64,000 nucleotides of DNA from Marsupella aquatica. Its lineage: Eukaryota; Plantae; Marchantiophyta. Numbering within the stretch: the first letter of the stretch is position 1; the number at the start of each line of letters is the position of its first letter. A program made the translations under genes and the position numbers. The stretch lies in NCBI GenBank assembly GCA_973895155.1, contig OZ316893.1, forward strand, positions 28,344,210 through 28,408,209. The letters run 5' to 3'. The notes under the pieces are model-generated. The model was not told where the DNA came from. It saw only the letters and a program-made list of their open reading frames with translations, and did no database searches. Positions 1 to 64,000 of the stretch are shown here, in pieces.

Positions 1-420
1 TCATGCACAAGCTAGGGTAATCTAATAATCGAGTAATGTACAACTAAGGTTAATGTTAGGAATACATCCGAACCTCGGGGTAATCCAATCACAAAGCAAT
101 GTACTAGACAAGTTAATCTTAGGATATTGTGCCATACACACGGATACGAAAGTTGGGGTAATCTTATCCATCAATAAATATACATTAATTAATGTTTAGG
201 ATTTGTGCCATACACATGAATACAAAAGCCGGGGTAATCTTATAATCAATAAAGTACTAGTAAGGTTAATGTTTGGAAATTGGCCACACCCATGGATACA
301 AAGCTGGGGTAATCCTACACATAGATACGAAGCAAATGCCGGGGTAATCTAATAATCATAATTAAAGTACAAATGAATGTATTAAGGAATGTACTAAGCT
401 GGGCTGTAAAAATGTGGGGT
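1..420. repeat. Degenerate tandem repeat, ~65-70 bp units (gccatacacatggatacaaagctggggtaatct...); copy B at ~43810-44257
   Basis: ggggtaatc core recurs about six times with similar flanks. Confidence 0.75.
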
Positions 421-1554
421 TTTACATACATGGACACAAGACTATAAACGTGACGAAATGATGTAATCATGCAGGTCAGGTAAAGTAGGAAGATTGTTTG
501 TTACACCAACAGTCTTCGGCCACAAATGAGTTTTCGGCCACAAATGAGGTGTTGTACAACACATTTGTTATGTCATACAGCCATCCATTTGAGTAGTGTT
601 TTTTTATCTAGATGTAAGTGTCCAGTGTGAGGGAAAATTGGCAGGTCATGTGGGACTGGGGAAAATAAATTTTGATTTGTGTGAAGTGCGCCTCACACGT
701 CGCTTCTAGGTTCTGAAAATCTAGGGTTGATGGTAAAAATGAAAATGTATAATCTGAGTATGAAATAGATACGGAGGTGTCGAGGAGTAAAACTAGACCA
801 GACCAGAATGGGGCAGGGGGAGTTTAGGGTCCATTTATATTGAATGTAATGAGAGAATTGTTTACTAGAATAAATGGTACCCCATATTTAAATAACGTGT
901 CTATTGATCGATACCCAGGAAAGAAAATACCGTCCTATCTTCTTTGCACTTCAACCGATGCACAATGCTTGCCTTTCTAGAGAACAAGGTAGCCAAAACA
1001 AATTCACCGAAGAGAATAGATAGTTCAAAACTCCTGACTCTAATTTACAAATACTACAAAAAAACATTTGACTCTTACCTGAAGTTTTCCTATCGTCTAA
1101 AATCTTAAAGTTTCCCTTTCCTGAAGCTCAAATTGTTTTTCCTTCCCTGCCCTTCCTCAAGTTTTTTTCCCTAGCGCCTGAAGCTGGAGTTTTTTTTCCT
1201 TCCCCCCTGACGGTGAAGTTTTTTTTTCTTCCTGGAAAAAGCTGAATTTTTTTTTGCTTGCTTTGGTTTTTGCTGTTTTTCTTCTCCCCCACTTTCACAT
1301 TATGTAGGTTTGTACATCATGTGCGAAAAAAACTAGGATACAATGTATGGATTTGATGAAAAAAATCACCTCTGGTTTAGGGAACCAATATAGAGCAGGT
1401 AAATTCAGGCATGTACTTTGGCTGGTATTTGTCCCTGCAATACCCAAAATGCTGGTCCGGTGAGGTTTAGGGTCTTTTCAGTACGTTTGGAGTCCTTCTA
1501 CCGGCGCAGGGCGCCTTCATGGGGTCCCTGCCCGCTTCGTTGCTTGCTATGACT

Positions 1555-2041
1555 AATAAAAGTACCCTCATTAATAAGAGTACCCTCATGGACAAGGCCC
1601 AACACAAGGATACCCTTAGGAGATAAGAGTACCCTCACTGATAAGGGTACCCTCATTATCAAAGTACCATTGTTGATAAGTGTACCCTCATTGATACTTA
1701 AGAGTACCCTCATACGCAAGGGTACCCTCAGGAGATAAGAGTACCCTCATTGATAAGGGTACCCTCACTGATCAAAGTACCATTGTTGATAAGCGTACCC
1801 ATTGATAAGAGTACCCTCGCTGATAAGAGTCCCTCGCTGATAAGAGTACCCTCGTTGATAAGAGTACCCTCAAGCACAAGGGTACCCTCAGGAGATAAGA
1901 GTACCCTCATTGATAAGGGTACCCTCATTGATCTAATTAAGTACCATCGTTGATAAATGTACCACATTGATAAGAGTACCCTCACTGATAAGAGTACCCT
2001 CATGCACAAGGGTACCCTCAGGAGATAAAAGTACCCTCATT
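1555..2041. repeat. Minisatellite of ~18-bp units (gataagagtaccctcatt)
   Basis: More than 20 variant copies of agtaccctca/gataag. The overlapping EGTLIN/RVLLS ORFs are translations of the repeat. Confidence 0.92.
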
Positions 2042-2930
2042 CACATGGGGAGCAATGAAAATAGGGATAATTGTAACCACGTCCAAAAGGTGAGATCTGT
2101 GATCATAGCCATTCAAAAATACTGTCCTTCAAAACCTTGAGGACTTTAGTTTAAGAACTTTTCTAACAAACAGTTCAAGAATGTTTTTATAACAAAGAAT
2201 CCAATAAAGTGTAAACTTTAATTTTATGGTGTTCAATTTTTTTAGATTTTCCCACACTATAGCAAACAAATCCACTGAATTTGTTTATTCTAATTCCAAT
2301 TCAGTAAATATTACAATTCCGGTCAAATAGTACACGAACCATTTCAGATCTGAGTACCGAAATGCCGTAAGTTGTAATTTTTATCATTAGATTTATGAAT
2401 AATTCAACATGTAGGTGGGGAGAAAGGGGGAATTTTGATGTTGAGGTACTCACCTTCATAAATCTACTATTGATTTGTCCCAAGGAGTGTACAGTTCTTT
2501 CCTTGGTCTCGCCTCAATATTTGTACAATGTTGGCATGAATGACACTGCACAGAACACTAAAAGGATTTAGTGTCTTGAGGATGACCAAAAACAATGACA
2601 AGAAACCTGAAACTGAAACTCATTTGTCCAAGTGCATGTAGAGCTTCATATCATTGGCAACAATAGTGCTTGAAGCCAACTTACTTTTGAATGACGTGTA
2701 AGGCAATATCTTGTGAAAGAGGGCCGATAGCTTCCCAACTACTAAAGGAAGTAGATTTTGCACTCACAAAGTCATCCCAACAACCAGATCCCCTTGTGCA
2801 ATCTGAGAAACGTGGAGTATTCAATAAAAAGTTCAAAGCAAAATGTAATAAAACCATCATAAACTCAATATAATGAAATGTAACCATGTCCTTTGTGATA
2901 AATTCTGCAAACCCTTCTGCTTTTTAAATA

Positions 2931-2952
2931 TCTACTAATTAAAAGGAAAAGG
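2931..2952 (+). mobile_element. Putative Helitron 5' terminus (A|TCTACTAATTAAAAGG); copy B at 46768
   Basis: TC start after an A with an AT-rich TCTACTA motif typical of plant Helitron 5' ends. No matching 3' end identified. Confidence 0.3.
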
Positions 2953-3988
2953 ATAATACACCAGAATTTACTTCAAAACTCACTGTCAATCATGTTCTCC
3001 GAACAATAAGAATGATAGGGAGGGAAAATGTCAACCTGGGCATACGCCCAAGTCAGGGTGTGAAGCTTAATTTTCAGGATCCTGGAATTGTGGCCGGAGA
3101 GAGGCAGCTTGCAGCAACAAGTGCTTCAGGCTTCTTCCTCATCAGCATAGCCAACACCACTAGGAGACCAACCTAGAGCAAGTACAGGTCGAGCTCCCTC
3201 CTTGTTTGTGTAGTTCAATGTTCTGACCATGTTCAATGTGCTGCATTCCCTTGGGTTTGGATGATCTTCCCTTGGCAGAAATGAGTCACATTCCAGAGTT
3301 ACTCCATGCATAATGATTATTCACCTGCCCCTGGGGTTGGATGATCTTTGTGTGGGATAAATGCCCGGTTTGAGTTAACGGGCAAGTTTACGTGTTGCCC
3401 TACGGGGTGTGGTTGGGACCGGGTGGGGTTGGGATAGGGTTGGGATGAGGTTGGGACGGTGTCAGGATAGGGGCGGGATGACCAGGTGTGACGGATGACA
3501 AATCAAGGCCAAACCAGGCATAAATGAATCACACTTCAGAGTTACTCAAGGCAAAATGATTATTCTTCTGCCGCCAATCTGAATTGACTACTTGTAGCCT
3601 GGTGGAATCAGTGGATACTCATTACTTGGCGAGAGGTTGCACCATAAAGATTGTTATGGTTAGGAATCAAATAATAGTTGAGTGTTCATTAAGTGTTTAT
3701 AATACCTTGAAAGGGTTTAACAGTTTAATGATTAGATGCATGGGACCCGGATGGGATCCCATATGAGCTTACACTTTGAATTGTTCAACAATCTGAACAA
3801 TAAAATGTACAAGGGTAAATTTATAAGAAGGTAATGGCATTGTGACTTTTTTCATCAAAGCAAGCTGGAGTGCCAGTTCCTTGTTATTAGGATATATCTA
3901 GATCCAGACTAGCTCCAGAGTACCAAAATCTCTGCACTTTTGGGGCACTCTGTTGTGCTATGCATTTGAGGGAGTATTCATATCTATA

Positions 3989-4011
3989 ACTAGACCAATG
4001 CCCGTGCGTTG
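3989..4011 (-). mobile_element. Helitron 3' terminus remnant (CAACGCACGGGCATTGGTCTAG|T on minus strand); copy B at 47826..47848
   Basis: Matches the plant Helitron 3' consensus (CAACGCACGGGC, spacer, CTAG followed by T). The left arm of the hairpin is degenerate. Confidence 0.55.
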
Positions 4012-5099
4012 AACAAAAGATGTTGACATGAGAAAACATACCAAGGAGAGAGAAAGAGTAAAAGTGAGGAAAAGATATCAAAGTGAGAAAACTAAGTGAA
4101 TAGTTTAGCTACTCATTTGCTAAACTAACAACAATAAGTTCAGCAGTTAATTGGCAAGGGAGTCCACCCTACAATTTAGCTGGTTGCAGTCAAACTGGAG
4201 TTTGGACTTTGAATGCCATAAACTTACATTCCACCATGGGTGAGTGCAATGTGTGTATTTAGGCAAAGCTCAGATAATTGAAGGGAATGGGCTTACTCCC
4301 CTCTTTTATAGGGGGAGTGACACTTATTTCACTGACAGTTTACATAAGACTGCAAGATGGGCATCACTAGAAGAAATTAGTAAGAAATCATTAGTAAACC
4401 CTAAACCCTAAACTTTCTACAGTAGTTGATTTTAAGTGTGTTAATTTATATATATAGTGCACGTTGCACATATTGGTGAGAGGCAGCCAGGGGTGAAGTC
4501 TCAATGTGTGATCACATGTAGGGTCTGTTGAGGGGAATCTAACATTTAGGATACTTAGACCAGTACTGTCAAAGAACTCACACTCCCCTGCTGTAAATTA
4601 AGCCGACATTGCTCCAAAGCAGAGACAAACTTTCTAAGTTCATTGATCTACAAAACTCTCCCCACATTGAGACCTTACTAAAATAGAAAACGAGGAAGAA
4701 GTACATTTAAGAAAACTAAGGACCAATTTCCTGAAAAAGGCCAAACAAAGTACAATGGAGTAAAGCAAATTATAGAGATAAACTAAACCCTAAACCCTAA
4801 ACTTTACCCTCAGCTTAAGTGATTTAGAAAGGAAATGCAAACACAGCAAAGGTTAATTAAATCAATTATTTTGAGCTCAATTTATTAATTGTTATCAGTA
4901 ACAAAATGATGAAAAATAACTGCAAGAAAGAAGCAACAATGGGTACTAGATAGAGGACAAGGTTCACATGTGGTCCCAATAGGTTTTTGCCCACAGGCAG
5001 GTCCCATTTGTTTAATATGTTCCGTTAGCTTACATACATCTAATGAGGGTCCAAATGGAAATGAATCACTCTACCAAAGAACAAAATGAGCCAAATCTG

Positions 5100-5258
5100 T
5101 GGATGAGACCCAATAAAGGGGAGAAGGGACAGGATCCCAATTACATGACCCCCCAAAACGGGGAGAAGCTGATACAGGATCTCAACTAAATGAGACACAC
5201 AAGAGGGGAGAAGAGACAGAGGATCTCAACTAAATGAGACACACAAAAGGGGAGAAAA
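5100..5258. repeat. Short tandem repeat, ~45-bp units (aggatctcaactaaatgagacacacaagaggggagaag)
   Basis: 3-4 variant copies ending in ggggagaa. Confidence 0.7.
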
Positions 5259-5266
5259 CCAGAGAA

Positions 5267-6122
5267 ATACCATTTGAAGACCAAAGACTGAGCCAACATT
5301 CCTGAGTTCCGAATAACTACAAAGATTCAGAAATTATGCTAACCTAGGTATTATCACTATCGAAAATTCCTGATCAAGCCGCCAATAACTACAAAGAACT
5401 TAGAACATGCTAACCTAGGTATTATCACTATCTAAAGTAGAGACTAGATTTTCTGCGAGCAACAAGACCATTCATATCTTCTAGAGACTAAAGTGACCAA
5501 ACACTGTCTAAATGCTCAAGCAACAGCATGTAACATCCGTATCTTGTAGCTGTCCAACTATGTACTAGTAGTGCCCACTGCAAGGTCTCTAGCTCTGGAT
5601 GAATGCCTGGATTGAATGACAATCACTACCATGAAAGGTTTTGATATATAGCAGGCCAGTGACTCTGTTAATCGATCAAGCTCTTTGGCCAGGCATGTCA
5701 AGAAGTTGGAAGGACGGGCTCATTCCCACAGATCGAGATTCTATTCCTCTTTCAATTGTTGGGTTGTCGACAATCTTTAGAACTGCATTGAGTTGTCGTA
5801 GAGACCCTCATCCGTTCGCCCCAGTGAAGGGAAGGGATCAACGAGAACCGCACTCAACGCCCTCTTCTCCAATTGAAAGAAGGATCTCCTTCTATGGATG
5901 TCCCCCCAGGAGATCCCGAGGTGCACGCTCAAGGGGCTATGATGTCTGGCCTTCTCTTACAATTGTTATACCAAATTCCTGGAGGTACTGCTCGGCAGGT
6001 CGTTGCACAGTGGAAATGGTTGCCAATGGAAACGAAGACTTGCGTAGATGCTAAGAGTTATGTAGATGCTAAGAGTTGGGTACATGCTAAGAGATGTGTA
6101 GATGCTCTTGTTAAGATTAACA
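5267..6122 (-). mobile_element. LTR-retrotransposon LTR relic (~848 bp, 5275..6122) with partial PBS
   Basis: Minus strand starts TGTTAATC, contains TATATA and internal repeats (gtagatgctaagag x3-4), ends GGTCTTCA, and is followed by aa-TGGTAT (start of a tRNA-Met PBS). Internal domain absent. Confidence 0.55.
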
Positions 6123-7156
6123 AGGAGATCACGGTATTGTGGGAAGTAAAGGCAATAGCCCCGCAGTTACAGACGAACTTGGACACGTAATTGATTTTGT
6201 AGTTAAACTTTGTTGAAAGTCTTTATAACAGAGCAATCACAAGTTCCACGCATGCGCGATTGTGAGGAACCAAGTCCAAGTTGCCGCGCGCGCGAAATGA
6301 CAAAATTTTACGGGGAGCACAATGTGCACACAACGTAAACTCAAGACTCTATGAGTGCTTGGAGCAAGGTGGACAGGCTATGGGACGTGATCCAGATTTT
6401 TGACCACCCTCTGCTGGGGAAGCTGCAGTGGCATTCGTTCTCTTGGAGAAGCTATAGCGGCGACCCTTTGGAGAAATCAGCTGGCAGTCTCAAACAGTCT
6501 ACAAGGCCCAATGTTAAGCTTTGATGGTGGCGAGGCAGTCTAATCACAAAACCTAAAAAGTTGCAGCAGGAAGTGGAGAAAAAAACAGGCGCAATGTGTA
6601 CTACTTAAAAAAGTTCCAAAAGTGGCGTTTTGGGTAGAATAGGGCGCTGCCCTCAGCCTTTTGGTCCCGATCCCCTAACAACTTTGTGGCGGGCTTCGGC
6701 TAACAGGTTCATTATTGGTGTGGGAGTTCTACTCGACCAGCCACCAGAGGCCTTAGTGGACATAAACGCAGTAGCTAGTACAGTAGTTCACTTGACGTGA
6801 CCAGTGAGGTGCAACAACCACTCGGTTGATTGAAGCATCAAAAGAATTGGCTGAAACGGCCACAATCTCATACAACATACACGGCAAGGTCTCTATGCCA
6901 ATTTCCCAGCCTTATCTAGGGACAGATTGAAGGCAGCTTCCGACCACGAAAGTCACAAAACTGCCTATGAGCCATCCGTACCTCTAAAGATCCGCCATAT
7001 ATAGACCCTCTTCACAGCTTTATACAATCTTCCGACTACCGCAGCCACAATAGTGTGCTAGAATTCACTGTGAAGTACTGGATTGGCTCCACTCTAATTC
7101 GTGCCTTACTCGAGACATGAGAAACGGAAAAATTGACGCGTCTAGTTTTGTCTCAC

Positions 7157-7390
7157 CTTGTTTAAGTAAGCAATGTTGACAATCGGGTCGAGAAGGTACT
7201 GGAGGAATGCATCCAATGTGAAGGAGTGCTTTGCTTTCATCAATATCGTATTCTAGTGAGCCATCTGCTCATTGATGATCTTCTCGGCATCACCCAACCT
7301 CGGTTTCACCTTGCTCTGCGTTCAGAAACTCTTTAAACTTTGCCGGGACAATGACATCATTCTCTGCATACTTGTGCATGCGATCAAATC
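7157..7390 (-). pseudogene. Phosphoinositide phospholipase C N-terminal EF-hand-like exon fragment
   Basis: Manual translation HKYAENDVIVPAKFKEFLNAEQGETEV/[frameshift]/DAEKIINEQMAH*NTILMKAKHSFTLDAFLQYLLDPIVNIAYLNK ending at a GT donor (7156). Resembles plant PI-PLC EF-hand (YSEN..FL..EQG..DA..I..F..YL..N). No X domain seen next. Confidence 0.6.
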
Positions 7391-8861
7391 GCCTCTTTGG
7401 TAATTAAACCATTGTCCATCAATCTCTCCTCCTATACAAGCTCGGAGTATCCATCTCTATATATCCTGCCCACAGGACTCTAGGGGGAGGCACAACATAA
7501 TCACAACAAAAACTTTTCTCTTTTGCACGAATGAAGCACCGAAAATAGTGTTTAGAAGCGAAAAGAAATTATGCACTTAACACAGGCCTGAATATCAGAT
7601 TTGCACGGGAGGTCAAGTGTATTATCTAGCTGGGACTATTTTCGCACCTTTCTCCCATAAAACAACGCGCAATATATATATTCCAACACATTCGCAGTGC
7701 CAAATTAATGATCCCATGTTTGCACCCTGAGTTAATAAAGTGCAAAATAATTGAGAGATGCAATAGCTAATTACCAGTCAGATCTAACTATATATGGAGA
7801 GAAGATACATTCGAAATAGAGAAGGGAGAACACCACAAGGATCTGTTGGCAGCAGCAGTCGATACAAAGTCGATCTAACCAGACGAGTGACAAGTACACA
7901 TGTTAGAGACTCCTCGATGAAGCTCAAACGACAAGATTGGTAACAAGCCCAGTTGAAAAACTCAAGCTGCGATAGTCCAACGAGAAGCAAAACGATGAAG
8001 AAATGAAGGCGGGACCCCACGAGCCAGAGAATGCAACCCTAAACCCAATATGCCGCTTCACTAATTCGCTCAACCTTCAAACACACGGATCCCTGTGGCC
8101 CTGCAAAACATAGGACCCATGTGCTCACTAACAAGTGGGTCCGCAAAGGTATTGAAAATGAAAAAACCAAACATCTCACAAGAAAGAATGACGACATCGG
8201 CCGTGGGGACTAGAGAGCGAGAGATGACAGCAGCATCCCGGTTTGTTCGTTTGCAACTCGACACAATATGCAAAAGTGAGTTGTTCGCAAGATGTGGGCA
8301 CCGTTGACGTGACTCGGTCATGTTGCAGTGTTGCGCGTTCCAAAGTCTTCTACCGGACAGGTTTCATCATTCGGAGAATCTCAACGCCTACTTTGGACTG
8401 ATTGACTGGAGAAGTGGAGATCCTAGTGGACGAAATATTTGCACTGCTGTAATCCTTGTATTCTCAAAACAGTGATGTTGTCAATGTATTTTGTTTTGAG
8501 GGGGATTTTCATGTCATTGCGGCGGACGAGCGTTTGGTGTGTACTTAGAGTAAAGAAACCTTATGCCAGGCGGGGCTGTTCAGTGGTGATTGAGCTCCCG
8601 CGTCGACATGCATTCTATCTCTCAAGTGCTGCCGGTGGTCTGTTGCCCCCCAATGATCTGCGAAAGGCGATGAGACTCTGAGCATCGCTTGCTTGAGTCT
8701 ACAGGAATGAATGGTTTGCTTAAGAGGTCACGTGTAAAGTCAATACTGTGCTGAGCTTTGGAAAATTCGGCGGAGTAGTTAGGGATCGCGATGCTGTTGG
8801 GTCACTAAGAGTAGATGCTGTCGGAGTAATGTTGTAGCAAGCCAATGTGATTAGAACAGCC

Positions 8862-10345
8862 ATGTCAGCAGCTTTGGACACTGGGCCAAAGGGAAAAGAC
8901 TGACATAATACTAAAGCTGATTTGATCCACCTGGCTGCTCAGTCGGCTACAAAGTGCACATTCATTCAAGCTGCAATTCGGAAGTGCGGGGGCAAGGAGG
9001 AAAAGGGGCTACAGCTGTACACAGCCTAGGGATCAAATGGGCGATGGGGACAGTTCGATAAACAACTGGGACGAGCAGATGCTACGGGGCGGGCCCCAGA
9101 GGTCAGACTTCCCATCTGGGACAAAGCATGCTCAGATAAGCTTGGAATCAAGCCTCAGTATGTAGCCGCTCTGGGACAAAGCATGCTCAGATAAGATTGG
9201 AATCAAGCCTCAGTATGTAGCCGCTCTGTCAGGTTTATTGGGGCCTGATAAAGCTTGATTCACACTAGGACTGCCACTACGTAAGTTAGCACTCTGGACA
9301 GTAGCTCTGGGAACAAGGAGCTGTGCTTGGCTGGAGCACCAAAGAGATTGTGATGCCATCGGCTATCTCTAGGTGAGAAACAATCACGTCCTGCCATAAA
9401 TGTCCCCTCGGGAAAAGAAAGGGCAACTTTCAGTACTATGGTTCTGTACTAGGACCCGCTACAAATTTACAAAAATAGTTGACCTCCGCTGATCATTATT
9501 CCACTTTTGATGGGCTGATACAAACCACCGTCGTTGAATTGGCCTCCAAACAGGACCTACAACGTTGTTTTGTCATCACTGCTACATCGCGATCGGCCTT
9601 CACTAGATATCCCTTCCAATTTGTTCTAGATGCTAAATAATTAATCATCGACACTGAGTTTTGCCGACGATTAGGAGTAGATAATGTACGGCAGATGCTC
9701 AAACTCGCTCGGAAGTTTGCAGCAACTAAATTTGAAGAGGAAGCCAAGAAGCTCTTCAGGGAACACTTTGACATCCTGAAGACTAATGTGTTTGATGTTT
9801 TGGAAGGACTTCATTATGATTCGGAAGGCTCACATGATGGTGAAGTCGTTTCAGGTCAAAAATCATTTGTGGATCTTTGTCAACTCATTCATTCACAATC
9901 CGTCATTCGACTCTCAAACCAGAGAGACCTTGACATCTCGTCAGGGCAGCTTCGGGTCAAAATGCGAACTATTTAGCGTACATCAGTACGAGAGCAGACC
10001 CTACACGCACGGATGATTCAAAGCCGACCTGTCGAACATGCTCATGAATTTATTTTCTGCATGTTAGAGCTAATGGGCTGCCACATGCATTCAGGATGCT
10101 CAGATACGTGATCTCATTTGGCTTCACGCCTTCTTGGCGCATTAGATTGAAAATGTCGAGTGCAGATTGAACATGATCACTCCTAGTGTATCCCGCAATC
10201 ATGCTGGTCCAAGTAATAACACTCTTGTTCTGAATTTGATAGCAGTAGCGGTATCTTCTCCAGGATCAAATTCCTCTTGCTGGACTCGTTTACGAATCAT
10301 CCCAGCTTTGCCATCAAAACTTGAGAATCAAAACTACAAGTTCTG
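8862..10345 (+). pseudogene. Degenerate coding-like region of unknown family (includes ORF 9695..9976); copy B ~52699..54182
   Basis: Protein-like frame extends upstream of 9695 through a single stop (LTSADHYSTFDGLIQTTVVELASKQDLQRCFV...LDAK*LIIDTEFCRRLGVDNVRQMLKLARK) with later frameshifts and a 55-bp duplication. Confidence 0.35.
9116..9225 (+). repeat. 55-bp tandem duplication
   Basis: ctgggacaaagcatgctcagataag(c/a)ttggaatcaagcctcagtatgtagccgct at 9116 and 9171. Confidence 0.95.
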
Positions 10346-11085
10346 AGAAGAAAAAGTATGAGAAGATCTTCCATCCAAACCCCAAAGCAACCCACCGTCA
10401 TACCCGCACATTGCCCTCTAAAAAACTATGGCGCGAGTGCTCTTGTTTATCGCCCTCCAAGAAAGAACCCTTTGCAACTGAAGTGTCGTGCATACAAAAC
10501 AAAGAATTGACGACAAGTGGCAACAAGCAAGTAACGAGCAAGTGGCAACAAAATTGATGTAGATTGTGACGAGAAATAAAAGGAGCTCAGGCAGCAGGAG
10601 ACGTCATGCAAGAAATGAGCAGGACTTGAACCAGGATGGACAGTATCCCGGGCTGAAAAAGAGATTCTGTCCCGCTTCCTTGGGCGCTCAGAGGTGAGAA
10701 GTATAGTTGCCCAGCAATGTAAGGTCGAAACGCAGAAGAACATCCAGTATACGTATATAGGTAGGGCCCTTACTAGGAATTGTGTGCCCAAAGGACTTGA
10801 CGAGAGGCCGTGTAAAAGTGGTAACGCGAACCTAACAGGGATGACCGGATTCGTGAGCATGTAGCTACGCAAAGCTCGATACCAAGTCCCCGAGAAGCAA
10901 CTATAGCAATTGAGCAATCCGAAGCCAGTACGACAAGTAATTCTTAGCAGATTGTGAATTCTACAAGGATTGTGAGCTTGCGAGGATAGGCACCGGGATG
11001 TCCTTAGATCATGTAGAGATGTTGGTGGCCATCAAACCTCCGTGTCTGGCGCAGAGGTTGTCGTCGTCCAGGGGACGCTGGCGCG

Positions 11086-14000
11086 ATGTATGTGAAGGAG
11101 ATAACCTTGGACGGATTCAAGTCGTACGCTCAAAGGACTGTGGTTTCCAGCTTTGATCAGCAATTCAACGCAATAATAGGGCTGAATGGATCAGGGAAGT
11201 CGAACATCTTGGACTCTATTTGCTTCGTGCTGGGAATTACGAATTTGCAGCAAGTTAGGGCAAGCAACTTGCAAGAGCTGGTTTACAAGCAAGGGCAGGC
11301 GGGAATTACAAAAGCAACAGTTTCAATTCTGTTTGACAATTCGAACCGTAAGCGAAGTCCTATCGGCTATGAAGACTCGAGTGAGATTACTGTCACTCGC
11401 CAGGTAAGTTTACCCCTCACGAATTTATCTGAACTTCATTTCATTCAATTTCCGATATTAAGTTGGCCCTCTTGCCGAGACACCCGTCTCTGTTGGCCTG
11501 GAAACAGTCAGTCTTTTCTTCCGATGCTCCCCACACCTCGTGAATAAATATTTTGATGATCAATAGCCAAGAGAGATACCGGATCCAATGAGTGGCAGAC
11601 AGAACATGAGAACATTTCGATTCGCACAGTATTCCATGGTCAGGCATTGTCTGATTATATGGTCTTTTGTCATACTGTAGATTATCGTTGGTGGACGGAA
11701 CAAGTACTGGATAAATGGCCACGTAAGGCAGCCCACCCAGGTCCAAAATCTCTTCCACTCCGTACAGCTGAATATCAACAATCCTCACTTTCTCATCATG
11801 CAAGGTCGTATCACGAAAGTACTCAACATGAAGCCGCCTGAGATTCTGTCAATGCTAGAAGAGGCAGCTGGAACTAAGACGTACGAGTCGAAAAAAGAGA
11901 ACGCTCTCAAGACTCTGGAAAAAAAGCAGGCGAAATTAAGTGGATGAAATTGACAACCTTTTGAGTCAAAACATCCTTCCAGCTCTCGAGAAGCTATGGA
12001 AAGAACGAGCGCAGTACCAGCAGTGGACTTCCGGCAATGCAGTGGTGGATCGTCTCGACAGATTCTGCATTGCTTTCGATTTTTCGGAGGTTGGAGGTTG
12101 AAGGAAGCTTCTTCGGGTGAGGAGGCCAAAATGCAAGACAAGGTTGAGGCTATTAAATTATCTGCCGTCGGTAAGATTAGAGGAAGAAATAGCCCAGAAC
12201 GAGGCTTCTGTTGCTGCATTGACTGAGGCCAAAGAGAAGCAGATGAATAGTGACATGAGAAGTTTGTCTGATGCGGTGGATAAGCTCTTGTGAAGGTCGA
12301 CTCTGCTGTCAATGCAAAACAAGAGTCTTTTGACGTCGAGAAAGCTACCGCTGAGCAGGTATGCAACCAATCTCAGACGCCAAACTGTAAAGCAGGCAGG
12401 TTTTGGTACATGAGCCGTATCATGGGAGGTACCCCTGTTTACTCACCTCAATTTGCTGGCTGTTATCTATCAGCTGCAAAGAAATGTAAAGGATTTGGAT
12501 GGTGTCATCGCCGCCAAAACTGCTGCTGAACTTCAAGCTGAGGAAGAATTTTCAGGTCTGAAAGAGAAAGTGGAGTAGCAGGCAAAGACATTGGAAGACC
12601 TTGAACGAGATTATCAGGTAGTTATTTGAACTCTGAGGATGCAAACAGGAATTGAGCCAACACTGATAAAACTGGTAATAATCTGCTATCGATGCTGACT
12701 TTAGCATGTTCATAGCAATATGTTTTTGTCTAAGAACAGTACACCAGCTGAAGGGTTTACTTTGAAGATTCAAATTTCGTCCATTCAGCAGAGTCCAGGT
12801 GAAAAGTCAGTGGCTCGTCGAAATTCGTTTGGTTCAGGGGATTCAAGCAGGGAAGGCTAGTGGGGCTGAACAAAAGAGTCTGGCAGACCAGCGAGATGAT
12901 GCAAATGCTGCGGTAGGGAAAGCTCCGACTGAGGTGCAGCAGAGCAAAACAAAGATCAAACATCTCGACAAAGAGCTGAAAGCGAAATAGCAGCATTTCA
13001 ATTCCAAGCAACACGAAGTAGCTGCTGCACAGGAGGAGCTGCGCTCACGTAAGGCGGAATTGGAGAAGCTGCAAGATGCCATAAATAAACTAGGATTCGA
13101 AGAGGACAGCAGAAACATGCGCAAGGTCATACAATTGGGCTGTGAATTTCTGGCTTCTAGCATGTCTACAAGGGTTAAGTGTAGGTGCAGTTCTCGTCTG
13201 CTGGGCGTGGAAATCTGCTCTTAATTATGTTGTATTCTATGTCCTTCGTCAACCTGTTGTTTTGCCCTTATCTGAACACGGTGCAATAACAAGTCACGAA
13301 TTGGAATTGCAGTCATTCTCAGCTTTAATGAAGGCTGCTGTTCTCTTGGACGATTCTCGACAACCTAACAAACATTGACGTGAACATTGCACTCCAGAGC
13401 CGGAGAACCGAGGCTGAAACGGTAAAGGGACTCAAGACAACTTAGGTTAGCAATCTTACGGGGGAACTTTCGGGCCTTCAATTCTCATACAATGACCCTG
13501 AGAGGGGATTCGAGAAGTCACGGGTTAAAGGACCAGTACCACGCCTTGTGCAGGTGAATGATGCCTCTACTATGACTGCCCTTGAGGTGTGTGATCCCCA
13601 ACTCCCATGTTTGTTGTTGAATTCATATTGTATTTCTTTGTATGAAACTGCTATGGTGTGGCTTCACATTTTAACTTTGAGACACTATCAGGAGCCTGAA
13701 ATGGTAGTACAAATCTTGCGAACAGGTTATTACAGGAAATAAATTTTATAATATTGTAGTGGACACTGAGCAAACTGCTAAACTGCTCCTAGAGAAAGGT
13801 GGGCTACGCCGAAGGATTACCATCATTCCTCTCAACAAGATTCAAGCCAACCCCATCTCTTCGAGAACTCAGGCGGCAGCGGCCAAGCTGGTATGATTTA
13901 TTTTCTGACGTATGTTCTCGCTAAAGAAAGGTTCCCATCTTGCATCGCTTTCAGTGCTCTCTTCTTAGATTGGAAAGATTTATTCGAATCGTAATAGTTA

Positions 14001-16738
14001 TTTATCTTCAGCAGATGCCGGAATTCATGGTTGGTTGTGTGAGATATAAAGGGGTTGAGAAAATGATCTTTAGGTGGGAACTGCAAACTATTCGTATCCT
14101 CAGAATGAATGCTTCACTCTTTTGTTTGATTCTTTCGAAGGGGTGCTACGTTTGAAGATGGTCCCTGACAATGTTGCATTGCAAATGTCTTGTTCCTTAA
14201 ATTTAGCCGCTGGATCTTTCACATATTGAGCAATCAGATCTGGTGTGTGTGACTCAGTGCTTCGCTTAGTCCAACTCGAAATTTCGCTATGATGGCCTTA
14301 AGATGTACAGTCTGAGCAGCTTTTGTCTCGTACAGGTACGGTGGGTCCTGCCAGGGCAAAACCAGCACTGTCCCTCGTTGGCTACCCTGACGAGCTTCAA
14401 GTAAGTTAAATGTAGCTTCCTGTCGTATTTAGAGATCAGCTTCTCCTGCTTTAGCGTATGCAAATATAGTTAGTCTCCAAGTAGACGATTCAAAGGTACT
14501 ACGTATTAACAATTCTATTGACGTCTGTCTAACGTTTGGAGTAAAGAACATTCTGATATAGTGATGTCATAATGCAGGCGGCTATGGCTTTCGTTTTCGG
14601 TGGAGCGTTTGTCTGTAATGATACTGAAACGGCCAAACAGGTGAATTTCAGCAATTGCATATTATTTTGAAATTGTAGATCCTTATGATAAAGTTGACCC
14701 TTTTCATTAGTGCAGACTTCTTGAATACTAAAACCCCTACCAGTAGTTGACTTTATATTCATGCTAGCCTTGGAGTAAAATGATTATATTCGAAGTAAAC
14801 TCAGCAGATTTTCGCTCAAGTATCGGCTGGTGTAGGTGGCTTTCCCACAAGGACGTCAATACTAAGTGGGTGACCCTGCAGGGGGATGTTTTTGAACCTC
14901 GTGGTCTTCTTACCGGTGGTTCGCGCAGGTCCGTTTCTGAGCTAATTCACTTTGTACGAACGTCCGAGTTGTGGAATGGAGCTATTGTTGCGATCAGCTC
15001 ATCCGAAGTAAAGAAATTGAGCTATACAGGTTTCAAACGCTGGGCAGATTTTCCTCATGCGTACCGTCTCTGCTTAGAGTAACGTAGAAGCATAGTGTCG
15101 CTGTAAGTCTAGATGTCCTGCAGAAGTCGCAGTGCAAGTATTTCATTTAATGTTTCCTTCCAGGAATGGTGGGGAACTCCTGATGCAACTTCATGCACTA
15201 GCAGAGGCGGAGGGCAGCTTGGCAGAGCATGTTCAGGCACTTTCAAAGATCGAGAAAGAGGTAAGGCTTTTATGTTTGATTTGGACATGACGTCGAGTTT
15301 ATACATGACGCAGTAGAACTATGTGCAACAGGATCTGTTTATACCAGGTCCATCCCCGTTGAGACTGGGTTCTTATAGCTACATCTGGTGGTCGTGAAGA
15401 TTTTTGATCCAATGTACGACGACCTCCAGTTGTCCTTAATTTGTACATGCGAATGCTGCAGATTGAGAAGTTGGCACCCATGCAGAAGAAATATGCCCAC
15501 TTAAAGTCACAATTGGAACTGAAGTCATATGATCTCTCTCTGTATGAAACCAGGGCTGAGTAGAGCGAACATCACAAGGTTTGTTGCAATTTCTCGGTTC
15601 CAAACATGTTTCATCAGTGACAATTCAACGTGTCTGAGAATCACTTTGTTGTGAGGAAAATGAGGGAGGATGTCCTTCTTAGGTTTTTACGGTCTACTGT
15701 CTTGGCATCAGAGCTTTGACAGTATAAGCGACTTCAGCCCCTCGTGTATGGCTACCCGTACGAGTTAGATATACTGCTGGGCTTAAGTTTACGAGCGCAA
15801 ATTGTTGTTTCAATAGTAGCGCTCTTTCTCATGTTTACAGTCAAGATTCTTGGGATTTTCGAAGAGTGCAGTCGTCGTGAGTAGCAAAGTGTTTAGTCGG
15901 GTCCTTGTTAGCTTGACATCAAATACCTGCGCGATGTCAGCTAAGTGAGTCGATCTGAACAATGGAGGCCGAGCTGGACGCAGAAAAGAAGGACCTAGCC
16001 AACAAGGAGAACCATCACAATGAATGCATAAAGAAAGCCTCCGACCTGGAGCGAGCAATTAACGAGCGTGGTCGGGACCGAGAAACTCGATTGAAAGACG
16101 TAGAGAAGAGTATCAAATCCATGAAATTGTAAAGACAATTCGAATCTTGATTCTATGAATGAATGCTTAAGGGAAACGGGGGTCCCACATATATACCCGC
16201 TGAGTGACAATCGATCAAGATACATCAAAGGGTAGAAGACAAAGACCTAAAGATCTATGGTAAAGGCTAATAGCGTACATACTACGAACTAGTGAATCAT
16301 CACAATAGACACCCGGATAATAAGGTGTGATATCCGGGGAGTGGACTCAGATACATGTCTGGTACAATCATGTATTAACACTTAGAAGCGCATGATACTT
16401 TGCACAATTAACAAAAAGGAAATGACAGCTGCATCGAAGGATCTTAAGGTACTTCAAAGTCACTTCTATCCCTTTGCTAAGTTTATATCGGACTGTTCGG
16501 AGTTCATGCTAATCAAATTATTGAGAAATGATTCGTTTCCAGCTGGCTAGGATGTCTCTTAAACAAATCTGTTAACTGGTTCTCTTCACAGGAACAAGAA
16601 GGAGCAAGAGAGAGGCTGCTCATGGAGAGGGAAGCTGCAGGGCACGAGAAAATGGTTCTCGAGGGGCAAGTAGTTACAGCGCTTGCACAGTTAAAGTTAA
16701 AGAATATGGAAGCACATCTTGGTCAACTAGAGAGTGAG
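11086..16738 (+). pseudogene. SMC2: Condensin subunit SMC2 pseudogene, multi-exon, 3'-truncated, copy A
   Basis: Exon 1 [15 protein letters not shown]...[19 protein letters not shown] (Walker A). Exon 2 [32 protein letters not shown]. Hinge exons (LRRRITIIPLNKI; VFGGAFVC; VTLQGDVFEPRGLLTGGS). Frameshift at ~11936, in-frame TAG at 12988 and 15561, LTR-like insertion, no C-terminal head (signature/Walker B). Confidence 0.95.
16128..16413 (-). mobile_element. Solo-LTR-like insertion (286 bp) inside an SMC2 exon
   Basis: TGTAAA...TTAACA termini and TATATA on minus strand. Interrupts RLKDVEKSIKSM / KKEMTAASKDLK. TSD imperfect. Confidence 0.65.
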
Positions 16739-18624
16739 GTAACTTAGGTGTTTCAGTGCTTTCGCTGTAGGTTCGTTGAATCTTGGCGTTAAGATGTGGT
16801 GAGCAATTTTGCTAGTAATAGCAGTCCTGAAATAGCACCAGGAACAAGGGTTTTCTGTGGTGCTTGTGAATATACATTATCGTAGACTTTATGGCGGGCT
16901 CAAGTCTGCTGATATATTGTAATTTTACAATTTATTTTTTCACAAGTTTGATGTTTAGTTTGTTTATTACAGATTTAAGGTTTAGTACATCTCTAAATAA
17001 GGTTTTTCTTGCACATATAATGGATTCTAATCATTCTGAACATTTGTAATTGCAGCTTGAGTTGGCTATGGAGGGCAGAGTGATGGAGGCATCACAAATG
17101 CATCTCCATCACAAGTGCATGAGTAAGATAGAGGAGAAAGTAAAAGGATAGAGAAGGGACATCAATAGGATTGGGATTGTGATTTAGGGTGAGATTTAGG
17201 ATAATGAGTCTTGTCCTAATTGAATGTGAGTATTGAGTAATAGCAGACTATTATAGTGGCTATATGAAGAGACTCAATGTAGTTAGAGGGATGAGTTGAC
17301 CCTCTTGCATCATGTACTCTTTATTGTCTTTGTCTTTAAAATGAAATGTTACATATATGACATATTCCTCCTCTTTGTAAAGGTCTTTCGAAAGTGATTC
17401 ATATGTCAATTGTAGTACTACCCCTAACCTAAATGTGATGTAGAATTGTATACTCAATAACATTGAAATAATGTTGGATTTTAGTATGGTATACTATATT
17501 GAAATGACAAACTAATTCCATTAGATCAGTTCAATATGGAATATAGGACTATGTATTGGTGTAAAGATAAATGAAAGATGTTGAAACATTGATATAAAAT
17601 GTCAAGTCGTACCCTCAAATAAATTATCCATAAACCTTAGAGATTATGCAAAGAAGATAAGGAAAACCAGTGATATATGAGTGTCCAAAATATAATGTAC
17701 AGATAATAAGTACCAATGACCCATGACATGTTAATGAAAATAAAGGTATTTATCATTGTCTTATCAACATTAGATACCTATCATTATATTGATGAAGAAG
17801 AGATGCTGGTTTATTGATGTATTGTCAATGAAATTCTATTTGATCCCTGATGTTTGGACGGTTGAAACTACATTGTTATACTACATTGACCACATATTGA
17901 TCTGTCAATGAAAGTCTATTAATTGAAGAATGGTTTTTATTACCAAATGTATTGAAAATACATTGTTACACTGTCCATACAATATTGACCAAACATTGAT
18001 CTAACAATGAAAATATAATGATCCAACAATGTATTTCATTGTAGAATCATGCAAGAATAAACGTGGAATAACTTGACAATGAATCATCACGATGAGCCCA
18101 ATGATTTGTTAATGTAATATTTTGTGAAAATTACAAAGCAATGAATCATTGTGGCACCCACAAATATCTAGTAATGCCAGGTCAACATGATAACATTTAT
18201 GATTTTACAGTGTATTCTTATCGCACCCTTCGTGAGTTTATAAATCATTGTTTAATTGCAAAATAATAGGAACCCTAATTTCCTGATGTACATTCACAGT
18301 TGACGAGTCTTGGATTATTTGAGGAGCAGATTGATTGCAGGAGGGCGATATCCCCATGGCAACCCCATCGAAAAAGTTAATGGGGAAAGCTGTATGAAGC
18401 AAGTGAAAGACCCCTCACGGGTGGAATTGAAGATGCTTTTCCAGCTTGTCAATTAAAAAGCAAGGACCTGATCCGTGAGAACTTGAAGCCAGGATGGACC
18501 TTCAAGTATGCTGAAATGCTGATGTAGATTTGAGCAACCCGGATGGACCTTGCCAAACGTATTATTTGACACGGATGACACTCTCTACATTTCAGTCCTA
18601 AAACTGACCTGTTACGGGTTGTAG

Positions 18625-18724
18625 AGGGTGGTCATTGTTGGGAAGCTCATCAGTTTGTCACTGTTCATGAGCGGGAGGGTGGTCATTGTTGAGAACCTCA
18701 TCAGTTTGTCACTGATCATGAGCT
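18625..18724 (+). repeat. 51-bp tandem duplication
   Basis: gagggtggtcattgttg...catcagtttgtcactg(t/a)tcatgagc at 18625 and 18676. Confidence 0.85.
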
Positions 18725-18858
18725 GGTCAGCTGCAAGCTTATGCCATGATAGTTTAAAAAAAAACAGCATTTTACTAACCTGTCCCCTAAACTACCCAAT
18801 ACTATGAACTTGTTTCCCATTTTGTATTTGGGTTAATATTAACTCTTGTATGGGTTAT

Positions 18859-18878
18859 AACCCTAAACCCTAAACCCT
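18859..18878 (-). repeat. Interstitial telomeric tract (CCCTAAA)n; others at ~4395, ~4782, ~8035, 20137-20159, 21422-21440, 22341-22359, ~43682
   Basis: Arabidopsis-type telomere motif, 2-3 copies per site. Confidence 0.85.
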
Positions 18879-19644
18879 GTATATATCTTCCTCTCACTCT
18901 GCGTGCAATGAGCCCGGTCTTCAGGCCATTTCAAGGTATTTAGGGAGCCTGTACAATGTCATATCTTCTCTGCACAGCGCGTGCAATGAGGCCGGTCTTC
19001 AGGCCTGTATATATCTTCTCTCCACAGCGCATGCAATAAGGCCTGTACATATCTTCTTTGCACAGCGCGTGCAATGAGACCGGTCTTCAGGCCATTTCAG
19101 GGTATTTTTTATATATACATTTTCGTGCAGCCCAGTGATCGCAATGCCCGGTCTTTGCGGTCTTTTTCGTGGTCTTTTTGCCACGAGTGCCCGAAAAAGA
19201 CCGTCCTGCCATGAAAATACAAAGGAACCAACATTACAAAGCAAGTCGATCTCTACACAGCACGTGCAATGAGGCCGGTCTTCAGGCCATTTCAGGGTAT
19301 TTAGGGAGCGCGGTGCATGGTCTCCTACATGCAGTGCACGGTCTCAACGTTTCAACATTTGGACTCCCCACAACATTATTGTTCAAACCTGTATATATCT
19401 TCTCTGCACAGCGCGTGCAATGAGGCCCGTCTTCAGGCCATTTCAGGGTATTTAGGGAGCGCGGTGCATGGTCTCCTACATGCAGTGCACTGTCTCAACG
19501 TTTCAACATTTGGACTCCCCACAACATTATTGTTCAAACCTGTATATATCTTCTCTGCACAGCGCGTGCAATGAGGCCCGTCTTCAGGCCATTTCAGGGT
19601 ATTTAGGGAGCGCGGAGCATGGTCTCCTACATGCTGTGCACGGT
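18876..19644 (+). repeat. Repeat family cctgtatatatcttctctgcacagcgcgtgcaatgaggcc: short subunits, then 151-bp units; another copy at ~41335..41483
   Basis: 151-bp periodicity (ORFs at 19317 and 19468). Copy B (63115..63732) has one unit fewer. Confidence 0.9.
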
Positions 19645-20140
19645 CGAGGGAGTTGTGTGTTGGGGTTGGGATGGGGAGGTTGAGAGGAGTGTTTTGGGGG
19701 GTGGGGGGTTGAGGGAGTTGTGTGTTGGAGTTGGGTTGGGGAGGTTGAAAGTGTGGGGGGTTGAGGGAGTTGTGGGGTTGGGATGGGGAGGTTGAGAGGA
19801 GTGTTTTGGGAGAGGTGTGTGTTGAGTTGGCATTAGGAGGTTGAGAGTGTGGGGTGTTTAGGGAGTTGTGTGTTGGGGTTGAGATGGGGAGGTTGAGAGC
19901 AGTGTTTTGGGGGGTGGGGGGTTGAGGGAGTTGTGGGGTTGGGATGGGGAGGTTGAGAGGAGTGTTTTGGGGGAGGTGTGTGTTGAGTTGGGTTTAGGAG
20001 GTTGAGAGTGTGGGGGGTTGAGGGAGTTGTGTGTTGGGGGTGGGATGGGGAGGTTGAGAGGAGTGTTTTGGGAGAGGTGTGTGTTGAGTTGGGATTAGGA
20101 GGTTGGAGTGTGGGGTGTTTAGGGAGTTGTGTGTTGGGGT
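19645..20140 (+). repeat. G/T-rich, almost C-free minisatellite (gagggagttgtgtgttggggttgggatggggaggttgagagg); copy B 63733..64000
   Basis: Repeated variant units with dense G runs, merging into TTTAGGG repeats. Confidence 0.9.
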
Positions 20141-22610
20141 TTAGGGTTTAGGGTTTAGAGTGTCATCCCCAGTTTTCACATGTGGCATACCAGTTTTTTA
20201 AGTACTGGTATGATTATTGAATATTGGGGGTGAGTTTGACCCCCAGTTTGTTGTGTGCGCATTTTGGAGGGGCTAGGGGTGGGGGTACCCCGCAATTTTC
20301 GGGGTGCGTGTACCAGGGGGCGAGTGCCACCCTACTGTAGCTTTTGGGGGTGTAACGAGCTGGGGGTGAGGGTGGGGGAGGGGTTCCATGGGGGTTGAGG
20401 GTGAGGGTGGCCCCCAGTTTTGGGGGTGCGTGCACATGGGGGCGTGTGCAACCCTAATTGAGCATTGGGGGTGTAACGAGCTGGGGGTGAGGGTGGGGGA
20501 GGGGTTCCATGGGGGTTGAGGGTGAGGGTGGCCCCCAGTTTTGGGGGTGCGTGCACATGGGGGCGTGTGCAACCCTAATTGAGCATTGGGGGTGTAACGA
20601 GCTGGGGGTGAGGGTGGGGGAGGGGTTCCATGGGGGTTGAGGGTGAGGGTGGCCCCCAGTTTTGGGGGTGCGTGCACATGGGGGCGTGTGCAACCCTAAT
20701 TGAGCATTGGGGGTGTAACGAGCTGGGGGTGAGGGAGGGGGAGGGGTTCCATGGGGGTTGAGGGTGAGGGTGGCCCCCAGTTTTGGGGGTGCGTGCACAT
20801 GGGGGCGTGTGCAACCCTAATTGAGCATTGGGGGTGTAACGAGCTGGGGGTGAGGGTGGGGGAGGGGTTCCATGGGGGTTGAGGGTGAGGGTGGCCCCCA
20901 GTTTTGGGGGTGCGTGCACATGGGGGCGTGTGCAACCCTAATTGAGCATTGGGGGTGTAACGAGCTGGGGGTGAGGGTGGGGGAGGGGTTCCATGGGGGT
21001 TGAGGGTGAGGGTGGCCCCCAGTTTTGGGGGTGCGTGCACATGGGGGCGTGTGCAACCCTTATGTAGCATTGGGGGTGTAACGAGCTGGGGGTGAGGGTG
21101 GGGGAGGGGTTCCATGGGGGTTGAGGGTGAGGGTGGCCCCCAGTTTTGGGGGTGCGTGCATTGGGGGTGAGGATGGTCAAGATTGGGGGTGAATCACCCC
21201 CAATGTATGCATACTAGGAGTGAGTCCACGCTCCTATCGCGACGAGGTGATCACAACTAGGGGTACGAGTAGTTGGCTTTTTATGTAATTTTGACTTTTT
21301 TAAAGTATTGGTAAAACGTTTCATTTTGGTGGATTTGCGCAAATAGCACGTTTTGGAACGTTACGTGCTCGCCTAGCACGTTTTTTTGACAAGTATAGCA
21401 AAAAGAAAAAAAGGGTTAGCGTTTAGGGTTTAGGGTTTAGAGTGTCATTCCCAGTTTTCACATGTGGCATACCAGTTTTTTAAGTACTGGTATGATTATT
21501 GAATATTGGGGGTGAGTTTGACCCCCAGTTTGTTGTGTGCGCATTTTGGAGGGGCTAGGGGTGGGGGTACCCCGCAATTTTCGGGGTGCGTGTACCAGGG
21601 GGCGAGTGCCACCCTACTGTAGCTTTTGGGGGTGTAACGAGCTGGGGGTGAGGATGGGGGAGGGGTTCCATGGGGGTTGAGGGTGAGGGTGGCCCCCAGT
21701 TTTGGGGGTGCGTGCACATGGGGGCGTGTGCAACCCTAATTGAGCATTGGGGGTGTAACGAGCTGGGGGTGAGGGTGGGGGAGGGGTTCCATGGGGGTTG
21801 AGGGTGAGGGTGGCCCCCAGTTTTGGGGGTGCGTGCACATGGGGGCGTGTGCAACCCTAATTGAGCATTGGGGGTGTAACGAGCTGGGGGTGAGGGAGGG
21901 GGAGGGGTTCCATGGGGGTTGAGGGTGAGGGTGGCCCCCAGTTTTGGGGGTGCGTGCACATGGGGGCGTGTGCAACCCTAATGTAGCATTGGGGGTGTAA
22001 CGAGCTGGGGGTGAGGGTGGGGGAGGGGTTCCATGGGGGTTGAGGGTGAGGGTGGCCCCCAGTTTTGGGGGTGCGTGCATTGGGGGTGAGGATGGTCAAG
22101 ATTGGGGGTGAATCACCCCCAATGTATGCATACTAGGAGTGAGTCCACGCTCCTATCGCGACGAGGTGATCACAACTAGGGGTACGAGTAGTTGGCTTTT
22201 TATGTAATTTTGACTTTTTTAAAGTATTGGTAAAACGTTTCATTTTGGTGGATTTGCGCAAATAGCACGTTTTGGAACGTTACGTGCTCGCCTAGCACGT
22301 TTTTTTGACAAGTATAGCAAAAAGAAAAAAAGGGTTAGCGTTTAGGGTTTAGGGTTTAGAGTGTCATTCCCAGTTTTCACATGTGGCATACCAGTTTTTT
22401 AAGTACTGGTATGATTATTGAATATTGGGGGTGAGTTTGACCCCCAGTTTGTTGTGTGCGCATTTTGGAGGGGCTAGGGGTGGGGGTACCCCGCAATTTT
22501 CGGGGTGCGTGTACCAGGGGGCGAGTGCCACCCTACTGTAGCTTTTGGGGGTGTAACGAGCTGGGGGTGAGGATGGGGGAGGGGTTCCATGGGGGTTGAG
22601 GGTGAGGGTG
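20141..22610 (+). repeat. Higher-order repeat: telomere tract + unique head + n x 121-bp G-rich satellite + unique tail (units of 1282 and 919 bp; third unit interrupted by CACTA)
   Basis: Anchor agagtgtcat at 20157, 21439 and 22358. The 121-bp monomer (gtaacgagctgggggtgagggtgggggaggggttccatg...) occurs 7, 4 and 3 times. Confidence 0.95.
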
Positions 22611-24383
22611 CACTAGAAGAAAACCACCCATTCTGAGACCCTCCCCTATGTGACTTGTGCGAGACCTTCATAAATATGCGACTCCAAGTTTGTGGGTGTC
22701 ATGTTAGTTACATCATACCAACTAAGTTTTGGTGAGGTTGTGGGAAGTCATGCTTACAACTTTATCCAATGTCGCTATTGTAACACTAGTAAGTAAGAAA
22801 TAGGTAAGTTATGTTAGTTACTCCACAATAGTGCAATATGAATTGGACATCATTTTTTAAAATTCCGTCAGCATGCATACCCCATTAGCCAATTTCGGAT
22901 GCCAATCCCTAATATGCAACTCCCGGTGCAACTACATATTGCACACTCATGGTTCAATAAGTCCAAATATAATGGGTATAAATATGGGGGTTTTCATCAG
23001 AATGGTGGGTACTTTCACTTATAATGTGGATTCATACCTGACTATATTTGGCCTTGTTCTTGACCAAAGTGCACTCTCCCCACATTGAACTTTTTGCTAA
23101 GTCATTTGCATTGGTTCTTTTATGTCCAAACCAACCTGTTTGCTAAGTCACTCGATGGCTGCCCACATGTGAGGGGTACTACTTTCCCTCAGGGTCAGTG
23201 TACCTTGGAGGTTGGTTTTGCGAGAGATTTTGGGGGTACTACTTGCCCTAAGTGTTCAGGGTCAGTGTGCCGCAGAGGTTGGTTTTGCGAGGGAAATTGG
23301 GAGTCGACGACCTTCATTCCAGCTGCACTCTTCGCGAACTTCCTGCAGGGTCGTTTGAAAGTGTTTGAGCGCGACTGGACTTTAGGGTGCAAATGTGTTT
23401 AGGATTGGGCCTGCTACGAGCGTCAGTGTGGAGGTCTGCCAATCAGTTTTGAGGGGAGTCCATTGTCGCTTTTCAACCTGCTGGTGAGCTAAGCTGCTAT
23501 TGAGTTTCAAGTGAGAGCTGCCGACTTGGAGTTGAGCTCTACGAGGTGGTGCCTGAGTGTACATCTGCTCGACATACTTTTGGGAGCTCGTAGTTGGTAG
23601 GAGGGCCAAGTCATTGCACAAAAAGTTGCAGCCGTGACAGTGCAAACTAGCTAGGCGGAGGCTGGTTACTGCAAGCAAGGCGGAGGATCACTGCGAGCTA
23701 GGTGGAGGAATGCTGCGCTGCTTCACATTGTGAAGAGACATGCTGCATCGGCCCAAGTAAGGTTGCATTGACCTATCTATCTCTATGTCTATAAGGTCCT
23801 AACCGATAGTCTGCTTAGTGAGGTCCTGCTTTAAGCTACATTTGTGCGATTGATTGTGTCCTCAGAAGCTTAACCATCACATGGGGGAACGGTAGCGAGA
23901 AAGGAGGGGTGGAGCCTGATGGTCGCCAAATATTCAAACAGGGTCGCCTTGCTCGATATTGGTCTCATTGTTTTTTGCTACGGTGTGAAGGCGGCGGAGC
24001 TTCTAGTCTGACCTTTGAGTGACTTGCGGTGAGCTTCTAGTGTGGCTATTGAGGTCGACTGACCTGCATTGACCGAGCTGATCAACCTACTGAGCTGCCA
24101 TTGGGAGTTGGAGGTTGTGTTGCGTTCAATTTTGGAGTCGGGAGGCTAAATGCGATAGCTCTGTTCCGGGCTCTGTTCAGCTAATGCAGACGTTTCTGCT
24201 CAGGAGACGAGGTAAAATCTATCGACCTTCAAGCTGTTGTGAGGTTCATTGAAGAGGGAGGTTGAATGCCTAGCGCTATGAGGTGAGGAAAGAGAGTATG
24301 GCCAAGCTGCATCTTTAGGGGTTTTGCTTCAGCTTTGACCATCTTTCATCGTCGTAATCGCTGCTCTCGCCTATCGCTACATG

Positions 24384-25428
24384 GCGGATTGCTGCTCTGC
24401 CCTTTTGGCATGGGTCGCCGGCCTGCTGGATGCTATCTCCAGTTTAAAAACAAGTCATATCCTAAGTCCCGGTGTTGCAGTAGTGTCCCCGACTCTAAGA
24501 TGGAACAGAGTATCATCTTTCTTGTTTCCTGCTGCTGCTGATGTATGTCTATTCTCCCCTATTTTTGCTTACTGATTGGTCTCTCCACGCTTCTTGCTTG
24601 ACTTGCTGCTTCCTTCAATCCCCTATCGCGGACTCACCTCGTGGCTGCAAGTATAGTTGTCTAGGTGATGTATGCATTGCGTGTTTAGGGTCTAGGTGAC
24701 ATCGCTGCTGAGCAAAATTCGCGAGCTGCCTAGGTCCATTGCCGAATGCTGCTTCCTTCAATCGCCAGGTGCCTGCTGTTACAATTGCCTACTCAATCAT
24801 GCACCCAATCTCCTGGAGCTCATTCGCCTAGAGCTTCATCCGTCAGATTCAAACTATTATTGGACCTCCCTGTTGCCCGAAGTGTATACACTCCTAGCAT
24901 TGTCGTCCCAAACTGCAAAACGCTTCTCCCTGTTCTGTCCTCGTGCTTCACTATTTGTATTCAGGTGTTTTTATCAGTTTCAGAGGGGAGGTCATTGTTT
25001 CTGCAAGTTGTTGGTGAGCTAAGCTTCCGCTGTGTGTAGGTTTAGGGAGTTGCGCGTGCGAGCTAACGACTTGGACCTGAGGCCACAATCTTTTAGGGAG
25101 CTTGGAGTGGAAGCCGACAACTTGGAGCGGGACTTCAACTTGCTATTACTAGCTACCTTGGACAAAGGTGACAGTCAGTAGCGCAAAGGTGAGACTCGGT
25201 AGTTTTAGCGGATTGTTGCTCTGCCCTTTTGCCATGGGTCGCCGGCCTGCCGGATGCTACTAGCAGATTAAGAACAACTCATATCCTAAGTCCCGGTGTT
25301 GCAGTGGTGTCCCCGACCCTAAGATGCCACCCAAAATCATCTTTCTTGTTTCCTGCTGCTGCTGATCATGTATGTATGTTCTCCCCTATTTTTGCTTACT
25401 GATTGGTCTCTCCACATTTCTTGCTTGA
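24384..25428 (+). repeat. Dispersed ~220-bp direct repeat inside the CACTA (24384..~24601 and 25208..~25428)
   Basis: gcggattg(c/t)tgctctgccctttt...tcctaagtcccggtgttgcagt...ttctcccctatttttgcttactgattggtctctccac occurs twice with moderate divergence. Confidence 0.85.
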
Positions 25429-27268
25429 CATGACTATTTTGCTCCTCCCTGTATCAGAACATGCCTTGTGCCCCGTGCTCTGGCAATGGGGTGGGGGGCT
25501 GAACAGACGGCCTTAAGGTCCACTAAATTTATAGGAACCGTGCAATCGTTCAGCTGATTTTAGCAGCAAGTTCCCTTGCTTTCCCCTATTTTTGCTAAGA
25601 TCCCTCCCCACTAATCACATGCATCCTTTACTTTTCTCGGTGGCCCGTGCACCTGCCTTCCTACTTTCGTTCTTATGGACTTTCCTTAGGTTTTCTTTCA
25701 CCTGATTTTGGACTTTTTGCTCCGGTGGAATCTGTCTTGACAACTTGTGTTTGTTCTAATTGTTAATATCTCAAGAGGGTCGTCAACTAAGCTCACAGGA
25801 GTCAAAGCTAACTACAAGCTAGCAAATAGGGAGAATGCTCCCAAGTCGAGTCAGGAGGAAGTTACTAAAACTAGACCTTCAGAACTCTCGAAACTGGAAA
25901 GTGAAATTCAGCCTGAGACACGCAGCTGAAGGCCACAAGGATAACTATATGGCCACGCTGTCCCTCATTCAAGTCCAAAGTCCTCTTCAGATTGTCTGAA
26001 CTCCTATCTGAACTCCTGAACTGGATGAAGTCCTGTCTGAATGTGAAGTTCAGATTGGCAATCTCAAATGGCAAGTTCTGAACTCTTGTCTGAACTTCAT
26101 CCACCCTTCTAAACTGGGATTTGTGCTACGTGTATAGACTCCACATTGTTGCTTCTCCCTTTCGGGCCAGCCCTCCTTGTGAAACGTAGGAGCACGATCA
26201 TGGCACTTACACATAGTCTGACATTCAAAAAATGTTACTTCTCAGCAGCATGTTTCGAGTAGTTTGCCTGTGTGTTGAGCCCGGGGTTGAGCCTAATTAT
26301 TTGTTTATTGCTTTAGTAACATGCATGGCCAATTGGTTTCTCTTCATGTAAAGGCAAGTTTTTGAAACTTACTACTTGAATTGGTGGTTTGAATTTAGTT
26401 AAGTGTTGAGAAATTAGCATTCACACTAACTATTTTTCTTTTGTGATTGAGTTCTCTTTGCTATTGAATGTATTGAATAATTATTTCATCACAGAAATTT
26501 TCAGAACAAACACGGAAGCACCAGGGGGCTGAGGATTGGATATTGAGGCTGAAGACATTGAGGTAATAAACTGGGTGTGGTTCGGGTGACAATGTTAGCA
26601 ACTGGTGCTTCTTCAGGGGAACTTCCCATGTGCAAAATATCCACACATGATTGACTTTGGTTCTTGCTGTTTTTCTTTTGGTGTACTCTTCAGTTTGGTG
26701 TCACTCTATCCTTTCTTGTAGCCTCGAAATAGGAACACACCTGCTTAGTGGTCCCCAATTGCCCAATGATTTATAATGACTGTGTCTAGGCGATGTATGC
26801 ATTGCGTGTTCATTCCAGAAGAATGAATATGTACACTTTGCACAAACCTGGACAGATTTTGAATGTTATTTATCTGAGTTTCTGTTTGTGAGCTCTGACT
26901 TGGAGCCTTAACATTTGTGTTTTTGTGGGGCTGAGCAGAGTTTGTTCCGTCCAGAAGCTGCTGTACTGAAGTGATCGGCCTCCGGCTTGGAGGTGAATCT
27001 TCAATTTTTTGTGGATCCGAGTGACTTCTGTCCAGCTGAGTTTTGCTTTGTCGGGACGATTGTGTTTGGCTAAGATGCTAGATTGTGGCTTGTCTTCTTG
27101 CTTCCAGCTTGTGTATATTCAATTAATAGAAGTTGGGAACGAGGTGATAATTGAATTTCCTTATATTAAGCATCTTGACCTAGAAACTCAATACATAAAC
27201 TCCTGGAGTCCCTCGGGACATAAAATGAGCCAAATTGTTTCAAAATTGGGAACCTACACCCGCACTAC

Positions 27269-27608
27269 TCAAACAAATGTGTTGGGCTTGGTGGCCTTGT
27301 AAGTCGTCTTTAGCTTTCGCGATGGAGGTTGAATCTTGCGGTACGTCAAGGGGAACTTGATCTTTGAATCATGGAACTGCTTGGTACTTTCTCGCTTGCA
27401 CAGAGAGACAGGGACTGTCGTAGTCTTGATGATCTGGATGCAAGGGAACCGAACTCTATGACAAGAAGCCATCTCATCATACATCTGCTGTGTGGTTGTT
27501 TAATGTGGTATCACAATATTTCTTGTACATGTTGGGATAACCTGTACAACTCTGATACCTCACCCAGATACCAAAGTTCTTAATTGTGGTGGGCTTCTTT
27601 TCGAAGAT
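27269..27608 (-). pseudogene. RPL18A: Captured last exon of 60S ribosomal protein L18a (eL20), decayed
   Basis: AG acceptor, then [37 protein letters not shown]/[frameshift]/[22 protein letters not shown]...[17 protein letters not shown]...[19 protein letters not shown]. Several conserved Arg changed to Cys. Confidence 0.92.
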
Positions 27609-28603
27609 CTGGTAGACACATTATTCAGCATTTGCTAACTTCGAAACTAGAAGGGTAACACATTAAACAACAGAGAAACTCACAACATCCTCCTTTGGTC
27701 CTTCAGAGTCTGTACTTTGATTATGAAGTTTGATTGAGTTTCTGTTTACTGAAAGAATGTGACTGTGTAAGAGTTCCGTTTGGCAGTGGATTGGTTGAAG
27801 CACTTCATGCTAGTGTGTTGTCCACAGCTCTTCAACCAGCTTTCGTCTTCCTTGTCTTTCACCACTTACGATGACATCAATTCAGCTAAGACCATAGAAG
27901 GTTCCAAAGCATCTAACTTGTAAAATCGCATTCTGTTACATCAAGGACTAAGGTGTTGGGTGCCAAAGGAGACAGCACAACAAACACGCTGAAAAGACTT
28001 CAGGACTGGGTTCAACAAGGTAGTGAAGGTGCTTAGAGCCATAGTAAGTATGCATTCTGTATTTTTCTCTGTTGATGTGAGCTTGTGCATAATGGGAGTT
28101 GTAGTTGGCAAGAGTTCCAAATATGAATAGATCCAGAAGTATGTGATCATGTACTTGCTCTATAAAGTTCTGAAGATATAAGCATTTTCTGTTAGACCAG
28201 GCAACTTGGGAGTTGGTAAGTGTCACCTGCATCTGAGGGGCTACACCGGGGGCATCAGTGGAGGTTCACTTGCACAACACGACAACCAGTGAATTTTCTC
28301 TCTGCTGCAACCTGCAAGGTGAGACTTTCGGTCTTTCTGGATGAAAAAACAGGATTTTAATACGATTGATATACATGTCCATCGAGAATATGGGTTTATC
28401 ACCAAGCTCTTTGTCTTAGGAAACTCATAAACTCAGAATCAAATATGTACTATGCACGTTTCATGCTATGTGTATACTATGACCTGTAGTTGAGTGGGAA
28501 CTGATTAGTTTAGGTGGTTGCTGTTGGCGAGGCAAGTCGACCTCCTGCTCACCTTGCTCATCAAAGGACGTGAACAGAGGACATCACAACAAAAGCAACA
28601 CTT

Positions 28604-29053
28604 ATGGTGAGGACCCGCAACGCTGAACATGTGCGACTTGCACGCAAGGCAGAGATGTTGCGCCTTGAGTATGTCAGACTTGGGATCCTTCCAGCCCAGT
28701 CTGCATGGTACTTTGAGTACCCTGTTGTTTCCAGGAACAACTACAGCCGGCCTCTACTTGCTTCAGTACCCTTCCCGACATCCTTGGTATTTGTGTCTCT
28801 TGTACATGACCCGCCACAAATTAGGTGCCAAGGGTGTGTACACAGTTGCCAATATGACTGTCCTGCCTGTAGGGCTTCTGGCCCAGAATTGGATGACCGT
28901 TCTCTTGGATGCCGATTTTTGCATAGAGCACAATGTATCATTTGGAACCACTCGCCATCCTGCAGTGTGCCTGGTGATGTCACTTGTCCTGCCCTCCCAG
29001 ACCCCACCACCGGTGACTTTGGTGTCTACACATGTTTGGATCACATGCTCTAG
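28604..29053 (+). CDS. CACTA accessory ORF A, 149-aa Cys/His-rich putative metal-binding protein
   Basis: ATG-initiated ORF with basic MVRTR start, CQGC..SCQYDCPAC cluster and further C/H residues. Same strand as the other TE genes. An overlapping alternative frame (28629..29096) exists. Confidence 0.5.
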   Translation: MVRTRNAEHVRLARKAEMLRLEYVRLGILPAQSAWYFEYPVVSRNNYSRPLLASVPFPTSLVFVSLVHDPPQIRCQGCVHSCQYDCPACRASGPELDDRSLGCRFLHRAQCIIWNHSPSCSVPGDVTCPALPDPTTGDFGVYTCLDHML

Positions 29054-29668
29054 AGGACCACTTGTCACACCGCATGCACAGACCAGATACCATTGACCTA
29101 TAGCTTAACACTCTGACTTCAACACAGAGGATATTTACTTAAAATTTTGATGTATGAGCAATTTTGGGTCCAGGGTTTAGGGTCAACAGTATATAACTTA
29201 TATCCTATTATGCCTGCACTAAGCAAAATATCCTAATTTAAGAGGCTAGCAAACTCGCATAAAAGTCTCTATTGAAAGACTGCTTTCATGACTGCTTTAA
29301 CCTGGTGAACATTGCAACGTTGAATGAATTAATGGGCCATGTGATAATATGCAAAATGATTTATGCCTCACTTATTTGTCTCAGCCACTATCATAACCTA
29401 TTTAGGATGTATAAATTTCAACCCTTATGACACTGCTTCATACCAATCCTCTTCGAAGAATGCCTGTTTTACATGTCACGACTATTGTATGTGATTCAAA
29501 TGCATGAAATGTTGTTGCAGATCTCCTTTGGTGAATCATAGCCACAATTAAAATTGAGGTGTTGGTGGAGAAATTGTATTAGGGGATCAGTTTTGTGTGT
29601 GGGCTCAACATACCAAAAGTATGTGTGCTCTGCATCCTTGTGTGGCCATTCCAATTCATTGCAGTAGC

Positions 29669-29812
29669 AAATGCCTTTGTACCTTAAATGCTAAATATAT
29701 TTTACTTTCTGTGCAGTCTGCTAAATTGTAGAGTCTATCTAAATGCCTTTGTACCTTAAATGCTAAATATATATTACTTTCTGTGCAGTCTGCTAAATTG
29801 TAGAGTCTATCT
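29669..29812 (+). repeat. 72-bp tandem duplication upstream of the PHD ORF
   Basis: aaatgcctttgtaccttaaatgct...gagtctatct at 29669 and 29741. Confidence 0.95.
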
Positions 29813-29823
29813 CATGCGCAGGC

Positions 29824-30504
29824 ATGGCACGGCCTAAAATTCAAGCCAAAAAGCGTGTGACAGAGGTGAGAAACACAGGTGTACTTGGGGCAGATGCTAC
29901 TAACTTCTCTGCAAGTCAGATTTTCCAGAAGGCAGCTCATTGTTGTGCCATTTGTGACGATGGTGGGGGCCTGGTCATTTGTGAGGGCCCTTGCATGAGG
30001 CATTTCCACCTCAACCCGGAGTCTGACCTTGCTGCAGAAAACAACTGTCCAGGGGTGGGCCTCCCGTCAACACACCAGGGAGACTGGATGTGCACTGATT
30101 GTTTGGAGAAGCAGGCTAAGTGTGCACAGTGTGGGAAGTTGGGGTCCTATGAGGGCTCTGTTGATGCTGCAGCAAATGTTAGGAAATGTCCAGACCGTTT
30201 TTGTGTGAGATTTTTCTGTTTTGAGTGTTTGCCTGCTCATGCCACAGCTTGCCCACTTCATAGGTGCAAGGCATGTGGTGAGCATGATGATGACTACTGG
30301 ACTGACATAGTCCACTGTGCTAGGTGTCCCACTATGTGGCACTATCATTGCCTGAAAGATCATCAAGCAGAGGGTTATGCTTGTGACAGAGAAATCTATG
30401 ATCACTCTGCACATGGTGTTGATCGATGGATATTTTATTGTCATCGCCATGCCATTGATCCTACCTCGCGCACTCCTGTGAGAGATCACATATCTTGGCT
30501 GTGA
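29824..30504 (+). CDS. CACTA accessory ORF B, 226-aa EDM2-like composite PHD-finger protein
   Basis: CAICDDGG..CEGPCMRHFH...C..C; CAQCGKLGS...; CPLHRCKAC...CARCP.MWH..CL; C-terminal IFYCHRHAIDPTSRTPVRDHI. Parallels the EDM2 PHD region as recalled (CAICDNGG..CEG.CLRSFH...CPLHKC..C...CRRCP.SYH.KCL...IYC.EHEID....TPVRDHV). Confidence 0.9.
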   Translation: MARPKIQAKKRVTEVRNTGVLGADATNFSASQIFQKAAHCCAICDDGGGLVICEGPCMRHFHLNPESDLAAENNCPGVGLPSTHQGDWMCTDCLEKQAKCAQCGKLGSYEGSVDAAANVRKCPDRFCVRFFCFECLPAHATACPLHRCKACGEHDDDYWTDIVHCARCPTMWHYHCLKDHQAEGYACDREIYDHSAHGVDRWIFYCHRHAIDPTSRTPVRDHISWL

Positions 30505-31096
30505 AGCTGAACATTGTACATGCACAGTGCACCTGATGTGGATGTACTATTTTTTGAGATTGCAGAGATTCCAATTTTGAAAAGGAGTTGGGTAGGCGAG
30601 TTTATATAGGCAGCACTTATCTTGTGCTCTGGCGTCAGTGGCTGGGTACATGCCTATACAAACTTATCCTTACAAGCCTTCTTGGAAGTATTTAGGCTGA
30701 GTGGTCATTTTCATAAACACTTTCATCACACTGCTAAATTAAAACAGGACTTCTAAGTTGTAAGCGTATAAATTATCAGGCATGCAATTAATCAAATTGC
30801 CCTATAAGTTTGTCATTGAATGTATCCTCCTTTACAACAAAATATGTATGTGCCATGACAAGTTGGTTGCACTTCATTTCACCACGGATATGGATTTTGT
30901 AGTATATATTCAAACAATGTCCTGCATCCGTGCAGGTGCCTAGTACGTATTGTTCACATATCCCTTGTACCTATCAAAATCGGACCTGAGCACCAGTGGG
31001 CCAGATCAACTCAAAAAGCAGGAATTTTGTTGTCCTTGTATTGTCAGGTGAACCCATTCTTCCAAAATTCACTGTCATCACGTAGGGTGTGTGTAC

Positions 31097-31969
31097 ATGG
31101 AGCCTGGTAAACGTAGAAAGTGTGACCACCCAGCAGTGTTTACAGGGGTCAGAGCGATTTTGGTCCATGGCCAGCATGGGTTGACCAAAGTGCATTGGCC
31201 AACTGTACAGAAACGATTCTCTGAGCTCCATGGCACTGTAGTTCAGGACATCACTCCAGAGACTACACATGTTGTTGCAGGGACATGGCTATCAGTGATA
31301 AAGAAGTGGTCATGGTCCTACATGAATTCTGCAATTACTAAGCAAGGCCTAAAAGTAGTTGAGGCCTCTTGGATCACAGATTCCATAGCACATAAGATTG
31401 TACAGGATACTGAGCAATATGAGTTGTGGGAGGATGAAGAAGCTACTGCATCAGCTTGGGCTGAACAAGAAGTCTGGGAAGCAAAGGCACGGCTTGCTGA
31501 TCTCCAATATGGACCTGTACTCAACAAAGGACAGAGCTCTACAAGGCTGAAGAGTATGTTGGCTGAGGAGACGAAGCAACCAACCCCCATTCTGAAAGGG
31601 CTGAGCATGGTATTTGTGGAGGCGGGAATTGGAGAGGTTAAGTGCAAAGTGTACAAGTCCACAGTGCTTGACCTAGGTGGGACAGTGGAGGAGAATATAA
31701 CAGAGGACACCACTCATGTCATTACTAAGTCATATCCCAAAGCCTGCCGCAAGTTTGGGAAGGGAGACATTCGCTTTTATGTCATGTCCCATAATGTGTT
31801 TGTGGTTTCATATGCTTGGCTTGTGGAATCAGTAGCAGCTGGGAAGCGTCAAAACCCAATGGACTATGATCTTTTTGAGGCCTGGCCACGGAAGGGTCAG
31901 GATCCTTACAGAGAGGACTATGAGACAACAAGTGAGGAATGGGTCATTAGCGATTCTGAATCAGAGTGA
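31097..31969 (+). CDS. CACTA accessory ORF C, ~290-aa tandem BRCT protein (Pol lambda-like BRCT x2)
   Basis: Two internal repeats with BRCT hallmarks: F.G.....V ... (H/G)GTV..ITxxTTHV ... VVxxxW(I/L)x(D/E)S ... Y(E/D)L. First ATG at 31097. Basic KRRK start and acidic tail. Confidence 0.88.
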   Translation: MEPGKRRKCDHPAVFTGVRAILVHGQHGLTKVHWPTVQKRFSELHGTVVQDITPETTHVVAGTWLSVIKKWSWSYMNSAITKQGLKVVEASWITDSIAHKIVQDTEQYELWEDEEATASAWAEQEVWEAKARLADLQYGPVLNKGQSSTRLKSMLAEETKQPTPILKGLSMVFVEAGIGEVKCKVYKSTVLDLGGTVEENITEDTTHVITKSYPKACRKFGKGDIRFYVMSHNVFVVSYAWLVESVAAGKRQNPMDYDLFEAWPRKGQDPYREDYETTSEEWVISDSESE

Positions 31970-32402
31970 GGAGTAGTAGCATCAGTTTGGACACAAGTTT
32001 TTTTGTATAAATCAGATCATTGAAATAAATGTGATCTTTGAACTAATGTACCTTGTTATGGTTGGTGGCAGTTGGGCTTATTTTACTGTTGGCGGATTGT
32101 TGTTTCCTGCTGCCTGGGGGTGTCACTGTAAACGTACATGCAGAGGCGGTACATTTGAGGACAGCGGAGGAGGTGGTGACACCCTCCAACATTTAGAAAT
32201 TTTGTGTCATTCACTTGACAATAGGTACACTACTTGCGAACCTGTTTTTTTCTTTTGGGGTGGTTTAGGGTTTGTGAGAATTTAGTACACGTTATGTTAA
32301 CTCTTTTGGCAGATACAGTCAGGGATATATGGAACACAAATACCACCATTAGGCATCCTTGTTCACTGCTGTCCATGACTGCAGAGCTCCCAGCCTGTTA
32401 CA

Positions 32403-35400
32403 ATGCACCCTGGTCACCACCCTCCCCAGACCCAGCCCAGGGCACAGGCACTGCCTTTGCATCATCCCACAAGGATATCACGCCATGATAATAAGCTTTG
32501 GCAGCGTGAAAGGTTACGAACCAGACTTTCAGGAGCCAGTAGGATGAGATGTCCTTGTGCAATCTGCCAAGGATCCCGTACCAGGGGTCTGAATGAGGTT
32601 TGGCGGCATATCGCGGTTCATGGAAGAGATCCACGACATCGAGTTTGGAATGATCCTGCAGAGGAAGATTCTTCCGACGAGGAGTGGAGGTTAGAATTTG
32701 ATGCTGCCAATGCTGCAAGACGGGCAAGTGAGGTTCTGCCTGGTGCATTTGAAAATGTTGTAGCTGGTCTCTGTGGGTTGTCAGCTCTCCAACGGGATGG
32801 TGCTCAGGCAGCACCACGTGACGAAGGAATTCATGTGGAAGAGATGGTGAGAGACATCTTCCAAGACTTGGATGCATTTCATGATGGGCTGGACAATGAA
32901 GAGGATACGGCTGCAGATGCAAGTGTGCCCCCTGTCGAAGAGCCTCTTGATGAGTTTGAGATAGGGCAGGAAACCCCTGGGCATGATGGGATGTTTGGCT
33001 CTCCCCTGCAAATACAGGAAGGCAGGAAGTCTTTGTACCCCGGTAGCAAATGTTCTAAACTGGGATTTGTCATCATGTTCCTGAACATTTGCGGCAACCA
33101 CAATGTCCCCAACGTTTTGGTTTCTGAGTTGTTGGCATTCTTGCGAACAACTGTGCTACCAGATGGTAATATTTTGCCCAAGAACATGTACGAGGCAAAA
33201 AGATGCATATCTAATCTTGGATTGAACTATGATTCGATCCATGCCTGTCCTGATGGGCATGTTCTTTTCAGAAAGGAGTATAAAGAATCGTTGACATGCC
33301 CTAAGTGTGGGAAGCACAGGTATCGGAACTCAGGAAAGTCTATGGTTCCCGCCAAGGTACTTCGTCATTTTCCACTCATTCCCAGACTTCAGCGGATGTT
33401 CAGAAGCCGTGCCATCTCGGAGATGATGACTTGGGCAACTGACAAGAAAAGTGATGATGGGCTACAACGACATGCTGCAGATTCAAGGCAATGGAAACTC
33501 ATAGATGAGATGTATCCCGAATTTGCTGCTGAGCCGAGGAATGTCAGACTTGGGCTGTCATTGGATGGGGTAAACCCATTTGGAGACAAGAACAACAAAT
33601 TTTCATGCTGGCCTGTAACTATTTTGAATTATAACCTTCCTCCTTGGATGACTACAAAGCGATTTTTTGTTCTGATGGTCCTACTGATACCAGGGCCAGA
33701 CAGTGCTGTATCTGCCAACATAGATGTGTTTCTGGCTCCCCTAGTGGAGGAATTGAGAAAGCTTTGGGAGGAAGGAGTTCTCACATATGATGTCCTACAG
33801 AGGCTTGGGAGGTTAAACCCATTCATCCTTAGAGCCATTGTCATTCTGACTATAGCTGACTACCCAGCCCATGGGATGATATCAGGCCAAACAACAAAAG
33901 GATATTGTGCTTGTACTATCTGTGGGCGCAATGTCACCAGTGAGTACTCCAGAGCCCTGCAGAAAGTGATATACATGGGCCATCGTCGTTTTCTGAAGAC
34001 AGATCACCCTTACAGAGAAAGACAGGCACTGATTGCACACTTTGGCAATGAGATTGAGCAACGTGGACCCCCGGCACGAGTGACCAAAGAGGAGATCAGG
34101 CAGTGGGGAGCACTGAGGGATGACTATATCAAACGAGGGGGCAGGGAAGATGGAGTGAGTGATCCAATAAAGCGATATGGTGTAAAAAGACTGAGCATAT
34201 TGGACTTGGAGCTCAAGTACTGGAGGGTAAGCCTCTTGGAGTTGATGCTAATTGGGATACATGTTTTGGTTCAGAGCATGTGCATTCATTTCGAAGAGAG
34301 AGACTAAACTTGAGGCATTTCCTGACGCTTTTGCATTGCAACGATGCAGGAGTTTGAGCCAAGCAAACATAACATTGATGTTATGCACATTGAAAAGAAT
34401 ATTTGTGAGAGTCTACTCAGATTCTTGTGTGGAGAGAAAGACACTGGTTCAGTGAGATTGGATCTTGAACAGAGGGGAATGAAACCCCATCTTTGGTTGA
34501 GGCCACATGCCCACAGAGCTGATGTGCTCTTGAAGTACCAAGCGCCCTATGTTCTGACAGACACAGAGTGGGAACTATTTGTGCAGAGGTTGAGTTCTTT
34601 GAAGGTTCCTTCAAACTATGGCAGTGCTTTCAAGAAGCATATCATGACTAGAAAGCTTGGTAGTATGAAAAGCCATGACTACCATATGTTGATGCAACAG
34701 GTGTTGCCTTTATGCCTGAGGGGCCTGTTGCAGAAGCCTGTTCGTACTGTGATCATGCGACTCAGTGATGTGTTTCGTCGTATTTGTGTGAAGGTTTGGG
34801 ATGAAACACACTTCCCACAACTGACAGAAGATGTCGCTCAGGTGCTGTGTGACCTGGAGATTTATTTTCCTCCCGCATTTTTTGATGTCATGACCCACCT
34901 ACTTGTCCATGTTGTGGAAGAGCTACACCAATTTGGGCCTGTGAGTGCTCGTTGGTTGTACCCTTTGGAACGGTACATGAAGCTACTCAAAGGTCACGTG
35001 AGAACATATTACAAACCTGAAGCAAGCATGGCTAAAGGTTACATCAAGGATGAGACTCTGGGATTTCTGACCGAATACATAGCACAATATGAGCATGTGA
35101 AGACCAGGGTGTGGAATTCTGATGAGGAGGAAGGGGTGGTAGGTGAAGTACTGGAAGGGGCTGCAACCACAAAGAACCTGACCATATCTATGAGAGACTT
35201 GGCACATGACTTTGTATTGCACAACACTGTGGTGATGGAACCCTGGATACAGTGAGTGCATACATGTGCTATAATCCAGTTCATGAGCTTAAATGTTGTG
35301 TTCGTGTGGTTTTCTCCTTCAGCCTGTTCATGTTTACCCAAGCTAATGCTGTGTGGTTGTTCGTTCAGGGAGTATGAGTCATTGAAGGCGGCCCATCCCA

Positions 35401-36134
35401 CTGCAGGAACAACTTTTCCAGGTTTCATGGAGTGGATCAGAGTGGCAATTAGAGAGCATCACGAGACCCACCCAGACATGGATGCAGATGTTTACCTACT
35501 GTCTAATGCCCCTAGCCTGAAAGTGAAGACTTACAAACGGATGAGAGCATATGGGAATCACTTCCGAGTGAAGGATGGTGACAGTGCCTACAGGGTGACG
35601 AATGACTGCGGGCTCATCACTGTATTTGAGCAACAGAGCCACAATCACGACAGGGCCTGGATGGAGATGGGATATGTGGGAGAATTAGTTGACATATGGG
35701 CTCTGGACTATGGGGCGGTGTCCAGTCCTGTGATTCTTATGAAAGGTTCATGGGTGCGGCAGGATTGGCTTGGTAACAGGGCTACCATGAAGAGAGACAA
35801 CGACGGTTTCTTGCTGGCCAATTTCAGAGGGAAATTGCCCGAATGGTCTGAGCCATTTGTGTTTCCTAGTCAGGTGGAGCAAGCTTTCTTCCTGGATGTG
35901 GAAGACTCCCCAGGTTGGCGTGTAGTGTGTCATAAACAGGCCAGGCAACGCCGGATGGAAGGATCAAACCTTGAGTTTCATTTACACTCTCATAGTGCCT
36001 TTGATCGTCGGCGTTCAGACCAAGTGCCTGTAGTTCATGATAGCGGGGACTTCATTCCTGTGACAAGGGTAGATGCATTTGCTGAAGGAGGCGAATTCAG
36101 AGATGCAGATGCCAACAGTGTGCCTGTGCCATGA
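32403..36134 (+). CDS. CACTA TnpD/Tnp2 transposase, 3 exons (32403-34226, 34350-35251, 35369-36134), ~1163 aa
   Basis: RCPCAIC; IHACPDGHVLFR..CPKCG; KVLRHFPLIPRLQRMF; PRNVRLGLSLDGVNPF; NYNLPPW; DYPA; HNIDVMHIEKN; MKSHDYH; FFDVMTHLLVH; WLYPLERYM; EPFVFPSQVEQAFF. GT-AG introns join the exons in frame with no stops. Confidence 0.95.
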
Positions 36135-36290
36135 GTAATGTGAATTGTTTGCATAGACATTAGTGAGGGGAAGGATGTGTAATAAAGTAATTCTGAAGCA
36201 ACACAGATGTATGGATGGATGCCTGGTGATTGTGGTTGCATTGTGTTATACGGGGTGACCATAGATGACATGTTTTTGTGGTCCAGTAGG

Positions 36291-39200
36291 ATGGAACAGA
36301 GTGACACAGAGATGTGTGAGTATGAAAGGAAAGCTATGGAACAACGAGCATACGTGAAAGCCAAAATCGCAGAACTGGATCTGGAAAAGGATGTGGCTGA
36401 ATTGTAAGGGAACGATTCTCAACTACACCCCTCCGCTGAGTTTGTGTGACATGAATAGTTCAATGTGGCACTGAAATTGTGACTGTATTCTCATATTGGA
36501 ATGTCGCAGAGCCACAGCATTTTCAAAGAAACAAAAGGAGTACGCAAGAAGGGTGACCAGCACTATCTCTGGGCCTGTGCGTCGGAGTGACAGGTTGAGC
36601 AAGAAGGTCGTACCTACAATGGCAGAATGTGGAGATGACATTGATGCTGCACAGGTGGGTGCAGACACTAGACAAGAAGATGCAGATGATGAGTATTTTC
36701 CAGAGGAAATGGATGAGGATGGGGGTTATGAAGATGAATACATTGCAGAGCAGCCCCAAAAGAAACATGTAAGTAGTTTTCCCAACAAGGTTTTGAGTTA
36801 AAAACTCTTGTTTAGAGGTTTCATATGTTCAGTACTACACATATGTACCTTGCTTAGTTCCTGACATTGTAGTTGGTGATGTGATGCAGCGTCCTGCCAG
36901 TTCTGTTTTGCCTTCGAAGCCTGTGCATGCACCATACCAGCAGGGGGGGCTGACCTCTGATCAAGGTTGGCGAGGTGGTAGTAGTGGTAGATCCCAGGCT
37001 GGTGCCCAATACTATGGCAGGGGGCAAGCTCTAGGTTATGCCCGTGGTAGAGGCAGAGCAGGTCCAAACCCACAATCTCGTGGGTATGGACGTCCACCTC
37101 AACCGTGGGGATGTGAGTATATATCTATATGCCAGTTCTTTGTGAAGGCATGGCACTCCTGAATTTCAGACTGCATATCAATTTTTGACATTGTTTGGGA
37201 TGTATTGGATTCAGACAACATGAAATTCTGTCCACCTGCCATTGCATGCAGATTCTGCCCAACCTGATTGGGCAAATGCTAGTAATGATCAGTTCCAATG
37301 TCCACAAGGACAGACATGGGTTGAACCAGGTTGGGAGGATGGTGGTGGGTCGTGGAATGAACAAGGTTGGGAAGGTGGTGAAGGTAATTGGCAGGGATAT
37401 CAAAATTCAGTACCTACAAACGCTGGAAGAGGAGCAGGTAATGTCTGATCTTGTCAGCAATGGAAGAACTCATTATATGTGGAGTCCATTCACGTGGGGG
37501 GGACTCTGCACATGTATAATGATAGAAAATGTATGTGTGCAGGTTGGACAGTCGAACCATCGACTCAAGTATTCACTAATGCCCCTATGCAGATGCAGCA
37601 CGGAAGGGGGACAGGTATGTCGGTGAATGTTCAGTTGTTTTCCTACAGTTTGTACTTAGTTTTCAGTACATATGTTTGCACACACATACCTAGAAAGTGA
37701 CATCATCCGGCCCCTGTACTAGGCTGGACAGGTGGTCCAGGGTCGCAACAATTTCAGAGTGCAGTCCCTGCACAGGCATCTACAGGCAGAGCTACAGGTA
37801 TGTATGTTTGAAGAATTTTTCTTGAAGTGAAGCATTGAATGTTGCCGTCATCCATTCTGCTATATGTAGTTCTCAAGCATGAATGGCATTGTATTTTCCC
37901 AGGTGGCTTCAGAACCCCAGGTAGGGTGAATGAAGGGGTGGCCAATACAACGCCCAGTACTACCGAGAGCAGTGCACGAGGGGAGGTGACAAAGAAAGGG
38001 AACGTAAAGTTGAATGAGAGACAATGGGTGGATGCTGAGTGTCCTCGCAAGAACCGATGGCATGCTGATTTGAAAGCTGAAGTATTGCGTTGGTTAGATG
38101 TGAGTGTTATTAATTTTAAAAAACAGCATCCAAAAGATTGGAAGACTGTATGTGAAAATGTTGCTGCCAAATGGAATTATGTGGGCAGTGATGATGGCGT
38201 GGACATAGGTTGCCTAGAGAGTACAGCAGGTAAAATTATCAAGCAAGAGAGGTGGAGAATGCATAAGGCTTGGAAGGAAGGTGGGGAGAAGCCAGATATG
38301 CCTCCACCAGCCAGTTGTGATGATAAAGTGTGGGCAAGGTTAGTAGCTTATTTTGTAACAGATGCTTCAAAAAAGAAGAGTTCACAGATGACCGAGGCCA
38401 GGTTGAGTGTTCAGAACCCTAATCTGACAGGAAGGACCGGCACTGCACCGACAGCTAAACGTTTGGTAAGAATGAATGGCCTAGCTATGTAATTTATGCT
38501 ACACTATGTACTATTTTTTAGTGTACTGTCCCTACATGTAAACTTTGTTTTTTAGTGTACGTTCCCTGAATATTGATCGATAACTTGTGTTTGCCATGCA
38601 TGTGCAGAAAGCCCAATTGGGGCAAAGCCCTTCAAAAGAAGAGTTGAGGGCTGAAATTGTGAACACCCGGGCTCAAGAGGGTGCATCTGAATCCTCCAAG
38701 CATGTAAGTTATATGAGTTCTGATTGGTAATTGAATGACCTGCGTTGAATTTCAGGTGTACACTGTATATAACATTGATTGTGCATATATTGCCCAACAT
38801 TTCATATGGAGTGATTGAACCTATACCCCTGTGTCATGTAGGGAGGTGGATCTTCACTTACAGAGATAAGTGGTCGTTTGAAGGCTGTCGAAACATGTCT
38901 TCCAGAGATCAATGAACGTTTGAATTCATTGACTGACTTGTTCCATGTGAACTTCAAGACATTAATGGAAGCTGTTGTGTCGGTGAGAGATAAAATTGAT
39001 TCCAATTCTGCAGGAGTTCCACCATCACCACTTGAGGTGGCAAAGTCGATGCACTCTTCTGGCATGCCAACGACATGTAGGCTTGAAGGTAAGGCCTTTA
39101 CAACTGTGTGGGATATGATTATTAAATGTATAGTTTGAATTGACATTGTTTGTTGAATGTGTTATTTTCAGTAACATATATTGTGGTTGTTGTGTCCATA

Positions 39201-39998
39201 GAGAATAAGACAGGTGCTACAGAGAAGAAGTATGAGAACCTGGCAAATACTCGCTGTAATTTAGAGGCAACAAAGTTGCAGTCTGTACAAGCAACTTGTT
39301 TGACAGAGGGCAGTCAACCATGTTTGGATGAGGATGACATTGGCAAGGGAGTGGATGATATCAATGTTGGGGCAAATGAGGATATCAGCAAGCATGACAA
39401 TGATACCATTGAGCCAGATTCATGCTATGTAGATCTTGACTCCATTGCAGAGATAAATGATTTGCAGAATGTATCATTCTCAATGACAGGTGTGCCTCTT
39501 GTTGAGATAAATCCAACCAAAGAGTTAGTTGGTATGACACTCCCAGGTGATGAACCTGCTACTGTGACAGTCCTAACAGAGGAACCTACTGAGCCTAGCT
39601 TCACTACTGTGAAGAGAGGAAGCATGCGCACACGAAGCAAGTCTGCTGGTGGGAGCAGAGCCACGTCAAAGGTTTCATACAAACCTCCAAGAACAGTGCT
39701 GGCAGAAAGATCTAAGGTGGAAGTGGGGAAAGCACCTAATGCTGAGGGACAAAGTGGCTTGTTAGCTGTTGATGAGAGTGGAACACGAGTAGGATTTGCC
39801 AGAGTGCAGGTTGGTTCCACAACGTTCCATGGCAAGAGGATTCCCCCAGGTTATTCAGTAGTGTTAGTCACATTACTAGTGAAACCTAAAGCTGTCCTTC
39901 CCATTCCAAACACAAATGATGATCCTCCTCAAAAGACACTTGGAGATGCTGCAGGTTCTTTGGTATTATGGCCAAGCAAGTTCATAGAGGATCCATAA
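36291..39998 (+). CDS. CACTA TnpA-like multi-exon gene (about 10 exons; internal boundaries approximate)
   Basis: N-terminal CEYERKAMEQRAYVKAKIAELDL motif; RG/Q-rich exons; Ptta/En/Spm-like exon (~37903-38465: WARLVAYF..SSQMTEAR...TGRTG); C-terminal Tnp1-like HGKRIPPGYSVV...LPIP...TLGDAAGSLVLWP. GT-AG boundaries between ORF pieces. Confidence 0.8.
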
Positions 39999-40494
39999 CA
40001 ATGTCATGCCATTATTTGTTTGTAGTGTGAGTCATGTTATGTAGATTTTAGATGTCAAGAAACAGTACAAGAATCATGTCCTCTTGGAGATTCATAGTAT
40101 CATGCATGTGCTTTCAGTTATCTCATCCTACAGTCATCAATTATGAGTTCCTGTTTTGTCTAAATTACATTGATCACATTGTAAACTATTCCATTGGAAT
40201 TCAAATGATCTTCATTTTTTAGCAAGATTGTGATTGTGTTTAATTCTTATGAATGTTTTATGTAGGATCTGCTTATATGATGCTTTGTTTCATGTGGATG
40301 TCATTCATGCTATGTTCATTTCTTGTATTCAATGTGTTATATTTCTAAAGTTAGAACATCAGGTTTCTATGTATTGTAATGTCGAGTGCTCTCTCTTCTT
40401 ATGAACTGTCCCTCTGTGTTCATTAGTCATGGTTATAACTTGCATGTGAACCTTATTAGTTATAAACATGAGTATATAGAGTCCCAAATGGTTC

Positions 40495-40835
40495 TGTTGT
40501 GTGACGCGGGCCAGGGTCTCCATTGGTCTCTCCTGTGACACTAAATAGTCACACGCTAGTCGTTGTTGAATGCGGGTAAGTCATGTATGTGACTTACGAT
40601 GTGACTCGCTGAAGTCATATTGCAGTCACGTCGAAACAAGGCTAGACTCCACAATAAAGTCACAGATCAGTCACAAATGGGTATCAAGCAAGTTGCAAAG
40701 CCCAGTATCAATAGTGACTTCCATTTTTTGGTCTCAACTTTTGCAACTCCAAGGGTCACAGCGTGGGTCAAGTCACGTTGAGTCACAATGAAGTCACATG
40801 AGCCAAAATGAGTCATATATTGCGGTCTCAGTTCA
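40495..40835. repeat. CACTA 3' subterminal repeats (gtcac/gtgac/agtcaca in both orientations)
   Basis: More than a dozen short motifs next to the right TIR, with a similar weaker cluster at 22640-22760. Confidence 0.75.
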
Positions 40836-40853
40836 CCTCGGATTCTTCTAGTG

Positions 40854-41337
40854 GTGGCCCCCAGTTTTGGGGGTGCGTGCACATGGGGGCGTGTGCAACC
40901 CTAATTGAGCATTGGGGGTGTAACGAGCTGGGGGTGAGGGAGGGGGAGGGGTTCCATGGGGGTTGAGGGTGAGGGTGGCCCCCAGTTTTGGGGGTGCGTG
41001 CACATGGGGGCGTGTGCAACCCTAATGTAGCATTGGGGGTGTAACGAGCTGGGGGTGAGGGTGGGGGAGGGGTTCCATGGGGGTTGAGGGTGAGGGTGGC
41101 CCCCAGTTTTGGGGGTGCGTGCATTGGGGGTGAGGATGGTCAAGATTGGGGGTGAATCACCCCCAATGTATGCATACTAGGAGTGAGTCCACGCTCCTAT
41201 CGCGACGAGGTGATCACAACTAGGGGTACGAGTAGTTGGCTTTTTATGTAATTTTGACTTTTTTAAAGTATTGGTAAAACGTTTCATTTTGGTGGATTTG
41301 CGCAAATAGCACGTTTTGGAACGTTACGTGCTCGCCT
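40854..41337 (+). repeat. Remainder of third higher-order repeat unit, right of the CACTA insertion
   Basis: Resumes the 121-bp monomer exactly where it was interrupted at 22610. Confidence 0.95.
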
Positions 41338-42472
41338 GTATATATCTTCTCTGCACAGCGCGTGCAATGAGGCCGGTCTTCAGGCCATTTCAGGGTATTT
41401 AGGGACCGCGGTGCATGGTCTCCTACATGCAGTGCACGGTCTCAACATTTCATTATTTGGACTCCCACAACATTATTATCAAAACCTTTAAACTCCACTA
41501 GTATTGATTAGGGTGACTTACGGGTGGTTGCCGTAGGCTCCCATAACATTATTTTTTAAGTGTTCATACACCACTAGCATTCATTGTGACTCACTTGTAG
41601 TCCCGCACTCCCATAACATTTCCAATAAATGTCTTTTGCAGCTATAACATTCATGTTGAAACCATTGGACTCCGTTAGCATCAAAAGTGTCACCATTCAA
41701 TTTGGGTTCGTGAGAAATACAAAGGAAACAAAGCTTGGTCAATGCTTCTAGAATTCTTGTACCAGCCTTCAATCTGGTTCCTTAATGTGCTCGTCACCTT
41801 CAAATTCCCTTCTGCATTATTGTTGGGTCGGTATTTTGGTCGGGAAGCATTGGCCTTCGAGAATTCCTGTCGCTGGCCTTCAATCTGGTCCTGACTGTGC
41901 TCGCCACCTCCAAATTCCCTTCAATCTGCATCTTGAATCTTGCATCGCTTGGATGGCGTACTGACATCGTCAATAATTGCAGCAAGTGATGGATTAGAGT
42001 CATTCACTGTCGGATGCAGTCTTCGAGCGAAGGCATTTCCGAATGGTTGCATTTTTTATGCTTACTGGTGGCAGTGGCGTGGCATGGTTTCAGGCTGAGT
42101 GTGCAGTGATGGAGCTTCTCTTCTGTACAACATCCATGGTTGCGGTATCCATGCCTTGCTACTCACCTCCATCTGTGTTGCAACTCCATTCAGACACTCC
42201 TAGGACCCAAATCGCCTTCACTGTCCAACCCACCATACAACACTCTTATGTAAAGGCTGTGTCTCACATGCGATACATGGTATGTCTCCAAGTTTCAGCA
42301 TATGGACTCCCACAACATTTCCGGTTAAAGTGGAGGCTCCCATAACATTTCCGGTTAAACCGTAGACTCCCATAGCTTTCATGTTGAAACCTTTAAACTC
42401 CGTTAGCATCAAATGTGTCACCATTCAATTTTGGACGTGGGAAATGAGATACAAAATTTTGGACGTGGGAAA

Positions 42473-42730
42473 TGCCCATGTGCTCAGATGGGTATGTATG
42501 TTTCAAATTACAGTATTTTGAAGGTTGGGGGTTACGAGGGATGGGGTATTCCAAAACGCACAGCCACCATGTGTTGGGGTAATGCAAGTGCCAATGTGCT
42601 CCGAAGGGTATGTATGTATCAAATTACAGTATTTTGAAGGTTGGGGGTATGAGGGATGGGGTATTCTAAAATGCACAGCCACCATGGGCTGGGGTAATGC
42701 AAATTAATGCCCATGTGCTCTGAAGGGTAT
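42473..42730 (+). repeat. ~115-bp tandem repeat (two copies plus partial; related copy ~43065-43133)
   Basis: atgtgctc..gggtatgtatg..caaattacagtattttgaaggttggggg...gcacagccaccatg repeated. Confidence 0.8.
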
Positions 42731-45391
42731 TAATAGGATAATGTCCTGGTTAGAGGGCATTGTGGGATATAATGCCCGTAACTAGGACATTTAATGTACG
42801 TAAAAACTTGAGTGACTTTTTGGTAACAAACAAGAAAAAGTGAATCCCTGAAATAGAAAATTCAAATTAAAGGGTCATCCAAGAAGTGGTTGCTATGGAA
42901 TTGGCCAAAAATATACCTTCTTTAGTTATATTAGATTCTATTCATAGATATTGTGTTAGTATCAGGTAGGTGTTTTGTATAATCCCCTCCTCAAAAAAAG
43001 GGGTGCATTATGGAGAATTAATGCACTCAAATATACAAAGAGAAAAGCCACGAAAGTCTTTACGTATCAAAATTACAGTATTGAAGGTGAAGGGGGGTAC
43101 GTGGGATGGGGGTATTCTATAACGCACAGCCACAGTTGAAGCCACTTTGATAAGTGATTACTCAGTTGAACAATAGGAGAGCAATGCTGCTCTAAGTGGA
43201 ATGTCTTATTTTGTTTACGAGTGGAATGTCTTGTTTTGTGGACTACCGTAAACAGACATGTTCATTAATGAAGAAATGCGGTGCTGGTCAGACTGTCCTC
43301 ACTGTTGTTTTTATAAAGTGGGATGAGAAGCTATTGACAAACCACATCATCACTGACCACACACACTCTTACTGTATAATAATCAGAAGTACTCACTGTA
43401 CTGTCCAGTAGTCTGCGTTTTTGGATTAGTTGTGATGATTTCTGTTCAGTCTGCTACTATAAGGAGGTTGAATGGGCAACCTTCCAGTATGGGTGAAGGT
43501 TTTTTCGGGAACAAACAGGCACAGCAGGGTAGTATGGTTGAATTGCCTAATCTATCTTGTTGTGGGCATTGTATTGCACCTCGCGCTAACCCTTGGTACA
43601 CTCTTAATCTTAAAAGGTGTTCATCTGTAAAGGCCAAGTATTCTGATAAACCCACACAACACTATTGAAAGAAAAGGAACAAGGTTTAGGGTTTAGAGTA
43701 TTCTGAGAAAACCACACACTGTTGACACTGTTTACATGATAAATGGCCATTGTCAGTAAGAGATACAAAAGTTGAGGTCATGTAATGCGGTATTATGGTT
43801 CATATTATTTAGGAAATTGGGCCATATACGTGGATATCATGCACAAGCTAGGGTAATCTAATAATCGAGTAATGTACAACTAAGGTTAATGTTAGGAATA
43901 CATCCGAACCTCGGGGTAATCCAATCACAAAGCAATGTACTAGACAAGTTAATCTTAGGATATTGTGCCATACACACGGATACGAAAGTTGGGGTAATCT
44001 TATCCATCAATAAATATACATTAATTAATGTTTAGGATTTGTGCCATACACATGAATACAAAAGCCGGGGTAATCTTATAATCAATAAAGTACTAGTAAG
44101 GTTAATGTTTGGAAATTGGCCACACCCATGGATACAAAGCTGGGGTAATCCTACACATAGATACGAAGCAAATGCCGGGGTAATCTAATAATCATAATTA
44201 AAGTACAAATGAATGTATTAAGGAATGTACTAAGCTGGGCTGTAAAAATGTGGGGTTTTACATACATGGACACAAGACTATAAACGTGACGAAATGATGT
44301 AATCATGCAGGTCAGGTAAAGTAGGAAGATTGTTTGTTACACCAACAGTCTTCGGCCACAAATGAGTTTTCGGCCACAAATGAGGTGTTGTACAACACAT
44401 TTGTTATGTCATACAGCCATCCATTTGAGTAGTGTTTTTTTATCTAGATGTAAGTGTCCAGTGTGAGGGAAAATTGGCAGGTCATGTGGGACTGGGGAAA
44501 ATAAATTTTGATTTGTGTGAAGTGCGCCTCACACGTCGCTTCTAGGTTCTGAAAATCTAGGGTTGATGGTAAAAATGAAAATGTATAATCTGAGTATGAA
44601 ATAGATACGGAGGTGTCGAGGAGTAAAACTAGACCAGACCAGAATGGGGCAGGGGGAGTTTAGGGTCCATTTATATTGAATGTAATGAGAGAATTGTTTA
44701 CTAGAATAAATGGTACCCCATATTTAAATAACGTGTCTATTGATCGATACCCAGGAAAGAAAATACCGTCCTATCTTCTTTGCACTTCAACCGATGCACA
44801 ATGCTTGCCTTTCTAGAGAACAAGGTAGCCAAAACAAATTCACCGAAGAGAATAGATAGTTCAAAACTCCTGACTCTAATTTACAAATACTACAAAAAAA
44901 CATTTGACTCTTACCTGAAGTTTTCCTATCGTCTAAAATCTTAAAGTTTCCCTTTCCTGAAGCTCAAATTGTTTTTCCTTCCCTGCCCTTCCTCAAGTTT
45001 TTTTCCCTAGCGCCTGAAGCTGGAGTTTTTTTTTCCTTCCCCCCTGACGGTGAAGTTTTTTTTTCTTCCTGGAAAAAGCTGAATTTTTTTTTGCTTGCTT
45101 TGGTTTTTGCTGTTTTTCTTCTCCCCCACTTTCACATTATGTAGGTTTGTACATCATGTGCGAAAAAAACTAGGATACAATGTATGGATTTGATGAAAAA
45201 AATCACCTCTGGTTTAGGGAACCAATATAGAGCAGGTAAATTCAGGCATGTACTTTGGCTGGTATTTGTCCCTGCAATACCCAAAATGCTGGTCCGGTGA
45301 GGTTTAGGGTCTTTTCAGTACGTTTGGAGTCCTTCTACCGGCGCAGGGCGCCTTCATGGGGTCCCTGCCCGCTTTGTTGCTTGCTATGACT

Positions 45392-45878
45392 AATAAAAGT
45401 ACCCTCATTAATAAGAGTACCCTCATGGACAAGGCCCAACACAAGGATACCCTTAGGAGATAAGAGTACCCTCACTGATAAGGGTACCCTCATTATCAAA
45501 GTACCATTGTTGATAAGTGTACCCTCATTGATACTTAAGAGTACCCTCATACGCAAGGGTACCCTCAGGAGATAAGAGTACCCTCATTGATAAGGGTACC
45601 CTCACTGATCAAAGTACCATTGTTGATAAGCGTACCCATTGATAAGAGTACCCTCGCTGATAAGAGTCCCTCGCTGATAAGAGTACCCTCGTTGATAAGA
45701 GTACCCTCAAGCACAAGGGTACCCTCAGGAGATAAGAGTACCCTCATTGATAAGGGTACCCTCATTGATCTAATTAAGTACCATCGTTGATAAATGTACC
45801 ACATTGATAAGAGTACCCTCACTGATAAGAGTACCCTCATGCACAAGGGTACCCTCAGGAGATAAAAGTACCCTCATT
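45392..45878. repeat. Minisatellite of ~18-bp units, copy B
   Basis: Duplicate of 1555..2041. Confidence 0.92.
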
Positions 45879-48800
45879 CACATGGGGAGCAATGAAAATA
45901 GGGATAATTGTAACCACGTCCAAAAGGTGAGATCTGTGATCATAGCCATTCAAAAATACTGTCCTTCAAAACCTTGAGGACTTTAGTTTAAGAACTTTTC
46001 TAACAAACAGTTCAAGAATGTTTTTATAACAAAGAATCCAATAAAGTGTAAACTTTAATTTTATGGTGTTCAATTTTTTTAGATTTTCCCACACTATAGC
46101 AAACAAATCCACTGAATTTGTTTATTCTAATTCCAATTCAGTAAATATTACAATTCCGGTCAAATAGTACACGAACCATTTCAGATCTGAGTACCGAAAT
46201 GCCGTAAGTTGTAATTTTTATCATTAGATTTATGAATAATTCAACATGTAGGTGGGGAGAAAGGGGGAATTTTGATGTTGAGGTACTCACCTTCATAAAT
46301 CTACTATTGATTTGTCCCAAGGAGTGTACAGTTCTTTCCTTGGTCTCGCCTCAATATTTGTACAATGTTGGCATGAATGACACTGCACAGAACACTAAAA
46401 GGATTTAGTGTCTTGAGGATGACCAAAAACAATGACAAGAAACCTGAAACTGAAACTCATTTGTCCAAGTGCATGTAGAGCTTCATATCATTGGCAACAA
46501 TAGTGCTTGAAGCCAACTTACTTTTGAATGACGTGTAAGGCAATATCTTGTGAAAGAGGGCCGATAGCTTCCCAACTACTAAAGGAAGTAGATTTTGCAC
46601 TCACAAAGTCATCCCAACAACCAGATCCCCTTGTGCAATCTGAGAAACGTGGAGTATTCAATAAAAAGTTCAAAGCAAAATGTAATAAAACCATCATAAA
46701 CTCAATATAATGAAATGTAACCATGTCCTTTGTGATAAATTCTGCAAACCCTTCTGCTTTTTAAATATCTACTAATTAAAAGGAAAAGGATAATACACCA
46801 GAATTTACTTCAAAACTCACTGTCAATCATGTTCTCCGAACAATAAGAATGATAGGGAGGGAAAATGTCAACCTGGGCATACGCCCAAGTCAGGGTGTGA
46901 AGCTTAATTTTCAGGATCCTGGAATTGTGGCCGGAGAGAGGCAGCTTGCAGCAACAAGTGCTTCAGGCTTCTTCCTCATCAGCATAGCCAACACCACTAG
47001 GAGACCAACCTAGAGCAAGTACAGGTCGAGCTCCCTCCTTGTTTGTGTAGTTCAATGTTCTGACCATGTTCAATGTGCTGCATTCCCTTGGGTTTGGATG
47101 ATCTTCCCTTGGCAGAAATGAGTCACATTCCAGAGTTACTCCATGCATAATGATTATTCACCTGCCCCTGGGGTTGGATGATCTTTGTGTGGGATAAATG
47201 CCCGGTTTGAGTTAACGGGCAAGTTTACGTGTTGCCCTACGGGGTGTGGTTGGGACCGGGTGGGGTTGGGATAGGGTTGGGATGAGGTTGGGACGGTGTC
47301 AGGATAGGGGCGGGATGACCAGGTGTGACGGATGACAAATCAAGGCCAAACCAGGCATAAATGAATCACACTTCAGAGTTACTCAAGGCAAAATGATTAT
47401 TCTTCTGCCGCCAATCTGAATTGACTACTTGTAGCCTGGTGGAATCAGTGGATACTCATTACTTGGCGAGAGGTTGCACCATAAAGATTGTTATGGTTAG
47501 GAATCAAATAATAGTTGAGTGTTCATTAAGTGTTTATAATACCTTGAAAGGGTTTAACAGTTTAATGATTAGATGCATGGGACCCGGATGGGATCCCATA
47601 TGAGCTTACACTTTGAATCGTTCAACAATCTGAACCATAAAATGTACAAGGGTAAATTTATAAGAAGGTAATGGCATTGTGACTTTTTTCATCAAAGCAA
47701 GCTGGAGTGCCAGTTCCTTGTTATTAGGATATATCTAGATCCAGACTAGCTCCAGAGTACCAAAATCTCTGCACTTTTGGGGCACTCTGTTGTGCTATGC
47801 ATTTGAGGGAGTATTCATATCTATAACTAGACCAATGCCCGTGCGTTGAACAAAAGATGTTGACATGAGAAAACATACCAAGGAGAGAGAAAGAGTAAAA
47901 GTGAGGAAAAGATATCAAAGTGAGAAAACTAAGTGAATAGTTTAGCTACTCATTTGCTAAACTAACAACAATAAGTTCAGCAGTTAATTGGCAAGGGAGT
48001 CCACCCTACAATTTAGCTGGTTGCAGTCAAACTGGAGTTTGGACTTTGAATGCCATAAACTTACATTCCACCATGGGTGAGTGCAATGTGTGTATTTAGG
48101 CAAAGCTCAGATAATTGAAGGGAATGGGCTTACTCCCCTCTTTTATAGGGGGAGTGACACTTATTTCACTGACAGTTTACATAAGACTGCAAGATGGGCA
48201 TCACTAGAAGAAATTAATAAGAAATCATTAGTAAACCCTAAACCCTAAACTTTCTACAGTAGTTGATTCTAAGTGTGTTAATTTATATATATAGTGCACG
48301 TTGCACATATTGGTGAGAGGCAGCCAGGGGTGAAGTCTCAATGTGTGATCACATGTAGGGTCTGTTGAGGGGAATCTAACATTTAGGATACTTAGACCAG
48401 TACTGTCAAAGAACTCACACTCCCCTGCTGTAAATTAAGCCGACATTGCTCCAAAGCAGAGACAAACTTTCTAAGTTCATTGATCTACAAAACTCTCCCC
48501 ACATTGAGACCTTACTAAAATAGAAAACGAGGAAGAAGTACATTTAAGAAAACTAAGGACCAATTTCCTGAAAAAGGCCAAACAAAGTACAATGGAGTAA
48601 AGCAAATTATAGAGATAAACTAAACCCTAAACCCTAAACTTTACCCTCAGCTTAAGTGATTTAGAAAGGAAATGCAAACACAGCAAAGGTTAATTAAATC
48701 AATTATTTTGAGCTCAATTTATTAATTGTTATCAGTAACAAAATGATGAAAAATAACTGCAAGAAAGAAGCAACAATGGGTACTAGATAGAGGACAAGGT

Positions 48801-49103
48801 TCACATGTGGTCCCAATAGGTTTTTGCCCACAGGCAGGTCCCATTTGTTTAATATGTTCCGTTAGCTTACATACATCTAATGAGGGTCCAAATGGAAATG
48901 AATCACTCTACCAAAGAACAAAATGAGCCAAATCTGTGGATGAGACCCAATAAAGGGGAGAAGGGACAGGATCCCAATTACATGACCCCCCAAAACGGGG
49001 AGAAGCTGATACAGGATCTCAACTAAATGAGACACACAAGAGGGGAGAAGAGACAGAGGATCTCAACTAAATGAGACACACAAAAGGGGAGAAAACCAGA
49101 GAA

Positions 49104-49959
49104 ATACCATTTGAAGACCAAAGACTGAGCCAACATTCCTGAGTTCCGAATAACTACAAAGATTCAGAAATTATGCTAACCTAGGTATTATCACTATCGA
49201 AAATTCCTGATCAAGCCGCCAATAACTACAAAGAACTTAGAACATGCTAACCTAGGTATTATCACTATCTAAAGTAGAGACTAGATTTTCTGCGAGCAAC
49301 AAGACCATTCATATCTTCTAGAGACTAAAGTGACCAAACACTGTCTAAATGCTCAAGCAACAGCATGTAACATCCGTATCTTGTAGCTGTCCAACTATGT
49401 ACTAGTAGTGCCCACTGCAAGGTCTCTAGCTCTGGATGAATGCCTGGATTGAATGACAATCACTACCATGAAAGGTTTTGATATATAGCAGGCCAGTGAC
49501 TCTGTTAATCGATCAAGCTCTTTGGCCAGGCATGTCAAGAAGTTGGAAGGACGGGCTCATTCCCACAGATCAAGATTCTATTCCTCTTTCAATTGTTGGG
49601 TTGTCGACAATCTTTAGAACTGCATTGAGTTGTCGTAGAGACCCTCATCCGTTCGCCCCAGTGAAGGGAAGGGATCAACGAGAACCGCACTCAACGCCCT
49701 CTTCTCCAATTGAAAGAAGGATCTCCTTCTATGGATGTCCCCCCAGGAGATCCCGAGGTGCACACTCAAGGGGCTATGATGTCTGGCCTTCTCTTACAAT
49801 TGTTATACCAAATTCCTGGAGGTACTGCTCGGCAGGTCGTTGCACAGTGGAAATGGTTGCCAATGGAAACGAAGACTTGCGTAGATGCTAAGAGTTATGT
49901 AGATGCTAAGAGTTGGGTACATGCTAAGAGATGTGTAGATGCTCTTGTTAAGATTAACA
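49104..49959 (-). mobile_element. LTR relic with partial PBS, copy B
   Basis: Duplicate of 5267..6122. Confidence 0.55.
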
Positions 49960-50993
49960 AGGAGATCACGGTATTGTGGGAAGTAAAGGCAATAGCCCCG
50001 CAGTTACAGACGAACTTGGACACGTAATTGATTTTGTAGTTAAACTTTGTTGAAAGTCTTTATAACAGAGCAATCACAAGTTCCACGCATGCGCGATTGT
50101 GAGGAACCAAGTCCAAGTTGCCGCGCGCGCGAAATGACAAAATTTTACGGGGAGCACAATGTGCACACAACGTAAACTCAAGACTCTATGAGTGCTTGGA
50201 GCAAGGTGGACAGGCTATGGGACGTGATCCAGATTTTTGACCACCCTCTGCTGGGGAAGCTGCAGTGGCATTCGTTCTCTTGGAGAAGCTATAGCGGCGA
50301 CCCTTTGGAGAAATCAGCTGGCAGTCTCGAACAGTCTACAAGGCCCAATGTTAAGCTTTGATGGCGGCGAGGCAGTCTAATCACAAAACCTAAAAAGTTG
50401 TAGCAGGAAGTGGAGAAAAAAACAGGCGCAATGTGTACTACTTAAAAAAGTTCCAAAAGTGGCGTTTTGGGTAGAATAGGGCGCTGCCCTCAGCCTTTTG
50501 GTCCCGATCCCCTAACAACTTTGTGGCGGGCTTCGGCTAACAGGTTCATTATTGGTGTGGGAGTTCTACTCGACCAGCCACCAGAGGCCTTAGTGGACAT
50601 AAACGCAGTAGCTAGTACAGTAGTTCACTTGACGTGACCAGTGAGGTGCAACAACCACTCGGTTGATTGAAGCATCAAAAGAATTGGCTGAAACGGCCAC
50701 AATCTCATACAACATACATGGCAAGGTCTCTATGCCAATTTCCCAGCCTTATCTAGGGACAGATTGAAGGCAGCTTCCGACCACGAAAGTCACAAAACTG
50801 CCTATGAGCCATCCGTACCTCTAAAGATCCGCCATATATAGACCCTCTTCACAGCTTTATACAATCTTCCGACTACCGCAGCCACAATAGTGTGCTAGAA
50901 TTCACTGTGAAGTACTGGATTGGCTCCACTCTAATTCGTGCCTTACTCGAGACATGAGAAACGGAAAAATTGACGCGTCTAGTTTTGTCTCAC

Positions 50994-51227
50994 CTTGTTT
51001 AAGTAAGCAATGTTGACAATCGGGTCGAGAAGGTACTGGAGGAATGCATCCAATGTGAAGGAGTGCTTTGCTTTCATCAATATCGTATTCTAGTGAGCCA
51101 TCTGCTCATTGATGATCTTCTCGGCATCACCCAACCTCGGTTTCACCTTGCTCTGCGTTCAGAAACTCTTTAAACTTTGCCGGGACAATGACATCATTCT
51201 CTGCATACTTGTGCATGCGATCAAATC
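50994..51227 (-). pseudogene. PI-PLC EF-hand-like exon fragment, copy B
   Basis: Duplicate of 7157..7390. Confidence 0.6.
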
Positions 51228-54200
51228 GCCTCTTTGGTAATTAAACCATTGTCCATCAATCTCTCCTCCTATACAAGCTCGGAGTATCCATCTCTATATA
51301 TCCTGCCCACAGGACTCTAGGGGGAGGCACAACATAATCACAACAAAAACTTTTCTCTTTTGCACGAATGAAGCACCGAAAATAGTGTTTAGAAGCGAAA
51401 AGAAATTATGCACTTAACACAGGCCTGAATATCAGATTTGCACGGGAGGTCAAGTGTATTATCTAGCTGGGACTATTTTCGCACCTTTCTCCCATAAAAC
51501 AACGCGCAATATATATATTCCAACACATTCGCAGTGCCAAATTAATGATCCCATGTTTGCACCCTGAGTTAATAAAGTGCAAAATAATTGAGAGATGCAA
51601 TAGCTAATTACCGATCAGATCTAACTATATATGGAGAGAAGATACATTCGAAATAGAGAAGGGAGAACACCACAAGGATCTGTTGGCAGCAGCAGTCGAT
51701 ACAAAGTCGATCTAACCAGACGAGTGACAAGTACACATGTTAGAGACTCCTCGATGAAGCTCAAACGACAAGACTGGTAACAAGCCCAGTTGAAAAACTC
51801 AAGCTGCGATAGTCCAACGAGAAGCAAAACGATGAAGAAATGAAGGCGGGACCCCACGAGCCAGAGAATGCAACCCTAAACCCAATATGCCGCTTCACTA
51901 ATTCGCTCAACCTTCAAACACACGGATCCCTGTGGCCCTGCAAAACATAGGACCCATGTGCTCACTAACAAGTGGGTCCGCAAAGGTATTGAAAATGAAA
52001 AAACCAAACATCTCACAAGAAAGAATGACGACATCGGCCGTGGGGACTAGAGAGCGAGAGATGACAGCAGCATCCCGGTTTGTTCGTTTGCAACTCGACA
52101 CAATATGCAAAAGTGAGTTGTTCGCAAGATGTGGGCACCGTTGACGTGACTCGGTCATGTTGCAGTGTTGCGCGTTCCAAAGTCTTCTACCGGACAGGTT
52201 TCATCATTCGGAGAATCTCAACGCCTACTTTGGACTGATTGACTGGAGAAGTGGAGATCCTAGTGGACGAAATATTTGCACTGCTGTAATCCTTGTATTC
52301 TCAAAACAGTGATGTCGTCAATGTATTTTGTTTTGAGGGGGATTTTCATGTCATTGCGGCGGACGAGCGTTTGGTGTGTACTTAGAGTAAAGAAACCTTA
52401 TGCCAGGCGGGGCTGTTCAGTGGTGATTGAGCTCCCGCGTCGACATGCATTCTATCTCTCAAGTGCTGCCGGTGGTCTGTTGCCCCCCAATGATCTGCGA
52501 AAGGCGATGAGACTCTGAGCATCGCTTGCTTGAGTCTACAGGAATGAATGGTTTGCTTAAGAGGTCACGTGTAAAGTCAATACTGTGCTGAGCTTTGGAA
52601 AATTCGGCGGAGTAGTTAGGGATCGCGATGCTGTTGGGTCACTAAGAGTAGATGCTGTCGGAGTAATGTTGTAGCAAGCCAATGTGATTAGAACAGCCAT
52701 GTCAGCAGCTTTGGACACTGGGCCAAAGGGAAAAGACTGACATAATACTAAAGCTGATTTGATCCACCTGGCTGCTCAGTCGGCTACAAAGTGCACATTC
52801 ATTCAAGCTGCAATTCGGAAGTGCGGGGGCAAGGAGGAAAAGGGGCTACAGCTGTACACAGCCTAGGGATCAAATGGGCGATGGGGACAGTTCGATAAAC
52901 AACTGGGACGAGCAGATGCTACGGGGCGGGACCCAGAGGTCAGACTTCCCATCTGGGACAAAGCATGCTCAGATAAGCTTGGAATCAAGCCTCAGTATGT
53001 AGCCGCTCTGGGACAAAGCATGCTCAGATAAGATTGGAATCAAGCCTCAGTATGTAGCCGCTCTGTCAGGTTTATTGGGGCCTGATAAAGCTTGATTCAC
53101 ACTAGGACTGCCACTACGTAAGTTAGCACTCTGGACAGTAGCTCTGGGAACAAGGAGCTGTGCTTGGCTGGAGCACCAGAGAGATTGTGATGCCATCGGC
53201 TATCTCTAGGTGAGAAACAATCACGTCCTGCCATAAATGTCCCCTCGGGAAAAGAAAGGGCAACTTTCAGTACTATGGTTCTGTACTAGGACCCGCTACA
53301 AATTTACAAAAATAGTTGACCTCCGCTGATCATTATTCCACTTTTGATGGGCTGATACAAACCACCGTCGTTGAATTGGCCTCCAAACAGGACCTACAAC
53401 GTTGTTTTGTCATCACTGCTACATCGCGATCGGCCTTCACTAGATATCCCTTCCAATTTGTTCTAGATGCTAAATAATTAATCATCGACACTGAGTTTTG
53501 CCGACGATTAGGAGTAGATAATGTACGGCAGATGCTCAAACTCGCTCGGAAGTTTGCAGCAACTAAATTTGAAGAGGAAGCCAAGAAGCTCTTCAGGGAA
53601 CACTTTGACATCCTGAAGACTAATGTGTTTGATGTTTTGGAAGGACTTCATTATGATTCGGAAGGCTCACATGATGGTGAAGTCGTTTCAGGTCAAAAAT
53701 CATTTGTGGATCTTTGTCAACTCATTCATTCACAATCCGTCATTCGACTCTCAAACCAGAGAGACCTTGACATCTCGTCAGGGCAGCTTCGGGTCAAAAT
53801 GCGAACTATTTAGCGTACATCAGTACGAGAGCAGACCCTACACGCACGGATGATTCAAAGCCGACCTGTCGAACATGCTCATGAATTTATTTTCCGCATG
53901 TTAGAGCTAATGGGCTGCCACATGCATTCAGGATGCTCAGATACGTGATCTCATTTGGCTTCACGCCTTCTTGGCGCATTAGATTGAAAATGTCGAGTGC
54001 AGATTGAACATGATCACTCCTAGCGTATCCCGCAATCATGCTGGTCCAAGTAATAACACTCTTGTTCTGAATTTGATAGCAGTAGCGGTATCTTCTCCAG
54101 GATCAAATTCCTCCTGCTGGACTCGTTTACGAATCATCCCAGCTTTGCCATCAAAACTTGAGAATCAAAACTACAAGTTCTGAGAAGAAAAAGTATGAGA

Positions 54201-54922
54201 AGATCTTCCATCCAAACCCCAAAGCAACCCACCGTCATACCCGCACATTGCCCTCTGAAAAACTATGGCGCGAGTGCTCTTGTTTATCGCCCTCCAAGAA
54301 AGAACCCTTTGCAACTGAAGTGTCGTGCATACAAAACGAAGAATTGACGACAAGTGGCAACAAGCAAGTAACGAGCAAGTGGCAACAAAATTGATGTAGA
54401 TTGTGACGGGAAATAAAAGGAGCTCAGGCAGCAGGAGACGTCATGCAAGAAATGAGCAGGACTTGAACCAGGATGGACAGTATCCCGGGCTGAAAAAGAG
54501 ATTCTGTCCCGCTTCCTTGGGCGCTCAGAGGTGAGAAGTATAGTTGCCCAGCAATGTAAGGTCGAAACGCAGAAGAACATCCAGTATACGTATATAGGTA
54601 GGGCCCTTACTAGGAATTGTGTGCCCAAAGGACTTGACGAGAGGCCGTGTAAAAGTGGTAACGCGAACCTAACAGGGATGACCGGATTCGTGAGCATGTA
54701 GCTACGCAAAGCTCGATACCAAGTCCCCGAGAAGCAACTATAGCAATTGAGCAATCCGAAGCCAGTACGACAAGTAATTCTTAGCAGATTGTGAATTCTA
54801 CAAGGATTGTGAGCTTGCGAGGATAGGCACCGGGATGTCCTTAGATCATGTAGAGATGTTGGTGGCCATCAAACCTCCGTGTCTGGCGCAGAGGTTGTCG
54901 TCGTCCAGGGGACGCTGGCGCG

Positions 54923-57900
54923 ATGTATGTGAAGGAGATAACCTTGGACGGATTCAAGTCGTACGCTCAAAGGACTGTGGTTTCCGGCTTTGATCAGCAA
55001 TTCAACGCAATAACAGGGCTGAATGGATCAGGGAAGTCGAACATCTTGGACTCTATTTGCTTCGTGCTGGGAATTACGAATTTGCAGCAAGTTAGGGCAA
55101 GCAACTTGCAAGAGCTGGTTTACAAGCAAGGGCAGGCGGGAATTACAAAAGCAACAGTTTCAATTCTGTTTGACAATTCGAACCGTAAGCGAAGTCCTAT
55201 CGGCTATGAAGACTCGAGTGAGATTACTGTCACTCGCCAGGTAAGTTTACCCCTCACGAATTTATCTGAACTTCATTTCATTCAATTTCCGATATTAAGT
55301 TGGCCCTCTTGCCGAGACACCCGTCTCTGTTGGCCTGGAAACAGTCAGTCTTTTCTTCCGATGCTCCCCACACCTCGTGAATAAATATTTTGATGATCAA
55401 TAGCCAAGAGAGATACCGGATCCAATGAGTGGCAGACAGAACATGAGAACATTTCGATTCGCACAGTATTCCATGGTCAGGCATTGTCTGATTATATGGT
55501 CTTTTGTCATACTGTAGATTATCGTTGGTGGACGGAACAAGTACTGGATAAATGGCCACGTAAGGCAGCCCACCCAGGTCCAAAATCTCTTCCACTCCGT
55601 ACAGCTGAATATCAACAATCCTCACTTTCTCATCATGCAAGGTCGTATCACGAAAGTACTCAACATGAAGCCGCCTGAGATTCTGTCAATGCTAGAAGAG
55701 GCAGCTGGAACTAAGACGTACGAGTCGAAAAAAGAGAACGCTCTCAAGACTCTGGAAAAAAAGCAGGCGAAATTAAGTGGATGAAATTGACAACCTTTTG
55801 AGTCAAAACATCCTTCCAGCTCTCGAGAAGCTATGGAAAGAACGAGCGCAGTACCAGCAGTGGACTTCCGGCAATGCAGTGGTGGATCGTCTCGACAGAT
55901 TCTGCATTGCTTTCGATTTTTCGGAGGCTGGAGGTTGAAGGAAGCTTCTTCGGGTGAGGAGGCCAAAATGCAAGACAAGGTTGAGGCTATTAAATTATCT
56001 GCCGTCGGTAAGATTAGAGGAAGAAATAGCCCAGAACGAGGCTTCTGTTGCTGCATTGACTGAGGCCAAAGAGAAGCAGATGAATAGTGACATGAGAAGT
56101 TTGTCTGATGCGGTGGATAAGCTCTTGTGAAGGTCGACTCTGCTGTCAATGCAAAACAAGAGTCTTTTGACGTCGAGAAAGCTACCGCTGAGCAGGTATG
56201 CAACCAATCTCAGACGCCAAACTGTAAAGCAGGCAGGTTTTGGTACATGAGCCGTATCATGGGAGGTACCCCTGTTTACTCACCTCAATTTGCTGGCTGT
56301 TATCTATCAGCTGCAAAGAAATGTAAAGGATTTGGATGGTGTCATCGCCGCCAAAACTGCTGCTGAACTTCAAGCTGAGGAAGAATTTTCAGGTCTGAAA
56401 GAGAAAGTGGAGCAGCAGGCAAAGACATTGGAAGACCTTGAACGAGATTATCAGGTAGTTATTTGAACTCTGAGGATGCAAACAGGAATTGAGCCAACAC
56501 TGATAAAACTGGTAATAATCTGCTATCGATGCTGACTTTAGCATGTTCATAGCAATATGTTTTTGTCTAAGAACAGTACACCAGCTGAAGGGTTTACTTT
56601 GAAGATTCAAATTTCGTCCATTCAGCAGAGTCCAGGTGAAAAGTCAGTGGCTCGTCGAAATTCGTTTGGTTCAGGGGATTCAAGCAGGGAAGGCTAGTGG
56701 GGCTGAACAAAAGAGTCTGGCAGACCAGCGAGATGATGCAAATGCTGCGGTAGGGAAAGCTCCGACTGAGGTGCAGCAGAGCAAAACAAAGATCAAACAT
56801 CTCGACAAAGAGCTGAAAGCGAAATAGCAGCATTTCAATTCCAAGCAACACGAAGTAGCTGCTGCACAGGAGGAGCTGCGCTCACGTAAGGCGGAATTGG
56901 AGAAGCTGCAAGATGCCATAAATAAACTAGGATTCGAAGAGGACCGAATGAATTCCCTGGAACAGGTTCTCCCACAGTTGTGAACTCCCATTGTTTTGAT
57001 TAGGACCTGTTCTTAGGTGTGCGGGGAATGTAGTGGCCCAATTGTATGACCTTGCGCATGTTTCTGCTGTGAATTTCTGGCTTCTAGCATGTCTACAAGG
57101 GTTAAGTGTAGGTGCAGTTCTCGTCTGCTGGGCGTGGAAATCTGCTCTTAATTATGTTGTATTCTATGTCCTTCGTCAACCTGTTGTTTTGCCCTTATCT
57201 GAACACGGTGCAATAACAAGTCACGAATTGGAATTGCAGTCATTCTCAGCTTTAATGAAGGCTGCTGTTCTCTTGGACGATTCTCGACAACCTAACAAAC
57301 ATTGACGTGAACATTGCACTCCAGAGCCGGAGAACCGAGGCTGAAACGGTAAAGGGACTCAAGACAACTTAGGTTAGCAATCTTACGGGGGAACTTTCGG
57401 GCCTTCAATTCTCATACAATGACCCTGAGAGGGGATTCGAGAAGTCACGGGTTAAAGGACCAGTACCACGCCTTGTGCAGGTGAATGATGCCTCTACTAT
57501 GACTGCCCTTGAGGTGTGTGATCCCCAACTCCCATGTTTGTTGTTGAATTCATATTGTATTTCTTTGTATGAAACTGCTATGGTGTGGCTTCACATTTTA
57601 ACTTTGAGACACTATCAGGAGCCTGAAATGGTAGTACAAATCTTGCGAACAGGTTATTACAGGAAGTAAATTTTATAATATTGTAGTGGACACTGAGCAA
57701 ACTGCTAAACTGCTCCTAGAGAAAGGTGGGCTGCGCCGAAGGATTACCATCATTCCTCTCAACAAGATTCAAGCCAACCCCATCTCTTCGAGAACTCAGG
57801 CGGCAGCGGCCAAGCTGGTATGATTTATTTTCTGACGTATGTTCTCGCTAAAGAAAGGTTCCCATCTTGCATCACTTTCAGTGCTCTCTTCTTAGATTGG

Positions 57901-60665
57901 AAAGATTTATTCGAATCGTAATAGTTATTTATCTTCAGCAGATGCCGGAATTCATGGTTGGTTGTGTGAGATATAAAGGGGTTGAGAAAATGATCTTTAG
58001 GTGGGAACTGCAAACTATTCGTATCCTCAGAATGAATGCTTCACTCTTTTGTTTGATTCTTTCGAAGGGGTGCTACGTTTGAAGATGGTCCCTGACAATG
58101 TTGCATTGCAAATGTCTTGTTCCTTAAATTTAGCCGCTGGATCTTTCACATATTGAGCAATCAGATCTGGTGTGTGTGACTCAGTGCTTCGCTTAGTCCA
58201 ACTCGAAATTTCGCTATGATGGCCTTAAGATGTACAGTCTGAGCAGCTTTTGTCTCGTACAGGTACGGTGGGTCCTGCCAGGGCAAAACCAGCACTGTCC
58301 CTCGTTGGCTACCCTGACGAGCTTCAAGTAAGTTAAATGTAGCTTCCTGTCGTATTTAGAGATCAGCTTCTCCTGCTTTAGCGTATGCAAATATAGTTAG
58401 TCTCCAAGTAGACGATTCAAAGGTACTACGTATTAACAATTCTATTGACGTCTGTCTAACGTTTGGAGTAAAGAACATTCTGATATAGTGATGTCATAAT
58501 GCAGGCGGCTATGGCTTTCGTTTTCGGTGGAGCGTTTGTCTGTAATGATACTGAAACGGCCAAACAGGTGAATTTCAGCAATTGCATATTATTTTGAAAT
58601 TGTAGATCCTTATGATAAAGTTGACCCTTTTCATTAGTGCAGACTTCTTGAATACTAAAACCCCTACCAGTAGTTGACTTTATATTCATGCTAGCCTTGG
58701 AGTAAAATGATTATATTCGAAGTAAACTCAGCAGATTTTCGCTCAAGTATCGGCTGGTGTAGGTGGCTTTCCCACAAGGACGTCAATACTAAGTGGGTGA
58801 CCCTGCAGGGGGATGTTTTTGAACCTCGTGGTCTTCTTACCGGTGGTTCGCGCAGGTCCGTTTCTGAGCTAATTCACTTTGTACGAACGTCCGAGTTGTG
58901 GAATGGAGCTATTGTTGCGATCAGCTCATCCGAAGTAAAGAAATTGAGCTATACAGGTTTCAAACGCTGGGCAGATTTTCCTCATGCGTACCGTCTCTGC
59001 TTAGAGTAACGTAGAAGCATAGTGTCGCTGTAAGTCTAGATGTCCTGCAGAAGTCGCAGTGCAAGTATTTCATTTAATGTTTCCTTCCAGGAATGGTGGG
59101 GAACTCCTGATGCAACTTCATGCACTAGCAGAGGCGGAGGGCAGCTTGGCAGAGCATGTTCAGGCACTTTCAAAGATCGAGAAAGAGGTAAGGCTTTTAT
59201 GTTTGATTTGGACATGACGTCGAGTTTATACATGACGCAGTAGAACTATGTGCAACAGGATCTGTTTATACCAGGTCCATCCCCGTTGAGACTGGGTTCT
59301 TATAGCTACATCTGGTGGTCGTGAAGATTTTTGATCCAATGTACGACGACCTCCAGTTGTCCTTAATTTGTACATGCGAATGCTGCAGATTGAGAAGTTG
59401 GCACCCATGCAGAAGAAATATGCCCACTTAAAGTCACAATTGGAACTGAAGTCATATGATCTCTCTCTGTATGAAACCAGGGCTGAGTAGAGCGAACATC
59501 ACAAGGTTTGTTGCAATTTCTCGGTTCCAAACATGTTTCATCAGTGACAATTCAACGTGTCTGAGAATCACTTTGTTGTGAGGAAAATGAGGGAGGATGT
59601 CCTTCTTAGGTTTTTACGGTCTACTGTCTTGGCATCAGAGCTTTGACAGTATAAGCGACTTCAGCCCCTCGTGTATGGCTACCCGTACGAGTTAGATATA
59701 CTGCTGGGCTTAAGTTTACGAGCGCAAATTGTTGTTTCAATAGTAGCGCTCTTTCTCATGTTTACAGTCAAGATTCTTGGGATTTTCGAAGAGTGCAGTC
59801 GTCGTGAGTAGCAAAGTGTTTAGTCGGGTCCTTGTTAGCTTGACATCAAATACCTGCGCGATGTCAGCTAAGTGAGTCGATCTGAACAATGGAGGCCGAG
59901 CTGGACGCAGAAAAGAAGGACCTAGCCAACAAGGAGAACCATCACAATGAATGCATAAAGAAAGCCTCCGACCTGGAGCGAGCAATTAACGAGCGTGGTC
60001 GGGACCGAGAAACTCGATTGAAAGACGTAGAGAAGAGTATCAAATCCATGAAATTGTAAAGACAATTCGAATCTTGATTCTATGAATGAATGCTTAAGGG
60101 AAACGGGGGTCCCACATATATACCCGCTGAGTGACAATCGATCAAGATACATCAAAGGGTAGAAGACAAAGACCTAAAGATCTACGGTAAAGGCTAATAG
60201 CGTACATACTACGAACTAGTGAATCATCACAATAGACACCCGGATAATAAGGTGTGATATCCGGGGAGTGGACTCAGATACATGTCTGGTACAATCATGT
60301 ATTAACACTTAGAAGCGCATGATACTTTGCACAATTAACAAAAAGGAAATGACAGCTGCATCGAAGGATCTTAAGGTACTTCAAAGTCACTTCTATCCCT
60401 TTGCTAAGTTTATATCGGACTGTTCGGAGTTCATGCTAATCAAATTATTGAGAAATGATTCGTTTCCAGCTGGCTAGGATGTCTCTTAAACAAATCTGTT
60501 AACTGGTTCTCTTCACAGGAACAAGAAGGAGCAAGAGAGAGGCTGCTCATGGAGAGGGAAGCTGCAGGGCACGAGAAAATGGTTCTCGAGGGGCAAGTAG
60601 TTACAGCGCTTGCACAGTTAAAGTTAAAGAATATGGAAGCACATCTTGGTCAACTAGAGAGTGAG
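54923..60665 (+). pseudogene. SMC2: Condensin subunit SMC2 pseudogene, copy B
   Basis: Same lesions as copy A, but keeps GFD and NAITGLNG in exon 1 and the exon end/donor at ~56965 lost in copy A. Confidence 0.95.
60055..60340 (-). mobile_element. Solo-LTR-like insertion, copy B
   Basis: Duplicate of 16128..16413. Confidence 0.65.
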
Positions 60666-62271
60666 GTAACTTAGGTGTTTCAGTGCTTTCGCTGTAGGTT
60701 CGTTGAATCTTGGCGTTAAGATGTGGTGAGCAATTTTGCTAGTAATAGCAGTCCTGAAATAGCACCAGGAACAAGGGTTTTCTGTGGTGCTTGTGAATAT
60801 ACATTATCGTAGACTTTATGGCGGGCTCAAGTCTGCTGATATATTGTAATTTTACAATTTATTTTTTCACAAGTTTGATGTTTAGTTTGTTTATTACAGA
60901 TTTAAGGTTTAGTACATCTCTAAATAAGGTTTTTCTTGCACATATAATGGATTCTAATCATTCTGAACATTTGTAATTGCAGCTTGAGTTGGCTATGGAG
61001 GGCAGAGTGATGGAGGCATCACAAATGCATCTCCATCACAAGTGCATGAGTAAGATGGAGGAGAAAGTAAAAGGATAGAGAAGGGACATCAATAGGATTG
61101 GGATTGTGATTTAGGGTGAGATTTAGGATAATGAGTCTTGTCCTAATTGAATGTGAGTATTGAGTAATAGCAGACTATTATAGTGGCTATATGAAGAGAC
61201 TCAATGTAGTTAGAGGGATGAGTTGACCCTCTTGCATCATGTACTCTTTATTGTCTTTGTCTTTAAAATGAAATGTTACATATATGACATATTCCTCCTC
61301 TTTGTAAAGGTCTTTCGAAAGTGATTCATATGTCAATTGTAGTACTACCCCTAACCTAAATGTGATGTAGAATTGTATACTCAATAACATTGAAATAATG
61401 TTGGATTTTAGTATGGTATACTATATTGAAATGACAAACTAATTCCATTAGATCAGTTCAATATGGAATATAGGACTATGTATTGGTGTAAAGATAAATG
61501 AAAGATGTTGAAACATTGATATAAAATGTCAAGTCGTACCCTCAAATAAATTATCCATAAACCTTAGAGATTATGCAAAGAAGATAAGGAAAACCAGTGA
61601 TATATGAGTGTCCAAAATATAATGTACAGATAATAAGTACCAATGACCCATGACATGTTAATGAAAATAAAGGTATTTATCATTGTCTTATCAACATTAG
61701 ATACCTATGATTATATTGATGAAGAAGAGATGCTGGTTTATTGATGTATTGTCAATGAAATTCTATTTGATCCCTGATGTTTGGACGGTTGAAACTACAT
61801 TGTTATACTACATTGACCACATATTGATCTGTCAATGAAAGTCTATTAATTGAAGAATGGTTTTTATTACCAAATGTATTGAAAATACATTGTTACACTG
61901 TCCATACAATATTGACCAAACATTGATCTAACAATGAAAATATAATGATCCAACAATGTATTTCATTGTAGAATCATGCAAGAATAAACGTGGAATAACT
62001 TGACAATGAATCATCACGATGAGCCCAATGATTTGTTAATGTAATATTTTGTGAAAATTACAAAGCAATGAATCATTGTGGCACCCACAAATATCTAGTA
62101 ATGCCAGGTCAACATGATAACATTTATGATTTTACAGTGTATTCTTATCGCACCCTTCGTGAGTTTATAAATCATTGTTTAATTGCAAAATAATAGGAAC
62201 CCTAATTTCCTGATGTACATTCACAGTTGACGAGTCTTGGATTATTTGAGGAGCAGATTGATTGCAGGAGG

Positions 62272-62568
62272 CTCGGGGGTCTCACTATATGGGGACCTCC
62301 CCATCGCCTGCGACGTTTTTAGGCCTCGGACCCCCTAAAATGTAAGAAATTTTTTTTATTTTTTAACCACTATAAAGTTGGAATATTCTTGAAATATTCT
62401 AAAAATTGGATTAAAAAGACCCTAATGTTCTTATAAGTCTCAAAATTGAATTTAAAAGACCCTAGTGTTCTTCTACAAAAATTCTTAAGTCTTCCCTTAG
62501 AACCAATAAAATGACCCTATCCTTCGTCGCACGTGATATGCCATTTTTGTGGAAGTGAGACCCCCGAG
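62272..62568. mobile_element. 297-bp MITE with perfect 15-bp TIRs and 8-bp TSD, present only in copy B
   Basis: CTCGGGGGTCTCACT...AGTGAGACCCCCGAG flanked by GCAGGAGG (62264-62271 and 62569-62576). Empty site with a single GCAGGAGG at 18337-18344. Confidence 0.97.
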
Positions 62569-64000
62569 GCAGGAGGGCGATATCCCCATGGCAACCCCAT
62601 CGAAAAAGTTAATGGGGAAAGCTGTATGAAGCAAGTGAAAGACCCCTCACGGGTGGAATTGAAGATGCTTTTCCAGCTTGTCAATTAAAAAGCAAGGACC
62701 TGATCCGTGAGAACTTGAAGCCAGGATGGACCTTCAAGTATGCTGAAATGCTGATGTAGATTTGAGCAACCCGGATGGACCTTGCCAAACGTATTATTTG
62801 ACACGGATGACACTCTCTACATTTCAGTCCTAAAACTGACCTGTTACGGGTTGTAGAGGGTGGTCATTGTTGGGAAGCTCATCAGTTTGTCACTGTTCAT
62901 GAGCGGGAGGGTGGTCATTGTTGAGAACCTCATCAGTTTGTCACTGATCATGAGCTGGTCAGCTGCAAGCTTATGCCATGATAGTTTAAAAAAAAACAGC
63001 ATTTTACTAACCTGTCCCCTAAACTACCCAATACTATGAACTTGTTTCCCATTTTGTATTTGGGTTAATATTAACTCTTGTATGGGTTATAACCCTAAAC
63101 CCTAAACCCTAAACCCTGTATATATCTTCCTCTCACTCTGCGTGCAATGAGCCCGGTCTTCAGGCCATTTCAAGGTATTTAGGGAGCCTGTACAATGTCA
63201 TATCTTCTCTGCACAGCGCGTGCAATGAGGCCGGTCTTCAGGCCTGTATATATCTTCTCTCCACAGCGCATGCAATAAGGCCTGTACATATCTTCTTTGC
63301 ACAGCGCGTGCAATGAGACCGGTCTTCAGGCCATTTCAGGGTATTTTTTATATATACATTTTCGTGCAGCCCAGTGATCGCAATGCCCGGTCTTTGCGGT
63401 CTTTTTCGTGGTCTTTTTGCCACGAGTGCCCGAAAAAGACCGTCCTGCCATGAAAATACAAAGGAACCAACATTACAAAGCAAGTGGATCTCTACACAGC
63501 ACGTGCAATGAGGCCGGTCTTCAGGCCATTTCAGGGTATTTAGGGAGCGCGGTGCATGGTCTCCTACATGCAGTGCACGGTCTCAACGTTTCAACATTTG
63601 GACTCCCCACAACATTATTGTTCAAACCTGTATATATCTTCTCTGCACAGCGCGTGCAATGAGGCCCGTCTTCAGGCCATTTCAGGGTATTTAGGGAGCG
63701 CGGAGCATGGTCTCCTACATGCTGTGCACGGTCGAGGGAGTTGTGTGTTGGGGTTGGGATGGGGAGGTTGAGAGGAGTGTTTTGGGGGGTGGGGGGTTGA
63801 GGGAGTTGTGTGTTGGAGTTGGGTTGGGGAGGTTGAAAGTGTGGGGGGTTGAGGGAGTTGTGGGGTTGGGATGGGGAGGTTGAGAGGAGTGTTTTGGGAG
63901 AGGTGTGTGTTGAGTTGGGATTAGGAGGTTGAGAGTGTGGGGTGTTTAGGGAGTTGTGTGTTGGGGTTGAGATGGGGAGGTTGAGAGGAGTGTTTTGGGG

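Follow-up and report, generated by a model that had tools for sequence, protein, structure and literature searches.

Autonomous CACTA/En-Spm transposons are recognised by TIRs beginning with CACTA, a 3-bp TSD, TnpD and TnpA arranged head to tail and a cluster of subterminal motifs, as defined in the excerpted text of PMC4158355. The element reported here is alike in these traits, with a TnpA-like gene in the place of TnpA, but where the standard element has two ORFs it carries three more intronless genes before TnpD. Separate accessory genes, partly host-derived, are described in other plant DNA transposons, VANC in VANDAL elements and KIU/ULP1 in Mutator-like elements (excerpts of PMC13317346 and PMC10398659), but these elements belong to a different superfamily and the domains differ from those of ORF1, ORF2 and ORF3. 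VANC is a sequence-specific DNA binder with demonstrated anti-silencing activity, whereas our three ORFs are known from sequence alone. A host-type epigenetic gene stands beside the transposase also in fungal CACTA-clade elements, the TET/JBP-carrying EnSpm, ESTA and Plavaka (part of PMC12730594); there it encodes an enzyme, whereas here, in a land plant, the predicted domains are non-catalytic readers or adaptors. With ULP1/KIU, VANC and TET/JBP, accessory-gene capture by DNA transposons is already known, and the domain set described below appears to be a new combination, as our literature search found no report of a CACTA element carrying it.

Anatomy of the CACTA element

In the window, the 64,000-nucleotide stretch of Marsupella aquatica DNA that was analysed, a complete CACTA/EnSpm element of 18,243 bp occupies positions 22611-40853 on the plus strand. 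Its 11-bp TIRs (22611-22621 and 40843-40853) start with CACTA at both ends and are identical at 11 of 11 bases, and the 3-bp TSD reads GTG at either flank (22608-22610 and 40854-40856). The matched TIRs and TSD claimed in the preliminary description were borne out by these identities and by the empty site with a single GTG, of which the 121-bp array around the element holds 13 copies. Coverage in each of the four sequencing runs compared extended to all 30 bins of 22400-41200. Evidence from runs is confined to these four; X7-X9 (shares 0.21, 0.12 and 0.11) do not count towards it, and the 11 runs listed included none of RNA, which has no bearing on expression. We also observed that the copy was inserted within this tandem-repeat array of a 121-bp unit, and that summed contig depth over ORF1-ORF2 exceeded that over TnpD, with lower values in the 5′ region, a kind of depth that cannot rank genes.

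The TnpD transposase lies at 32403-36134 on the plus strand, with predicted exons at 32403-34226, 34350-35251 and 35369-36134; spliced at GT-AG sites, the model encodes 1163 aa with no internal stop and matches the Pfam families Transposase_21 (E 2e-70) and DUF4218 (E 5e-28) and, more weakly, Transpos_assoc and DUF4216. With CACTA TIRs, a 3-bp TSD and a TnpD-type DDE transposase, the element belongs to CACTA/En-Spm. A TnpA-like gene follows at 36619-39998 (plus strand, ~9 predicted exons, splice sites approximate), for which an exon search gave open multi-exon models of ~770-800 aa and Pfam a Transposase_24 match below cut-off (E 1.5e-4). Near the 3′ end, at 40500-40800 (strand not assigned), the motif AGTCAC is clustered, with 10 copies in 40450-40853 vs 1 in the first 400 bp of the element; by likeness to Spm these are candidate TnpA-binding repeats.

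A captured RPL18a (eL20) coding fragment lies on the minus strand at ~27269-27620 (upper boundary approximate). Its identity is given by a Pfam match and a best PDB match at E 1e-36, and the reading frame changes within it, in agreement with the frameshift noticed earlier; it is decayed cargo, typical of Pack-CACTA elements. Among 75 further frames of the element scanned against Pfam, RPL18a was the sole match. We also considered, and rejected, an origin of the three accessory ORFs from a nested element, since no internal inverted or long direct repeats flank them.

Three open reading frames ahead of TnpD

Coordinates and translations confirmed the claim of three open, ATG-initiated, intronless frames on the transposase strand. 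ORF1 (28604-29053, 149 aa), ORF2 (29824-30504, 226 aa) and ORF3 (31097-31969, 290 aa) are uninterrupted on the plus strand ahead of TnpD, the ATG of which (32403) lies 433 bp beyond the end of ORF3. When the bases of 26500-32400 were shuffled 500 times, the longest ATG-initiated ORF reached at least 149 aa nine times and 226 or 290 aa not once. The length of ORF1 is thus marginal, yet its frame is confirmed because homologues match it. The 155-aa frame at 28629, which overlaps ORF1, is not taken to be the gene, as the homologues keep the frame of 28604.

Full-length stand-alone homologues were found for all three: two of 23 scored candidates for ORF1 (56% and 54% identity), five of 123 for ORF2 (82, 75, 53, 37 and 38%) and two of 1261 for ORF3 (60% and 54%). 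They come from a collection of called ORFs with lengths between 0.55 and 1.75 times that of the query, in which broken copies are invisible, so the set is biased towards conservation. The nine divergent homologues are Logan proteins, known here from their protein sequences alone; a search of viral contigs and genome contigs found no genomic context for the distant ones, and none of the 11 loci of a metagenome scan matched ORF1, ORF3, TnpD or TnpA.

Variation among the four runs points to constraint on the frames. Eight of the 12 best-supported indels (180 in total) fell within 28400-32402, and none of the eight lay inside the ORFs, which make up 50% of that interval (p 0.004, from the 12 best-supported indels). 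ORFs of the element held 14 of the 40 best-supported substitutions (1607 in total); nine of these 14 were synonymous, against an expectation of 22-28% (p 0.001-0.005 in this best-supported subset). Two of the 40 fell in the cassette, both synonymous, with none in ORF3. When neutral decay was simulated by substitutions alone, none of 1500 trials at ~60% identity kept ORF3 open, and 3 of 1500 at ~45% kept ORF2 open. The observed/expected CpG ratios of ORF1, ORF2 and ORF3 (0.40, 0.25 and 0.23) are like those of TnpD (0.38) and TnpA (0.28); for comparison, the RPL18a piece has 0.51 and the neighbouring SMC2 copy 0.72. In addition, run X6 has a contig, ~95% identical, in which most of ORF3 is linked to the start of TnpD.

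The ORFs are most likely maintained and not neutral cargo, because their full-length homologues retain conserved Cys/His ligands or BRCT cores, indels spare the frames and CpG depletion is transposase-like. The earlier proposal that they are maintained genes of the transposon holds up well on these grounds, with homologues down to 37-56% identity and the diverged ORF3-TnpD contig, and we regard it as very probably correct. The RPL18a piece is of the kind seen in Pack-CACTA cargo, but such neutral cargo is fragmentary, decaying and nearly identical to a gene of the host, whereas ORF1-3 are whole frames that are conserved in distant homologues, avoid indels and lie beside an intact TnpD.

A reading of the ORFs as neutral or host-selected cargo seems quite improbable to us. 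It would have the pieces open by recency or luck, or the homologues be small host genes, with a recently amplified family carrying them passively. CACTA elements do capture gene fragments (excerpts of PMC13317346), as the decayed RPL18a piece in this same element illustrates; the grass transcripts L002-L007 encode short stand-alone EDM2-type PHD proteins outside the ORF2 family, the distant homologues are known as proteins alone, and our EDM2 comparison used grass proteins, not the EDM2 of the host. However, the frames are intronless, in contrast to ELP1, a paralogue of EDM2 with 17 introns (part of PMC3632883), and both the CpG depletion and the avoidance of the ORFs by indels speak against cargo. 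So does a tree (nine sequences, unrooted) in which the six ORF2-type proteins, 27-32% identical to grass EDM2, are separated from three grass EDM2-type proteins with a support of 1.0.

ORF2, an EDM2-type PHD cluster

ORF2 encodes a stand-alone EDM2/NSD-type cluster of three PHD-type fingers. Three NSD-type PHD models of Pfam matched it, all below the curated cut-off (E 5e-5 to 4e-3), and its top Atlas match was a Streptophyta NSD-type PHD cluster (score 0.92). Invariant sites were concentrated at Cys/His positions (24 of 38, vs 27 of 188 for the others; Fisher p 2e-9). The NSD-type order of three fingers, a C-terminal half finger and a terminal TPxRDHI-type motif are kept, and the shared finger order and C-terminal motif justify the label 'EDM2-like' that it had been given. 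Unlike plant EDM2 and ELP1, ORF2 lacks introns and ends directly after the PHD cluster, with neither an RFD nor a methyltransferase-like domain. It is 31% identical to the PHD region of L001, a 1305-aa grass protein with an RFD that we take to be EDM2 from its layout of RFD, PHD cluster and methyltransferase-like domain. Just ahead of ORF2, a 72-bp tandem duplication (29669-29812, plus strand) doubles a candidate splice acceptor.

Within the fingers, all six ORF2 family members differ from EDM2 in three respects: the acidic cluster before Cys1 of the first PHD is absent, while it is kept in AIRE and in the EDM2-type L001, L003 and L004; the second finger is ~21 aa shorter; and a His ligand is swapped for Cys. 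Because the acidic cluster, on which readers of H3K4me0 rely, is missing in six of six, canonical H3K4me0 reading by ORF2 is doubtful, and its histone-tail reading may have been lost or changed.

These findings bear on the idea that the ORFs are maintained and that ORF2 reads chromatin state and guides a TnpD/TnpA transpososome, with ORF3 and ORF1 aiding insertion. The PHD of RAG2 guides RAG1 and provides a model for such targeting. The idea draws on the same conservation evidence as an adaptor role, RAG1 and EnSpm transposases fall in one clade (part of PMC12730594), and the present copy sits in a tandem-repeat array. Yet a single insertion site cannot reveal a preference, the canonical acidic cluster for the H3 tail is missing, and binding of ORF2 to TnpD or TnpA is purely hypothetical; we find this account rather unlikely.

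ORF1 and ORF3

The presence of a Cys-rich ORF upstream of the transposase was upheld for ORF1, which is rich in Cys and His, with 10 of its 16 such residues invariant across homologues. It had no usable Pfam match and no Atlas match, and the best VIA match of its model (pLDDT 60) had Z 4.0, with none of 48,161 chains at Z of at least 5, which is not proof of a novel fold. ORF1 is predicted to be a zinc-binding protein outside known families.

ORF3 contains two BRCT stretches according to Pfam (E 2e-13, above cut-off), in accord with the tandem BRCT first noticed upstream of TnpD. They span ~aa 12-112 and 163-262, between an N-terminal basic cluster (KRRK) and an acidic tail, are joined by a ~50-aa linker and share 24% identity (E 5e-12). 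A second contig of run X6 matches the sequence on either side of the linker and leaves the linker (aa 126-164) unmatched. BRCA1-type tandem BRCTs that bind phosphopeptides have a short linker and a first repeat with a pocket of Ser/Thr-Gly and Lys. At the position aligned with this Ser of BRCA1, all three of the three ORF3-type proteins have His, Phe or Tyr, in an alignment of low confidence. From its sequence, ORF3 appears to be an internally duplicated BRCT with a long linker and is not clearly a phosphopeptide reader. Searches of solved structures ranked BRCA1, Rtt107 and Rad4 above LIG4, with no Pol X BRCT among the matches listed, and the repeats fitted no named BRCT subtype well. Matches in Pfam and to PDB sequences give ORF3 the BRCT fold in common with the paired domains of BRCA1/Rad4 and of LIG4, and presumably with the single one of X-family Pol lambda, but it differs from them in its long linker, the lack of a catalytic domain and a phospho-pocket that is not evident. 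The predicted model of ORF3 was set aside as evidence of fold (pLDDT 36.5, Foldseek rmsd ~23 A); its top Foldseek matches were entries of NHEJ complexes, among them chain 9cq3_F, which is LIG4.

The preliminary description stood in part: the EDM2-type PHD cluster and the BRCT pair are there, but its functional labels are conjectural and need qualifying, given the first PHD without its acidic cluster, the long linker and the lack of a clear phospho-pocket. It is conceivable, if unlikely, that maintained ORFs carry repurposed domains, serving for example in DNA binding or scaffolding within the element's own transpososome. The three changes common to the ORF2 family and the poor fit of the ORF3 repeats to named subtypes are consistent with this. 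On the other side, ORF2 has retained the EDM2-type finger order and C-terminal motif over long divergence, and most BRCT domains mediate contacts between proteins in repair.

Proposed mechanism and significance

We favour, at a probability of about 0.5 for the mechanism as a whole, a reading in which ORF1-3 act as adaptors, themselves non-catalytic, that connect the element to host chromatin and to proteins of break repair. ORF2 would descend from an EDM2-type gene of the host, of which it kept the PHD cluster and lost the flanking domains. EDM2 itself binds chromatin marked by H3K9me2 and suppresses polyadenylation at proximal sites (excerpts of PMC7529245). On the methylated element, ORF2 might tether to, or compete for, EDM2-type chromatin sites and partners, and thereby allow full-length transcription of the downstream TnpD and TnpA. 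ORF3, which presumably resembles the BRCT of Pol lambda, would be an internally duplicated end-joining-type BRCT and engage NHEJ factors of the host where excision or insertion breaks the DNA. Plant Pol lambda binds LIG4/XRCC4 via its BRCT and has been tied to the repair of TE excision sites (part of PMC4444747). ORF1 would add a small zinc protein to this module, and the three could be made from separate or alternatively spliced transcripts, with acceptors in the AT-rich spacers. A 2026 preprint reported Spm TnpA as a sequence-specific anti-silencing factor, so the cassette is not needed for that job and anti-silencing is only one option. More speculative, and rather unlikely, is a three-gene host-interface module, built up within a plant CACTA lineage, in which a stripped EDM2 reader hijacks or jams the heterochromatin read-through machinery of the host, a BRCT pair steers the repair of excision breaks as a DNA-repair adaptor encoded by the transposon and ORF1 represents a new family of zinc proteins.

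Cut-and-paste elements rely on the host both to read through the silenced chromatin of the element and to mend the break left behind, and are usually thought to control neither process. If ORF2 and ORF3 act as predicted, they would provide small single-domain handles on both processes and, if true, an example, open to test, of break repair steered by a transposon, with ORF1 as a new zinc-protein family. Even without such functions, the accessory-gene repertoire of plant CACTA elements would be extended beyond TnpA.

Anatomy of the element and its insertion site

Two candidate pairs of CACT-type inverted ends flanked by a 3-bp duplication were detected in the window; one of them surrounds the cassette and extends from 22611 to 40853 (+ strand, 18,243 bp). 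Its terminal inverted repeats match at 11 of 11 bases, and GTG stands at both outer ends. The insertion site is fixed by the 121-bp tandem array around the element, where the uninterrupted sequence, both flanks meeting at one GTG, is found 13 times. This element is a true CACTA, and the matched ends and target-site duplication reported in the preliminary description hold. The 5′ region of about 6 kb carries a fragment of a captured RPL18a gene on the − strand, frameshifted as had been claimed, and is followed on the + strand by ORF1 (28604-29053, 149 aa), ORF2 (29824-30504, 226 aa), ORF3 (31097-31969, 290 aa), TnpD and a TnpA-like gene. TnpD (32403-36134) has three exons and a spliced product of 1163 aa without a stop, and the TnpA-like gene (36619-39998) is multi-exon. 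There are 10 copies of the motif AGTCAC in the last 400 bp of the element versus one in the first 400 bp. The 5′ region also holds a 225-bp internal duplication (24384-24605 and 25208-25432, 88%) and shows several deletions among copies.

The insertion place is one unit of the array, which is G-rich, includes TTTAGGG tracts (19000-22610 and 40854-41470) and is adjoined by 151-bp repeats. The TTTAGGG tracts, like the RPL18a matches, indicate that the host is a land plant. Further out, 1-19912 and 43837-64000 form a direct duplication (period about 43.8 kb, 99.8% identity), within which lies an SMC2-like condensin gene (11088-16740, copy from about 54925) decayed by stops and frameshifts. A 35-bp perfect inverted match (13106-13140 and 57036-57070) lies where the two duplicated units differ. 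There are also two arrays of 18-bp units (1536-2059 and 6017-6124) and a short frame matching Pfam DNA_gyraseB (9780-10013, E 1e-8), probably a topoisomerase II scrap.

A family of copies with probably maintained accessory genes

Whole or in part, 28000-36200 was present in nine of the 11 listed sequencing runs (six organism labels, seven studies, none recorded as RNA), five of which held half or more of its words. The element was compared with four runs (X1, X2, X5 and X6; three organism labels, one run possibly the window's own source), and each covered 30 of 30 bins, with contig identities from below 90% to above 99%. Most of ORF3 and the opening 67 bases of TnpD lie together on one X6 contig, which shows 43 differences across 922 bases. 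The element is a family of copies, not a single locus.

Several observations bear on whether the three ORFs are genes. Lengths of 226 and 290 aa were reached in none of 500 shuffles, and 149 aa in nine. Stand-alone homologues, which are Logan proteins known as protein sequences alone without genomic neighbourhood, cover 97-100% of each ORF: five for ORF2 (82, 75, 53, 37 and 38% identity), two clusters for ORF3 (60 and 54%) and two for ORF1 (56 and 54%). Cys/His positions are invariant at 24 of 38 in the ORF2 family, versus 27 of 188 other residues, and at 10 of 16 in ORF1. Under simulated neutral decay by substitutions only, ORF3 stayed open in 0/1500 runs at about 60% identity, and ORF2 and ORF1 in 3/1500 and 28/1500 at about 45%, a test biased towards maintenance because a broken copy, or one of quite different length, would be absent from the protein collection. 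Of the 180 indels found, 12 are listed; eight of these lie within 28400-32402, all of them outside the ORFs (p 0.004). Among the 40 listed substitutions (of 1607 found), 14 lie in the element's ORFs, nine of them synonymous; two lie in the cassette, both synonymous. Nine listed differences beyond 39998, outside all ORFs, were left out of these computations. CpG depletion of ORF1-3 is like that of TnpD and TnpA, whereas the RPL18a fragment and the nearby SMC2 copy differ; we take this as a sign that the ORFs have long resided in a methylated element. The earlier proposal of maintained transposon genes gains support from the full-span homologues, the invariant Cys/His and the indel-free ORFs among the listed differences, and ORF1-3 are very probably maintained accessory genes. 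Beside this evidence, their being cargo is the least likely of the explanations considered.

Domains of the three proteins

ORF2 matches NSD-type PHD models and NSD2/3 structures (E 1e-10), and its Atlas match is a Streptophyta cluster. L001, a 1305-aa grass-like protein from the metagenome scan with an RFD, a PHD cluster and a methyltransferase-like region, is taken to be EDM2 because of this layout. The alignment of ORF2 with L001 spans exactly the PHD cluster and runs to the terminal motif, at 31% identity, in agreement with the EDM2-like assignment made before. In a comparison that took in L001, L003 and L004 and left out the other eight scan loci, the six ORF2-type proteins form a group distinct from these three EDM2-type proteins. 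All six lack about 21 aa, have Cys in place of a His in finger 2 and have lost the acidic residues that precede Cys1; AIRE, aligned for comparison, retains such residues. L002-L007, contigs that look like transcripts, encode short EDM2-type PHD proteins that stand alone, with neither an RFD nor a methyltransferase-like domain; two of them, L003 and L004, lie on a branch separate from ORF2.

According to the accessible part of one study, H3K4me0-specific PHD fingers use the acidic cluster before Cys1 (PMC3241642). Of the suggested histone-mark reader, the EDM2-type cluster stands, while canonical histone-tail reading cannot be assumed. That the domains have been repurposed is unlikely, with these lost residues speaking for it and the retained finger order and terminal motif against it. 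EDM2 is described, in the portions available, as binding H3K9me2 chromatin and suppressing proximal polyadenylation (PMC7529245) and as either promoting or reducing silencing at some transposons (PMC3632883), so the stripped PHD cluster could, by analogy, be a tether or a decoy. Integration targeting is an unlikely reading, if the most probable of the alternatives.

ORF3 has the tandem BRCT pair described previously, with 24% identity between repeats, an N-terminal KRRK, an acidic tail and a linker of about 50 aa; variation is greatest in the second half of the linker. PDB sequence searches gave generic BRCT matches (BRCA1, Rad4, Rtt107, LIG4), and the site aligned, weakly, to the phospho-binding Ser of BRCA1 is His, Phe or Tyr. 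Each repeat may be similar to the BRCT at the N terminus of plant DNA polymerase lambda. Such a likeness would matter because, in the sources as available, this BRCT binds LIG4/XRCC4 and Pol lambda is linked to transposon excision-site repair (PMC4444747; PMC10787897).

For ORF1 no Pfam family, Atlas match or fold match was found; its invariant pattern, C-x-H-x-C-x3-C-x2-C with further Cys/His, suggests zinc binding. Candidate pyrimidine-rich acceptors lie upstream of each of ORF1-3, duplicated before ORF2. En/Spm elements of Arabidopsis use alternative splicing as well as separate head-to-tail genes, according to the main text of a TE-product atlas (PMC13547354).

Comparison with published elements and proposed function

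CACTAs are defined by two ORFs in the accessible text of one source (PMC4158355). We could not find the domain set of the cassette in print: no CACTA with PHD and BRCT genes appeared in the literature searched, mostly by titles and abstract starts, in line with the earlier claim of no known precedent. 'PHD' and 'BRCT' have no occurrences in the main texts of the Arabidopsis atlas (PMC13547354), a fungal TET/JBP paper (PMC12730594) and a preprint (10.64898/2026.08.24.746577), although the supplements of the last, or Repbase, may contain the ORFs. The available text of that preprint models 962 Repbase Spm proteins, mentions unspecified 'other' accessory domains and shows that TnpA counteracts silencing in a sequence-specific manner, so that the cassette is less needed for that role. 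Kept accessory genes have precedents, as far as the accessible texts go, in KIU/ULP1 and VANC (PMC13317346; PMC10398659) and in fungal EnSpm with TET/JBP (PMC12730594).

As the best reading, ahead of cargo, repurposed domains and integration targeting, the three ORFs would act as non-catalytic adaptors to host chromatin and break-repair proteins, to which we assign a probability of roughly 0.5. The reading of the cassette as accessory genes is directly testable.

Follow-up and report, generated by a model that had tools for sequence, protein, structure and literature searches.

A liverwort CACTA transposon encodes a stand-alone EDM2-type triple PHD protein with a histone H3-like N-terminal tail

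The window, a 64,000-nucleotide stretch of Marsupella aquatica contig OZ316893.1, contains an 18,243-bp CACTA (En/Spm) transposon that carries an intronless open reading frame (ORF) for a 226-residue PHD protein. On the + strand, the element encodes, in order, a 149-residue Cys-rich ORF, the PHD ORF, a tandem-BRCT ORF, a TnpD-type transposase, and exons of a TnpA-like gene. The features are listed below in window coordinates (TIR, terminal inverted repeat; TSD, target site duplication).

22611 to 40853, + strand: CACTA (En/Spm) transposon, 18,243 bp, identified by its TIR pair, GTG/GTG TSD, empty-site reconstruction, and Pfam transposase domains
22611 to 22621, + strand: left TIR, 11 bp, perfect, starting CACTA; TSD at 22608 to 22610
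28604 to 29053, + strand: Cys/His-rich ORF, 149 residues, starting M-V-R-T-R, inside the element and 5' of the PHD ORF
29669 to 29812, + strand: 72-bp tandem duplication immediately 5' of the PHD ORF
29824 to 30504, + strand: PHD ORF, 226 residues, intronless; encodes a basic tail similar to that of H3, followed by a triple PHD cassette of the EDM2 type
29827 to 29853, + strand: residues 2 to 10 of the PHD protein, A-R-P-K-I-Q-A-K-K, which agree with histone H3 1-9 at A1, R2, K4, A7, and K9
29944 to 30102, + strand: PHD1, residues 41 to 93
30121 to 30261, + strand: PHD2, residues 100 to 146
30265 to 30501, + strand: variant PHD3 (residues 148 to 209) and the EDM2-specific C-terminal motif YC..H.I....TP.RDH
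31097 to 31969, + strand: tandem-BRCT ORF, 290 residues, intact (Pfam BRCT, E value of 2e-13, two stretches)
32403 to 36134, + strand: TnpD-type transposase, its three frames set apart by two short predicted introns; domains Transpos_assoc, Transposase_21, DUF4218, and DUF4216
37839 to 39998, + strand: 3' exons of a multi-exon TnpA-like gene (weak Transposase_24 match, E value of 1.5e-4; the 3' part alone was mapped)
40843 to 40853, - strand: right TIR; TSD at 40854 to 40856

The TIRs form a perfect 11-bp pair of the CACTA type, with outer ends at 22611 and 40853, and are flanked by a 3-bp TSD (GTG/GTG). Excision in silico of the element together with one TSD copy left a 60-bp string that matched 10 times elsewhere in the window, within a G+C-rich 121-bp satellite. 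Since this empty site equals a satellite unit, the ends of the element are exact; the insertion into the satellite is clean. TGTGACT-type short subterminal repeats were found seven times at the right end and once at the left end. Transposase_21 and DUF4218 were matched with Pfam E values of 2e-70 and 5e-28, DUF4216 and Transposase_24 were matched more weakly, and the TnpD-type transposase looks intact, with its acidic catalytic motifs present. An earlier sequence-only reading of this DNA had placed the PHD protein in a transposon, and the location of its ORF within an element with defined TIRs and TSD bears this out. Contigs from four of four sequencing runs (three studies and three organisms, one possibly the source of the window) covered all 30 bins and fell into several identity classes; among these runs the contigs were many and divergent, and none bridged the whole element.

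The insertion is bordered by 121-bp and 151-bp G+C-rich satellites with short plant telomere-type TTTAGGG runs (19250 to 22610 and 40854 to 41490). Farther out, the window contains a tandem segmental duplication (1 to 20141 and 43837 to 64000; period of ~43.8 kb, 99.8% identity). Each unit has one orphan 11-bp CACTA end (4365 and 48202), with no partner end with a matching TSD nearby. An SMC-family gene (from 11089) lies within the duplication, and its two copies have different residues at two positions close to the N-terminal ATPase motif. Two segments are confined to the second unit: a 297-bp MITE-like insertion (62272 to 62568) with inverted ends and an 8-bp duplication, and ~120 bp in the SMC gene region (56945 to 57065) that include a 35-bp segment inverted relative to 13106 to 13140.

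Retroelement chromodomains guide integration and provide a precedent for reading the PHD protein as a targeting adaptor, whereby the cassette would read a chromatin mark, contact TnpD or TnpA, and steer insertion to heterochromatin, where additional copies would be largely harmless. The position of this copy in the 121-bp satellite, with telomere-type repeats nearby, fits such a role, as does the reported binding of EDM2 to H3K9me2 (PMC7529245, PMC9910501). However, this is a single insertion site, the PHD protein is a separate polypeptide with no recognizable transposase-binding part, and targeting alone would leave the H3-like tail unexplained. We consider an adaptor role unlikely.

The genes that accompany the PHD ORF were also analyzed. 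The 149-residue Cys-rich ORF had no usable family match in Pfam, NCBIfam, or Atlas. The two BRCT repeats of the 290-residue ORF are 24% identical to each other, and the candidates for their subtype (BRCA1, Rtt107, ligase 4, and Rad4) were all weak matches. Tandem BRCT is a DNA-repair interaction module, found here aboard a DNA transposon. The CpG observed/expected ratio was 0.25 for the PHD ORF, 0.23 to 0.41 for the BRCT and TnpD frames, and 0.72 for the SMC gene region; the low ratio of the PHD ORF, similar to that of its neighbors in the element, would fit a long stay in a methylated element.

The translation of the PHD ORF is open to its end, ...FYCHRHAIDPTSRTPVRDHISWL. Three NSD/EDM2-type PHD models of Pfam matched the protein in order: PF23011 (residues 39 to 93; E value of 4.6e-5), PF22908 (residues 96 to 140; 3.9e-3), and PF23004 (residues 148 to 180; 7e-5), all more weakly than the curated cutoffs. 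The Pfam scan revealed no other domain; the RFD-like domain, the acidic runs, and the methyltransferase-like ELP domain of EDM2 are absent from the 226 residues. With the C-terminal motif present, the protein is thus an EDM2-type triple PHD cassette stripped of the other EDM2 domains, as had been proposed from the sequence. The inferred zinc ligands, assigned by alignment with EDM2 and NSD spacing, are Cys or His at 24 of 24 positions, and no ligand loss was seen.

PHD1 retains E54 and W88, the equivalents of AIRE/KDM5A D312 and W335. In AIRE/KDM5A-type PHD1 pockets, the acid serves H3 R2 and the Trp serves A1 (PMC2261226). The acid is conserved in 16 of 16 aligned rows, and the Trp is conserved in 14 of 15 stand-alone rows. 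The R2-binding acid and pocket Trp are as in the AIRE/KDM5A-type domains that read H3K4me0, but the K4-binding Asp (AIRE D297) is His39 here (His in 14 of 16 rows and Gln in 2). The fifth ligand of PHD2 is Cys in 15 of 15 stand-alone rows and His in six grass EDM2-type rows (alignment A3).

An AlphaFold2 model computed with 21 sequences had a mean pLDDT of 77 and a pTM of 0.74, with residues 1 to 25 unplaced (pLDDT of <50); a first model from six sequences was poor (pLDDT of 45) and was dropped. The top Foldseek matches were the PZP domains of JADE1, BRPF1, and AF10 and the PHD-C5HCH domains of NSD proteins. The top VIA-align match was NSD2 PHDv-C5HCH, with a modest score (Z of 5.5, rmsd of 2.5, 75 aligned residues). 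The model thus resembles H3-binding PHD/PZP domains and NSD2 PHD-C5HCH; no solved EDM2 structure was among the PDB matches.

The start of the protein was also considered. An AG lies two bases 5' of the ATG and is possibly the acceptor of a 5'-UTR intron. A coding exon spliced ahead of the ATG is disfavored: a Met stands one or three residues ahead of the tail motif in 15 of 15 rows, which favors the ATG as the true start, although isoforms could still exist. An ORF on the opposite strand (30067 to 30450) was unsupported and was set aside as a shadow of the PHD ORF.

Searches with the single protein identified five full-length relatives (E values of <1e-35), and a profile search identified 16. 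A large search gave 736 matches at E values of ≤0.001 among 50% representatives, the best 150 of which were examined. At least 30 stand-alone-type proteins, including the 226-residue protein, were found; the longest has 304 residues, and no long member of the family was encountered. P0153, a long-branch sequence that grouped with the family, was excluded from the count. Fourteen of the 30 proteins are complete, from PHD1 to a terminal HI[SA]W, and 16 are partial or out of frame, which is what decaying copies or short contigs would produce. The first six members are 37 to 82% identical to one another, and all 24 ligands are retained in 9 of 15 aligned rows at ~40% identity. The size of the family and this range of identity suggest a maintained gene rather than decaying captured scrap.

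Transposon location is established for the 226-residue copy only. None of the 16 relatives checked (P0002 to P0006, P0010 to P0018, P0021, and P0022) had an informative source name, and the family is unannotated. No member was found in 27 candidate stretches of viral contigs, in 21 candidate stretches of prokaryote genomes (one, L012, was a chance match over a few residues), or among 11 metagenome loci, which comprised eight grass EDM2 or EDM2-like loci (L001 to L007 and L009) and three unrelated PHD proteins (L008, L010, and L011).

These data bear on whether the ORF is passive cargo, a functionless host gene fragment acquired by Pack-CACTA-style capture. CACTA elements often capture genes (PMC13317346), and the 16 incomplete family proteins would fit. 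Nevertheless, ligands, start, and stop are conserved at ~40% identity, all ligands survive the long stem branch of the family described below, and the ORF is intronless, whereas introns interrupt the cassette of grass EDM2-like genes. We regard passive cargo as very improbable.

The family profile had three long matches: grass EDM2, with an E value of 1.1e-15, and two NSD proteins, with E values of 1.8e-4 and 6.4e-4. Pairwise, grass EDM2 scored 79 bits and NSD proteins scored 36 to 42 bits, about half of the EDM2 score at best. The PHD1-PHD2-PHD3 series of NSD1 to NSD3 has the ligand spacing of the family, and the A3 profile matched NSD2 with an E value of 1.2e-21; however, NSD proteins lack the C-terminal motif, which the family has in common with EDM2 alone. 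The best matches are therefore EDM2 and not NSD, as the sequence-only reading had assumed. An NSD/ASHR3 origin is disfavored by the lower scores and the missing motif but was not rejected by the AU test of the outgroup placement (P = 0.34).

At the top of the large search, among the best 150 of 736 matches, were the stand-alone proteins, a repeated-cassette EDM2-like model (P0025), and then P0027 to P0029, which are EDM2 paralogues of 690 to 770 residues from Calypogeia, Riccia, and Marchantia without the methyltransferase-like part. Two trees were computed, a quick tree of 67 rows, hand-picked from 167 proteins, and a careful tree of 34 rows. The stand-alone family forms one clade (100/100) that is sister to the liverwort methyltransferase-less paralogues (SH-aLRT of 93 in the 67-row tree and 80/81 in the 34-row tree), and both lie within a clade of streptophyte EDM2 proteins (96/94). 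The stem branch of the family is long (1.43), and all ligands are nevertheless retained. AU tests rejected neither a join to canonical liverwort EDM2 (P = 0.10) nor the outgroup join. The paralogues and the family have in common the lack of an acidic run ahead of PHD1 and a CPKAWH sequence in PHD3 (the Trp is also in Selaginella), and an FS..EV helix ahead of PHD1 is common to the family and the Calypogeia protein; these traits favor the paralogues as relatives. With moderate support, then, the nearest host relatives appear to be liverwort EDM2 paralogues without the methyltransferase domain. The EDM2-type cassette that had been claimed stands, but its closest host relatives are probably these paralogues and not the Arabidopsis-type protein.

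EDM2 and the liverwort paralogues (MPTK1_1g03210 of Marchantia polymorpha, CAM6087769.1 of Calypogeia fissa, and KAL3685775.1 of Riccia sorocarpa) share with the 226-residue protein a triple atypical PHD cassette that ends in YC..H.I....TP.RDH. Like the 226-residue protein, some of the paralogues end soon past the cassette, and they often start with M-A-R. Unlike EDM2 and the paralogues, the 226-residue protein has no RFD-like, PGR, or methyltransferase-like domain, is intronless, and is borne by a transposon; in addition, the fifth ligand of PHD2 has changed from His to Cys, the helical insert of PHD2 has been lost, and K4 and K9 have been added in the tail.

Retention of the EDM2-specific cassette and C-terminal motif, together with several same-strand ORFs with predicted introns in the element, is compatible with a shortened EDM2 that either disables the ASI1-AIPP1-EDM2 (AAE) complex or draws it in for full-length processing of the long, intron-rich transcript of the element. 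AAE promotes full-length transcripts across heterochromatin (PMC9910501). Against this reading, no statement naming the PHD cassette as the AIPP1-binding part was found in the sources covered; the nearest host relatives are probably paralogues rather than canonical EDM2; and no paper on an AAE complex in bryophytes was found in the open-license literature. We regard an AAE-directed role as improbable.

A stand-alone cassette is not specific to transposons. Short grass EDM2-like PHD proteins (L002 to L007, P0020, P0055, P0058, and P0067) of 290 to 390 residues with a C-terminal extension also consist of a stand-alone cassette. They are encoded by spliced transcripts and form their own clade beside angiosperm EDM2, and no sign of a transposon context was found in the transcript contigs. 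Five of them (L004 [541 to 1662], L005, P0055, P0058, and P0067) start M-A-R-x-K, and they may represent an independent arrival at the tail-plus-cassette design. The stand-alone design described by the sequence-only reading holds for the Marsupella protein but is, taken alone, no hallmark of transposons.

The N-terminal tail was overlooked by the sequence-only reading. Histone H3 1-9 is A-R-T-K-Q-T-A-R-K, and H3 tail mimics (H3TMs) are defined by the rule iMet-small-R-x-K, with a total of 48 in the human proteome (PMC8166343). The 226-residue protein, which starts M-A-R-P-K, follows this rule, which holds for 8 of 16 first-round family members (two at a Met inside the called ORF) and for 3 of 137 other proteins compared, all three of which are short grass EDM2-like proteins. 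A-R-x-K is found in 12 of 16 first-round members, compared with 0 to 6% in shuffles of each tail. Ahead of PHD1, the tail carries a net charge of +5, versus acidic runs of -14 and -17 in grass EDM2. The idea of a truncated dominant-negative EDM2 was amended accordingly: a basic tail replaces the acidic run, and its resemblance to the H3 N terminus suggests that it imitates the K4-bearing end of H3, so that the protein may be more than a truncated dominant-negative.

Permutation of the motif columns against H3 1-9 gave a P value of 0.001, which rose to 0.020 when A1 and R2 were kept constant (15 rows; P0011, which has no motif, was left out). Three of 13 later members lack an N-terminal tail in the sequence; among the 10 with a tail, 9 have x-R-x-K, 3 have Q5, and 4 have R8 (P = 0.025, positions 1 to 4 fixed), and pooling of 23 rows gave a P value of 0.067 (positions 1 to 4 fixed). 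Because the rows are related and the anchors of the later set were picked after the sequences had been viewed, these P values are not independent and serve as guides only. Across the family, the tail (x-R-x-K-x-x-A-x-K) is conserved and the linker behind it varies. R2 is found in 23 of 23 rows and A7 in 16, whereas position 3 is Pro in 12 of 23 and position 6 is Lys in 13 of 23, both Thr in H3. K4 is missing in P0003 and P0004. Four of the 16 first-round members and 7 of the 10 later ones carry additional residues ahead of the motif and so have no free A1. These departures from H3, the His or Gln at the K4-binding position of PHD1, and the undocked tail of the structure model speak against mimicry.

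The tail could be a nuclear localization signal only. More broadly, the protein may be a functional reader that benefits the element through other chromatin contacts, with a tail that acts as a localization signal or as a basic arm binding DNA or nucleosomes and resembles H3 by coincidence. The Lys-rich composition, including the frequent Lys6, and the frequent Pro3 fit this, as does the position of the motif away from the extreme N terminus in several members. However, a localization signal requires neither the invariant R2 nor A7, and large EDM2 proteins from Chlorella to Selaginella open with M-A-R without basic residues after it. We regard this reading as quite unlikely.

M-A-R starts were found in 13 of 137 non-family proteins compared. 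Among named EDM2-family proteins, they occur in Chlorella, Marchantia, Riccia, Calypogeia, Selaginella, and a 'Mesen1' model, which we take to be Mesotaenium. P0027, P0028, P0029, P0032, P0038, P0043, P0084, P0098, and P0110 are non-angiosperm full-length EDM2-family proteins that start with M-A-R and differ in the N-terminal regions after it. M-A-S, the start of most angiosperm-type EDM2 proteins, was found in 25 of 119 proteins. The M-A-R tip may thus be an old EDM2 trait that the transposon protein has retained and extended. Possibly, M-A-R is an ancestral mimic of H3 A1-R2 that was lost in most angiosperm EDM2 proteins.

We tentatively favor, at somewhat less than an even chance, the interpretation that the PHD ORF is an intact CACTA accessory gene whose product is an EDM2-derived PHD reader or decoy with an H3-like tail that weakens host silencing. 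An ancestor would have captured the cassette, and with it the M-A-R tip, from a liverwort EDM2 paralogue devoid of the methyltransferase domain; introns and the other EDM2 domains would have been lost, and K4 and K9 would have been gained in the tail. Recognition of H3 by a PHD1 depends chiefly on A1, R2, and K4 (bioRxiv 10.1101/715474). After removal of Met, the free A1-R2-x-K4 end could occupy an A1/R2 pocket, either that of its own PHD1, in which case the reader would stay gated until the tail is modified or is displaced by genuine chromatin, or that of host H3K4 readers and modifiers. Lacking effector domains, the protein would vie with the EDM2-type readers of the host for chromatin. A bolder form, which we hold to be possible but doubtful from the sequences compared here, is that this CACTA lineage encodes a histone-mimic reader whose tail gates its PHD and titrates host H3K4 readers and modifiers so as to counter silencing, shipped with the tandem-BRCT protein as a chromatin-and-repair toolkit; EDM2 itself would be ancestrally an A1-R2 mimic (M-A-R, from Chlorella to Selaginella), a trait lost by full-length angiosperm EDM2.

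This favored reading has functional parallels. The VANC/KIU proteins of VANDAL elements and the TET/JBP dioxygenases of fungal DNA transposons, including EnSpm, are also accessory genes, partly from host domains, directed against epigenetic control (PMC13317346, PMC12730594). VANC recognizes DNA motifs and TET acts on methylcytosine, whereas the 226-residue protein is a predicted histone-reader module with no catalytic or known DNA-binding part; the likeness is functional only, and the Pfam scan of the protein showed no homology to VANC or TET. The protein also shares the defining start rule with H3TMs (VRK1, PCLAF, and others; PMC8166343). Histone mimicry has viral precedents (PMC11738798), and influenza NS1 is a viral histone mimic. 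Here, by contrast, the putative mimic is part of the same chain as a PHD cassette, and its gene belongs to a transposon. In titles and abstract openings of the open-license literature, no such EDM2-PHD transposon gene was described; Repbase-type annotations could contain the ORF unnoticed. The main text of PMC13547354 mentions neither PHD nor EDM2, no mention of PHD was found in PMC13317346 or PMC12730594 and none of EDM2 in PMC13361950, and mentions in PMC13621724 are confined to the reference list.

If the favored reading is true, a host heterochromatin reader joined to a histone-tail look-alike would be a route other than that of the known counter-silencing proteins of plant transposons, which recognize DNA, and histone mimicry has so far been described mainly in viruses and host proteins. 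The 226-residue protein is a natural minimal EDM2 module for studying how the EDM2 cassette recognizes H3, and the conserved M-A-R start leads to a testable hypothesis of autoregulation for Marchantia EDM2.
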